From IMG/VR virus record IMGVR_UViG_3300046170_000256: a stretch of 57,015 bases of DNA. One strand, written 5' to 3'. Positions 1 through 57,015 of this stretch are shown piece by piece. Below the pieces are notes generated by a model. The model made no database searches. It was not told where the DNA came from and was given only the letters and a program-made list of their open reading frames with translations. Every line of letters begins with the position of its first letter. Positions within the stretch are counted from its first letter, which is position 1. The translations under genes were made by a program, and so were the position numbers. This DNA comes from a virus.

Positions 1-310
1 TCTCGGATAAGGAGAGAGTTCTGAGCAAGCTGAGGGCGTGGACTGAATCGGCTGAGCAGGGGGATAGCAATAAGATCAGAGCGGCTGAGTTGCTCGGGAA
101 GTCAGTCGGCCTGTTCCGCGATGTAGTCGAGACCAGTGAGAGCAAGTCTAGCGACGAGCTGTTGTCGGATTTGGAAGCAATGCTGGAACAGGTTAGTGCT
201 GACCAGTCAGACGCTGAGCCTTTTTCCGACGATGCGCCCGACGATCCCAGCATCCTGCACTGACCCCCACCCCCCCCTGACGCTGACGGGTACCCGCGTT
301 CTGTATACAT
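1..310. repeat. Left copy of exact 310-bp terminal direct repeat (last 263 nt of terS plus 47 nt downstream)
   Basis: 1-310 reads identically to 56706-57015 (tctcggataaggagagag...cgcgttctgtatacat). The repeat ends on palindrome TGTATACA (302-309). Confidence 0.9.
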
Positions 311-345
311 AGTGTTTCACTCAGGAAATTACATAATTTTCAGTC

Positions 346-369
346 CTGTCACACTGTCACACTGTCACG
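346..369 (+). repeat. Three tandem 8-mers CTGTCACA-CTGTCACA-CTGTCACG
   Basis: Read directly. Lies 36 nt beyond the terminal repeat, in the 400-nt gap downstream of terS. Confidence 0.85.
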
Positions 370-550
370 CAGGGGGTTTTGCTCTGGGAAACTGTTGTTT
401 TTCGGCACCCCCCATAGTATTTTTCAAAAAAATCAGAGCTTTTTCGTAAGTCATTGATTTAGATAGTGATAATAATTACAAAAAAACTAAAAAAACCTTG
501 TAAAACTGTAGACATGTGGCTGTCAAGGGGGTAGTATCTGTACAATCCAG

Positions 551-593
551 AGGATTATTGTATCTAGGATAGTCATACCTAGAACAATCCTAG
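551..593. promoter_or_regulatory. Imperfect inverted repeat enclosing a CTAGGATAGTCAT motif (564-576)
   Basis: AGGATTATTGTATCTAGG ... CCTAGAACAATCCT. The arms are near reverse complements and the motif resembles the 46797-46897 cluster. Confidence 0.45.
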
Positions 594-637
594 TCTTTTT
601 CTTCCTGATTTTGTTTATTTAGTTTAATTCCTGTTAA

Positions 638-650
638 CTAGGACTGTCAT
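638..650 (+). promoter_or_regulatory. CTAGGACTGTCAT motif copy 16 nt upstream of the first late gene
   Basis: Exact 13-mer also present at 46812-46824. Confidence 0.5.
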
Positions 651-665
651 AGGGCAGAAATTGTT

Positions 666-2333
666 ATGAACAAGTTTATGCAAGAGGTGGTTGATTCCAG
701 ATACAGGAATCTATCCCATGATTGGTACGCTTCTGGCATGGATCAGTTCCAAGGTCCGTTCAATCTTACAAATGAGTGGGATATATCGGATAATGTAGAC
801 GTATACGGCAATCCTGCGTGGATGAACGCGGCGACGGACTATGTAAATAACATTACCGGTAAAAACTCAATAGCTCCTTGGGCAGATACCTACCAGCAAG
901 ACAGGATTGGCACACTCAACTACGTTAAAAACCCAGAGTACAATGCCTTCCTTGGTGGAAGAGGGAATTTACAGTCAAGCGTTCCCGGTTATACAGATGA
1001 CAGCATTGCTGGGTACTTCAAGGAAGCATTTTCTGATCCCGCCCAGATTAAGAATCGTAGTGATGCTATTCGTAATCTTAGAGTATGGAATGAAAACGCA
1101 GGTAATGGTGGCGTAGGGCTTAACAAAGCCACTGACCCAATGACCAAGCAATATTTTGATGAGCTAAGGTTAAACGAGCTATATGGGCTGGACGGCAGTA
1201 GGTTTAATCCGCCCCCACCGGAACCACCCCAACAGGCACCACCACAAGGAGCACCACCAGTGGCAGGATTAGACGGCAGTAACAACGCCATAAGCAAGTT
1301 CGGCACACCTCTAGGGGGTGGCCTAGACTCGAATGAGCAACTTTTTCCTAGAGATGGAAGGCTCCCCGCAGGTATGGACCAGCGATTTCTTGTTGACCCC
1401 ACAATTGATGCTTATGGCAACCCAATGGGGCCGAGAACAGGCGGGGTCCGAAGACCGCCAACCCTAATGAGACCCGGCTTTGGCGGCGGCTTTGGCGGCG
1501 GGATTGGTAACTTGTTTAATCAACTGGCATACATGCCAGAGGAAAACTTTGCTCGTTCGATGGACAGGTATCGGCGTTTTAACGACCAGTACGGAAGTTC
1601 GATGGGTCCAAGAAACCCGATGAATTCCATGAACATGTTTAATCAGTTTGGTAGGATGGACGATGCCCAGTTTGACATGGGCATGGATAGGTATCAGCAA
1701 TACCGAGATATGTTTAATCCGACAGTAAGACCAGATCCACGGCCACAAATTCCCCCGTTCAGCCCCGGATCGCCTGACGATACGGTGAGCCTTCCGCCGG
1801 GGATGAATCCAAACAAGCCACCCAGCATTCCTCGTCCGGTGCCTGACGTTTTTCCTGCGAGCTTCAATCCCGGCAGTGCGACTCTGGACGGGCAAACGGG
1901 TGCAGTCTTGTCAGATCAAATGACAACCACCACGGAATATGGTGACGTGCGAGACCAGAGCGGCAACGTCGTAAGGCCAGCAGTTCCACGGCAAAATCCT
2001 TATCAGAGTAACCCAAACCAAGCACCCCAGTACTTCGGTCAGTTTGGGCCTAACCGCAACCCATACGCTACAGGCTATGGCATGGGTTACCAGCCCTCTT
2101 ATCAGCCCCCTTATATGCCACAGCAGGGGCGGCTAAGCTATAACCAAGGCCCATCAAAAGGATCGCCGGGGCCGGGGATGTCATACATGTCCTCTCCAGC
2201 AGGTCAGGATGGGTATGGGGCGTTTGGTGGTGGCCAAGGCTATTACAGTCCATCTCGCCCTAGCGCCCCAGCGGGCGCAAGCAAGGGCGGCACTGGCGGA
2301 TCTTCGCCTAGCGGAAAAGGCGGTAGCGCCTAA
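666..2333 (+). CDS. Low-complexity P/Q/G/N/M/Y-rich protein (about 180-aa ordinary N-domain, about 370-aa prion-like tail)
   Basis: 555-aa ORF. Contains FGGGFGGG, repeated MDRY(R/Q), and [GS]Y[GS]-type tracts (GYGMGYQPSYQPPYMPQQ...GQGYYSPS). Sits between terS and terL. Confidence 0.7.
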   Translation: MNKFMQEVVDSRYRNLSHDWYASGMDQFQGPFNLTNEWDISDNVDVYGNPAWMNAATDYVNNITGKNSIAPWADTYQQDRIGTLNYVKNPEYNAFLGGRGNLQSSVPGYTDDSIAGYFKEAFSDPAQIKNRSDAIRNLRVWNENAGNGGVGLNKATDPMTKQYFDELRLNELYGLDGSRFNPPPPEPPQQAPPQGAPPVAGLDGSNNAISKFGTPLGGGLDSNEQLFPRDGRLPAGMDQRFLVDPTIDAYGNPMGPRTGGVRRPPTLMRPGFGGGFGGGIGNLFNQLAYMPEENFARSMDRYRRFNDQYGSSMGPRNPMNSMNMFNQFGRMDDAQFDMGMDRYQQYRDMFNPTVRPDPRPQIPPFSPGSPDDTVSLPPGMNPNKPPSIPRPVPDVFPASFNPGSATLDGQTGAVLSDQMTTTTEYGDVRDQSGNVVRPAVPRQNPYQSNPNQAPQYFGQFGPNRNPYATGYGMGYQPSYQPPYMPQQGRLSYNQGPSKGSPGPGMSYMSSPAGQDGYGAFGGGQGYYSPSRPSAPAGASKGGTGGSSPSGKGGSA

Positions 2334-2344
2334 CAGGACGTGAA

Positions 2345-3847
2345 ATGGAGTTAACGCCAGAAGTTGCTAAGCGACTAAAAGGCGCAAGCCCGGAAACAAA
2401 ACTTCGGGCCGCAGAGATAATCGATCAGATAGCAACAGCCAAGAGGGTCGAGTCAGCACAAGACTCCTTCATGGGCTTTGTTAACTACATGTGGCCAGCC
2501 TTTATTGAGGGGCGGCATCATAAGATTATGGCTGAAGCCTTTGAAAGAATTGCCAGAGGCGAGCTAAAGCGGTTGATCATCAACATGCCACCTCGACACA
2601 CCAAGTCTGAGTTTGCATCTTACTTGTTACCTGCATGGTTTCTTGGTCAATACCCCGGCAAGAAAATCATTCAGACGGCACACACTGCTGAGTTGTCAGT
2701 AGGGTTTGGTCGTAAGGTGAGAAACCTTGTTGACTCAGAAGATTACAAGTCGGTATTTCCAGACCTTCAGTTAAGGTCAGACTCAAAGGCGGCGGGACGC
2801 TGGAGCACCAACAAGAATGGTGAGTACTTCGCTATTGGTGTTGGCGGTGCTGTAACGGGTAAAGGTGCCGACCTATTAATTATTGATGACCCTCACTCGG
2901 AGCAAGAAGGACAGTCCGGGGATGCCGGGGTTTTTGATAGAACTTACGAGTGGTACACATCTGGTCCTCGACAGCGACTGCAACCGGGCGGCGCTATCGT
3001 AGTAGTGATGACTCGCTGGCACATGCGAGACCTAACCGGAAAGATTATTAAGTCTTCCGCTCAGCGCGCAGGTAGCGACGAGTGGGAGGTCATAGAGTTT
3101 CCAGCAATCATGCCATCGGGTAATCCCTTGTGGCCTGAGTTCTGGAGTCAATCAGAGCTAGAGGCTCTGCGTAGTGAACTACCCGCTCCCAAGTGGAGCG
3201 CACAGTATCAGCAAAACCCAACGTCCGAAGAGGGCGCGCTAATCAAACGAGAATGGTGGCGAGTGTGGGACATGGATCGTCCTCCCCCATGCGAATTTAT
3301 TATCCAATCTTGGGATACTGCGTTCTTAAAGACGCAACGCTCGGACTATTCTGCATGCACAACGTGGGGCGTGTTTTACACACCCGACGACGAAGGGGTT
3401 ACTAAACCCAACATCATCCTATTGGATGCTTATAAAGAACGTCTTGAGTTCCCAGAACTGAAGCGCAAAGCCTATGAGCTGTGGGCTGAAATGCAACCAG
3501 ACGCATTCATAGTGGAAGCTAAAGCGGCAGGGATGCCACTCATTTTTGAACTGCGGGCAATGGGTATTCCTGTTGCGGAGTACACGCCGTCCCGTGGTAA
3601 TGACAAGATAGCAAGAGTAAACGCTGTTGCTGACTTGTTTGCGTCAGGCTTTGTCTGGGCGCCACAAACTAGATTCGCGGAAGAGACCATCCAAGAGTTT
3701 GCATCGTTCCCCTCTGGAGAACATGACGACTTGGTGGATTCTTCCACGCAAGCCTTGCTGAGATTCCGTCAAGGTGGCTTTCTGTCGCTACACACAGACG
3801 AGCCAGATGAGCCGGTAGACTACACGAGGCGTGGAGATTACTACTGA
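2345..3847 (+). CDS. terL: Terminase large subunit
   Basis: 500 aa. ATPase motifs PPRHTKSE (Walker A-like) and GADLLIIDDPH (Walker B). C-terminal RNaseH-like nuclease region (SWDTA..., DDLVDS). AGGA SD 6 nt upstream. Confidence 0.85.
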   Translation: MELTPEVAKRLKGASPETKLRAAEIIDQIATAKRVESAQDSFMGFVNYMWPAFIEGRHHKIMAEAFERIARGELKRLIINMPPRHTKSEFASYLLPAWFLGQYPGKKIIQTAHTAELSVGFGRKVRNLVDSEDYKSVFPDLQLRSDSKAAGRWSTNKNGEYFAIGVGGAVTGKGADLLIIDDPHSEQEGQSGDAGVFDRTYEWYTSGPRQRLQPGGAIVVVMTRWHMRDLTGKIIKSSAQRAGSDEWEVIEFPAIMPSGNPLWPEFWSQSELEALRSELPAPKWSAQYQQNPTSEEGALIKREWWRVWDMDRPPPCEFIIQSWDTAFLKTQRSDYSACTTWGVFYTPDDEGVTKPNIILLDAYKERLEFPELKRKAYELWAEMQPDAFIVEAKAAGMPLIFELRAMGIPVAEYTPSRGNDKIARVNAVADLFASGFVWAPQTRFAEETIQEFASFPSGEHDDLVDSSTQALLRFRQGGFLSLHTDEPDEPVDYTRRGDYY

Positions 3848-4572
3848 TGGATCATAATTGGCACGATAAAGTGGCCAATATAGAGCACTGGCTGAGACCG
3901 ATCTTTAGGCGACACTCAAGCTTAGGTGGGCCTGCGTTCTTTAATCCTCAGAGTTTCCCAGCAAGCAAGGCATTGTCAGACGGATACAGCGTTATTAGGG
4001 CTGAGTTTGATCGTGCTAGAGTTAGAATGCAGGACTTTCCGCTGTTTCAAGATATTAGTCCTGAGCAAAAAAGCATTTCTAACGATGACAAGTGGAAGAT
4101 GTTTTTCCTAAAGTCGAACAATATTAGGTTTGACAGGAACTGTGAGCAGTTTCCCGAGACCATGAAGATAGTGGATAGCGACAAGAACATTGTCTCTGCC
4201 TACTTCTCAATACTAGAATCTAACAAAATGCTTACGCCGCATGAAGGCCCGTGGTCTGGAGTGCTTAGAATGCACCTTGGCGTAGACATCCCTACCGATG
4301 GTAAGGGGTGCACCCTCTCTGTGATGGGGGAAGAGTATCAGTGGCAGGATGGCGAGGTAGTTGTCTTTGATGACACCTACACCCACTTCGCAATCAACCT
4401 TACGGATCACCCGAGGGTTGTTTTGTTTATGGATTATATGAGGCCGTTGCCTTGGCCGCTCCATGCTCTTAACAAGTTTTTTATATTTATTGGCCGGTTT
4501 TTACCGTACTATAAAGTTCCGCTTGCCCGTCATAGGGAATGGGAGAAGCGGTTCTACGGGGAGGCTGGCTGA
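3847..4572 (+). CDS. Aspartyl/asparaginyl beta-hydroxylase-like 2OG-Fe(II) oxygenase
   Basis: HEGPWSGVLRMHLGVDIP...W.DGEVVVFDDTYTHFA...RVVLFMDY matches the ASPH/LpxO family core. TGATG coupling to terL. Confidence 0.7.
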   Translation: MDHNWHDKVANIEHWLRPIFRRHSSLGGPAFFNPQSFPASKALSDGYSVIRAEFDRARVRMQDFPLFQDISPEQKSISNDDKWKMFFLKSNNIRFDRNCEQFPETMKIVDSDKNIVSAYFSILESNKMLTPHEGPWSGVLRMHLGVDIPTDGKGCTLSVMGEEYQWQDGEVVVFDDTYTHFAINLTDHPRVVLFMDYMRPLPWPLHALNKFFIFIGRFLPYYKVPLARHREWEKRFYGEAG

Positions 4573-5249
4573 TGGCTTTTTTGCAAAGTAACATCCCACA
4601 CTTCAAGTGCTGGGTGAGACGCGAGTACACACACAACCACCATAAATATCATGGTGAGTTTTTGCATGCAATGGCGATTGCAGTGACGGCAATGCCAAAC
4701 AGATGCTTGAGCTTTCAGGTTATCTTTACTGGCGCTGAAACCTACGACTCTGAAGAGCCGAATGTGCACGGCGGGGCGATGTGGGCAAGAATGCCCGTTA
4801 CCGCTTTAGTGGCTGATACCCCTTTCGAGGAATGGCCTGAGCCTATGCCGGTGTATGCGGCACAGCCTTGGGACTGCTCATCAAGAGAGCACAGCGTGTA
4901 TGTGCTGGACAGGGCGACTCCTTGTCCTTGGATGGCGAAGATAGACGATCAACTCTTCCCAGCTAAGTACATGTTCACGGTAGATTACACAGACAGCGAA
5001 ATTGCGGATGACCCCGCCCAGCACAAGCAAAGTCATGTGATGGAGCTACTGGATGCTGGTCCGTGGACAGGCAACATAGTGGCGCTTCCCAACAATCGGG
5101 TAAGAGTCACGCACCCGGCTTGGTTTGAAACCGGCAGTGGGGCACCAGACTTTAGGCCATCTCAGCACATTCATTACTCTAAGTCCGACTTGGACTACAC
5201 GCTGGATGCGAATCGAGTATTCAACAACATATATGCAGGTGACGAATGA
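4572..5249 (+). CDS. Hypothetical protein
   Basis: ORF 4539-5249. Start moved to the ATG at 4572, which overlaps the upstream TGA (ATGA-type coupling). Confidence 0.6.
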   Translation: MAFLQSNIPHFKCWVRREYTHNHHKYHGEFLHAMAIAVTAMPNRCLSFQVIFTGAETYDSEEPNVHGGAMWARMPVTALVADTPFEEWPEPMPVYAAQPWDCSSREHSVYVLDRATPCPWMAKIDDQLFPAKYMFTVDYTDSEIADDPAQHKQSHVMELLDAGPWTGNIVALPNNRVRVTHPAWFETGSGAPDFRPSQHIHYSKSDLDYTLDANRVFNNIYAGDE

Positions 5250-5497
5250 ACAAAATGTCTAAGATGTACGCGAAAGGCGGCAAGCTAGCGATGGTTAAGA
5301 AGGGCGATCAAATGGTTCCCTTCTATGCGGCTGACGGTGAAGGCAAGATGAAGGCCGGCGGAATGACCCCCAAGACAAAAGGCTACTTTAAGGGCGGCAA
5401 AACCAAGGGTTATTCAAAGGGCGGCAAGACGAGCATGAAGACTCGGGGTTGTGGCGCGGCAACTAAAGGCACAATGCACTCTAAGAAGATGGGCTAA
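5246..5497 (+). CDS. Small Lys/Gly-rich basic protein
   Basis: 83 aa with KGGKTKGY-type repeats, tightly coupled between neighbours. Confidence 0.6.
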   Translation: MNKMSKMYAKGGKLAMVKKGDQMVPFYAADGEGKMKAGGMTPKTKGYFKGGKTKGYSKGGKTSMKTRGCGAATKGTMHSKKMG

Positions 5498-7936
5498 ATG
5501 GCAATTGACAAGGCGTCTATGCCGCTTGGAGGTCCGATGTCGGACCCCGAACTTGAGATTGTGATTGAAAACCCAGAGTCGGTCAGCGTTATGGACGAAG
5601 ACGGAGGGGTGACGATTGACTTTGGCTCGTCTCTGCCTGCGATGATAGCCAACCACGACTCCAATCTCGTAGATTACTTGTCTGATGCAGAGCTAGACTC
5701 TCTGTCCTCTGAGCTTGTTGGTGCTTTTGAAGCTGATCGCAACAGCCGAGCAGACTGGGAAGACTCTTACATTCGCGGGCTTGACCTGCTGGGGTTGAAG
5801 TTTGAGGATCGGTCTACCCCGTGGGAGGGGGCGTGTGGTGTTTTTCACCCTATGCTTTCCGAGGCGGTCATTCGTTTTCAAGCGCAAACCATTCAAGAGG
5901 TTTATCCTGCTAGCGGTCCTGTTAAGACCAGCATAGTAGGTAAGCTGGACGACGAAAAGAGCAAGCAGGCTCATCGTGTACAGAATTATCTGAACTACCT
6001 TATTACTCAGCGCATGACGGAGTACAGGACTGAGACGGAGAAGCTGTTATTTTCTCTGCCTATCGCTGGCTCGGCATTTCGTAAAGTGTATTACGACCCC
6101 ACAATGGGACGCCCATGCGCGATGTTCGTTCCCGCAGAAGACTTTGTTGTTAGCTACGGGGCTTCTGACCTTACCACTTGCGAGCGCGCTACCCATGTGA
6201 TGAAGCGCACAGCGAATGAGATTCGCAAATTGCAGGTTGCTGGATTTTATATCGACGTTGATCTTCCCTCGCCTACTCCCGACTTGTCAGAGATACAGGC
6301 CAAGTACAACAGACTGACGGGCGACTCAGAAAACTACGAGTACGATACTCGGCATACTCTGCTGGAGATGCAGGTAGACATTGACCTACCGGGTTTTGAG
6401 GACATGGACGGCGGCGAGCCAACAGGTATTGCCCTGCCTTACGTTGTTACGATTGACAAGTCATCTAGAACGATCCTATCAGTTCGGCGTAACTGGTATG
6501 AAGATGACCCGAACAAACTACGACGTGAACATTACGTCCACTATCAGTATCTTCCGGGCCTTGGCTTTTATGGGTTTGGATTAGTGCACATGATTGGCGG
6601 GCTTTCTAAGTCGGCCACGTCCATTCTCAGACAGCTTGTAGATGCTGGCACCTTGTCCAACTTACCCGGCGGTCTCAAGTCTCGCGGGCTGAGAATCAAG
6701 GGCGATGACACTCCGATTATGCCGGGAGAGTTTAGGGACGTTGATGTTCCAAGCGGCGCTATACGAGACAACATAACCTTCCTGCCCTACAAAGAGCCAA
6801 GCAATGTGCTGTACCAGTTGCTGGGTGATATTGTGCAGGAGGGACGACGGTTTGCTTCTGCCGCAGACGTTAAGGCGTCTGATATCAACGGAGAGGCTCC
6901 CGTAGGCACAACCCTTGCCATACTTGAGCGAGAGATGAAGGTGATGAGCGCCGTACAAAGCCGAGTTCATCACGCGGTATCCAGAGAGCTAAAGATACTG
7001 TCCGGTCTGGTTAGAGACTATGGGCCAGAGGTTTACCCATACGATCTGGATGCCGGGCCTTTGGTGGCGTCAGACTTTGATGATCGCGTAGACATCATCC
7101 CGGTTAGCGACCCCAATGCGGGCACGATGGCCCAGCGGATTATGCAGTATCAGGCGGCATTACAGCTTGCTTCTCAAGCTCCTCAGATTTACGACGTACC
7201 GTTACTGCATCGTCAGATGTTAGAGGTGCTCGGCATTCAAGACGCAGACAAGGTTGTGCCGCTTGAGGACGATATCAAGCCAACAGACCCTGTTAGTGAA
7301 AACATGAATATGATTAATGGCGAGCCTGTTAAGGCGTTCATCTATCAAGACCACGAAGCGCACATTCAAGTGCACATGTCACTGATGGAGAACCCGCAGA
7401 TAGCAAGCCTTATGGAGCAAAGCCCAACGGCAGGTGCGGCTCAGGCGGCAATGGCCGCTCACATCGCGGAGCACGTTGCTTTTGAGTATCGCGCCAAGAT
7501 AGAGAAAGAGCTTGGCGTTCAATTGCCTCCTGCGGGCGAGTCCCTGCCAGAAGACATTGAGTTACGCATTGCCAAGCTGGTTGCTCCAGCGGCGGCTCAG
7601 GTTACTGGTAAGGCGCAACAGATGGCTCAGGCTGAGCAAAATGCCGAGATGCAGGAAGACCCTGTTATTCAGATGCAACAGCGAGAGCTACAGATCAAGG
7701 AGCAGGCGGCGCAAGCCAAGGCTCAGACAGAGATGGCCAAGATACAGGCCGATCTACAAAAGGCCCAAGGAAAGGCCGCATTCGACATGGAAAAACTCCA
7801 AACGGAAGAGCGCATCGAGGCGGCGAAGCTAGCCGCTAAGATGAAGACAGCCGAGGATGGCAATCAGTCTCGCGAAGAGATTGAAGGGTTTAAGTCTGGA
7901 TTTAATCTAGTGAGAGACCTACTCGACAATGACTGA
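5498..7936 (+). CDS. Portal protein
   Basis: 812 aa, downstream of terL. Long C-terminal Q/A/K/E-rich helical segment like a P22-type portal barrel. Confidence 0.7.
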   Translation: MAIDKASMPLGGPMSDPELEIVIENPESVSVMDEDGGVTIDFGSSLPAMIANHDSNLVDYLSDAELDSLSSELVGAFEADRNSRADWEDSYIRGLDLLGLKFEDRSTPWEGACGVFHPMLSEAVIRFQAQTIQEVYPASGPVKTSIVGKLDDEKSKQAHRVQNYLNYLITQRMTEYRTETEKLLFSLPIAGSAFRKVYYDPTMGRPCAMFVPAEDFVVSYGASDLTTCERATHVMKRTANEIRKLQVAGFYIDVDLPSPTPDLSEIQAKYNRLTGDSENYEYDTRHTLLEMQVDIDLPGFEDMDGGEPTGIALPYVVTIDKSSRTILSVRRNWYEDDPNKLRREHYVHYQYLPGLGFYGFGLVHMIGGLSKSATSILRQLVDAGTLSNLPGGLKSRGLRIKGDDTPIMPGEFRDVDVPSGAIRDNITFLPYKEPSNVLYQLLGDIVQEGRRFASAADVKASDINGEAPVGTTLAILEREMKVMSAVQSRVHHAVSRELKILSGLVRDYGPEVYPYDLDAGPLVASDFDDRVDIIPVSDPNAGTMAQRIMQYQAALQLASQAPQIYDVPLLHRQMLEVLGIQDADKVVPLEDDIKPTDPVSENMNMINGEPVKAFIYQDHEAHIQVHMSLMENPQIASLMEQSPTAGAAQAAMAAHIAEHVAFEYRAKIEKELGVQLPPAGESLPEDIELRIAKLVAPAAAQVTGKAQQMAQAEQNAEMQEDPVIQMQQRELQIKEQAAQAKAQTEMAKIQADLQKAQGKAAFDMEKLQTEERIEAAKLAAKMKTAEDGNQSREEIEGFKSGFNLVRDLLDND

Positions 7937-8129
7937 ACGCGCTTCCCATAACTTGTTATCTGCACTACAAACGATGCTCCGAGACCACATGAATGAGGTA
8001 ACGGACCACATCGCTGGCGGTGGTTGCAGGGACATGAATGATTACTCTCGATGTACCGGCATCATAGAAGGCTTAGCCTATGCCGAGCGAGAGCTTCTTG
8101 ATCTAAACAAAAGGATGGATCAAGAATAG
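7929..8129 (+). CDS. Hypothetical small protein
   Basis: 66-aa ORF overlapping the portal stop by 8 nt. Confidence 0.5.
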   Translation: MTERASHNLLSALQTMLRDHMNEVTDHIAGGGCRDMNDYSRCTGIIEGLAYAERELLDLNKRMDQE

Positions 8130-8192
8130 TTTCGTTGCGTAACGCAATGCAAGGCGACTCCGAACGCCAGTTTTCGGTGCAAGGATGTGAAC

Positions 8193-8546
8193 ATGACGGA
8201 AGAGCCAGAGAAGGCCAAACAGCTTCCAGAACCCAAAGGTTATAAATTACTTATCGCTCTGCCCGCCCCCGACGAAAAAACGGAAGGCGGCATCATCAAG
8301 GCGTATGAAACACTCAAGGTGGAAGAGGTTGGTTCCATTTGCGGTTTTGTGCTCAAGGTGGGAGCAGATGCTTACAAGGACGAAAAGCGATTTCCCAATG
8401 GCCCCTATTGTCAAGAGGGTGACTGGGTATTGATGCGGTCCTATAGCGGCACTAGATTCAAGGTGCATGGTAAGGAGTTTCGACTAATCAACGATGACAG
8501 CGTAGAGGCTGTAGTTGACGACCCACGGGGGATTGAAAAAGCATGA
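8193..8546 (+). CDS. GroES/Cpn10-like co-chaperonin
   Basis: KLLIALP..EKTEGGII...GDWVLMRSYSGTRFKVHGKEFRLINDDSVEAVV follows the GroES layout. ATG 8193 has AAGGA 7 nt upstream. Confidence 0.6.
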   Translation: MTEEPEKAKQLPEPKGYKLLIALPAPDEKTEGGIIKAYETLKVEEVGSICGFVLKVGADAYKDEKRFPNGPYCQEGDWVLMRSYSGTRFKVHGKEFRLINDDSVEAVVDDPRGIEKA

Positions 8547-9340
8547 GCGAAGATCACATGGAAGCGGAACAGGAGTCCATGACAAACGAGGAGAGATTCC
8601 TTGGTGTCAGAACCCAGATCGGCACTAAGCCGAACGAGGGTAGCTCCGACCCGAATATGGACATCGAGGTTGTTGACGACAGAGAACCCGAAGACCGCAA
8701 ACCAATTGCGAAGTCAAAGGAACCTGCTGGCGACGATAACGATGACGAGCTTCAGGGCTATGGCGATAAGGTCAAGAAGCGAATTAATAAGCTCCGTTAT
8801 GACCAACATCAAGAACGGCGCTTGCGTGAAGACGCAGAGCGTTTGCGGGAAGAGGCGGTTAAAGTTGCTCAGCAGTATGCAGAGCAGAATCGCAACCTCC
8901 AACGTATCCTCCATCAAGGGGAAGGCACGTTAATCAATCAGTCAGAGCAACGGGCGACAATGGCTCTTGCTCAGGCAGAGATGGCTTACCGTCAGGCGGT
9001 TGAGGAAGGGAATACTGATAATCAGATTGCGGCTCAAAAAGCCCTCAATCATGCTCAGTATGAACTTGGCAATATTGCTCAGCGTAGCAATCAATACAAG
9101 CAACGAAAGCCGTTGCCAGATGACGCGGTCCTTGCTCAACAACAACAAGCATATAGGCAACAGCAAGAGCAGGCTCAGCAGGCTCAGCAACAAATAAGAA
9201 AGCCCAGTGAGAAAGCGATGTCTTGGGCTGATAATAACAAGTGGTTTCAGTCAGAAGACCACATGGAAATGACCGCGTATGCTTATGGCGTACACGAAAA
9301 AATGATTCGTCAGGAAGGGTTTGACCCAGGAAGGCGATGA
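8543..9340 (+). CDS. Scaffold-like coiled-coil protein (upstream frame)
   Basis: 265 aa, acidic N-terminus, Q/E/R-rich helices, sits just before the capsid genes. Ends AGG CGA TGA. Confidence 0.55.
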   Translation: MSEDHMEAEQESMTNEERFLGVRTQIGTKPNEGSSDPNMDIEVVDDREPEDRKPIAKSKEPAGDDNDDELQGYGDKVKKRINKLRYDQHQERRLREDAERLREEAVKVAQQYAEQNRNLQRILHQGEGTLINQSEQRATMALAQAEMAYRQAVEEGNTDNQIAAQKALNHAQYELGNIAQRSNQYKQRKPLPDDAVLAQQQQAYRQQQEQAQQAQQQIRKPSEKAMSWADNNKWFQSEDHMEMTAYAYGVHEKMIRQEGFDPGRR

Positions 9341-9599
9341 ATACTATGAAGAACTTGACCGGCGAGTACAGGGCAAGTTCCCAGAATACTTTGGTGAAGA
9401 GAGTAGTGGCTCGACCTATGACTCCGAGAGTAAGGTCTCCTCGACTTCCCGAAGCCCCTCCGTGGTGGTGGCTCCTTCCGCAAGGAACAATGGCGCCAAA
9501 CCACGCAAAGTGAGGTTGAGCCGCACCCAAGTCGCACTCGCTAAGCGTCTTGGTCTTACACCCGAACAATATGCCAACCAATTACTCAAGGAGAGATAA
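9321..9599 (+). CDS. Scaffold C-terminal-like segment in the +1 frame (no ATG, only TTG without a spaced SD)
   Basis: 92-aa ORF with no internal Met. C-terminal RLGLTPEQYANQLL helix-turn-helix-like tail. Probably expressed as a fusion with 8543-9340. Confidence 0.45.
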   Translation: MTQEGDEYYEELDRRVQGKFPEYFGEESSGSTYDSESKVSSTSRSPSVVVAPSARNNGAKPRKVRLSRTQVALAKRLGLTPEQYANQLLKER

Positions 9600-9601
9600 T
9601 C

Positions 9602-10054
9602 ATGGCAGAAGAGCGCACAAAGCGGGATACACAGGCCCGTGAGGAAGATCAACGTCCGTCAGATTCATGGATGCCTGCGTCCGTGCTACCGACCCCCGAG
9701 CCACAGGATGGCTGGGTATTTCGGTGGGTACGAACCAGCACCTTGGGTCACGCAGACAACACCAATGTCTCTCAGAAGTTTAGGGAAGGATGGGTACCAG
9801 TGAAGGCTGAAGACCATCAAGAGCTAAATGTAATGTCAGACATTGACTCTCGTTTTGAAGGCAACATCGAGATCGGAGGCTTATTGCTATGCAAGGCGCC
9901 CGAGACCAAGATGAAGGCCCGCGAAGAGCATTTCCAACAAATGGCATCTAACCAGATGGAGTCTGTGGATAACAACTTCCTCAAGCAAAACGATCCCCGA
10001 ATGCCCGTTCTGAATCCAGAGCGGTCTACTCGGACAACCTTTGGCCGCAACTAG
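9602..10054 (+). CDS. Hypothetical head-module protein
   Basis: 150-aa ORF, placed by position only. Confidence 0.55.
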   Translation: MAEERTKRDTQAREEDQRPSDSWMPASVLPTPEPQDGWVFRWVRTSTLGHADNTNVSQKFREGWVPVKAEDHQELNVMSDIDSRFEGNIEIGGLLLCKAPETKMKAREEHFQQMASNQMESVDNNFLKQNDPRMPVLNPERSTRTTFGRN

Positions 10055-10097
10055 CCTAATAAGGCAAAGCGGCTGTTAACTTTTAAGGAGATAGGAT

Positions 10098-10685
10098 ATG
10101 GCTACTACAGCTACTCCAATGGGTGCAGAACCCGTAGGTACGCTAAGTGCCTCCGGTTCCTTCACCGGGAAAGTCCGTCATATTAAAATTGCCTCTGGCT
10201 ATGCCACTGGCGTTTTTTATGGTGACTTTGTAAAACTGGTTGCTACGGGAACAGTAGAGAAGGCGGCGGTTACGACTGCGGCTGTTGCTGGAACTGTTGG
10301 CGTGTTCTGTGGTTGTTCTTACACAGATCCCGGCACTGGTCAACCAACCTTTAGCCAAAGCTGGCCTGCGTCAACTGTAGCATCTGATGCTATGGCTTAC
10401 GTCTGTGATGACCCCAAGCTCTTGATGCAAATGCAAGGCGACGGATCTATCGCTCAGACTGGTCTTGGTAACAACGTAAAAGCAATTAGCACTGCTGGCT
10501 CCACAGCTATCGGTCGCAGTAAGAATGCACTTGATGCTTCTACAATTGCTACCACTAACACGTTCCCACTCCGCATCGTAGACTTTGTTGACGGGCCTGA
10601 CAGTGCTGTAGGTGATTCTTTCACCGACTGTATTGTTACTTGGTTACCCGGAAGCCACGCATACGATACGGCACTTGGCGTTTAA
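10098..10685 (+). CDS. Putative capsid decoration/cement or second head protein
   Basis: 195 aa, strong SD AAGGAG, immediately upstream of the capsid gene. Function inferred from position only. Confidence 0.35.
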   Translation: MATTATPMGAEPVGTLSASGSFTGKVRHIKIASGYATGVFYGDFVKLVATGTVEKAAVTTAAVAGTVGVFCGCSYTDPGTGQPTFSQSWPASTVASDAMAYVCDDPKLLMQMQGDGSIAQTGLGNNVKAISTAGSTAIGRSKNALDASTIATTNTFPLRIVDFVDGPDSAVGDSFTDCIVTWLPGSHAYDTALGV

Positions 10686-10698
10686 GGAGGCATAAACA

Positions 10699-11607
10699 AT
10701 GGCTATTTCACGCGCACAAATGCTGAAAGAGCTTTTACCCGGCCTGAACGCCTTGTTCGGTCTGGAGTATGAGCGTTACGACGATGAGCACACGATGATT
10801 TACGAAACTGAATCATCCGAGCGTTCGTTTGAAGAAGAAGTGAAGTTGTCTGGATTCGGTGCCGCACCGGTCAAAGCTGAAGGCGCCGCCATCAGTTACG
10901 ACTCAGCACAAGAATCCTTCACTGCTCGCTATAACCACGAAACTATCGCCCTCGGCTTCTCGATCACTGAGGAAGCTATGGAAGATAACTTGTATGACTC
11001 TTTGTCTGCTCGTTACACCAAGGCGCTGGCTCGTGCTATGGCTCACACCAAGCAGGTTAAGTCGGCAAATCCGCTTAACGACGGCTTTACGTCTTACAAC
11101 TCTGGTGACGGCGTAACGCTGTTCAGCACGGCTCACCCGCTAGTAAACGGTGGCACTAACGCTAACCGTCCTGCTGTTGCGGCTGATCTGAATGAGACCT
11201 CTTTGGAAGATGCAGTGATTAACATCGCGGCGTTTACCGATGAGCGTGGTCTGCTGATCGCGGCACGTCCTCGTCGTCTGATCGTTCCACCCTCGCTCCA
11301 GTTTGTAGCAACTCGATTGCTTGAAACTGAAGGTCGGGTTGGTACGGCTGACAACGACATCAACGCCCTTCGTAACAACGGGTCAATCCCAGAAGGCTAC
11401 TCAGTCAATCACTTCTTGACTGATACCAATGCCTTCTTCTTGATTACCGACGTACCGAACGGCATGAAGCACTTCAACAGAACAGCGTTGGAGACTTCAA
11501 TGGACGGCGACTTTGATACTGGCAACGTCCGGTACAAGGCTCGTGAGCGATACAGCTTCGGCGTATCAGATCCTCTGGGAATCTACGGATCACCCGGCAC
11601 GTCCTGA
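10699..11607 (+). CDS. Major capsid protein (HK97-fold type presumed)
   Basis: 302 aa, SD AAGGAGG, followed by a strong terminator. Size and position are typical of a major capsid protein. Confidence 0.6.
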   Translation: MAISRAQMLKELLPGLNALFGLEYERYDDEHTMIYETESSERSFEEEVKLSGFGAAPVKAEGAAISYDSAQESFTARYNHETIALGFSITEEAMEDNLYDSLSARYTKALARAMAHTKQVKSANPLNDGFTSYNSGDGVTLFSTAHPLVNGGTNANRPAVAADLNETSLEDAVINIAAFTDERGLLIAARPRRLIVPPSLQFVATRLLETEGRVGTADNDINALRNNGSIPEGYSVNHFLTDTNAFFLITDVPNGMKHFNRTALETSMDGDFDTGNVRYKARERYSFGVSDPLGIYGSPGTS

Positions 11608-11614
11608 TAAATAC

Positions 11615-11634
11615 GGGGGCTTCGGCCCCCTTTT
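11615..11634 (+). terminator. Rho-independent terminator GGGGGC-UUCG-GCCCCC + UUUU
   Basis: Perfect 6-bp GC stem, UUCG tetraloop and T-run, 8 nt after the capsid stop. Confidence 0.8.
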
Positions 11635-11691
11635 CCCCTGACTGATGTTCCATGTGGAACACTCAGACACTTGCCAAGACAGGAGATTGAC

Positions 11692-11907
11692 ATGGCTAAC
11701 ACAACATTTGATGGACCAGTTCGGTCACAAAACGGATTTCAAGACATCAGCAAAGCGTCTGGAACCGGAACCGTTACTGAGAACATCTCTATTTCACACG
11801 ACGGAACTAACAGCGTTGTAATTTTCAAGGATCTGCCAACCTCTGATCCATCGGTTGCCGGCCAGCTTTATAGCAATTCTGGTGTGCTGACTGTATCTGC
11901 GGGTTAA
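11692..11907 (+). CDS. Small virion-module protein
   Basis: ATG 11692 with AGGAG upstream, 71 aa, bracketed by twin terminators. Confidence 0.55.
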   Translation: MANTTFDGPVRSQNGFQDISKASGTGTVTENISISHDGTNSVVIFKDLPTSDPSVAGQLYSNSGVLTVSAG

Positions 11908-11912
11908 TTATT

Positions 11913-11930
11913 GGGGCTTCGGCCCCCTTT
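11913..11930 (+). terminator. Second terminator GGGGC-UUCG-GCCCC + CUUU
   Basis: Same stem-loop core as 11615-11634. Lies inside the TTG-extended ORF 11911, which argues for the 11944 start. Confidence 0.7.
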
Positions 11931-11943
11931 ATTGGAGGATACA

Positions 11944-12351
11944 ATGGCTGACGCAGTTACCAGTCAAACAATCCAAGACGGTGCTCGAAAAGCTGTCTTG
12001 AAGTTTACGAATATTAGCGATGGGACCGGAGAGGCCGCTGTCGTGAAGGTTGACGTATCCGCGCTCAGCGCAGACCCGATGAGCAAGTCTGCTTGCACCG
12101 GAGTCAACATAGAGTCTATTCGATATTCAACTATCGGGATGGGCATTAAGATTTTTTATGATGCAACATCTGACGCATTGGTTTGGGAAATCCCTGCCGA
12201 TTACTCAGATACTGTTGACTTCTCAGACGTAAGTGGAATCCCCAACAACGCAGGCTCAGGCAAGACCGGAGACGTATCTTTTACTACGGTTGGCGCTGGT
12301 GCTGGTGATGTGTACACCGTTGTCTTGACGGTTATTAAGCAGTACAGCTAA
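11944..12351 (+). CDS. Hypothetical virion-module protein
   Basis: ATG 11944 preceded by GGAGG, 135 aa. Confidence 0.6.
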   Translation: MADAVTSQTIQDGARKAVLKFTNISDGTGEAAVVKVDVSALSADPMSKSACTGVNIESIRYSTIGMGIKIFYDATSDALVWEIPADYSDTVDFSDVSGIPNNAGSGKTGDVSFTTVGAGAGDVYTVVLTVIKQYS

Positions 12352-12554
12352 TGCGGATTTACTACAAGTCGGGCGGCAAAACGAAGTCAAAGGTTAACGA
12401 GGCCGGGAACTACACCAAGCCGACCATGAGGAAGCGCCTGTTCAGTCAGATAAAATCTGGCGGCAAGGGCGGCAGTCCCGGTCAGTGGAGTGCCCGTAAA
12501 GCGCAAATGCTAGCCAAGCAGTACAAGGCAAAAGGCGGAGGCTACAAAGACTGA
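12351..12554 (+). CDS. Small lysine-rich basic protein 1
   Basis: 67 aa, GGKGGSPGQWSARKAQMLAKQYKAKGGGYK, ATGA-type coupling. Confidence 0.6.
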   Translation: MRIYYKSGGKTKSKVNEAGNYTKPTMRKRLFSQIKSGGKGGSPGQWSARKAQMLAKQYKAKGGGYKD

Positions 12555-12805
12555 TGGCGCTGAAGAAGTCGCAGAAGTCACTGAAGAGCTGGACCAAGCA
12601 GAAGTGGCGCACTAAGTCCGGTAAGCCTAGCACCCAAGGCAAGAAGGCTACGGGAGAGCGATATCTACCTGAAAAGGCGATCAAGTCGCTAAGCGCAAAA
12701 GAGTATGCGGCGACCAGCAGAAAGAAAAAAGCGGATACCAAGAAGGGCAAGCAGTTCTCAAGCCAACCAAAAAAGGTGGCCAAGAAGACAGCGAGGCACA
12801 GGTAA
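12554..12805 (+). CDS. Small lysine-rich basic protein 2
   Basis: 83 aa, about 30 percent K/R, coupled start and stop. Confidence 0.6.
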   Translation: MALKKSQKSLKSWTKQKWRTKSGKPSTQGKKATGERYLPEKAIKSLSAKEYAATSRKKKADTKKGKQFSSQPKKVAKKTARHR

Positions 12806-13068
12806 TGGCGACCAAGAAGCCGGCGAAAGGCAAGGCCAAAGTCAAAGTCACATCTACTGGCAAGAAGGTCAGTTACGGTCAGGCGGGCAAGGCTAAAGGT
12901 GGTGGTGCTAGGGTAAAGCCCGGAACCAGCAAGGGCGATAGCTACTGCGCTCGCTCTCTAGGAATCAAGAAGCGACTGTCTAAGGACAAGCAAAACGACC
13001 CCAATACACCTAACAACCTCTCCCGTAAGCGGTGGAAGTGCTCTGGTGCCAAGTCTAAGCGAAAGTAG
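12805..13068 (+). CDS. Small lysine-rich basic protein 3
   Basis: 87 aa, KKPAKGKAKVKV..., coupled start. Confidence 0.6.
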   Translation: MATKKPAKGKAKVKVTSTGKKVSYGQAGKAKGGGARVKPGTSKGDSYCARSLGIKKRLSKDKQNDPNTPNNLSRKRWKCSGAKSKRK

Positions 13069-13070
13069 TT

Positions 13071-13172
13071 ATGCCGATTAGTCGAGCACAAACAGGTAAG
13101 CAAGTAAAAAATGCCCCAGCCTCCAGAAAGGCAAAGGTCAAGACTAACAAGAGTAAGAGGAAGAAGGCGTAA
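13071..13172 (+). CDS. Unlisted 33-aa lysine-rich micro-ORF (MPISRAQTGKQVKNAPASRKAKVKTNKSKRKKA)
   Basis: Hand translation. ATG is 2 nt after the upstream TAG, and its TAA overlaps the next ATG (13172), so it fills the gap exactly. Confidence 0.45.
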   Translation: MPISRAQTGKQVKNAPASRKAKVKTNKSKRKKA

Positions 13173-13867
13173 TGGCGACAAGCGGCACAACCAGCTTTAC
13201 TCTTGACCTGTCAGACATCATGGAAGAGGCGTATGAGCGGGCAGGTCTGGAGCTTCGTGATGGGTATGATTACCGGACTGCTCGTCGGAGCATTGATCTG
13301 CTTATGCTTGAGTGGCAAAACAGGGGTCTTAACCTCTGGACGGTACAGAATACCACGCTGGCTCTTGTGGCAGGAACGTCATCATACGACCTTGATGCTG
13401 ACAAGTTAGACATAATTGAGGGCTTGCTTCGTACAGACGCTGGTGACCCAGCAAAGCAGTCCGACCTTACAATGCAAAGAATTTCGGTGAGCCAGTACGC
13501 TCATCAGACCAACAAGCTAACTCAGGGCCGACCGTTGCAGTATTATGTTCAGCGGAAGCCAACCGGTATAACCATCCATGTTTGGCCAACGCCTGACGCT
13601 ACGCAGACGTATACCTTTGCGTACTACTATATGGACCGGATAGAAGATACAGGCAGTCCCGCATCAAACAACATGGATGTGCCGGCAAGGTTCTTGCCTT
13701 GTTTGGTTGCGGGGCTTGCCTACCAGATTGCCAGCAAGAAGCCAGAAGCGATGCAGTTAGCTCCTGCACTGAAGCAGGTGTACGAGGAGCAGTGGGCATT
13801 AGCGGCAGACGCGGCCCGCGAAAAAGCATCTTTGTACATGTCTCCGGGTGGCTATAACAACTTATGA
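13172..13867 (+). CDS. Putative head-tail adaptor/connector protein
   Basis: 231 aa, placed by position after the head genes only. Confidence 0.3.
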   Translation: MATSGTTSFTLDLSDIMEEAYERAGLELRDGYDYRTARRSIDLLMLEWQNRGLNLWTVQNTTLALVAGTSSYDLDADKLDIIEGLLRTDAGDPAKQSDLTMQRISVSQYAHQTNKLTQGRPLQYYVQRKPTGITIHVWPTPDATQTYTFAYYYMDRIEDTGSPASNNMDVPARFLPCLVAGLAYQIASKKPEAMQLAPALKQVYEEQWALAADAAREKASLYMSPGGYNNL

Positions 13868-14634
13868 GTAGCTATGTTACTGGCAAGAAAGCCTACGGGT
13901 TTTGCGACAGAACAGGCTTTCGATATCCATTACGGGACTTGGTGCGTCAGATAGAAGATGGCCGCTGGAATGGATTGTTAGTTGGTCGGGATGTGGTAGA
14001 TCAAGACCAGCCCCAACTTAAACTGGGAGATATTAATGCAAGCGATGCACAAGCTCTTAGGTTTCCTCGGCCTGACAACGGACTTGACGAAAGCCGCGCT
14101 CTCTTTGCTTGGAACCCCGTGGGTGGTGGCGATACTGCTTTCGGTAGCCGCACTGTTGGCCTTGACATATCAGGTCTGGTTGGGCGTGTAAGCGTTGAGG
14201 TATCTGTACCCGCCCCGACAGGCGACGTAACTGTCTACCCTACGGGGGTTGCCGGCGATGTGGCCGCAAACGGGGTCACAGTGGCCGCAGACACCATAAC
14301 TAGTTACGCGATAACAGTTAGCAATCCCGGCTCAGGCAACAAGTATTATCAAGACGGGTCATTGCCGGGGGCTGGCGGGGTAAATATCAATGAAGGTAGC
14401 ACTTACCGCTATGATCAGTCTGACAATAGTAACTCTGGTCACCCACTTCGCTTCTCAACAACAGTGGATGGGACACATGCAGGTGGATCAGCATACACGA
14501 CTGGCGTGACATACGTTGGGACACCGGGAAGTGCCGGTGCCTACACACAGATTGTGGTGGCAGTAGGCGCCCCAACACTCTACACATACTGTAGTGTCCA
14601 CAGCGGCATGGGTTATCGGGTAAACACACTATGA
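13864..14634 (+). CDS. Hypothetical virion protein
   Basis: 256-aa coupled ORF. Confidence 0.55.
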   Translation: MSSYVTGKKAYGFCDRTGFRYPLRDLVRQIEDGRWNGLLVGRDVVDQDQPQLKLGDINASDAQALRFPRPDNGLDESRALFAWNPVGGGDTAFGSRTVGLDISGLVGRVSVEVSVPAPTGDVTVYPTGVAGDVAANGVTVAADTITSYAITVSNPGSGNKYYQDGSLPGAGGVNINEGSTYRYDQSDNSNSGHPLRFSTTVDGTHAGGSAYTTGVTYVGTPGSAGAYTQIVVAVGAPTLYTYCSVHSGMGYRVNTL

Positions 14635-15272
14635 GCTTTACATATACGACGCTAAAGCAAGCGATTCAGGACTATGTAGAGTCCAGTGAAACATCATTTG
14701 TTAATAATCTGCCAACCTTTATCCAGCAGGCGGAAGATAGAATACTAAAGCGGGTACAGCTTCCTGACTTCAGAAAGAATGTGACGGGTACCGTGGCGTC
14801 AGCCAACCCATACTTGATTATGCCTTCGGACTTCCTGACCCCATACTCTATGGCCATTGATGACTCTGGCTATGATTACCTGCTATTTAAAGACGTAAAC
14901 TTCATCAGGCAAGCATATCCTTCGTCGGCTACGCAGGCCGCTCCTAAGTATTACGGCATCTTTAGTGACACTTCTTTCATCGTTGGGCCGACTCCCGACA
15001 AGGCTTACGATGTAGAGCTTCATTACTTCCACAAGCCAGAGTCGATCACAACCTCATCAACAGGAACAAGCTGGTTGGGAGAGAATGCTGACTCAACACT
15101 ACTTTATGGTTGCTTGCTGGAAGCGTATACTTACCTTAAAGGTGACCCAGACCTGATGCAGTTGTATGGGGGTCGCTATGAGGAAGCCCTTGCGCGCCTT
15201 GAAGAGTTGGGCGAAGGCTACAGCACAACAGATAGCTACCGAGGTGGCGCAGTGAGGAAGCCTAGAACATAA
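14631..15272 (+). CDS. Hypothetical virion protein
   Basis: 213-aa coupled ORF. Confidence 0.55.
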   Translation: MSFTYTTLKQAIQDYVESSETSFVNNLPTFIQQAEDRILKRVQLPDFRKNVTGTVASANPYLIMPSDFLTPYSMAIDDSGYDYLLFKDVNFIRQAYPSSATQAAPKYYGIFSDTSFIVGPTPDKAYDVELHYFHKPESITTSSTGTSWLGENADSTLLYGCLLEAYTYLKGDPDLMQLYGGRYEEALARLEELGEGYSTTDSYRGGAVRKPRT

Positions 15273-15550
15273 TGTTGGATTTAGCGGTTGGTACGGTCGG
15301 GGTAAAAACTACGTCGGGCCGTGGCTTCAATCCTGACGAGGTGGCGGATCGTTGCCTCACTAAAATTATTCATGTATCTGATGATGCTGGACCTGCTGTT
15401 AAGGAGCAGGCCAAGGCATTTAAGGAGCAGATCCGGTCGGTGCTGGTCTTCTATATGAAGGAAGCAGTGAACAGCGACCGCACCACCGTATGCAACGCAC
15501 TCGCGGATGCAGGACAAAAAGACTTAGCTGAAATGATTAGGAGACTCTAA
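15272..15550 (+). CDS. Hypothetical protein
   Basis: 92-aa coupled ORF. Confidence 0.5.
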   Translation: MLDLAVGTVGVKTTSGRGFNPDEVADRCLTKIIHVSDDAGPAVKEQAKAFKEQIRSVLVFYMKEAVNSDRTTVCNALADAGQKDLAEMIRRL

Positions 15551-15551
15551 G

Positions 15552-15998
15552 ATGGCATTTACCGGTAACTATATGTGCACCTCTTTCAAGCAGGAATTGA
15601 TGGAAGGTAAGCACAACTTCACGAATGGGTCAGGCGACACGTTCAAGCTAGCCCTTTACACCAACAGTGCGACCTTTACTGCAAGCACGACTGACTATAC
15701 GGCTACTAACGAAATTAGCGGCACTGGCTACTCTGCTGGCGGCGGCACGTTAACAAACGTCACCCCCACCACGTCAGGCACCACCGCCCTAACTGACTTT
15801 GCAGACCTGACCTTTAGCTCGGCGACAATTACTGCCAGAGGCGCGCTAATCTACAACACTACGGCTGGCGCTGGAGCGGGTACGACGGACTCTGTTGTTG
15901 TCCTTGATTTTGGTGCTGACAAGACATCAAGTGCAGGCGACTTCACAATCATCTTCCCCACCGCTGACGCCTCTAACGCCATTATCAGGATTGCATAA
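15552..15998 (+). CDS. Hypothetical T/S/G/A-rich virion protein
   Basis: 148-aa ORF. Confidence 0.55.
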   Translation: MAFTGNYMCTSFKQELMEGKHNFTNGSGDTFKLALYTNSATFTASTTDYTATNEISGTGYSAGGGTLTNVTPTTSGTTALTDFADLTFSSATITARGALIYNTTAGAGAGTTDSVVVLDFGADKTSSAGDFTIIFPTADASNAIIRIA

Positions 15999-16000
15999 CG

Positions 16001-16741
16001 ATGGCCCTTGTTGTTGCTGATCGAGTAAAAGAGGTAACGACGACTACCGGCACGGGCGCAATATCTTTGGGTGGCGCTCAAGCTAACTTCGTTACCTTCT
16101 CCTCTGCGCTGTCAGACGGGGACACAACTTATTATGCGATTGTTGACAACGACAACATAGCGTATGAGGTGGGTCTCGGGACGTATGCGTCTTCTGGTAA
16201 CACGTTAACAAGAACCACAGTGCTTGATAGCTCTAACAGTGGGTCTGCCGTGTCTTTTGGTGCGGGCCAGAAAGACGTGTTTGTCACATACCCTGCGGAC
16301 AAGTCCGTATACGGGGACGCTACGGGGAATGTGGCCGTAACAAGTTTGACTGCGGCAGGGCTTGCCTATCCAACGTCTGATGGATCAACAGATCAGTTCC
16401 TAAAAACCAATGGATCAGGAACGCTGGCCTTTGCGGATGTGCCTGCTGGGATAGAGTCTACCTTCACGGTACAAACTTCAAACTTTACCTCCGTTGCAAG
16501 CGTTAGATACTACATCAGCACGGCTGGCGGGGCGGTGACCATGACGCTACCCGCCTCTCCAACTGCTGGGGATCAAGTTGCCTTTGTCGATTATACCGGC
16601 AATTTTGCTACGACGGCGGCGGTGCTTGGAAGAAACGGCAGTAACATTATGGGGTCTGCCTCAGACATGAACCTAGACGTGGACTACTTCTCAGGAACGG
16701 TAGAGTATGTAGACGCCACACAGGGCTGGAAACTAATATGA
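16001..16741 (+). CDS. Tail-fibre-like protein
   Basis: N-terminal VKEVTTTTGTGAISLGGA...YEVGLGTY...LTRTTVLDSSN, a pattern common in podophage fibre N-domains. Confidence 0.4.
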   Translation: MALVVADRVKEVTTTTGTGAISLGGAQANFVTFSSALSDGDTTYYAIVDNDNIAYEVGLGTYASSGNTLTRTTVLDSSNSGSAVSFGAGQKDVFVTYPADKSVYGDATGNVAVTSLTAAGLAYPTSDGSTDQFLKTNGSGTLAFADVPAGIESTFTVQTSNFTSVASVRYYISTAGGAVTMTLPASPTAGDQVAFVDYTGNFATTAAVLGRNGSNIMGSASDMNLDVDYFSGTVEYVDATQGWKLI

Positions 16742-17445
16742 GTAATCTAAAAGACTTTCTTGGCGGGCTTGATCCAGCCGTATGGACGGATGCAAAAGCA
16801 GGGTACTTAGACGCTAGTGTCAGTTCACGCGCCGCCGCATCAACAGCACTTACTAATGCGACATGGACAGATACTAAGGCTGGCTATATTGATGCAGGCA
16901 TCAGCACTAGGGCACCGTCATCAACAGCACTGTCAACCGCTACATGGACCAACGCCAGAGCAGGGAATCTAGACAACCTAGATGCGCCTATCAGTGGGGT
17001 TGGCGGATTGTCTAGTAATGTCTGGACAAACGCCAAGGCTGGTTACCTAGATACCAATATAAGCTCTAGAGCGCCATCGTCCACAGCGTTATCCTCTAAC
17101 GTATGGAGCACAACGTATCGCGACCGTATTGATACAAACGTATCTAGCCGATTAAGCTCTTGTAGCACTCAGCACCTCTTTACCAACACAGTGGTAAACA
17201 GCTCTAGCGACTACGACACATGGACGGTGTCTTCAATAAGTAAAGCCAAGTCTTTCTTGACCGGAATCAACATAACCGGTGCCGCTAATGCCGCTCAAGG
17301 TAACAACGCAAGAATTGTAAATAGCACAAATGTGCGTTATCTATCCGGCTATGTATATGGTGGCAGTTATTACGGAGGCAGTAGCTACACGTTTATGGGT
17401 AATAACGGATATAGAACTAACCTTGATTTAGTCAACATAAGCTAG
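16738..17445 (+). CDS. Repeat-containing fibre-like protein
   Basis: About four 22-aa repeats W(T/S)(D/N)AKAGY(L/I)D..(V/I)S(S/T)RA.(A/S)STAL. Confidence 0.45.
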   Translation: MSNLKDFLGGLDPAVWTDAKAGYLDASVSSRAAASTALTNATWTDTKAGYIDAGISTRAPSSTALSTATWTNARAGNLDNLDAPISGVGGLSSNVWTNAKAGYLDTNISSRAPSSTALSSNVWSTTYRDRIDTNVSSRLSSCSTQHLFTNTVVNSSSDYDTWTVSSISKAKSFLTGINITGAANAAQGNNARIVNSTNVRYLSGYVYGGSYYGGSSYTFMGNNGYRTNLDLVNIS

Positions 17446-17454
17446 GACTATCGT
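17442..17454 (+). promoter_or_regulatory. CTAGGACTATCGT motif copy (also supplies the stop TAG and an AGGA SD)
   Basis: Lies directly upstream of ATG 17456. Confidence 0.4.
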
Positions 17455-17455
17455 T

Positions 17456-17947
17456 ATGTTATTTTTTATAAAAGCAAAAGACAGCGGGCTTCTGGTAGGG
17501 TATACGGAGACGCTTGATGCTACTCCTGCTGAAGTGGATAGTAATTATGTGGCGTGGAGCAATATCCCCGTTAGTCCTCCTTTTGCCTCTGAACAAGATG
17601 CTGTGGTTAGGCTAGAAGAAGTTATAGGCAAGGTGCTTGATGATCAAGGACTAACAGATCCGCCCCCTCCAGAGCCTTTTTATATAAACGGAATGTCTGT
17701 TTTGCAGTTTAGGGGTAGATTTACTGTGAGTGAGAAGTCGGCAATTTACTCGTCAACCGACGTTGGCGTTAAAATTATACTGGATGACTTGAATGCGGCT
17801 TCTTTTATAAGCGTTGCAGATCCTGCGACAATTCAAGCGGTGGACTACTTTATTTCTGCTTCTCTGATTGATCCGGGCAGACGGTCAGACTTACTAGCTC
17901 AAGTGGAAGCTACGGAAGATACGCCCGTGGAATACTACGCTCCTTAA
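17456..17947 (+). CDS. Hypothetical protein (accessory island)
   Basis: 163-aa ORF in a locally AT-richer stretch. Confidence 0.55.
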   Translation: MLFFIKAKDSGLLVGYTETLDATPAEVDSNYVAWSNIPVSPPFASEQDAVVRLEEVIGKVLDDQGLTDPPPPEPFYINGMSVLQFRGRFTVSEKSAIYSSTDVGVKIILDDLNAASFISVADPATIQAVDYFISASLIDPGRRSDLLAQVEATEDTPVEYYAP

Positions 17948-17962
17948 AGCCGGGCACTTTAA

Positions 17963-18625
17963 GTGATCAGTTATTTAAAAAAACGCATTCAAAATCCATT
18001 GGGAGACAGTTTAAACACCTGTGTCTTGGCGATTGATGACGAACTAATACGCAGATTCAGAGAATTATCTGAAGACCTTTGGTCCATAAATAAATTTAAT
18101 GCGGATCAGTTTAAAGAAGCTGAAGTAATACCCCTAGTAGCTAGCGCCGCAGAGATTGATGACGAGGGTGCTTTTAGGACGGTGACAACAGAGGCCGTTA
18201 GCTCCGACTTTGAGAAGCTCTTGGGGAATATAGAGTTTGTAATGGCCCTCTCTATAAACCAAGCCAGCCTATTAAGATCCGTTATGATTAGGGTCAAGTC
18301 AAAATGCAAAATCAAACCCCACATTGATGATACTTTTGCGGGTATACCTCACTCGGTGTACCGATGCCAGCTATCCGGGGACATAAGCCTAAATTGGACT
18401 AGCGACTTAGGCGGGAGTCACAGCTTTATACCGGAAGCTAAGAGAGCGGTGTATGTGCCTCCCGGCACGATCCAAGAGGAAGAAAATTTAGGTCTTAATG
18501 ACAGCATTCATTTAGTTATGTACATGCAGAACAAGGTTGCAGATAATGCAATGAAGACGCTAGCCGAGAAACAGAGGCTGGGCTGGGATAAAGAAAGGCA
18601 CAACAAGCTTTATGCTCAATATTGA
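17963..18625 (+). CDS. Hypothetical protein, possible cupin/dioxygenase-like
   Basis: 220 aa. GTG start is uncertain (no SD). KPHIDD ... IHLVMY could be an HxD...H facial triad. Confidence 0.3.
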   Translation: MISYLKKRIQNPLGDSLNTCVLAIDDELIRRFRELSEDLWSINKFNADQFKEAEVIPLVASAAEIDDEGAFRTVTTEAVSSDFEKLLGNIEFVMALSINQASLLRSVMIRVKSKCKIKPHIDDTFAGIPHSVYRCQLSGDISLNWTSDLGGSHSFIPEAKRAVYVPPGTIQEEENLGLNDSIHLVMYMQNKVADNAMKTLAEKQRLGWDKERHNKLYAQY

Positions 18626-18649
18626 TTGTGAGTTTAGAATGACATCAAG

Positions 18650-18922
18650 ATGCAAGAATTAAGTGCGTATTTGCTAAGGGTTGGCGATGCCACAAGCCAG
18701 TGGATTAACGTAGTAATCCTGCTTGGTCCCAATCCCAACGAGTCCATATCTGGCCGTGCCTATCGCCTTCGCAGGCAGGTGGTGTGGAAGCAGGTTCGTG
18801 TGTGTATAGACATTTTGTTTTTACCATTTGAGAAAAATCACTGCAAAGCGTCGTATGACGCAGACTTAAAACGGGCGGCTATCATGCTTGCCACGAAGAG
18901 GATTGTGGAATGCGACAAGTAA
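18650..18922 (+). CDS. Hypothetical protein
   Basis: 90-aa ORF. Confidence 0.5.
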   Translation: MQELSAYLLRVGDATSQWINVVILLGPNPNESISGRAYRLRRQVVWKQVRVCIDILFLPFEKNHCKASYDADLKRAAIMLATKRIVECDK

Positions 18923-19680
18923 TTATAGGAGCGTCACTGCTGTTGCTAGCAGGGTGCTCGACATCAACTAGCCAGTATTACGAGGCCGTGCAAAAAACAG
19001 CGGAGGCTAATGCGTCAGCGGCGCAAGCCAAGTTTGAGGCTCTATCAAAGATCGCGTCTTCTGGCGATGGACAGGCCGCGAGCGCGGCTGTAATGGCGCT
19101 GGCGCTAACCAACACTCAGTCTGTCCAGCCCATGCCTCAGCAGTCGGACGCCCTTCAATGGGCCTCTGTGTTAGCGGCACCCATTTCATCTCTTGGGATG
19201 ATGTGGATGCAAGCAGACTCAGCCAAGACTATGGCGCGATATAACAGCCAAGTAGATATGGCAAGAATTTCAGCAGAGTCTGCGGATAGTCAGGCTTTGT
19301 ATGGTGCGTTTGTAGACTCGCATCAAGTTACCGGAGACGTTCTCGGTAACATAGATTACACCCCTTTTGTGAACGGAATGGTAACACTGGGCACCTCTGG
19401 CATTGACTCAAACGTAGACATTGCGACGAAGGGGCTTGATGTGGCCAATAATCTAGGCACTGCCGGGATGAGCAACCTAACCAACCTCGGGGTAAATGGA
19501 ATGACCCTTCTGGGGCAGGCTGGAGAAGACGGACTAAATGCTTTGGTTGAAGCCAACTCGGACTGGCTAAACTATTCTGTAACAAGAGACATTACCTTTG
19601 CTGGCATGATGGCTACAGAGCAGAGCGGCTGTGTTGCAACAGCGAACTCTGAGGGTCAGATTGTTGTGACCTGTAACTAA
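18910..19680 (+). CDS. Lipoprotein
   Basis: MRQVIIGASLLLLAGC signal peptide with LAGC lipobox. GAGGA SD 7 nt upstream. Confidence 0.7.
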   Translation: MRQVIIGASLLLLAGCSTSTSQYYEAVQKTAEANASAAQAKFEALSKIASSGDGQAASAAVMALALTNTQSVQPMPQQSDALQWASVLAAPISSLGMMWMQADSAKTMARYNSQVDMARISAESADSQALYGAFVDSHQVTGDVLGNIDYTPFVNGMVTLGTSGIDSNVDIATKGLDVANNLGTAGMSNLTNLGVNGMTLLGQAGEDGLNALVEANSDWLNYSVTRDITFAGMMATEQSGCVATANSEGQIVVTCN

Positions 19681-19685
19681 TCATC

Positions 19686-19913
19686 ATGGAGTTAACGATG
19701 GAAGTTATTGAGGCCATCTTGCAATGGATCGTTATGCCTATCACGGCATTTGTTTGGCTGATCTTTATGCGACAGCAGGACCACACCACGCAGATTGCAG
19801 TTATCAAAACGGAGACCGAGATTGTTCGTCAGTCTCACGACCGGGAGATGCGAGATATCAAAGGGAAGCTGGATAAAATCCTAGAGAAGCTAGACGACAA
19901 GGCTGACAAGTAA
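19686..19913 (+). CDS. Small N-terminal-TM plus coiled-coil membrane protein
   Basis: 75 aa. Hydrophobic WIVMPITAFVWLIF followed by a charged helix. Confidence 0.55.
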   Translation: MELTMEVIEAILQWIVMPITAFVWLIFMRQQDHTTQIAVIKTETEIVRQSHDREMRDIKGKLDKILEKLDDKADK

Positions 19914-20551
19914 TGTTTGGGGCATCGTCGTTCTCAGAGATCCCGCTCTCACAGGCGGTAGAAGGTCCGATTGGTGTTACTGGCTTACAGGCTACCGCAC
20001 TTGTAGGTAACAGCGTTAACGTCAATGGTGACGTAACAATATTCCCATCTGGCAACCTCGCCACCGCAAGCGTTGGTTCTGTAACGGTCACGGGTATTGC
20101 GAATGCCACTGTCACTGGCTTGTCAGGAACAGCGTCTGTTGGCGATGCCATTGCTTCAGCGGATGCCAATGCCACCGTCTCTGGGCTTTTAGCAACAGGA
20201 TCAGTTAACGCCACCGCCCCTGCTGTGACGGGGGACGCAAACGCTTTCCCGGCAGGCTTGAGCGCGACTGGCGGTGTTGGCATAGCCTCTGTAATTGGCA
20301 TTGCAAACGTGACAGTCACGGGGCTTGGCGCTACCGGATCTGTCGGGGCCGTAGTTGTTACCGGCGGAGCCACCGCGAACTTGTCGATGGTAGGGCTAAC
20401 CGGATCTGTCGGGGTTCCTAGCACATTTACACAAACCAATATATTAGTTACCGGCTTGTCGGCTACCGCAACAGAGGGGACCGCGCAGGTTATCACATGG
20501 AATGAAATCAAGCCGAATCAAGACCCGAACTGGGTTGAGATAGCGGCCTAG
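19913..20551 (+). CDS. Repeat-rich fibre/virion protein
   Basis: Repeated (V/L)TG(L/I).ATGSVG units. TAATG coupling. The plus frame is preferred over the antisense ORF 19858-20511. Confidence 0.55.
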   Translation: MFGASSFSEIPLSQAVEGPIGVTGLQATALVGNSVNVNGDVTIFPSGNLATASVGSVTVTGIANATVTGLSGTASVGDAIASADANATVSGLLATGSVNATAPAVTGDANAFPAGLSATGGVGIASVIGIANVTVTGLGATGSVGAVVVTGGATANLSMVGLTGSVGVPSTFTQTNILVTGLSATATEGTAQVITWNEIKPNQDPNWVEIAA

Positions 20552-20559
20552 AGGGGAAC

Positions 20560-21534
20560 ATGCCTAGCACTTACACAACGAATCTCGGCATAGAGAAGAT
20601 TGAGACTGGCCAGCAGGCTGGAACATGGGGCAATACCACCAATACCAACTTCGACATTATTGATCAAGCGATCAACGGCATTGCCTCTGTCACCCTCACC
20701 TCCTCGAACATCACGTCTGGAGGAGCCAAGGCTCTCCCAATAACTAATGGTGCTGTTTCTGATGGACGCAACGCATTTATCAGCGTGGTTGATGGCGGCG
20801 ATATCGGGGGTGCAGGTTACGTTCAGTTGACGCCAAACGACTCAGAGAAAATCCTGCACATTAGAAACAGCCTGTCAGGGTCTCGTTCCCTGTTTATATT
20901 TCAAGGAACGTACAATGCTTCAAACGACTTTGAGCTAGCCAATGGCAAAGACGCCTTGGTTAAGTTTGACGGTGCAGGAAGTGGAGCCGTTGTTTCTCAG
21001 GTCTACAGTGATCTTGTTGCAGGCAACATAACATCCACGGTGACTGGCAATGTAACCGGTAATTTAACTGGCAATGTGGCCGGCACAGTGACTGGCAATG
21101 TCAACGGCAACCTTACAGGCGACGTGACGGGAGCGGTAATAGGTAACGTCACAGGCAATATAACATCTACCGGACTATCCTCTTTTTCTAGTATTGATGT
21201 TAACGGCGGAGCAATTGACGGGACGCCTATCGGCGCATCTAGCGCGGCGGCAGGCACGTTTACGAATGTCACCGCGACAGGAACTGTGACCGTTGCCACG
21301 GCAGACATTAACGGCGGGGCAATTGACGGAACCAATATCGGGGCGTCAACTCCCGGCGCTGGCACCTTCTCGACCCTCAAGGCTAATGCCGATCACATTA
21401 TCATTACAACGGCTCAGACCCCCTCGTCGGTTAGTGCGGCAGGAACTCAGGGTGAGGTTGCGTGGGATGCGTCTTACCTATATGTGTGTATAGCAACCAA
21501 TACTTGGAGGCGCGTGGCGCTGGCTAGCTGGTAA
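20560..21534 (+). CDS. Tail fibre protein
   Basis: N-terminal LGIEKIETGQQAGTWGNTTNTNFDIIDQAING, a GNVTGNLTGNVAGTVTGNVNGNLTGDVTG repeat, and C-terminal GEVAWDASYLYVCIATNTWRRVALASW. Confidence 0.6.
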   Translation: MPSTYTTNLGIEKIETGQQAGTWGNTTNTNFDIIDQAINGIASVTLTSSNITSGGAKALPITNGAVSDGRNAFISVVDGGDIGGAGYVQLTPNDSEKILHIRNSLSGSRSLFIFQGTYNASNDFELANGKDALVKFDGAGSGAVVSQVYSDLVAGNITSTVTGNVTGNLTGNVAGTVTGNVNGNLTGDVTGAVIGNVTGNITSTGLSSFSSIDVNGGAIDGTPIGASSAAAGTFTNVTATGTVTVATADINGGAIDGTNIGASTPGAGTFSTLKANADHIIITTAQTPSSVSAAGTQGEVAWDASYLYVCIATNTWRRVALASW

Positions 21535-21935
21535 TGCTCGATCTTCTGGTTGGTCCGGTTACTGGCTTGCTGGACAAGTTTATACCTGATGCTGACGAAA
21601 GAAATAGGCTTGCCCATGAGATTGCCACATTGTCTGAGCGACACGCTCAAGAACTGGCTAAGGGTCAGTTGGAGATCAACAAAACAGAAGCGGCGCATAA
21701 GTCCATGTTTGTTGCAGGATGGCGTCCTTTTGTTGGCTGGACTTGTTCTATTGCTCTTTGCTGGCATTTTGTGGTGTCTCCAGTTGTTATCTTTGGTGCG
21801 GCTTATGCTGGAGTGGCTCTTCCTGAGTTACCCGTGTTTGACATGAGTAGCTTAATGACCGTGTTGCTGGGGATGCTTGGCCTCGGAGGTCTCAGGACTT
21901 ATGAGAAAACAAAAGGGGTTGCGCGCAAACAATGA
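21534..21935 (+). CDS. Holin, GTA-type 3-TM family-like
   Basis: MLDLLVGPVTGLLDKFIPDADERNRL...INKTEAAHKSMFVAGWRPFVGW plus TM segments. Lies upstream of the endolysin. Confidence 0.55.
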   Translation: MLDLLVGPVTGLLDKFIPDADERNRLAHEIATLSERHAQELAKGQLEINKTEAAHKSMFVAGWRPFVGWTCSIALCWHFVVSPVVIFGAAYAGVALPELPVFDMSSLMTVLLGMLGLGGLRTYEKTKGVARKQ

Positions 21936-22132
21936 GTGTATATGACCTCGAAAGATTGCAAGTCATTCCCCGTCTGATGATGGTGGCAATGATCTTTATG
22001 ACATACCGCGTTGTTGAATGGTTTATGACCTTGCCGGCACCAAGCCTAGAGCAGGCTGGTTTGGTTAGCGTAATGACGGGCGCACTTACCGGTAGCTTTG
22101 GTTTGTTCTTGGGCGCTGGGAAGAAGGGATGA
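21932..22132 (+). CDS. Small 2-TM membrane protein (holin/antiholin partner?)
   Basis: 66 aa with two hydrophobic helices, between the holin and the endolysin. Confidence 0.45.
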   Translation: MSVYDLERLQVIPRLMMVAMIFMTYRVVEWFMTLPAPSLEQAGLVSVMTGALTGSFGLFLGAGKKG

Positions 22133-22479
22133 GTCAGTTTAAGTATTTTGATATTAACGAATTTGCATGCCACGAGACCGGAGAGAACCAGATCAAGGAT
22201 GAGCTTGTTCATTGCCTAGACATGTTAAGAGAAAGGTGCGGCTTCCCCTTTGTCATTACCTCTGGCTATCGCTCAGAGCGACATCCCATAGAGGCAGAAA
22301 AGGCAAAGCCGGGAACACACACTCAGGGCATAGCGGCGGACATTAAGGTTGCCGATGGAGTCCAGCGGCTAGCTATTGTCGCTAACGCTATTGATCTTGG
22401 CTTCTCTGGTATCGGGGTGGCTAAACATTTTGTTCATGTGGACATAAGGGGCACTACTCCGGTCATGTGGGCGTACTAG
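22129..22479 (+). CDS. Endolysin, peptidase M15 (D-Ala-D-Ala carboxypeptidase-like)
   Basis: SGYRSERHP...HTQGIAADI...HFVHVD zinc-ligand pattern, 116 aa. Confidence 0.7.
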   Translation: MSQFKYFDINEFACHETGENQIKDELVHCLDMLRERCGFPFVITSGYRSERHPIEAEKAKPGTHTQGIAADIKVADGVQRLAIVANAIDLGFSGIGVAKHFVHVDIRGTTPVMWAY

Positions 22480-22488
22480 GGTTTTAGA

Positions 22489-24354
22489 ATGACAGTATCT
22501 AAGATTTCATTCAGTCCGGGCATCAACAAGGAAGGCACTCAGTACAGTGCTGACTCCGGTTGGTTTGACGCAGACAAGATACGGTTTAGAAAAGGTCGAG
22601 CAGAAACCATCGGCGGCTGGGCTAAGTATATAGAGACGGCGATCAGCGGGGTGTGTCGCTCTCTGTTTGATTGGGGCGCTTCATCTGGTGATAAGTATTT
22701 AGGCGTCGGCACGAATCTAAAGTTTTACGTTGAGACTGGTAGCGCAATATTTGACATCACCCCCATAAGGGTCACGACTGCGGCAGGCGACGTTACCTTC
22801 TCGGCATCCACTGGATCGCCAACCTTGACGGTTAGTGACACGGCTCACGGCGCGGTAGAGAATGACTTCGTTACTTTTTCTGGAGCGGTCACCCTCGGAG
22901 GAGTGATCACGGCGGATGTGCTCAACCAAGAGTATCAAGTTGCTAGCATCGTTGACGCAAACAGCTACACCGTCATAGCGAAAGACACAGCAGGGGTTAC
23001 TGTTACTGCTAACTCGTCAGACACTGGTAATGGCGGATCTTCTGTGGTCGGCGCGTATCAGATCAACACAGGCACTAACTTTTATGTAGACAGCACTGGC
23101 TGGGGCGTAGGCGGATGGGGCGAAAGCAACTGGGGTGAAGGAGTAGACATTAACGTCACGAACCAGCTTAGACTGTTTAGTCAAGATGCGTTTGGTGATG
23201 ACCTTCTTTTTAATGCTCGTAGCGGTGGAGTGTACTATTGGGATGAGAGCGCGGGGACAGGAACGCGAGCCTCGGCCATTACAAACACATCCGTATTCCC
23301 TACGAGCAGTAACGCCCCATCCGCCGCGCTACAGGTCATGGTCTCAGATATCGACCGACATGTTATTTGCTTTGGCGTAAATCCTATTGGCTCTACGGGC
23401 ATTGACCCGCTGTTAGTTCGCTGGTCTGATCAAGAAAATGCTCTCGATTGGACGCCTACAGCAACAAATAGCTCTGGAGGTCAGGTGCTTTCTACCGGCA
23501 CAGAGATCGTTGGTGCTGTAAAGACGAGGCAAGAGATACTCATATTCACTGACGAGGGCATACAATCTATGCGGTTCGTCGGTGCCCCCTTCATATACTC
23601 GTTTACGCCAGTCGCTGAGAATGTCAGCATGATATCGCCTAACGCGGCGATTGCGGCGGCTGATGCAGTGTTCTTTATGGACCGAGAAGGCTTCTATGTT
23701 TACCGAGGCTCAGTACAGAGACTGCCTTGTTCTGTACTAGACTATGTATTCTCGGGGGTTCAGTTTGAACAACGCTTCAAGATATTCGCTGTTAGTAACC
23801 CAGATGATTCAGAGATCACATGGTACTACCCAGTTGGTGAAGCCGGTTCTGACATAACAAACTACGTCACATTCAACTATCAAGAAAGTAGCTGGGCTAC
23901 TGGCACGTTGGACCGAGGCGCTTACATCCATGCCCCCACTAAAGAGTACCCTGTTGCGGCTAGTAACAATCTGGCTAATCTAGATGCTAATTACCTATAC
24001 ATTCAAGAGTACGGCAATGATGCGGACGGAGAGCCTCTCAATGCCTTTATTGAATCTGGCGGCATTGGCATTGGAGATGGAGATAGCTTCATACATATTC
24101 GCAGGCTAATTCCTGATTTTAATTTTAGAGGTGATCTAAGTAGCGCAGATATAACCTTCACAGTAAAAGGGCGAGACTTCCCCCTGAGCACAGAGGCAAC
24201 GCTGGCAACCGGAACCATAGACAGCGATACTGGGCAGGTCTTTTTGCGAGGCAGGACTAGAGAGATGATTGTACGCATCGAGTCAGCCGGTACCGGATAT
24301 GGATGGACACTGGGAGACTTGCGAGTTGACACCAGAACGGATGGCAAACGCTGA
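22489..24354 (+). CDS. Large tail/nozzle-type structural protein
   Basis: 621 aa. Function inferred from position and size only. Confidence 0.3.
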   Translation: MTVSKISFSPGINKEGTQYSADSGWFDADKIRFRKGRAETIGGWAKYIETAISGVCRSLFDWGASSGDKYLGVGTNLKFYVETGSAIFDITPIRVTTAAGDVTFSASTGSPTLTVSDTAHGAVENDFVTFSGAVTLGGVITADVLNQEYQVASIVDANSYTVIAKDTAGVTVTANSSDTGNGGSSVVGAYQINTGTNFYVDSTGWGVGGWGESNWGEGVDINVTNQLRLFSQDAFGDDLLFNARSGGVYYWDESAGTGTRASAITNTSVFPTSSNAPSAALQVMVSDIDRHVICFGVNPIGSTGIDPLLVRWSDQENALDWTPTATNSSGGQVLSTGTEIVGAVKTRQEILIFTDEGIQSMRFVGAPFIYSFTPVAENVSMISPNAAIAAADAVFFMDREGFYVYRGSVQRLPCSVLDYVFSGVQFEQRFKIFAVSNPDDSEITWYYPVGEAGSDITNYVTFNYQESSWATGTLDRGAYIHAPTKEYPVAASNNLANLDANYLYIQEYGNDADGEPLNAFIESGGIGIGDGDSFIHIRRLIPDFNFRGDLSSADITFTVKGRDFPLSTEATLATGTIDSDTGQVFLRGRTREMIVRIESAGTGYGWTLGDLRVDTRTDGKR

Positions 24355-24548
24355 TGAGGTATACCACACTCCCTGTTGCGCGACCGGACTATGACGCAGA
24401 GAATGAGCAGGTCACTAGGCGCACCATCGAGCAAGCCTTGCAGGATGTTACGGGCACGGTGGAAGGCAATCGGGACAAGACAAACAAGCTGTCTTCCCTA
24501 GCCCTGCGACGGTTTCAGTTTTTACTAATGGGTGCCACTAATGGCTGA
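24354..24548 (+). CDS. Hypothetical small protein
   Basis: 64-aa coupled ORF. Confidence 0.45.
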   Translation: MRYTTLPVARPDYDAENEQVTRRTIEQALQDVTGTVEGNRDKTNKLSSLALRRFQFLLMGATNG

Positions 24549-24870
24549 TGTGATCAAGGTACTTGGGCAGGCAGATCCTGCGGCCACAACAACAACAGTC
24601 TTGTACACGGTCCCCAACCTGAACTTGACTACTTGTAGCTCACTTGTTATTTGCAACAGAAGCGCCGGCCCTATTGCTTTCCGTGTCAGCGTACACGTTA
24701 ATGACGCCACGGCAGACAATAAGCAGTTCCTTTATTACGACAAACAACTTGTCGCCAACGATACTCTTGCGGCGATCCTTGGTATTACCTTAAACCAAAA
24801 CGATGTAATCAAAGTCTATGCTAGCGGTACAGGCATGAGCTTTAACTTATTTGGCGTAGAGACTAGCTAA
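24541..24870 (+). CDS. Hypothetical virion protein
   Basis: ATG 24541 overlaps the upstream stop (ATGGCTGA). Confidence 0.5.
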   Translation: MADVIKVLGQADPAATTTTVLYTVPNLNLTTCSSLVICNRSAGPIAFRVSVHVNDATADNKQFLYYDKQLVANDTLAAILGITLNQNDVIKVYASGTGMSFNLFGVETS

Positions 24871-24872
24871 CT

Positions 24873-27503
24873 ATGAACAGATACCCCGCTAAACCTATGA
24901 TGGACCAAATGGCACAGCATGGCCGATACGGTGACAGCATGCTTGTGCACATGAACCCAATCGAGGTCGCAGGAATTGCATCTCTGTCCCCCACAGGGAG
25001 CCTGACAACCAACCCAGTCACGGGACAGCCAGAGGCGTTCTTGCCATTCCTTGCCCCCGCACTGGGCATGCTGGGCGGTCAGCTCGGTCTGAGCGCATTA
25101 AGCTCAGCGGCGCTGACAGGTATCGGCACGGCGGCAGTGACGGGCGATCTCAAGCGGGGATTGCTGTCTGGTCTGACAGCCGGTCTGGGTAGCGGTCTTG
25201 GTGAGGGTATCGGTGGTTTGTTTGATAGTGCTCAGGAAGGGGTAAATGTTGCGACCACGAGTGCCGAGGCTCTTGGCACTGGCGCAGAGACTCTTGGTGC
25301 GGGTGCAGGGGGAGTGGATCTCTCTGGACTGGCCACCGAAAACGTCACCTCTAACTTAGCTCAAGCGTTTAACCCCAGTGCTGTTACCCCCGGCCTCACT
25401 GACTACACAGCGCAAGCCGCCGAAGCCGCATCTGGAGCCATGCAGGTTGCACCAGAGGCCGCAGGCTACATCTCAGAAGCTCCCGGCATGCTTGGGGATT
25501 TTGATACAGCAGTGGGCGGCTCTGGCATAGGGCAGACTGCACAAGGCTTTGTGGACAAGCTAGGCACGACCGGCCAATTGATGGGCATTGGTATTGGCTC
25601 AGGCCAGATGGCTCAGATGGACACGATGGAGGAGTTTGAGAAGCAACAGCGTCGGCTCCTAGAGGAGTCGGAGGCTAGCCGAGGAGAAGCATACGGCGAC
25701 CTGCAATCAGCATACGCAATGGCTCAGCCCGGAATAGCTCCCGGCTTTAGCCCTTACCGGTCACAAATGAGCCAGCGTACTTATGACTATGCGGCTCCCG
25801 GTATGGCGGCAGGGGGCGCCACCAGAACAGGTATGAGTCGCGCCCAGTGGAAAGCGTTATACGACATGCTACTAAAGCAGGACTACCCATTGCCACCGTT
25901 TGAGGAGTGGTATCAAAATGCGGCAGGCGATTCTGCCGAAGGCGCTGATGGTGATAGCGGAGAGGGCGATTCTCAAGCGCCGTCAGTGGAAGACAAGTTT
26001 GAAGTGCTTGATGAAAACGGCATGGATATTTTAGCGCCCGGATATTACGGGATGAAGAACTTTGGGACCGCGCAAACAGATACCGACGAGTACAAGGCTC
26101 TGGAAGCGGCTAAGCGAGGAGACCCACTAACCCCTGAGCAACAGAGCCTACTTGAAGGCTATTACAGAAGAAGGGAGGGGTTCCGAGCACAGCGAGAAAG
26201 AGCCATTGCTGAGGCACAGGGTACTGACTCGGCGGTCGATCCGCTGGCTAACTACCTGCAAGGCTCTGGTCTTTTCGGCTATACAACCGGCAACATCGGG
26301 GGCATAGACCCAGTTTCTATTCAAGCTGGACTGCGAGAGGACTACAAGATTGCGGCGCCTACCGACTATATGTCTGGGTTTGAGCCTGAGTTCCAATACT
26401 TTCAAGCAGACCCTAATGCACCCTTTATTCCTAGTCGAGCATATCGGCCAACTCAAGAAGGCGTTGACGATACCGGTACTTATTTTGATCCGATCATTGA
26501 CAGGGGAAGCTACTTAGAGCAATTACAAGACTACTACCGCACACTGGCAAGCTACGGTATGGGCGGAGATAACGCACCCGAAGAGCCTGTAGATGAGGAG
26601 CCGCCGGTTCAAGACCCCGGAACTGGCCCGACCACACCGGGAACGCCGACAACGCCTAGTGATCCGGTTAACCCCGGTACAGGCACTCCACCCGGAAGCA
26701 ACCCCTCTAGCCCGCCCTACAATCCACCCTACAATCCGTCCGCGCCAAGCGGTCCCTCGTTCGGCGGAGGAGGCAACTCTGGAGGTCATGCCGCTGGTGA
26801 CTATTACAAGATTGAAAACGGGAAGGTCGTTCGTTATACAATCAACAGTATCGTTGGGGTAGATCCAGAAGAGTACACCGACGAGGAATATTACGGGTCT
26901 CCGATAAGCGGATACTACATTGTAGATCAGACCACGGTGGGTGATGCAGGGGATGACACCTATGCTATTCAAGGCTCCTCCGGTCAATACGGAGAAGGTA
27001 TCTACTACAAGAACGGCAAGCTTTACAGCCACGCAAGTGAAGAGACACTAGCCAACATAAGGGCGGCAGGTAACACCCCTTACGGTATTGACCCGGCGCT
27101 TATGACCGACCTTGAGCGAGCGCATCATAGGATGCGATATCAGGCAGACCCGTCTGATGGATTCGTCGGCACTTCTGATTACAACTCATTCGGCGGTAGC
27201 CCTCAGCGCGATAACTCTGGTGCCTATGGCGCCGGTAACACTGTGACAGACGCAATAGCAGAGGGTATTGGTAATCCATCCGTGACGCTAGATAATAGCG
27301 AGGTTACTGAAAAGCAAGATGCGGGCGGGGTACACCCCATAGTTGCCGCGCTGTATGGCGATCCCACCAAGGGAACTGTCGTTGACACGCCCTATGAGGG
27401 TAGCTTTCAGTATTTTCGGGACAAGCAAAAGGAACAAGGACAGTGCCGCAACCTCAGCGAATCAGGTGCAGGCCACTCCGCAAGCCCCAGACATAGGCGT
27501 TAA
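24873..27503 (+). CDS. Internal-virion-type protein with Gly/Ala and Pro-rich tracts
   Basis: 876 aa. N-terminal GDSMLVHMNPIEVAGI...NPVTGQPEAFLPF and a PGTGPTTPGTPTTPSDP tract. Ends AGG CGT TAA. Confidence 0.55.
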   Translation: MNRYPAKPMMDQMAQHGRYGDSMLVHMNPIEVAGIASLSPTGSLTTNPVTGQPEAFLPFLAPALGMLGGQLGLSALSSAALTGIGTAAVTGDLKRGLLSGLTAGLGSGLGEGIGGLFDSAQEGVNVATTSAEALGTGAETLGAGAGGVDLSGLATENVTSNLAQAFNPSAVTPGLTDYTAQAAEAASGAMQVAPEAAGYISEAPGMLGDFDTAVGGSGIGQTAQGFVDKLGTTGQLMGIGIGSGQMAQMDTMEEFEKQQRRLLEESEASRGEAYGDLQSAYAMAQPGIAPGFSPYRSQMSQRTYDYAAPGMAAGGATRTGMSRAQWKALYDMLLKQDYPLPPFEEWYQNAAGDSAEGADGDSGEGDSQAPSVEDKFEVLDENGMDILAPGYYGMKNFGTAQTDTDEYKALEAAKRGDPLTPEQQSLLEGYYRRREGFRAQRERAIAEAQGTDSAVDPLANYLQGSGLFGYTTGNIGGIDPVSIQAGLREDYKIAAPTDYMSGFEPEFQYFQADPNAPFIPSRAYRPTQEGVDDTGTYFDPIIDRGSYLEQLQDYYRTLASYGMGGDNAPEEPVDEEPPVQDPGTGPTTPGTPTTPSDPVNPGTGTPPGSNPSSPPYNPPYNPSAPSGPSFGGGGNSGGHAAGDYYKIENGKVVRYTINSIVGVDPEEYTDEEYYGSPISGYYIVDQTTVGDAGDDTYAIQGSSGQYGEGIYYKNGKLYSHASEETLANIRAAGNTPYGIDPALMTDLERAHHRMRYQADPSDGFVGTSDYNSFGGSPQRDNSGAYGAGNTVTDAIAEGIGNPSVTLDNSEVTEKQDAGGVHPIVAALYGDPTKGTVVDTPYEGSFQYFRDKQKEQGQCRNLSESGAGHSASPRHRR

Positions 27504-37700: not shown

Positions 37701-39452
37701 ATGAAGAACGTAGCCCAGCAACGTATCACTCGGGACATGCAGAAGATGGGCATCGCCCGTCAAGTTAGCCTCAAGAAAAAACGCGGGCCAACCGACATTG
37801 AGTTCAAGGTAAACGGCAATCTTGTGCGCTTTGAGCTAGATGACACCCTTATCTACGACTCGATGACCACGCAGGGGGCGGGCTACGTTGAGCAAGCGGC
37901 CACTAAGTATCTCGGCATGCCATCCAACGTACTCCGAGAGCTTATCACCAGAGACCCCGGCTTTATGATAGCCAACATGATGAGAGATACCCTCTCCACA
38001 TGGACCACATCTGGCGCATCGTTCGCCCCTGTCATAGGCACGGTGAAAGGATTAGGCGATGGGATTGAGCGGTTGGAGAAGCTCGGTGTTGTGGGCGGCT
38101 ATGATTTTGCAATAGACAAGAAGGACATCGTTAAGTTCTACGAAGCGGAGAACAAGAGACGCACAGAGTCTATGACTCCACTTAACATGTTCACACGAAT
38201 ATGGGACTGGGCTGGCAACGCAACCACTGCATCCGACGCCTCTACCCGTAACGCTGTATACAATGACGTTTTAGCTAGGACAGGCAGTGAGGCAGAGGCC
38301 GCGTTCCAAGCTATGGAGATTATTAACTTTGCACGAAGAGGCTCTAATCCGTTTGCGCGTGTGCTGACAGCGGCAATACCATTCCTTAACGCACGATTCC
38401 AAGGCTTGGATGTATTTGTACGCTCGGCAACAGGTAACTACACCACGCGCAGGGATGAGCCGGCAAGCGCGGGCCAGCTAAGGCTAGCCTATCGTGGTGC
38501 AATCTTGGTAGGGCTGACATCACTCTACTACTTACTTGTCAGTGATGAAGACTGGTACAACGAGCAAGACGAGCACGTCAGAGAGTTAAACTGGCTGGTA
38601 CCTACTGCCAGCGGTGTGCCTTTTAAATTCCCGATTCCGTTTGAAGTTGGCTTGATATTTAAGACTATCCCAGAGGCGGTACTAGCGAAAAGGTATGGTG
38701 ACCAGTCAAGCAGAGAGCTTAGGCAGACGCTACAACGAGGGCTGGTATCAACGCTGGAGGTAAACCCTCTGGGAATCCAAGCGGTTGCCCCGCTGGTTGA
38801 AGTTGCATTTAATCATAACTCGTTTACTGGACGCCCCATCGTTCCATACTATGTGGATGCAGATGGTGGCATGACCGCAGGCTTGACAGGTGGTGAGTAC
38901 AACACGCAGATGGCCAAAGACTTGGGCGAGAAGTTGAACATTAGCCCCATGAAGATTGATCACATACTCTCTGGTTACACAGGCACCCTTGGCGCTTACG
39001 TTATTTCTGCGGTTGACGCGGCATACCGTCAGGTAGCGGGTGGTGAAGACAAGCGACCCTCCAAGACTGTCTTTGAGTACCCAGTAGTTAAAAGGTTCTT
39101 TGCCCCGAAAGAAGGCTCAGGTCTCAGGACGGATGCGTATGAGCTATACAATGACGTGAAGGAAGTGGTCACTACGGTCAACGCCTTGCAGAAAGCAGGG
39201 CGTGTGGATGAGCTAGAAGCCTACCTGTCAGCGCGGCAACACATGCTTGACTTAAAAGGCCCAGTGTATAACATCAAGCGATCACTTGATCGGCTGAGAG
39301 AAGATAAGCGGGCAATCACTAGGACTGACATGGACCCCGAGGTAAAGGATCGTATGATCGAAGACTTGGACGCTCAAATGAATGAGCACCTAAAGGTTAT
39401 CCCGAGGCTCAAGGAGCTAGCCGACGCTCCATTCTTTCAAGGTACATTCTAG
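31767..39452 (+). CDS. Giant polyvalent virion protein (2561 aa)
   Basis: GTG start. HEILH zincin motif (34173-34187), YYHGT...GHF...DFE ART-like region, VHDYFGH domain, recurring (I/M)(M/F)FSLR linkers, hydrophobic C-terminal third. Confidence 0.7.
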   Translation: MDVSLPNGQLITNVPDDISQKELARIAIDGNLAVESDFGDLFADDTTFLGSVGEAGKRLVGGLATGTARVGTGLAELIPGVDDEAAREVQSDFDAFVADTLGYDPAYDDNYGAQLGGVVGEMGPMVASLFLPGGLPARATQLATMIGPAVSEGGADRAEYEERTGEALSTAERLTAKGADVGLGMLERLGIPTRILKGLPRGFFDTPQANPILRRMESMIASGLQEGVQEVGQGIARDIATLAIYDPDRKIADSVMDDFTLGGGAGAVLDLAIGLAQTPLKGRKGRAPKPIEDMTEEEIADEQRLRANEDAGEQARREGLDATLEAEGAEEVPSDIGEDPIDPTLVDATLPVEEIAGQVVTRLGSRLPVGKVFSVGSLDNQSFAEVDGEQFGPVFDDPVLAQELSNRLTGASQELAKSAQVEYLVENSGIEYTEQQADEVRRLGRSIPSPQERIISAEDANLATGKDIARVINRQQADRGEAESLTFTLEEVRAANRGDLGNLGDVLAAKDADFLAFGAPEQATPTTAPDPTRPRQPALGRQQALQSLSSSFDNPLSSERVMEDLLAQKRIAASIDSEAFRGMVKRIIGKVPSKKNPLSNLSANERRYLYHRIRKLPSFQEQATQIPDFSAKTPDGELVRIARRQIEVEQPSRLAVEAAAFGQTGQLPAQAELNRVEAEAQRTARPIERAEESVPEGQELVPYDLDQSALGQQLRDALKKFGIDDQYATRMVEQVGTAKRDSAGNIYIDPLKNRPVDKDGKAAMVAGSAQAGAKVIQVGLDAVMADVNAGMSYEQAVAKIMNHEILHALRAMDLFTASEYSLLERLSRKYQKPGEGKTYGQWAVDSYGDISAVRTQEEAIAEMISDALTTGVVMDGDVRKPTGKPRSIFNKIINFFKGLVGVAQDNDVASFKELVDKVQSGAVGRRERGVIRTPLYTEVKAKEVAERGITREDIGLETGKRGRPLTARQVINKVRQDLDDAPEVVDESMFSLRLDRAADQGFDTSTVYYHGTASPSIKQFRSRIPNAKGVIAGHFTLNPEFASGFVPLISLKGEAGTVYPVFLRVNNTFDYRNPEMMDAVLQEVAKGRNGGGHKTASDLLRSKVSTFEFTEQEILDSGDLAVEKADAILSRRKGNDKFFARKGQSKLAKRLNFEDLEKLAPFIQAAGFDSYLDFETVGTASRPTDPTGIAVFDASNVKGVFAEYDPTSVPEGAKYEDDIMFSLRRLEGMPEAFDVDGQSVEFGYHQPAVDAARRYAEKAGMGYEPLTQYAPIDQKMASKIAAEYDLMEDAPNDPEVKAAYNAMIDETLAQYEEILRSGLNVQFIKGDDPYGNPRNAILDVINNNRMYVFSTRDGYGMDGITQQDLASNPMLRETPYRTADGDPMLANDVFRVVHDYFGHIKNGVGFRARGEENAWQSHAAMYSTLARRAMTSETRGQNSWVNFGPDAAFNAKANGADTIYADQKVGLLPLWVSEEARQSDPRRSDSSVFQEGLEGAIDASGKLQLSHFSGKRIARTDPKMAGRGADRGRRYAPEGTYFGIVKATEDGYRNEAVVGNVESTFSVDPLLVYPLNTDPYGLVATNPDGNLNWDNTLAALNNAGYIGFRVNDKRIGKVVFVNQPLISDESVAVSSKPITKDTQTKVLSPRQTITPEQADKAVDKNIASIAENVKGVPRFSVKASPDAQYIAQNPEAALEPDEPLFSVRGDIPAVDRLTRGPEREAPNGRVFMDATNTGSLGTILTKLKAGALFRYAALEKYYQKVPELRELQAESSAIAAALFSDRSKGILASAVKYGVPVYRDGLTRVEEFTHDGDTYRGLIGVMSLIYNKDVGDLRKIAQAYAMVKRGDYLSARGQLTPVDAKTKREILAEVESLTDADGYNPVKKWHDTWSAYNEKTIDFLKATGVLNEDTAEVWKKSSYIPFYRTGVSEDALPQVAKSVFGDMTRMKEFVAYQGSEKAVDVGLIESVVLNMSAAVDMGMKNVAQQRITRDMQKMGIARQVSLKKKRGPTDIEFKVNGNLVRFELDDTLIYDSMTTQGAGYVEQAATKYLGMPSNVLRELITRDPGFMIANMMRDTLSTWTTSGASFAPVIGTVKGLGDGIERLEKLGVVGGYDFAIDKKDIVKFYEAENKRRTESMTPLNMFTRIWDWAGNATTASDASTRNAVYNDVLARTGSEAEAAFQAMEIINFARRGSNPFARVLTAAIPFLNARFQGLDVFVRSATGNYTTRRDEPASAGQLRLAYRGAILVGLTSLYYLLVSDEDWYNEQDEHVRELNWLVPTASGVPFKFPIPFEVGLIFKTIPEAVLAKRYGDQSSRELRQTLQRGLVSTLEVNPLGIQAVAPLVEVAFNHNSFTGRPIVPYYVDADGGMTAGLTGGEYNTQMAKDLGEKLNISPMKIDHILSGYTGTLGAYVISAVDAAYRQVAGGEDKRPSKTVFEYPVVKRFFAPKEGSGLRTDAYELYNDVKEVVTTVNALQKAGRVDELEAYLSARQHMLDLKGPVYNIKRSLDRLREDKRAITRTDMDPEVKDRMIEDLDAQMNEHLKVIPRLKELADAPFFQGTF

Positions 39453-39463
39453 CGAGGCTTGGA

Positions 39464-40618
39464 ATGGAGTATAAAAAGTATGCGCTGACACCATCTCAAA
39501 TGGTGGTGGCAAATCTACTGGATGCGGGCCACAGCAAGGCTCAGATAGCCGTCAAGCTGAAGATAGCCGAGCGCAACGTCTACAAGATGCAAGAGCGCAT
39601 CAGGTTCAACGCAATCAAGCGAGGGTACAGTCCCGAGCATGACATGAACCACACCGTACCAGAGGGGTTCAAGGTCAAGGGCGTCTCAACCTACTACAAC
39701 GATGACGGCCAGCCCACCGCTCAGTGGGTTAAATCAGCCTCAGATGAAGTGCAGAGGGCAGAGGCACTGCTCAACGCCATTGAGTCTGCATCGTCCGCGT
39801 TCCCGAAGTTCAAGCCCATCAAGGCTCCCACTCAGTCAGACGAGAATCTGGCATCGCTGTTAACAATCACCGACTTTCACCTTGGCATGAAGGCATGGAA
39901 GGATTCGGATGGCGATAACTGGGATGTCAAGATAGCGCGTGACGTATTCTTAAATGCTATTCACGACATGATATATGCAAGCCCTAAGTCTGGTGTCGGC
40001 ATACTTAATCAGTTGGGTGACTTCCTGCACTGGGATGGACTTGCTCAGGTTACCCCTACGTCTGGACATCAACTCACCGGGGACGACCGCTACTCTAAAC
40101 TTGTTGAGCTTAGTATTTCGGTGATGACCGAAGCAGTTCAACTCATGTTAAAGAAGTTCGGCAAAGTTATTGTGGTACAGGCCGAGGGTAATCACGACCT
40201 TGCGTCCAGTGTATGGATGAGGAAGTTCATCAAGCACTCATTTGAGAACGAACCTAGAGTAGAAGTCATTGACAATGAGTTCCCCTACTACGCATACCAA
40301 CACGGCAATATCATGCTTGGCTTTCACCACGGCCACAAGATGAGAATGGCACAGCTACAGAAGCTATTTGCATCAGAGCCTCGCTTCCGAAAGATCTGGG
40401 GTGACTGTCACCACGCATACATACACTGCGGACACCTACACCATGAGCGTGTGCTTGATGATGCAGGCGCCACTATCGAACAGCACCCGACCCTTGCCGC
40501 CCGAGATAATTACAGCAGTTCCAATGGTTATGTAAGCCAGCGTGGTGCTAAGATGATTACTTATGACAAGTCAGACGGAGAGGTCCATCGGGTAACAGTG
40601 AGGCCAAGGCATGACTAA
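39464..40618 (+). CDS. LuxR/GerE-type HTH fused to a calcineurin-like metallophosphoesterase
   Basis: LTPSQMVVANLLDAGHSKAQIAVKLKIAERNV, then DFH, GDFLH, GNHD, HHGH and GHLHH motifs in canonical order. Confidence 0.7.
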   Translation: MEYKKYALTPSQMVVANLLDAGHSKAQIAVKLKIAERNVYKMQERIRFNAIKRGYSPEHDMNHTVPEGFKVKGVSTYYNDDGQPTAQWVKSASDEVQRAEALLNAIESASSAFPKFKPIKAPTQSDENLASLLTITDFHLGMKAWKDSDGDNWDVKIARDVFLNAIHDMIYASPKSGVGILNQLGDFLHWDGLAQVTPTSGHQLTGDDRYSKLVELSISVMTEAVQLMLKKFGKVIVVQAEGNHDLASSVWMRKFIKHSFENEPRVEVIDNEFPYYAYQHGNIMLGFHHGHKMRMAQLQKLFASEPRFRKIWGDCHHAYIHCGHLHHERVLDDAGATIEQHPTLAARDNYSSSNGYVSQRGAKMITYDKSDGEVHRVTVRPRHD

Positions 40619-40901
40619 AATTGTAACACTAACCAAAAAGCCTACGATGTTTGAAGAGGTTAGCGAGATGCTTGAGGCTTTTGTTGAGTCGATAACGGAC
40701 GCAGAGACCGGTGAGGCGTCGGGGGTCTGCAATGATTTGTCTTGTGTGGTGTTGATGTACCGGACTAATGACGGTGACGTGACATTTGAGTGCACCACCA
40801 ACGCCACCCCCGAGAGTGTCGGAATGATGGCGGCGGCAGTTCACATGGCCTGCTTATATGAGATGGCTCCTTATGATGACGGTGACGAAACAGTTCACTG
40901 A
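40611..40901 (+). CDS. Small acidic protein
   Basis: 96-aa ORF overlapping the upstream stop. Last gene of the rightward operon. Confidence 0.5.
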   Translation: MTKIVTLTKKPTMFEEVSEMLEAFVESITDAETGEASGVCNDLSCVVLMYRTNDGDVTFECTTNATPESVGMMAAAVHMACLYEMAPYDDGDETVH

Positions 40902-41605
40902 CGCAGGCTAAAGGTAGCCACAATCACCATGCGCCCGCCCTCTTCCTTGCTCGGCAATAAGTTATAGTGATAACGAGATCCATCCATAATAATCACTTTA
41001 TTTTCTGCTGGAGTAATCTTCGCTCCGACGGTGGTATCTTCCAGTTGAACAAAGCTTTCTGACCCCCCCTCACTCTCGCTCAGGTCACTCGCCCTTTCAT
41101 TACAAATCACAGTATCTCCAGTGCAGTTATTCAAATATATCAACATGCCTACATGTGGGAATGTGTGGTCAGTGTGCGGGCTAGCGAGGAATGGGCTGTG
41201 CCTTGTTAGGTTTGCCCCGCCTCTGTATAGGTCGCCTAGCCTCATGTCATTGTGCTTTAAGATGTCTCGTACAACCATCTTTAATTGATACCCCAAAGGA
41301 CTGATCACTTGGCCCTTTACTGGGGTGCGGTCTAGCTCATTTCTCCCCACCAGTGTCTTGGTAAACTGCAATGAGTCCAGATATGACTTGTCCCACATCA
41401 GCCTCTGATCATCTGGAAAGGGGGTGGGTAACTTAGCCTCCCAATTACTATGTAACTGAGAAGCTAAATTATCTTTTATTATTGACGGAGATGTCATTGC
41501 TGGGCCGAACATCACTGGTTGCTCAACAAAGCAAAGCTTCCTCTTTAAGTCTAGGTACTGGGGAGTGCATGGATTTTCAAGCTCGGCATATATAGATTCG
41601 TTCAC
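40895..41605 (-). CDS. Probable 2OG-Fe(II)/cupin-type oxygenase
   Basis: SPHTDH...GMLIYLN...RYHYN...RMVIVATF. Start set to GTG 41605 (AAGGGGA SD), 2 nt after the upstream stop. Confidence 0.45.
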   Translation of the reverse strand: MNESIYAELENPCTPQYLDLKRKLCFVEQPVMFGPAMTSPSIIKDNLASQLHSNWEAKLPTPFPDDQRLMWDKSYLDSLQFTKTLVGRNELDRTPVKGQVISPLGYQLKMVVRDILKHNDMRLGDLYRGGANLTRHSPFLASPHTDHTFPHVGMLIYLNNCTGDTVICNERASDLSESEGGSESFVQLEDTTVGAKITPAENKVIIMDGSRYHYNLLPSKEEGGRMVIVATFSLRQ

Positions 41606-41607
41606 GT

Positions 41608-42336
41608 CTATCCCCTTATCGCCGAAACCCATCCGGTTACGATGTATTTTTCGCCATTGAGAGGGGGAAGTCCGCGATGAACATGAGTCCAGCCAGCGGG
41701 CCATATCACCATGCGGCCTTCAGTAGGTGCTTCCCTTCGCTTCTGATAGAGCCATTCGGTTTCCCCTCCATCAAAATCATCATTTAAGTACAGCATATAA
41801 GCAAGAACCCTTTTCCCCACGCCATAACCTGCATCCTCGCAGTGCCAAGCGTGATACCCCTCGGTAGGTTTTGTCCGTTGAATGTTAGGGCAGTCTAGGT
41901 TCAGTGCGTAGCCAGATAACCCCTCAAACTGATCTATATACTGAGCCAAGCACTGGCTAATAAGTTCGTTTAAGCTTCGCAAATGGCCATAAAAAGCAAC
42001 TGCATCAATGGGGACATTTGGTGAGGTTATGTACTCTATGCTATCAGGACTTAGGGTGACCATGCTATCTGTCCTTGAAAATGGCATATAGCCATCGCCG
42101 CCTCCCATGTGGGATCTTTGTTTATTATCTTCTGGATCTGCACCAAATGACCTTCTGGGAATAGTCGCACCTAAGCTGTTGCACAGGTTCCAGTAATCTA
42201 TAAGCTCTTGACCGTCATAGGATGTATCCCACATCCCGATAAAATCATCGTATGAGGCAGATGGTCCTGTAAAAAACACCTCCTCATTTGCCCGTCCTCT
42301 TCTAGGATTTTCCTGCTCCATTAAGACCTCATCCAT
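41608..42336 (-). CDS. 2OG-Fe(II) oxygenase, prolyl-4-hydroxylase-like
   Basis: WHCEDAG...RVLAYMLYLNDDFDGGETEW...GRMVIWPAGWTHVHRG...KYIVTGWV. Confidence 0.65.
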   Translation of the reverse strand: MDEVLMEQENPRRGRANEEVFFTGPSASYDDFIGMWDTSYDGQELIDYWNLCNSLGATIPRRSFGADPEDNKQRSHMGGGDGYMPFSRTDSMVTLSPDSIEYITSPNVPIDAVAFYGHLRSLNELISQCLAQYIDQFEGLSGYALNLDCPNIQRTKPTEGYHAWHCEDAGYGVGKRVLAYMLYLNDDFDGGETEWLYQKRREAPTEGRMVIWPAGWTHVHRGLPPLNGEKYIVTGWVSAIRG

Positions 42337-42354
42337 CTAAGTTAATCCCTTTAC

Positions 42355-42459
42355 TTAAAGTAGGTTGCCCCAATCTAGAATAAGAATTACCGCAGAGACT
42401 GCGGTGGTTATGCCTAGCGCGTACCAGTATTCTGCTGGTGGTTCAGTTCCCTGTTTCAT
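42355..42459 (-). CDS. Unlisted 34-aa single-TM micro-ORF (MKQGTEPPAEYWYALGITTAVSAVILILDWGNLL)
   Basis: Hand translation. AGGAGG SD 5 nt upstream of the ATG at 42459. Confidence 0.4.
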   Translation of the reverse strand: MKQGTEPPAEYWYALGITTAVSAVILILDWGNLL

Positions 42460-42670
42460 TGGCACCTCCTGCCGATAATATTCCTACCGCCCCTACCTTC
42501 TTCATTATCAGTGACAAGTCAGCCTGATTCTCTAGTGACATTCGCTGTACATCAGCGATCATAGACTCAATATCCTCCAGCCGGCCAGTCATCTCGTCCA
42601 CAAAGCGATCAATCGAAACGATAAGATCGTGGTAGGCGTCCCCTTCTAGCGTAACCTTTATGCTACTCAC
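42443..42670 (-). CDS. Small coiled-coil protein
   Basis: GTG 42670 follows GGAGGGAAGGA and overlaps the upstream stop. The longer ATG ORF reaches 42706. Confidence 0.45.
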   Translation of the reverse strand: MSSIKVTLEGDAYHDLIVSIDRFVDEMTGRLEDIESMIADVQRMSLENQADLSLIMKKVGAVGILSAGGANETGN

Positions 42671-43091
42671 TCCTTCCCTCCTCTGCCGGTGGCACATAGA
42701 AGCCAACCTCGGCGGCTATCCTGCACAACGCCTCAATAAGTTCAGAGTAGTCGTGCTTGTTTGCATCGTTGCTTCGCTTCGCTGGGCGCCTGCGTAAACC
42801 AAACTTAGTCGAGTGCTCGGTTGAACCATAGCACTGACACAGCATTTCTTCGTGCATCTCATCGGGCGTCATGCCACAGAACCTAGCAAACTCACCACAC
42901 CACTTACGATAATAGTTCTCTTGGGGGCGAGAGCGCCCTGCCCTCATTGGTTTTATCTCGACCACGACGCCTTCTGGTGCCTGCTTATTAACATCAACAA
43001 GCTCGGGCATCTTCTCTGGAAACGCAGAGGACAGGTACTGGAACATGCTTATCAGTTCGATAGACTTTTTACGCGGTATTGGAATTAACAT
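42663..43091 (-). CDS. NinB/Orf-like recombination mediator (tentative)
   Basis: VVVEIKPMRAGRSRPQENYYRKWCGEFA... and ...YSELIEALCRIAAEVGFYVP parallel lambda NinB landmarks. AAGGAG SD. Confidence 0.4.
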   Translation of the reverse strand: MLIPIPRKKSIELISMFQYLSSAFPEKMPELVDVNKQAPEGVVVEIKPMRAGRSRPQENYYRKWCGEFARFCGMTPDEMHEEMLCQCYGSTEHSTKFGLRRRPAKRSNDANKHDYSELIEALCRIAAEVGFYVPPAEEGRSE

Positions 43092-43287
43092 GCTCTCTCT
43101 CCTTTGCTTGATATGGCCTGTAAAAATACAGCGGGCAGTTCACTGAGGTGCAGTTGCGAACACACTCACGAAACCCCTGCTCGATATGATCTTTGGTACA
43201 CCCCATGCAGTGTGCACACATGGCTTTGATGGCTCTCTGCCTAGTCATCTTCTTGTCTAGAGCTAAGATTGGATTAAGGTAACTCAT
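43069..43287 (-). CDS. Small Cys-rich (zinc-finger-like) protein
   Basis: 72 aa with CAHCMGC...C..C.S..CP. Confidence 0.5.
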   Translation of the reverse strand: MSYLNPILALDKKMTRQRAIKAMCAHCMGCTKDHIEQGFRECVRNCTSVNCPLYFYRPYQAKEREHVNSNTA

Positions 43288-43604
43288 GGCTCATACCCCT
43301 TCACGGTAATGATGCCTTGATCTACACGGCGCAACAGCGTCTGTGCAATCAAGTATAAAAACTGTTCACTTAGGTCTATCTTCTTTTCAAAACTAGACCC
43401 GTCATAACCCACGTCGAATGAGTGGTGGCACTTGTAACAAAGGTCAGCAATCATAAGATCGTGACACTTAATACCCTTCCCCTTGCCAAGCAAGTGCCCT
43501 CGTAAACCGGTGTAGTGAGCGGAAACAATGGTGCCATCAGAGACACCACAGTTCACACAAGACTGATCTCTCGCACCAGCCAGCATCGGCTTACTTCTAA
43601 CCAT
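43284..43604 (-). CDS. YbcO/DUF1364-like zinc-binding putative nuclease
   Basis: AGARDQSCVNCG...VSAHY.GL...GKGKGIKCHD...LCYKCH parallels E. coli YbcO. Confidence 0.5.
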   Translation of the reverse strand: MVRSKPMLAGARDQSCVNCGVSDGTIVSAHYTGLRGHLLGKGKGIKCHDLMIADLCYKCHHSFDVGYDGSSFEKKIDLSEQFLYLIAQTLLRRVDQGIITVKGYEP

Positions 43605-43936
43605 CAGAAAGGCCAGTCATCGTCAGGTGCAGGGATGGGTTCAGGCGCGGACACTACCTGTGAATAGTCAGGAGCAGGAGGGGCAGACGCTTTCTCTGGG
43701 TCAAAGGCGGCTTCTGCTGAAACATAAAAATATTCTTTGCCATTCTCCTTGTCCTTCCTATTCCATGAAGCCAGCTTGAGCTTAGGCTCTTGGCCTGACT
43801 TGCCCATCGCAATCAGATTCTTCATCTGAGCAGATGATATCTTGACGTTGCCAGTCCAGTCGGGGTGGCTTTGCTTTTCCTTATACTGGTTTGCCCACAG
43901 GCCACCTTCAGTTTTAGGGTACTTGTCGTTACTCAT
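43604..43936 (-). CDS. SSB-like protein with acidic C-terminal tip
   Basis: 110 aa ending PAPDDDWPF (compare bacterial SSB DDDIPF). Next to the annealase. Confidence 0.5.
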   Translation of the reverse strand: MSNDKYPKTEGGLWANQYKEKQSHPDWTGNVKISSAQMKNLIAMGKSGQEPKLKLASWNRKDKENGKEYFYVSAEAAFDPEKASAPPAPDYSQVVSAPEPIPAPDDDWPF

Positions 43937-44694
43937 GCCGCTTGCTCCTGTAGTTTAGCTTTAAGTGCACTAAGGTGATCTTTCAACTTAGCGTATTGCT
44001 CTGGATACTGGCTGTCTAACAGGTCTATTACCTGCTTATTGTCGCCATAGAATTCTTTGAGTTGCTGGAAGGACTCGGAAGCAAATTGATCTACGGCACC
44101 GATAAGGAATGTCACCACGTTAGCGGCTTCCTCTGCGTCACCTATCGACGAAGGCTTATTCACACCAAAGCTGGCGTCAACGACAGCCTGCTGTTCGGCA
44201 GTTGGCTGGGCGTTCGGCTTTGCTTGTGGCTTCTTAGCAGGAGCAGGCTTCTTCTCCGTCTTCTTCTCAGGCTCAGGCTCTGGATCATCGGGGCCGCTAG
44301 GCAAATCTTCACCAGCGTAGATGTAATGCCCCAGCCCAAACATGCCAATGCACTTTGTAAGGCACCGCATTCTGGTGTCGGATATCTTCCGAAGATCAGG
44401 GTTCTTCATGGCGTTATTCTTGTAGTCCATCACCGGCAACCACATCACCCTCTCAAGCTCCCCGATCTTCACCTTGCACCACACCTCGACGTGACCAAGC
44501 TCATCTCTCGCCTCATCGAAAAATTCATAGGTAGCCTGCGGGTAGTGCTCCATCAGCGCACCCCAAGCCCAAGCCCAAGACAGGTAGCTCAACCCACCTT
44601 TGGACTTCTTGTGATCATTGACATCAACCTTGGATAAAGTATCCCAGACTGCTTGATATGAAGGCTCACTGGAACCAGCGTTTTTTGTGCTCAT
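43933..44694 (-). CDS. Rad52/Sak (DUF1071)-like single-strand annealing protein
   Basis: GGLSYLSWAWAWGALMEHYPQATYEF...VMWLPVMDYKNNAM. AGGAG SD. Confidence 0.6.
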   Translation of the reverse strand: MSTKNAGSSEPSYQAVWDTLSKVDVNDHKKSKGGLSYLSWAWAWGALMEHYPQATYEFFDEARDELGHVEVWCKVKIGELERVMWLPVMDYKNNAMKNPDLRKISDTRMRCLTKCIGMFGLGHYIYAGEDLPSGPDDPEPEPEKKTEKKPAPAKKPQAKPNAQPTAEQQAVVDASFGVNKPSSIGDAEEAANVVTFLIGAVDQFASESFQQLKEFYGDNKQVIDLLDSQYPEQYAKLKDHLSALKAKLQEQAA

Positions 44695-44893
44695 TACTTA
44701 CTCCTAGTTGTTTCCAAATTTCATTCGCCGTCATCTTGTAAAACTCAGCCCCATTAATATTGCCAATGTGCTTGTCGTTTAACCAGAATGACAGTTCATT
44801 CCCATGAATATTTATTTTTAGATTCTGCTTAGATTGTTGCATCATACCGACCACCTTCCGATAGAAGTCGGGGTCACTTCCGAGCGGGTTCAT
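44666..44893 (-). CDS. Hypothetical small protein
   Basis: 75-aa ORF coupled to the nuclease gene. Confidence 0.45.
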   Translation of the reverse strand: MNPLGSDPDFYRKVVGMMQQSKQNLKINIHGNELSFWLNDKHIGNINGAEFYKMTANEIWKQLGVSNEHKKRWFQ

Positions 44894-45762
44894 GCTCCCT
44901 CCTGATACTGGTCACAAAACTGAGCGACCTTGCAGTAGTTATCTGCACATCGAGTGTACTTGCCAACGCGGTGATCAATGTGAAACTTAGGGTCTGACTT
45001 GTCAGCAATAAAGGACTTGGCCCCGGACTCTGAATCAAAGACTCGGGTTGCTCGCTTGTTTTTTCCAGACATCACGGCATACGAATCCTCCTTCTTCCAC
45101 CGTTCCTGATCACTGCACAGGGGAAGCGAGCCGCCAGTGAGCCTGTCAAACTCAGCGTTTTGATGTAGCTGGACACGCCCACGGACGTAATCATCTCGCT
45201 CCTGCTGACTCCACAACGGCACATCAACCACAGTGATTGGCGCCTCTGGATAGTTAGACTCCATAGTTGCCTTCATGCGTTGCCAATCCCTCAGTACAGC
45301 GACAATCTGTAGTGACTTAACCTCAGCGCCCTTACAATGCTCGACTAGCCATGCGTAGAAGTTAAGTTGCTTCTCCCACTCTGGCTTGCCATGAACCACC
45401 GACCACACGGACGTGCACTTATAGTCCAAGACTGTGACTGTGCCGTCATCTTCAGATCTTTGTATATCTATGGCGCCACTGATAACCCAGTTGTCTACCT
45501 CCGCATACAGCCGCTCCTCAGATATATGACCGTCTGCGTCATGCTGTTCAAACACCTTGTGCACTGCGGTCCCCAGTACAGACCACACCATATCAGCGGC
45601 GTCCTCAGTAAGCTGACTCTCATGCTCCTTCCGCAGTATTCTCACGCGGGGAGAGTCTATAAGCTGAGTGACCGACCGATTGCTATCGCCCTTGGAGTAA
45701 TCACTATGAGTCAGTGATAAGAAGACCGGCTCAGGTAGGTTGGTTTGATTCGTAATGATCAT
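44890..45762 (-). CDS. PD-(D/E)xK exonuclease, Cas4/RecB-like
   Basis: GTAVH..FE, GAIDIQ, VLDYKCT, and a C-terminal Cys cluster CADNYCKVAQFC. Confidence 0.65.
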   Translation of the reverse strand: MIITNQTNLPEPVFLSLTHSDYSKGDSNRSVTQLIDSPRVRILRKEHESQLTEDAADMVWSVLGTAVHKVFEQHDADGHISEERLYAEVDNWVISGAIDIQRSEDDGTVTVLDYKCTSVWSVVHGKPEWEKQLNFYAWLVEHCKGAEVKSLQIVAVLRDWQRMKATMESNYPEAPITVVDVPLWSQQERDDYVRGRVQLHQNAEFDRLTGGSLPLCSDQERWKKEDSYAVMSGKNKRATRVFDSESGAKSFIADKSDPKFHIDHRVGKYTRCADNYCKVAQFCDQYQEGA

Positions 45763-45992
45763 GCGATTCTAAAAACCCTCATGCCGCCATCAGACTTGAC
45801 GGTGCTAAACTTCTTGGGTTCATTCTGCCTCTGAAACCTCGACACTCTCTGACGCAAAGAAGCTACGGCTTGGTAGTCTTGATCGGGCAAGGGCACGAGA
45901 AACGAGTCGCCTATCTCCATGTCGCCAAACGGTAGCTCTGGTAAGCGGGTGCGTTGCGGCATTGGTATGTCTTTCTCTATAGCAATAGTCAT
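45759..45992 (-). CDS. Hypothetical small protein
   Basis: ATG 45992 has AAGAGGAAG upstream. The longer ORF to 46031 lacks an SD. Confidence 0.45.
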   Translation of the reverse strand: MTIAIEKDIPMPQRTRLPELPFGDMEIGDSFLVPLPDQDYQAVASLRQRVSRFQRQNEPKKFSTVKSDGGMRVFRIA

Positions 45993-46169
45993 AAAGCTCT
46001 GCTTCCTCTTGTTCCTGTATTCGATAAACATGTCGGCCCATCTTGCTCATGGGTGCTCTCCGGTTGATAATGTTGTGCCGCATTCAACCCAATCGGGGCG
46101 GCACTAACCGATGTAATGCCCCCCACAAAAGGGGCTGGGTGTAGATAAGTAAATAACGGTAGAGGGGCA

Positions 46170-46580
46170 ATGTCAAATAATATATTGAACATAACTATAT
46201 ATGGTGAGCCATGCAGTAAGGCTAACAGTAGAAGGCTAGTGAAGAGTAAGACTGGGCGCCCGCTGTTCATTAAATCACAGAAGGCACTGGACTATGTGAA
46301 GACCTTTGAGAAGCAGTGCAAAAAGATTGATCCGCTTTTTGAAAAAGATGTAGCGGTAAAAATCACAATCTATTATGCTAGCCGAAGACCTGATCTGGAT
46401 GAGTCTTTAATACTAGATTGCATGCAGGGACTGGTTTATAAAAACGACAGGCAAGTCAAGGTTAAACACATAATATGGGGTGGGGTTGACAAAGATGACC
46501 CAAGAGCAGTAATCAGTGTCTGGAATATACAAGACAGTTTATGCGAAGGTGATTGGTCAGGCGATCAAGGATCTGATTAG
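46170..46580 (+). CDS. rusA: RusA-like Holliday junction resolvase
   Basis: IYGEPCSKANSRR...RRPDLDESLILDCMQGLVYKNDRQV matches the RusA DLDN...D.L...DD.QV core. Confidence 0.7.
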   Translation: MSNNILNITIYGEPCSKANSRRLVKSKTGRPLFIKSQKALDYVKTFEKQCKKIDPLFEKDVAVKITIYYASRRPDLDESLILDCMQGLVYKNDRQVKVKHIIWGGVDKDDPRAVISVWNIQDSLCEGDWSGDQGSD

Positions 46581-46758
46581 TAACCAGCCGCACCTCAGAG
46601 ACGATGCAATTAAATACTTGCAGTCGCCAGCATTCCTCAAGCATTGTTCCATTGCCGGCTATCCTTTCGGGCTTCAAGACGCGCTCGATGAGATGCTATT
46701 GCTCAGCAGAACAGAGCAACGTGTCGTGGCACAAATGCTTATGGATGAGTTGGAATGA
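46516..46758 (+). CDS. Hypothetical protein (start uncertain)
   Basis: 80-aa ORF with a GTG start that overlaps rusA by 65 nt. Confidence 0.35.
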   Translation: MSGIYKTVYAKVIGQAIKDLISNQPHLRDDAIKYLQSPAFLKHCSIAGYPFGLQDALDEMLLLSRTEQRVVAQMLMDELE

Positions 46759-46764
46759 AAAAAA

Positions 46765-46781
46765 CCCCACTGGTGGTGGGG
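46765..46781. terminator. Hairpin CCCCAC-tggtg-GTGGGG preceded by an A7 run
   Basis: 6-bp GC stem. The T-run is on the minus-strand side only, so directionality is ambiguous. Confidence 0.35.
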
Positions 46782-46796
46782 CTAGGGGGGAAACGT

Positions 46797-46897
46797 CTAG
46801 GTCTTAATCCTCTAGGACTGTCATAAGCTAGGACTTATCTAAGGTTTAAACTTAGTAAGTACCTAAGCTAGGACTGTCCTAAGACTAGGATTGTACT
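46797..46897 (+). promoter_or_regulatory. Cluster of five CTAGG(A/T)YTNNNNT motifs (iteron- or operator-like)
   Basis: CTAGGTCTTAATC 46797, CTAGGACTGTCAT 46812, CTAGGACTTATCT 46828, CTAGGACTGTCCT 46868, CTAGGATTGTACT 46885. An AT-rich stretch follows, then the primase-helicase gene. Confidence 0.55.
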
Positions 46898-46943
46898 AGA
46901 TGTTTCCATAATTATCACAAAAATTAAGCAAAGGCAAACGCTT

Positions 46944-48692
46944 ATGCAGGCCATAGATGAGTTCGTCTTGGGCTTTGGGGACAACATTAGGACTAGGTGC
47001 CCAGAGTGCGGAGACCAGCGAAAAAAGAAAAACGAGAAAACATTTAGCATAACTGTTCACCACGACCACTCAGTGTTTATGTGTCACCACTGCGGGTTGT
47101 CGGGGGCTGTCAAAAGAAAAAAGTTTTGGGAGGAATATCGAGTGAGCAAACCAGAGAAGGTCGTAAAGATACCAACGCAATTAAATTACAATGTAGATGT
47201 GATCAAAGATTTTTTTCATGGACGAGGCGTAGAGCTTGATAGCCTTGACCAGTTACCTGCAATGACTACCGGTGAGCGATGGTTTGCTGGAGAGCAGAAG
47301 CAGGCAGTAGGATTTATATACGGCAGTCGAGAAAATCCATCAGCGATTAAGTGGCGATCCGTGGACGGGAAGTTTTTTACCTGCGAGGGTGCGCCCCGTA
47401 GCTTCTACGGTATCGAAAACGTGGGTGCAAGCGATGATGAATTGACGATAGTTGAGGGGGAGTGTGATGTCATAGCTCTGGCTAGCGTCGGAATCAAGGC
47501 GGTTTCCTGCCCAAATGGAGCGCCGGCAAAGGTAAGTCAGAATCGGGTAAGCCCAGAGGAGGACGGCAAGTTTGCCTATATCTGGGAGGAGAGGGAGCGC
47601 CTTGAGCAATGCAAGCGTGTCGTGCTGGCAACAGACAACGACGTGCAAGGTGAGGCTCTTGCTGAGGAGATAGCCCGCAGAGTAGGCAGAGCTAAGTGCT
47701 GGCGGGTTAAGTTCCCAGAGGATATTAAAGACGGTAATGATGCGGTCAGGGAGTTGGGTGAGGGCGAAACTCATAGCCTGTTTGACAACCCCGAGCCGGT
47801 GCCACTGTCCGGTGTGTATGGCGCATCAGACTATCTCGATAGCATCAGAGAGATATATTCCAACGGCCACGGAAGAGGTGCATCGACAGGCTTCCCTGCT
47901 ATTGACGAGTTATTTACAGTGGCTGAGGGTCAGCTATCCATTGTGACCGGCATGCCATCCTCTGGTAAGTCTGAGTTCATCGATCAGATTATGATAAACC
48001 TAGCGCAGAATGAGTCATGGAAGTTTGCTGTCTGCTCTTTTGAAAACCCACCGCACATGCACATCGCCAAGCTAGCCGAGAAGATTACAGGCAAGCCATT
48101 CTATGACGGCCTTACTCCTCGCATGACAGAGGATGAGCTAGAGACAGCGGTTGAGTTTATCAACGAGCACTTTGTTTTTCTGGAGTCCAAGGATGGGGGC
48201 ATGGCAACCATCGACAGCGTGATAGATCGGACCAAGCAGGCGGTGATGCGTCTGGGTGTGCGCGGACTGCTGATAGACCCATACAATTACATCGAGCAGT
48301 CAGGACAAGAAGAACATTCTGGCATCTCTCACATGCTCAGCAAGATCACATCGTTTGCCAAGGCACACGGCATTCACGTCTGGTTCGTTGCCCACCCTCA
48401 GAAGATGTACCCGCGAGAGGACGGCACTTATTCTGTACCGAAAGGCATGAACATATCTGGATCGGCGGCATGGTTTGCAAAGGCTGACCTTGGTATCACA
48501 GTTCATCGGACAGATGAGTGCGTGGAAATACACTGCTGGAAGTCTAGGTTCAAGTGGGTAGGACAGCAGGGCGTGTCGGCTCTTAGCTATGACTTGCCAA
48601 CAGGAAGGTATCAGCAGTTCACTCCACGAGTTGAGTTGCCGTCCAGCTTGAAAGGGAATCAAAGGGACTGGAGTGACTTCGATGACCTATAA
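46944..48692 (+). CDS. Bifunctional primase-helicase (zinc finger + TOPRIM + DnaB/gp4-like ATPase)
   Basis: CPECG...CHHCG, TIVEGECDVIAL, LATDNDVQGE, GMPSSGKSEF (Walker A), LLIDPYN (Walker B). Confidence 0.8.
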   Translation: MQAIDEFVLGFGDNIRTRCPECGDQRKKKNEKTFSITVHHDHSVFMCHHCGLSGAVKRKKFWEEYRVSKPEKVVKIPTQLNYNVDVIKDFFHGRGVELDSLDQLPAMTTGERWFAGEQKQAVGFIYGSRENPSAIKWRSVDGKFFTCEGAPRSFYGIENVGASDDELTIVEGECDVIALASVGIKAVSCPNGAPAKVSQNRVSPEEDGKFAYIWEERERLEQCKRVVLATDNDVQGEALAEEIARRVGRAKCWRVKFPEDIKDGNDAVRELGEGETHSLFDNPEPVPLSGVYGASDYLDSIREIYSNGHGRGASTGFPAIDELFTVAEGQLSIVTGMPSSGKSEFIDQIMINLAQNESWKFAVCSFENPPHMHIAKLAEKITGKPFYDGLTPRMTEDELETAVEFINEHFVFLESKDGGMATIDSVIDRTKQAVMRLGVRGLLIDPYNYIEQSGQEEHSGISHMLSKITSFAKAHGIHVWFVAHPQKMYPREDGTYSVPKGMNISGSAAWFAKADLGITVHRTDECVEIHCWKSRFKWVGQQGVSALSYDLPTGRYQQFTPRVELPSSLKGNQRDWSDFDDL

Positions 48693-49161
48693 ATCACCGA
48701 CTGATCTGGGTACGCCAGAGATACACAAACGCCACAGCGTGATGGTTGAGGGCGGTAGCCTGCCCCGCGCCAAGGTGATGGACCAGACAGTTGTAGACCG
48801 CATGCTTATGAATGGCTTGCTGACACTGGCCCAGCATCAGGCCGCTGAGTATCTGTTAAGTCAGGCATCTCAGGCGGGCATCTTTGCCAAGCCCTTAAAC
48901 TACGAGCCAAGGGCGTCAGGAGGTATGTCAAAGGGCGGGCTTGAGAGCGATCAGCTTATGAGGTACTCCAAGACTATTGGGCTGGTGACCAAGCGGTTCG
49001 GTCACTACGCCAGCTATATTGTTGAGGAGGTTGTCTTGCACGACTGGGATGTGTCTGATAGTCCTGACAAGTTAAAGACATTAAAGAAGGGTTTGGATTG
49101 GATTGCTGACAGGAGAATGTCGGGAGGGAGAAACCCAGTTCGTCACTTGCAACGTGGGTAG
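48682..49161 (+). CDS. Hypothetical protein
   Basis: ATG 48682 with GGAG 8 nt upstream. Overlaps the primase stop. Confidence 0.5.
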   Translation: MTYKSPTDLGTPEIHKRHSVMVEGGSLPRAKVMDQTVVDRMLMNGLLTLAQHQAAEYLLSQASQAGIFAKPLNYEPRASGGMSKGGLESDQLMRYSKTIGLVTKRFGHYASYIVEEVVLHDWDVSDSPDKLKTLKKGLDWIADRRMSGGRNPVRHLQRG

Positions 49162-49162
49162 T

Positions 49163-49226
49163 GCGGTGGGTGACTAGAAAAAGATTCAATGATACCCCCC
49201 CTCTTTCTAGTCTTCGACGCCACCGC
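49163..49226. terminator. Long imperfect stem-loop between convergent operons
   Basis: GCGGTGG (49163) pairs with CCACCGC (49220). CTAGAAAAAG (49174) pairs with CTCTTTCTAG (49201) with one mismatch. Confidence 0.35.
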
Positions 49227-49250
49227 TCGCCGTAGGGAGTGGGGGGATGT

Positions 49251-49451
49251 TTAGAGTTCCACTGTCTTGTCGGACTGCCTGTAAGCGTAAAGCTCCTTGG
49301 CCATCTTCATCTGATCGAATGGAGTCAGTGACTTCCAATGGAATTTGTTGTTGATAAAGGACTCTAATCGCTCCTGAGATATGACCTCTTCGGAGTCAAG
49401 TAGCGATAAAACAATGTCCTTAATTGCGTTTGCTGACCGGTTAGTTATCAT
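49251..49451 (-). CDS. Hypothetical small protein
   Basis: 66-aa ORF. Confidence 0.5.
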   Translation of the reverse strand: MITNRSANAIKDIVLSLLDSEEVISQERLESFINNKFHWKSLTPFDQMKMAKELYAYRQSDKTVEL

Positions 49452-49654
49452 CAGAAGTCCCTCGGATAGTCAGACCAGAATGAGTAGCCGTAAATCTCGG
49501 CACCTCTAACGTAACGCATAAGGGTGGACTGTGCCACCCCTACCATGATCGCAATCTGCCACCAGTAATAGCCCTCTTCGGCAAGCTCAAACGCTTTCGC
49601 TACTTCAGACTTGCTTAGAGCAAACTTCTTACCGGCAAGTCGCTCGCCTGTCAT
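49451..49654 (-). CDS. Small HTH DNA-binding protein
   Basis: ATGA-coupled start at 49654. LSKSEVAKAFELAEEGYYWWQIAIMVGVAQSTLMRYV. Confidence 0.55.
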   Translation of the reverse strand: MTGERLAGKKFALSKSEVAKAFELAEEGYYWWQIAIMVGVAQSTLMRYVRGAEIYGYSFWSDYPRDF

Positions 49655-50142
49655 ATAACTTGCAAGACGCCAAGCGCAACCAACAACAGGACAAGCCAAG
49701 CACCTGCGGCTCCAGCGGCACCTAACACCATGAGGTGTCCCATGCGCTCTTCAAACAGTGCACCGCCAGAATAAGGTATATCACTATCCTTCTCTGGTTG
49801 AGACGGTGCTGGCTTCTTGGTGGCTACCTTCTTCTTTGCCACTGCCCTGCGAGCAACGCCCTTGCGTTTGCTGGGTGCGCGCTTGCTCATCACCTTGCTC
49901 GGGCCAGCTAGATTGGCTTGACGTAGCTTCTTTCTGAGCTTGAACGCTCGCATCTCGACCGACTTCTTAGTTCGGTTAAGCTGAAAGGCAATGTCCTCAT
50001 AGGGCGCACCGTCAGCCATCATTTCATACAGAACCATGTCATCTTCTGCCGTCCACCTGTACCGGATAGGCTTCAGTTCTAGCTGTTTGTTAAGAGCTAT
50101 TGCGTGGTCCATCTCGGCATCACTTAGTGATATATCATTCAT
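49651..50142 (-). CDS. Myb/SANT- or GcrA-N-terminal-like HTH protein with a C-terminal TM anchor
   Basis: RWTAEDDMVLYEMMADGAPYEDIAFQLNRTKKSVEMRAFKLRK, a K/R-rich linker, and the tail LMVLGAAGAAGAWLVLLLVALGVLQVI. ATG 50142 with AGAGGGA SD. Confidence 0.55.
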   Translation of the reverse strand: MNDISLSDAEMDHAIALNKQLELKPIRYRWTAEDDMVLYEMMADGAPYEDIAFQLNRTKKSVEMRAFKLRKKLRQANLAGPSKVMSKRAPSKRKGVARRAVAKKKVATKKPAPSQPEKDSDIPYSGGALFEERMGHLMVLGAAGAAGAWLVLLLVALGVLQVI

Positions 50143-50338
50143 TTGAACATCCCTCTTGATAGTTTGGATTAGGTTTAGTTGGTTGTTCTTCTTTGCACTC
50201 AACTTGTTGAGAGTAGTTGTTGGATCTAACAACCTCATCTTCGTAGCTTAAAGTTCCAGCGATTACGAACAAGAGTAGGATCGCGGCAATCAGCACCGCG
50301 TCAGCAAGGCAAGACTCTGACCAGTCATGCCGGTTCAT
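50135..50338 (-). CDS. Small membrane protein
   Basis: 67 aa with one TM (AVLIAAILLLFVIAG). Confidence 0.45.
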   Translation of the reverse strand: MNRHDWSESCLADAVLIAAILLLFVIAGTLSYEDEVVRSNNYSQQVECKEEQPTKPNPNYQEGCSNE

Positions 50339-50561
50339 TTAGTTGCTCCTCAATCAGGATCTCGATGTAGTGAATGGCCTTTCTGAGGTCAGACACGCCA
50401 CCCTTATCCCTGTGGCGAGACAGATACTTGATAGCGGCATGCTCGCAGATGCCCAGCTTATTCTTCATGCAATACTCAAGAGGCTGAATCTCTAGCTTCT
50501 TGTAGTGATCGCCATCGACTTGCCTATCTAATGCGCTCATGTCAGTGCCTCGTCGCCCCAA
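50325..50561 (-). CDS. DUF3310-like phage protein
   Basis: GDHYKKLEIQPLEY...AIKYLSRHRDKGGVSDLRKAIHYIEIL. Confidence 0.55.
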   Translation of the reverse strand: MGRRGTDMSALDRQVDGDHYKKLEIQPLEYCMKNKLGICEHAAIKYLSRHRDKGGVSDLRKAIHYIEILIEEQLNEPA

Positions 50562-50781
50562 TGAATTCAGAAATGACCCGTAGTGAAAGGTCGTATAACA
50601 TCTCAGTCACTTCCTCCACCGTCAGTTCATAGTCTTCGTCGTCAGTCCCGGCGATCTCCTTATCCCTGACAAGTTCACGGACAAAGCCATCGGTATCTTC
50701 TGCGTTCATGTACTGGACCACCGACTCTAGCGTGGCGATAGGCATGAACCTTTCGTCCACCTCAAAAACATCATCATCCAT
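50542..50781 (-). CDS. Small acidic protein
   Basis: ATG 50781 with AAGGAGG SD 6 nt upstream. 79 aa, D/E-rich. Confidence 0.5.
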   Translation of the reverse strand: MDDDVFEVDERFMPIATLESVVQYMNAEDTDGFVRELVRDKEIAGTDDEDYELTVEEVTEMLYDLSLRVISEFIGATRH

Positions 50782-51058
50782 TCCTAACCTCCTTGATGGT
50801 GATGCCCAATCCTCCGTGGCGTGTGCGATTCTTCTCATTAAACTTACCACCTACCATGTCAGTGGTACTGGCACCGCGTTCGATCTTCTGGATCTCACCT
50901 CCACGCTGTTCAAACTCTGCAATCTGTGCGGCAATCTTGTCCCGCACCTGTGCTCTTTTTTCGTTGGTCATTGCAATCTCCCTGATTGATGGCGCCCGTT
51001 GGTTCGGGCAGTTGGGGTGGTGGCCGTTGACCACCAGACATACTGGACATAACTTCAT
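50774..51058 (-). CDS. Hypothetical protein (alternative SD-backed start at 50971)
   Basis: 94-aa ORF. The N-terminal CPVC..HHPNC is present only in the long form. AGGGAG lies 7 nt before ATG 50971. Confidence 0.45.
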   Translation of the reverse strand: MKLCPVCLVVNGHHPNCPNQRAPSIREIAMTNEKRAQVRDKIAAQIAEFEQRGGEIQKIERGASTTDMVGGKFNEKNRTRHGGLGITIKEVRNG

Positions 51059-51103
51059 AAAATCCTCCCGTCAGAATGACAGATTGAATATATCATTATG
51101 TTT

Positions 51104-51292
51104 TTATTTCGTCGAGCGTTTCTTGTGAAAGGTTAAGATAACGTCAGTCTCCTCCTCAAGCCCCTTGATAATGCGATCAAGGGCTACTCGCGGAGTTGAT
51201 AAGGTTTGACCGCTGATATTCATAATCAACAGTTGCTTCTTGATCTCTTTGAGCGCGTCATCAGATACGCTAAGCCTGATTGATTTCAACAT
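51104..51292 (-). CDS. Hypothetical small protein
   Basis: Start placed at the ATG that follows the conserved leader AAGGAGGGATCGCA. Confidence 0.5.
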   Translation of the reverse strand: MLKSIRLSVSDDALKEIKKQLLIMNISGQTLSTPRVALDRIIKGLEEETDVILTFHKKRSTK

Positions 51293-51325
51293 TGCGATCC
51301 CTCCTTGGGACTTGTTAAAAGTAAG
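51293..51325 (-). promoter_or_regulatory. Conserved 33-nt leader, copy B
   Basis: Minus strand reads CTTACTTTTAACAAGTCCCAAGGAGGGATCGCA then ATG. 29/33 identical to 51624-51656. Confidence 0.6.
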
Positions 51326-51332
51326 AGGTGCT

Positions 51333-51623
51333 TTAGACTCTAGGTATCCACCGCCCATTAACCTCAAGCCTTTTCTCTGGCTCCCCTGCTTCATCAATCA
51401 TTACATCCTTCAGCGTCTCGCTTGCCTTGTGCACTATCGAGAGCATGTCTGCCTGATCTTCACTATCCACCACGGCAAGCAGGTCATGCAAAAGCTCGTC
51501 AATAACTACAACCATCGTGCTTTTGCAGAAGTCGTTGCCATCCTCCATAACGTCGTAAACTTGTGAGGCAAAGTCCGCAGACTCAATCCCAATCAATTCC
51601 GAAATTGGTTTGTTGATATCCAT
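51333..51623 (-). CDS. Hypothetical small acidic protein
   Basis: Start placed at the ATG that follows the conserved leader GAGGAGGGATCACA. Confidence 0.5.
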   Translation of the reverse strand: MDINKPISELIGIESADFASQVYDVMEDGNDFCKSTMVVVIDELLHDLLAVVDSEDQADMLSIVHKASETLKDVMIDEAGEPEKRLEVNGRWIPRV

Positions 51624-51656
51624 TGTGATCCCTCCTCGGGACTTGTTAAGAATAAG
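51624..51656 (-). promoter_or_regulatory. Conserved 33-nt leader, copy A
   Basis: Minus strand reads CTTATTCTTAACAAGTCCCGAGGAGGGATCACA then ATG. Confidence 0.6.
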
Positions 51657-51672
51657 GGGGCGCGTGGCCCCC
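51645..51672 (-). terminator. Rho-independent terminator after the VWA gene
   Basis: Minus strand reads GGGGGC-CACGC-GCCCCC followed by TTATTCTT. Starts 5 nt after the stop codon. Confidence 0.6.
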
Positions 51673-51676
51673 GTGA

Positions 51677-57015: not shown

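Follow-up and report, generated by a model that had tools for sequence, protein, structure and literature searches.

The window, the whole stretch of DNA analysed here, comprises 57,015 nucleotides of a viral genome (IMG/VR record IMGVR_UViG_3300046170_000256); the 3' part of its terS gene recurs at positions 1–263, showing that the window ends overlap and that the contig is circular. As a preliminary description of this DNA had proposed, a long open reading frame, ORF 666–2333, sits between the terminase genes terS and terL, both of which we could confirm by family matches (Table 1). Its stop codon lies 11 nt 5' of the terL ATG with an AGGA in between, and with both genes running in the same direction the ORF resembles a late gene that apparently shares an operon with terL; in relatives the corresponding low-complexity gene overlaps or abuts the genes that follow it. 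The region upstream of the ORF is 98.7% identical in the related locus L024, and an Rfam scan of positions 1–2500, which includes this region, returned no match.

Table 1. Coordinates of the features at the terS–terL locus and within ORF 666–2333.
Feature	Position	Strand	Description
terS	56462..56968	+	168 aa; PF03592, E 2.9e-6, above the gathering threshold
Upstream region	264..665	.	AT-rich, no ORFs, ~400 nt
Tandem repeat CTGTCACA	346–368		2.9 copies, inside the AT-rich region
Sigma-70-like site	509–537		inside the AT-rich region
ORF 666–2333	666..2333	+	modular low-complexity protein; ATG start, 555 aa, stop codon included
Domain A strain-level cassette	660..1287	+	L024 carries 190 unrelated nt instead
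Domain A	666..1199	+	residues 1–178; predicted all-alpha globular domain
Pro/Gly-rich linker	1200..1502	+	residues 179–279, including PGFGGGFGGG; predicted disordered, pLDDT 30–41
Met/Phe-rich helical mini-domain	1503..1715	+	residues 280–350; four predicted helices, pLDDT 59–82
Pro-rich linker	1716..1985	+	residues 351–440; predicted disordered, pLDDT mostly 34–53
Tyr/Gly/Ser/Pro/Gln tail	1986..2330	+	residues 441–555, ending in SKGGTGGSSPSGKGGSA; pLDDT 31–41
Core motif RNPYATGYGMGYQ	2055..2093	+	residues 464–476; common to all slot variants
terL	2345..3847	+	500 aa; phrog_38 at 5e-105, PF17289
Asp/Asn beta-hydroxylase-like enzyme (AspH-like, PF05118)	3847–4572		immediately 3' of terL

The protein is the top compositional outlier among the window ORFs that we compared: G, P, Q, N, S, Y and M make up a fraction of 0.568 of its residues versus 0.352 ± 0.053 in 48 other window ORFs (~4 sd), and residues 181–555 contain 15.7% P, 15.2% G, 8.3% S, 7.2% Q, 6.4% N, 5.1% M and 5.1% Y. 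This bias does not stem from long DNA repeats, as the underlying DNA holds only micro-repeats of 12–15 nt in two to three copies each. Every motif quoted in the preliminary description occurs in the ORF, namely PGFGGGFGGG (residues 270–279), two copies of MDRY (SMDRYRRF and GMDRYQQY), NPMNSMNMFNQF, GYGMGYQPSYQPPYMPQQ (residues 470–487) and GQGYYSPS, and the low-complexity tracts that it had pointed to in other virion genes are likewise present (MPPQGMPQGMPPQMPQGMPP in ORF 29847–31763 and PAPAPTPAPAPPPAPAPTAP in ORF 27343–28311). The next richest large window proteins in the same seven residues belong to a putative internal/ejection cluster (24873–31763), within which ORF 28720–29847 matches phrog_4287, 'DNA ejection protein'. 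A search for paralogues of ORF 666–2333 within the window found none. An enrichment of the KGG motif across the genome was considered and rejected as weak (9 observed vs 5.5 expected).

The picture of one continuous prion-like or FUS-like low-complexity span held only in part. The span is indeed rich in the residues named, and its last ~115 residues have a FUS-like composition; however, residues 280–350 within it are predicted to be helical, and the remainder of the C-terminal region lacks this character. Combined Q and N content is 10% in residues 181–279, 20% in 280–350, 10% in 351–440 and 16% in 441–555, and charged residues account for 16%, 24%, 17% and 7% of the same segments, so that on composition we rejected a canonical Q/N-rich prion-like domain (a Q/N-enriched, charge-depleted stretch of at least ~60 residues). 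Similarly, the [GS]Y[GS]-type tracts correspond to a real Tyr/Gly-rich tail, but strict [GS]Y[GS] triplets number just two. With pLDDT from AlphaFold2 as our proxy for disorder, ~300 residues are predicted to be disordered (pLDDT 30–48 over residues 179–279 and 351–555). FoldIndex did not discriminate, as it called even domain A, with its confident fold, unfolded. Neither a transmembrane segment nor a signal peptide or lipobox was detected in the ORF, the maximum 19-residue hydropathy being 0.5 and the N-terminus (MNKFMQEVVDSRYRN) not hydrophobic.

None of our searches placed the protein in a described family, which agrees with the earlier remark that no described gene class was known at this position. 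Searches of Pfam, PHROGs, NCBIfam and PADLOC (the last covering host defence systems, not phage counter-defence) with the ORF, both of its halves and six slot variants identified no family, there being no Pfam match to the ORF at E ≤ 0.1 and no PHROG or Pfam match to a known ejection-protein family. Nothing matched in 50,697 phage genomes when these were searched by tblastn with the ORF and with the L021 variant, and a megablast of 9.6 kb of window sequence was likewise negative. Run against PDB sequences, neither the profiles of domain A and module B nor the helical mini-domain produced a match below E 0.1, and the best Foldseek match of the full-length model to the PDB had an E-value of 4.3. 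Homology to a collagen-like or fibre protein, named in the preliminary description as what would overturn its reading, was looked for with Foldseek and in the PDB, Pfam and PHROGs and not found, and the (G..)n periodicity amounts to a single run, GFGGGFGGG, of three Gly-X-Y units. The window protein has no match to DUF4214 (PF13946), and the slot variants of L023 and L021 (21.1 and 14.2 bits against a cut-off of 23.2) are by sequence score DUF4214-like at best. Judged by these sequence, profile and fold searches, none of which related it to a characterised structural, fibre or ejection protein, ORF 666–2333 belongs to an unannotated family.

The protein divides into an N-terminal domain A and a C-terminal module B (residues 179–555). 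The AlphaFold2 model of domain A (pLDDT 92.3, pTM 0.87) had best Foldseek matches of E 1.3 in the PDB and E 0.68 in BFVD; apart from the homologues described below, no relative of the domain could be detected by sequence or fold, and its own fold is predicted with confidence. A lysozyme or lytic transglycosylase fold was considered for it and rejected: although 11 of the 25 top PDB matches were to T4 lysozyme or T4L fusions, these had E ≥ 1.3 and TM-scores of 0.13–0.18 and represent one weak match that recurs in many PDB entries; an alignment of 31 homologues also lacks an invariant Glu that could serve as the conserved catalytic residue of such a fold. The invariant residues include Y92, N93, F95 and G97, Y109, D111, D112, S113 and I114, K119 and R131. 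A profile search of 1.84 billion sequences identified only 14 genuine cluster representatives (E-values 1e-91 to 1e-22; a 15th match was spurious) of an unnamed family, defined in the present analysis, of ~170-residue domains with the motifs S-H-D-W-Y, P-W, Y-N-A/P-F-x-G, G-Y-x-D-D-S-I-A-G-W/Y-F-K and M-T-x-x-Y-F-D, and ORF 666–2333 has both these motifs and the low-complexity tail that follows them.

Outside the clade of the window, domain A was found solely in tail or virion modules of unrelated podovirus contigs. Its homologues there (P0007–P0059, from uncultured podoviruses) match residues 6–178 with 30–65% identity, keep the invariant YNAF.G and GY.DDSIAG.FK motifs, and in every case carry a low-complexity tail after the domain. 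Unlike the window protein, however, these homologues have tails of another kind, with no relation to module B and with a short conserved helix at the end, and their genes lie between tail-fibre and adaptor-like genes, whereas the window gene adjoins the terminase. The gene order, pieced together from five contigs none of which has the whole series, runs from capsid/tail fibre through domain A to a 777–869-aa Ser/Thr-rich protein, then an SU10-adaptor-like gene and an amidase-like gene; we rejected the 777–869-aa protein as a portal, given its Ser/Thr-rich composition and its dissimilarity to the window portal. No domain A homologue was found in 185,579 species genomes, and hence there is no sign of host origin.

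Module B is built of two predicted disordered linkers, a helical mini-domain and a C-terminal tail. Over the ORF as a whole, dN/dS vs L006 ranges from 0.15 to 0.49 and is lowest in the tail and the mini-domain. The first linker (20% G, 19% P) has diverged more than any other part of the protein, with 47% amino acid identity to L006 and a dN/dS of 0.39. The mini-domain (14% M, 10% F; dN/dS 0.18) contains a two-fold internal repeat, F..SMDRY..F / QFDMGMDRYQQY, and is kept in L013, L015, L018 and L026 and partly in L027, while the second linker (dN/dS 0.49) includes a FNPGSATLD..G motif conserved in P0005/6 and P0027–29. The tail is the most conserved part (94% identity to L006, dN/dS 0.15): 81% of its residues are GPQNSYM and 1% ILV, its net charge is +6, and it has 12 Tyr (10%), a median aromatic spacing of 4–5 residues, 16% Pro, and Lys in GKGG motifs. 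The core motif within it is present in the window, L006, L013, L021, L023 and L027 and degenerate in L015 and L018, L021 and L023 matching the window protein in this region only. We define from these proteins a second unnamed family, marked by NPY[AS][ST]GYGMGYQ, GYGAFGGG.GYY and a C-terminal GKGG and encoded directly 5' of terL or with an 83-aa gene in between; ORF 666–2333 carries these marks at this location, and the composition of module B is conserved even where its sequence diverges.

Homologous proteins number ~40 and come from independent metagenomes. Full-length homologues (P0002–P0004) occur with the same synteny in L006–L008 and L025, and in comparison with L013/L014, where synonymous sites are saturated, the tail and the mini-domain still share 51–66% amino acid identity; ORF 666–2333 is a real gene under purifying selection and not an artefact. 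The relatives with module-B loci are uncultured HTVC023P-like podoviruses with terL 84–99.8% identical; they are at least partly marine, L024–L027 stemming from marine samples. A profile search of the ORFs around terL in four related cultured phages (HTVC027P, 023Pt_psg01, DSL-LC04 and MinM2) found no homologue.

The slot between terS and terL is hypervariable. Its neighbours (terL, the AspH-like gene and a 225-aa gene) are 82–99.8% identical among relatives, whereas the low-complexity proteins of the same relatives share 31–33% identity or a motif of 40–70 residues only, and at least five variant N-terminal heads occur over the shared tail motifs. The closest comparison is with L024, whose TerL protein is 99.8% identical and which lacks domain A: by blastn, window positions 197–659 match L024 1–463 at 98.7% and positions 1288–2371 match L024 654–1800 at 91.2%. 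Slot content also varies through an optional gene of 261–263 aa and an optional basic 83-aa gene. The former, which adjoins the low-complexity gene in L014, L023 and L027, encodes a protein with homologues in cyanomyoviruses, among them one labelled 'virion protein' by annotation only. The idea that the 83-aa genes form a conserved partner was rejected, since the K/G-rich gene of the window (5246–5497) is unrelated to the basic 83-aa gene beside terL in relatives. The core of ORF 666–2333 is module B, residing in this hypervariable slot with an exchangeable N-terminal head fused to it.

We tentatively read ORF 666–2333, at a probability of roughly 0.4, as an accessory protein that is associated with the virion, expressed late and evolving fast, and whose family is unannotated. 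The virion association is suggested by the presence of domain A in structural modules of other phages, by the neighbour with a 'virion protein' annotation, and by the richness in low-complexity sequence of the putative ejection cluster. The folded head or the helical mini-domain would dock the protein to a component of the particle, and the disordered tail would work through multivalent weak contacts of its aromatic, Gly and Lys residues, the whole possibly being an appendage on the outside of the particle, extended or adhesive, or else a flexible protein that is packaged along with the DNA and leaves with it at ejection. Based on its conserved neighbours, the divergence of the protein itself, its at least five heads and the absence of domain A from L024, the slot resembles a phage–host interface locus; on this reading, the swapped heads and the rapid divergence would be the outcome of adaptation there. 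However, fast divergence is expected of any disordered protein and so is not specific to a host interface, and the argument from gene neighbourhood concerns domain A, which is dispensable in L024, rather than the conserved module B. Also counting against a virion protein are the lack of homology to characterised structural, fibre and ejection proteins and the position 5' of terL after a 400-nt gap, an unusual place for a tail or ejection gene and one that would also suit a moron or a packaging accessory.

A non-structural late accessory gene or 'moron', engaged in a host arms race through lysis timing, envelope interaction, superinfection exclusion or counter-defence, is the next most probable reading, but one that we consider unlikely. 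T7-like phages have lysis genes between their terminase genes, and the window gene is preceded by non-coding DNA of its own that includes a promoter-like site, shows extreme divergence and cassette exchange amid a conserved neighbourhood, and shares its slot with the optional genes described above; yet the protein lacks the membrane and export signals looked for, PADLOC (host defence systems only) gave no match, and domain A, not found in the species genomes searched, has its other homes in structural modules. Less probable again is a scaffold that is not part of the virion, the packaging condensate of the preliminary description, in which the tail would phase-separate and concentrate terminase, procapsids or DNA late in infection. 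The constant terS–terL position of all module-B loci and the apparent co-transcription with terL are compatible with such a scaffold, as are the predicted disorder, evenly spaced aromatics, few aliphatics and GKGG lysines of the tail and the conservation of its composition where sequence is not conserved. However, all syntenic loci come from close relatives (terL ≥ 84%), which reduces the terminase linkage to one evolutionary observation with little independent weight, and none of the evidence speaks specifically for a packaging condensate; the four nearest cultured relatives package their DNA without such a gene beside terL, domain A lies far from the terminase among tail genes in other phages, and the strict motifs (RNPYA[ST]GYGMGYQ, GYGAFGGGGYY and GKGG) point to specific partners instead of bulk composition. 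The extended virion appendage that had been offered as the other possibility fits somewhat better, given that elsewhere domain A occurs only in tail or virion modules and that a gene annotated 'virion protein' adjoins the slot in relatives.

By analogy to hydroxylated adhesive proteins, ORF 666–2333 might instead be a substrate of the AspH-like enzyme, hydroxylated to give a cross-linked or adhesive material. The protein contains 8% Asn, 7% Asp and 12% Pro, and a PF05118 enzyme directly follows terL in the window, L006–L008, L015–L018 and L024 and is missing there in the four cultured phages that lack the low-complexity gene; however, in L021 and L023, which have a low-complexity slot protein, terL is followed by the next conserved gene without an intervening hydroxylase, the co-occurrence tracks phylogeny and is explained by common descent, and the protein has no EGF-like substrate motif. 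In this phage group, moreover, 2OG oxygenases often occur as auxiliary genes that stand alone (PMC9599517). We regard a substrate role as very improbable. To a spurious ORF or non-functional remnant of accidental composition we assign next to no probability: the ORF has no annotated family and is overlapped by long antisense ORFs (989–1402 and 1464–1895), but its homologues span independent metagenomes, dN/dS in the + frame is well below 1, residues 1–178 have a confident predicted fold, and motifs persist at synonymous saturation. Finally, as a long shot, the Tyr/Gly tail may be a self-associating 'sticker' polymer, a gel, condensate or adhesive coat tied to packaging or particle release, which the exchangeable heads would retarget and which would perhaps be hydroxylated where an AspH-like enzyme is present.

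To our knowledge, low-complexity or 'prion-like' regions of phages have so far been catalogued by composition only. This locus offers a tractable case: its Tyr/Gly disordered module is sequence-constrained (dN/dS 0.15), and its heads are naturally swapped between variants. Domain A is even present or absent between phages ~99% identical elsewhere, and such natural variants come close to isogenic mutants that could reveal whether disordered tails serve in host adhesion, in ejection or in assembly in the podoviruses that abound in aquatic and marine habitats. The analysis also defines two unannotated protein families, one with a confidently predicted fold that lacks a detectable relative. If the tail forms condensates or adhesive material, phase-separation biology would extend to phage morphogenesis, and the sticker polymer, if true, would mean that for the first time a FUS-like material encoded by a phage had a defined role in virion morphogenesis or adhesion; if the protein is merely a flexible virion accessory, the slot is a new hypervariable locus useful for strain typing and host-range studies.

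Among known systems, HTVC023P-type pelagiphages carry curli (T8SS) genes for self-assembling, repeat-rich fibre proteins (PMC9599517), from which the window protein differs in genomic position and architecture; we rejected a curli subunit (CsgA/B) in the light of its having neither a curlin repeat by Pfam nor a signal peptide, and CsgG and CsgF were not found among the scanned subset of window ORFs. Podovirus internal and ejection proteins (P22 gp7/16/20, T7 gp14–16) are poorly conserved, flexible and late (PMC8954989), and the putative ejection cluster of the window is likewise enriched in low complexity; ORF 666–2333, however, shows no sequence or profile similarity to them and lies 5' of terL, outside the tail/internal cluster (24873–39452). 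Its residues 441–555 resemble the low-complexity domains of the FUS family in being 81% GPQNSYM and predicted disordered, with a Tyr every ~4–5 residues and few aliphatics. Unlike those domains, they come with only the two strict [GS]Y[GS] triplets, with 16% Pro, with Lys in GKGG and without an RNA-binding domain, and the rest of module B, a Pro/Gly/charged linker plus a helical mini-domain, is also unlike FUS; the resemblance is an analogy of composition only, without homology. Tetz and Tetz (2017) predicted prion-like domains in 1–2% of phage proteins, mostly attachment and penetration proteins and with Podoviridae most enriched (PMC5694896). The window protein shares with these a long, polar, Gly/Tyr/Gln/Asn/Ser-rich region that is predicted to be disordered, and it differs from them in its Q+N content of 10–20%, in having 16–24% charged residues outside the last 115, and in belonging to an unannotated family that is encoded between terminase genes and conserved at the level of motifs.

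We confirmed in the sequence the 555-residue ORF (hereafter the slot ORF) and all of the motifs that a preliminary description had quoted for it, and it does lie between terS and terL, a position we call the slot. Gly, Pro, Gln, Asn, Ser, Tyr and Met make up a fraction of 0.568 of the whole protein (0.352 ± 0.053 in 48 other ORFs of the window), which makes it the most extreme ORF of this genome in composition; the same residues form 63% of positions 181–555. As the underlying DNA holds only micro-repeats of 12–15 nt in 2–3 copies, the bias does not stem from long DNA repeats, and G+C content is ordinary. No transmembrane segment, collagen-like Gly-X-Y periodicity or Cys was found in the protein. 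It consists of two evolutionary modules, an N-terminal domain A and a module B of four parts (see table). The low-complexity span is not uniform, since residues 280–350 are predicted to be helical, and the resemblance to FUS-type sequences holds only for the last ~115 residues, with no more than two strict [GS]Y[GS] triplets among them; Gln plus Asn is at most 20% in every segment. Family and PDB searches identified no sequence relative of domain A, and Foldseek identified no fold relative (best E-values of 1.3 in PDB and 0.68 in BFVD).

Features of the window, segments of the slot ORF product (residues) and genes on other contigs (L numbers). dN/dS is against the L006 orthologue; module B pLDDT values are from a full-length AlphaFold2 model built on only a 21-sequence alignment.
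Feature	Position	Product	Match or property
terS	56462–56968	168 aa	PF03592
Duplicated terS 3' part	1–263		partial ORF 3–263 is the terS 3' end
ORF-free AT-rich region	264–665		sigma-70-like site, CTGTCACA tandem repeat
Perfect CTGTCACA repeat	346–368		2.9 copies
Slot ORF	666–2333 (+)	555 aa
Domain A	residues 1–178	all-alpha, confident predicted fold	pLDDT 92.3, pTM 0.87 (31-sequence alignment); dN/dS 0.31
First linker	residues 179–279	disordered, Pro/Gly	pLDDT 30–41; dN/dS 0.39
Mini-domain	residues 280–350	four helices, Met/Phe-rich, both MDRY repeats	pLDDT 59–82; dN/dS 0.18
Second linker	residues 351–440	disordered, Pro-rich	dN/dS 0.49
Tail	residues 441–555	disordered, Tyr/Gly/Ser/Pro/Gln	pLDDT 31–41; 81% GPQNSYM, 10% Tyr, 1% Ile/Leu/Val, net charge +6; dN/dS 0.15
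Antisense ORFs	989–1402, 1464–1895 (−)	137, 143 aa	overlap slot ORF
Asp/Asn beta-hydroxylase-like	3847–4572		PF05118, E = 9e-43
236-aa protein	4539–5249	236 aa	phrog_3704 (labelled 'ferredoxin'), E = 9e-28
Very basic Lys/Gly-rich protein	5246–5497	83 aa	three KGG motifs
GroES/Cpn10-like co-chaperonin (putative)	8187–8546		between portal and capsid genes
Low-complexity-rich ORFs	24873–31763	876, 322, 139, 375, 638 aa	MPPQGMPQGMPPQMPQGMPP; PAPAPTPAPAPPPAPAPTAP, preceded by GGPGGKGGS
'Polyvalent' protein	31767–39452	2561 aa	LPD38 (E = 7e-30); ART-PolyVal ADP-ribosyltransferase sub-threshold
phrog_8198 gene	L023 1972–2763; L027 3669–4454; L014 3–377	261–263 aa	between terS and slot gene
Poly-Ser/Thr protein	L005 11184–13517; L010 1055–3664; L019 3648–6074	777–869 aa	conserved ~220-aa N-terminus

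About 40 homologs of the slot ORF were identified in public metagenomes. Its tail is the best-conserved part (94% identity to L006), and against L013 and L014, where synonymous sites are saturated, the mini-domain and tail still retain 51–66% identity; together with the low dN/dS values this marks the slot ORF as a real gene under sequence-specific constraint, beyond the upkeep of a composition. As homolog conservation and dN/dS favor the + frame, the antisense ORFs are most likely by-products of biased codon content.

The contig ends overlap (1–315 repeats 56700–57015), indicating a circular or terminally redundant assembly. No Rfam match was found for the intergenic region upstream of the slot ORF, which is 98.7% identical in L024 and whose tandem repeat may serve in regulator binding or in packaging. 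The terL gene starts 11 nt past the slot ORF stop, with AGGA in between, and the slot ORF is plausibly the first gene of the late operon; downstream of terL follow the hydroxylase-like gene, whose start overlaps the terL stop, the 236-aa gene (92–99% conserved in all relatives), the 83-aa gene and the portal gene. The hydroxylase-like gene occurs in the closest relatives and is absent from L021, L023 and four cultured relatives. No family match was found for the 83-aa protein; in its stead, relatives have between the slot gene and terL a gene for another 83-aa protein (phrog_4590) that is just as basic and unrelated to it. The co-chaperonin assignment is suggested by a PF00166 match of the syntenic 117-aa gene of L006 and by the DSL-LC04 and MinM2 annotations. 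Further along, the 375-aa ORF matches phrog_4287 ('DNA ejection protein') and starts MSKGGGS, comparable to the MSKGGSM start of the L024 slot protein, and the polyvalent protein is probably a giant virion-delivered effector. By terL (47–59% amino acid identity), the phage is a distant relative of Pelagibacter phages HTVC023P and HTVC027P, phage 023Pt_psg01, DSL-LC04 and the MinM2/Pag-Yong1 group, and no close relative was found among 50,697 deposited phage genomes. We infer the habitat from one Tara Oceans contig, and a cyanobacterial host is likewise only suggested.

All module B homologs with enough flanking DNA (L006–L008, L013, L015–L018, L021 and L023–L027) lie directly upstream of terL, or of the 83-aa basic gene and then terL. 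All of them come from phages close to that of the window (terL 84–99.8%, portal 80% and hydroxylase-like gene 82–99% identical). The slot itself is hypervariable: its protein falls to 31–33% identity in L015 and L018, and in L021 and L023 it shares a single segment of 40–70 residues. Every variant keeps the motif (R/Q)NPY[AS][ST]GYGMGYQ...YMPQ.G, 2–4 KGG motifs including a C-terminal GGKGG, and a Tyr-rich (8–12%), Gly-rich (19–41%), aliphatic-poor tail with aromatics every 4–5 residues. To this core are joined at least five N-terminal heads: domain A; MVSYIGDPSILDEY...; MR[YFI]DP(T/S)... leading into a short helix; a Gln/Ala coiled coil combined with one DUF4214-like repeat or two (21.1 and 14.2 bits, below the 23.2-bit cut-off); and MSKGGSMGPDGEY.... 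The most telling case is L024, which by its terL (99.8% aa), hydroxylase-like gene (98.8% aa) and upstream non-coding DNA (98.7% nt) is essentially the same phage, and in which window nt 660–1287 are replaced by 190 unrelated nt, so that the protein lacks domain A and starts at MSKGGSMGPDGEY. L025 carries domain A as an in-frame fusion ahead of that start. It follows that domain A is a cassette that was exchanged recently and can be dispensed with, and that module B is the conserved slot core. The product of the phrog_8198 gene present in three contigs is 30–40% identical to Synechococcus myovirus proteins, one annotated 'virion protein', which hints at a cyanobacterial host or cyanophage gene flow.

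Among 1.84 billion cluster representatives, a profile search identified only 14 genuine domain A families; a 15th match, to a eukaryotic lectin, was spurious. A scan of 185,579 bacterial and archaeal species, each represented by one genome, detected no domain A. Outside the window clade its gene is always within the structural module of unrelated podovirus-like contigs, after scaffold, capsid and two fibre-like genes in L005 (which otherwise shares nothing with the window) and after a tail-fibre gene in L019. It is always followed by the gene for the 777–869-aa protein with long poly-Ser/Thr tracts. After that come a gene resembling SU10 adaptors (PF24175 in L010) and then an amidase-like gene. 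These proteins share one architecture, in which domain A leads into a low-complexity linker and a short conserved C-terminal helix. The poly-Ser/Thr protein, for which no known family match was found, could work together with domain A as a second disordered virion protein.

The modular architecture, selection, slot, cassette exchange and operon-like link to terL are established. We tentatively favor (probability roughly 0.4) a role for the slot protein as a virion-associated accessory component. This is suggested by the tail modules that are domain A's sole other homes, by the cyanophage family with one 'virion protein' member beside the slot in L014, L023 and L027, by the similar compositional bias of the putative ejection-protein cluster, by an evolutionary pattern typical of host-interface genes, and by a survey (PMC5694896) in which most of the prion-like domains predicted in phages fell in proteins for attachment and penetration. 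A folded element, either head or mini-domain, would dock the protein, and its Tyr/Gly/Lys tail would work by weak multivalent contacts. The protein could form a flexible or adhesive appendage on the outside, or it could be able to thread through the virion tail. Against this, the position is atypical, the neighborhood argument concerns the dispensable head only, and disordered proteins diverge fast whatever their role.

That the gene is instead a non-structural late accessory gene or moron seems doubtful. A scaffold for a packaging or assembly condensate, as the preliminary description had raised, would draw its main support from the synteny with terminase, but this is a single phylogenetic observation and related phages do without the slot gene, making such a scaffold unlikely. 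It is very improbable that the protein is a substrate of the neighboring hydroxylase, as L021 and L023 encode a slot protein and no hydroxylase, and an artefactual ORF is contradicted by the homologs, the domain A fold prediction and dN/dS.

In composition the slot protein resembles the prion-like domains predicted in phages and low-complexity domains of the FUS type, but it has too little Gln and Asn for a canonical prion-like domain and shows the FUS pattern only in part. It is not collagen-like, curli-like or lysozyme-like, nor a recognizable ejection protein, and while HTVC023P-type pelagiphages carry curli fibre modules (PMC9599517), the slot gene is unrelated to them. It is a low-complexity phage protein, probably virion-associated, that combines two families not annotated before and shows an unusual strain-level polymorphism of swapped heads.

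Follow-up and report, generated by a model that had tools for sequence, protein, structure and literature searches.

The window analysed here is the whole stretch of 57,015 nucleotides of the IMG/VR virus record IMGVR_UViG_3300046170_000256, with a G+C content of 51%. Its positions 1–310 and 56706–57015 are identical (a direct terminal repeat or a circular overlap of 310 bp), so that the window has the appearance of a complete phage genome. An overlap of 310 bp is not a usual k-mer length of short-read assemblers, and it may hint at a long-read or single-molecule origin of the record. The lineage is present in seawater metagenomes of many studies. The gene under study belongs to the head module, and its coordinates and those of its neighbors are collected in Table 1. 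A Cpn10 gene lies inside this module, between the portal gene and the scaffold-like gene, and this arrangement is shared with phage 023Pt_psg01.

Table 1. Coordinates of the features discussed in the text, given as positions of the window.
Feature	Position	Strand	Basis or remark
Portal gene, 812 aa	5498..7936	+	Syntenic 023Pt_psg01 CDS 'head to tail connecting protein'
GroES-like co-chaperonin gene, directly upstream	8187..8546	+	phrog_3188, E = 1.6e-12; Pfam Cpn10, 36.7 bits (cut-off 21.1)
Scaffold-like head-assembly gene	8543..9599	+	phrog_28737 matches, homologs, synteny
Two CAGGAAGG octamers	9311..9334	+	Second copy created by the inserted A
Extra A, GACCC[A]GGAAGG, shifts the frame	9328	+	Private to the record; alignment with relatives
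TGA met in the shifted frame	9338..9340	+	GAT GAA (D E) in the single frame of the relatives
Major capsid protein gene, downstream	10699..11607	+	phrog_371, E = 3.2e-24; Pfam Phage_capsid_4, 48 bits (cut-off 27)
Large virion protein gene, broken	24873..28311	+	One extra base at 27436–27438

In the record, the scaffold-like gene consists of an ORF of 265 aa (8543–9340), whose 3' end reads GGA AGG CGA TGA with the stop at 9338–9340, and of a tail in the +1 frame that extends to 9599. The +1 frame is free of stops from 9306 to 9599, the TTG at 9321 is the first and sole start listed for it, and it encodes ...EGDEYYEELDRR...LLKER, which is also given as ...EGDEYYEELDRR...RLGLTPEQYANQLLKER. When one base is skipped at the split, a read-through protein of 351 aa is obtained, and 351 aa is also the length of the gene product once base 9328 is ignored. 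The octamer CAGGAAGG is found at 9311–9318 and again at 9327–9334. All of these details (the end of the ORF, the open +1 frame, the TTG start, the octamers, and the fusion product of about 351 aa) had been correctly described in a sequence-only reading of the window, which regarded the split either as a candidate recoding site or as an indel. Our comparison with relatives confirms that a one-base frame change splits the gene, and the indel was the correct alternative.

Both pieces belong to the family phrog_28737 and match its profile at adjoining positions, the first at 24–259 (E = 2.4e-22) and the second at 261–335 (E = 1.5e-11) of 341. The search of a large protein collection yielded 1,298 homologs of the scaffold-like gene, and the full-length homologs among the matches listed are single ORFs of about 330–353 aa; identity reaches 92% among these full-length homologs and 97% in a contig-end fragment. 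The two halves are in one frame in all 82 fetched loci that contain both halves, and the question of whether homologous phages encode one fused ORF, which had been raised with the recoding proposal, is thus answered in the affirmative by these loci and by the listed full-length homologs. In phage 023Pt_psg01 (MW574966), one annotated CDS, the 'kinesin-like protein' URG13098.1, is matched by both pieces, and it likewise follows a GroES-like gene and precedes a gene of 150 aa, a gene of about 200 aa, and the capsid gene. The gene is one ORF in this phage and in the members of phrog_28737, whereas it is split by an extra base in the window. A blastn search of GenBank phages with the scaffold-like gene gave no match, and only distant matches at the protein level exist there, the nearest being in the Roseobacter phages CRP-901/902, pelagiphage HTVC023P, and phage 023Pt_psg01. 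Related structural modules have been described for the Roseobacter phages CRP-901/902 and pelagiphage HTVC023P (PMC10149686).

At the DNA level, the difference from the relatives is one base, as the relatives have GACCC-GGAAGG where the window has GACCCAGGAAGG. The junction reads GAC CCG GAA GGC GAT GAA in the relatives and GAC CCA GGA AGG CGA TGA in the window, the extra A being located 10 nt upstream of the TGA stop. The protein of the closest relatives reads ...GFDPEGDEYYEEL... across this junction, and deletion of 9328 from the window results in an ORF of 351 aa with the same junction, GFDPEGDEYYEEL. Four metagenome or virome contigs from different samples are 99.6–99.9% identical to the window (L086 with 7142 bp, L085 with 7047 bp, L016 with 5343 bp, and L004 with 5008 bp), and each of them has exactly one gap relative to the window, which is the A at 9328. 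The more distant contigs L002, L003, L005, and L006 also lack it. In the ENA contig NODE_4058 (L002), a transposase-adapter remnant, AGATGTGTATAAGAGACAG, occupies positions 1–50 at the contig start, and because of this remnant the gene copy was called as a fragment of 212 aa (P0016). The Gln-rich stretch of the gene (...QQQQAYRQQQEQAQQAQQQ..., 9118–9181) is a hot spot of in-frame indels, as L003, L005, and L006, which are 94–98% identical, show several small compensating gaps within it.

The same result was obtained with four sequencing runs from four separate studies (X1, X2, X10, and X12), which were compared over 8500–28400 and whose contigs all leave out 9328; contigs lose rare variants, and a minority variant with the A could exist unseen in the sampled populations. 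In the contig of run X2, 9328 is the sole difference from the window over 8500–10192. A pattern scan that permitted base 9328 to be present or absent returned seven site matches in viral and metagenome collections, all seven without the extra A, and the best indexed run contained a fraction of 0.96 of the sampled words, which is about the score expected if the words across the insertion are absent. The extra A at 9328 is thus found in this record alone, and everywhere else the gene consists of one ORF. Just past the capsid gene, at 11558–11944, the contigs of X10 and X12 have 570 other letters in place of 308 bases of the window, and the stretch resembles a cassette that is swapped among phages which are otherwise nearly identical. 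The region 17132–18459 is covered by contigs of X1 and X2 and not by the otherwise collinear contigs of X10 and X12, and it is probably strain-variable.

The sequence-only reading had placed the frame change at AGG-CGA-TGA, that is, at the stop codon itself. The extra base is located 10 nt before this stop. Only in the downstream frame do the three codons that separate it from the stop spell the conserved E-G-D; at 9329–9337, the closest relatives have E-G-D in this frame and more distant ones E-S-D or similar, as opposed to G-R-R in the 0 frame. Across 9326–9340, L003 has CCC GAG GGT GAT GAT, in comparison to CCG GAA GGC GAT GAA in the others. These changes are at third positions of the downstream frame, which is therefore under selection right up to 9328. 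The switch of the selected frame is accordingly located at 9328, not at the stop codon, and the TGA at 9338–9340 results from the insertion and is no recoding signal.

Two further details had been put forward as possible signatures of slippage or recoding. The first was the repeated octamer, as the deletion of one unit together with the spacer also fuses the frames. This deletion would give IRQEGDEYY and remove GFDP, which is kept by all close relatives. At the octamer sites, the relatives have either CAGGAAGG...C-GGAAGG or CAAGAAGG...C-GGAAGG, and it is the inserted A that makes the second copy. Nor is such a pair conspicuous in the window, which contains 113 exact 8-mer pairs that are 9–30 nt apart, in comparison to 16–29 in shuffles. 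The second detail was that an AGG-CGN-stop context followed by a +1 ORF recurs at a second gene. This context occurs nine times in the window in any frame, and the extra base of the second gene lies some 65 nt before the stop, so that the shared context does not mark the frame change there. The octamer pair and the recurrence of AGG-CGN-stop are coincidental and no more than chance.

The second gene carries the same kind of defect as the scaffold-like gene. It encodes a large virion protein and reads as two ORFs, 24873–27503 (876 aa) and 27343–28311 (322 aa). One extra letter has no counterpart in any of the four runs, at 27436 in the alignments with X1 and X2 or at 27438 in those with X10 and X12, and deletion of either base results in a fused ORF of 1145 aa. 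In all 30 related loci, both parts are in one open frame of 635–1287 aa, and the stop that had been compared with AGG-CGA-TGA is AGG-CGT-TAA. At the Pro/Ala-rich repeat PAPAPTPAPAPPPAPAP (27640–27760), the summed contig depth of X1 and X2 is very high, with a maximum of about 7,600 at 27709, because contigs of other organisms are recruited by this low-complexity sequence. Two more ORF pairs, 3847–4572/4539–5249 and 41608–42336/40895–41704, were considered as further frameshifts and rejected, as the members of each pair match different families and are separate genes.

What the intact gene does can be addressed by its position and its predicted architecture. No Pfam family was found for it, the hits of a profile search against PDB were limited to designed helical repeats and to noise of the polyQ or coiled-coil kind, and Foldseek found no PDB match at E ≤ 0.001 and, in BFVD, only uncharacterized proteins. 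An AlphaFold2 model was made of the intact, 99%-identical protein of L004 with an alignment of 40 sequences, and it has a mean pLDDT of 74. The model predicts a disordered N-terminus, a long helical hairpin (75–155 and 158–187), a small helical domain (223–278), a disordered linker (285–304), and two short C-terminal helices (327–335 and 340–350). The C-terminal block 310–346 is nearly invariant across the 40 sequences of the family. The break falls between the predicted helices 241–258 and 265–278, and the truncated product would lose the invariant C-terminus. Within the head module, the gene follows the portal gene and precedes the major capsid gene, as expected for a scaffold gene, and judged from this position and the predicted architecture, its product is probably a scaffold. 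Scaffolds of the P22 gp8 type offer a comparison: they share the position between portal and capsid genes and a long helical hairpin with disordered linkers, which are predicted here, and the most conserved part of our family is likewise a short, predicted two-helix C-terminal end, which may correspond to the coat-binding helix pair of such elongated, mostly helical proteins. In contrast to this likeness, the searches of Pfam, PDB, and BFVD did not link the protein to a named scaffold family, either by sequence or by fold.

Taken as a whole, the comparison indicates that 8543–9599 is one scaffold-like gene for head assembly, and the marine podovirus that carries it is related to the HTVC023P/CRP-901 group. 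In the record, the frame of the gene is shifted by the extra A at 9328, so that translation hits the TGA 10 nt later, and the phage itself most likely makes one protein of 351 aa by ordinary translation. We consider it most likely, with a probability of roughly 0.75, that the extra A is a consensus error of the record that arose in sequencing, polishing, or assembly. We infer an error rather than a mutation because a second, equally private insertion breaks another virion gene of the same record, and as far as can be judged from outside the record's raw reads, an error is the most likely origin of base 9328. Over a stretch of 19.9 kb, the window differs from run X2 by nine substitutions in the listed pieces and by two indels, and both indels are frameshifts in virion genes. 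Against an error speaks that the insertion is not in a homopolymer, as platform indel errors are commonest in homopolymers.

A less likely alternative is that the A was truly present in the sequenced genome, or in a minority lineage, in which case the gene would encode a truncated product of 265 aa without the invariant C-terminal region. Such a genome would either be defective or depend on co-infection with intact relatives for its survival. The sequence around 9328 is compatible with a real mutation, as no homopolymer is present there, and a direct repeat that would otherwise be imperfect (CAGGAAGG ... C-GGAAGG) is made perfect by the insertion. Perfect repeats can be created from imperfect ones by misalignment mutagenesis, or by template switching during amplification. 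Rare variants, furthermore, are invisible in contig data. On the other hand, the variant was found in none of the four runs and in none of at least eight independent contigs, and the 86 C-terminal residues that would be lost hold the most conserved block of the family, with 310–346 almost wholly invariant among the 40 sequences. Moreover, the virion gene for the 1145-aa protein would have to carry a further lethal-looking frameshift in this genome, and we therefore prefer the error in the record.

Far less probable is a programmed +1 frameshift of the prfB type, in which ribosomes would shift at or before AGG-CGA-TGA and thereby produce the full-length protein. The resemblance to prfB, the gene for RF2, is real in some respects: in both cases, an in-frame TGA is preceded at a short distance by a purine-rich, Shine-Dalgarno-like stretch, AGGAAGG in the window, and the reading continues in the +1 frame. 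Since the +1 frame is open from 9306, any +1 shift within 9306–9340 would give the full-length product. However, the essential elements of prfB differ. The P-site codon of prfB, CUU-U, allows re-pairing in the +1 frame. In the window, the last sense codon, which would occupy the P-site, is CGA and its +1 codon is GAU, so that no re-pairing is possible, and the same holds for CCA GGA upstream; a slippery P-site codon is therefore missing. The Shine-Dalgarno-like stretch abuts the last sense codon in the window, whereas it is located 3 nt upstream in prfB, and the change of the conserved reading frame, which lies 10 nt ahead of the stop in the window, is a further difference from prfB. The codon in the A-site at the putative shift is TGA, and any out-of-frame reading soon meets a stop. 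AGG and CGA are ordinary codons in this genome, with 8.8 and 9.8 per thousand. With a shift at the stop, the protein would have GRR in the place of the EGD of the closest relatives and of ESD or similar residues in more distant ones. At the supposed twin site, about 65 nt separate the frame change from the stop that follows it. Furthermore, a scaffold-type protein would presumably be needed in abundance, which fits poorly with an inefficient shift. Most importantly, the split arrangement is conserved in no relative, as every one of them has an uninterrupted frame, up to a DNA identity of 99.9%. The candidate recoding site is thus not a real feature of this phage, and what had been taken for it is a one-base insertion peculiar to the record.

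Equally hard to credit is the combined possibility of a real A together with inefficient +1 frameshifting for both the scaffold-like and the 1145-aa protein, or with complementation of the defective genome by co-infection. Transcriptional slippage can be dismissed, as there is no homopolymer at 9328.

In summary, the value of the finding lies in quality control, with an error in the record as the most likely origin of the split. At least two one-base insertions are present in the record (9328 and 27436–27438), each of which splits a virion gene, and these would mislead annotation, as four ORFs would be described in place of two, together with spurious recoding candidates. The biology behind the split gene is ordinary: the intact gene represents a head-module family that is unnamed and widespread in marine podoviruses, with about 1,300 homologs.
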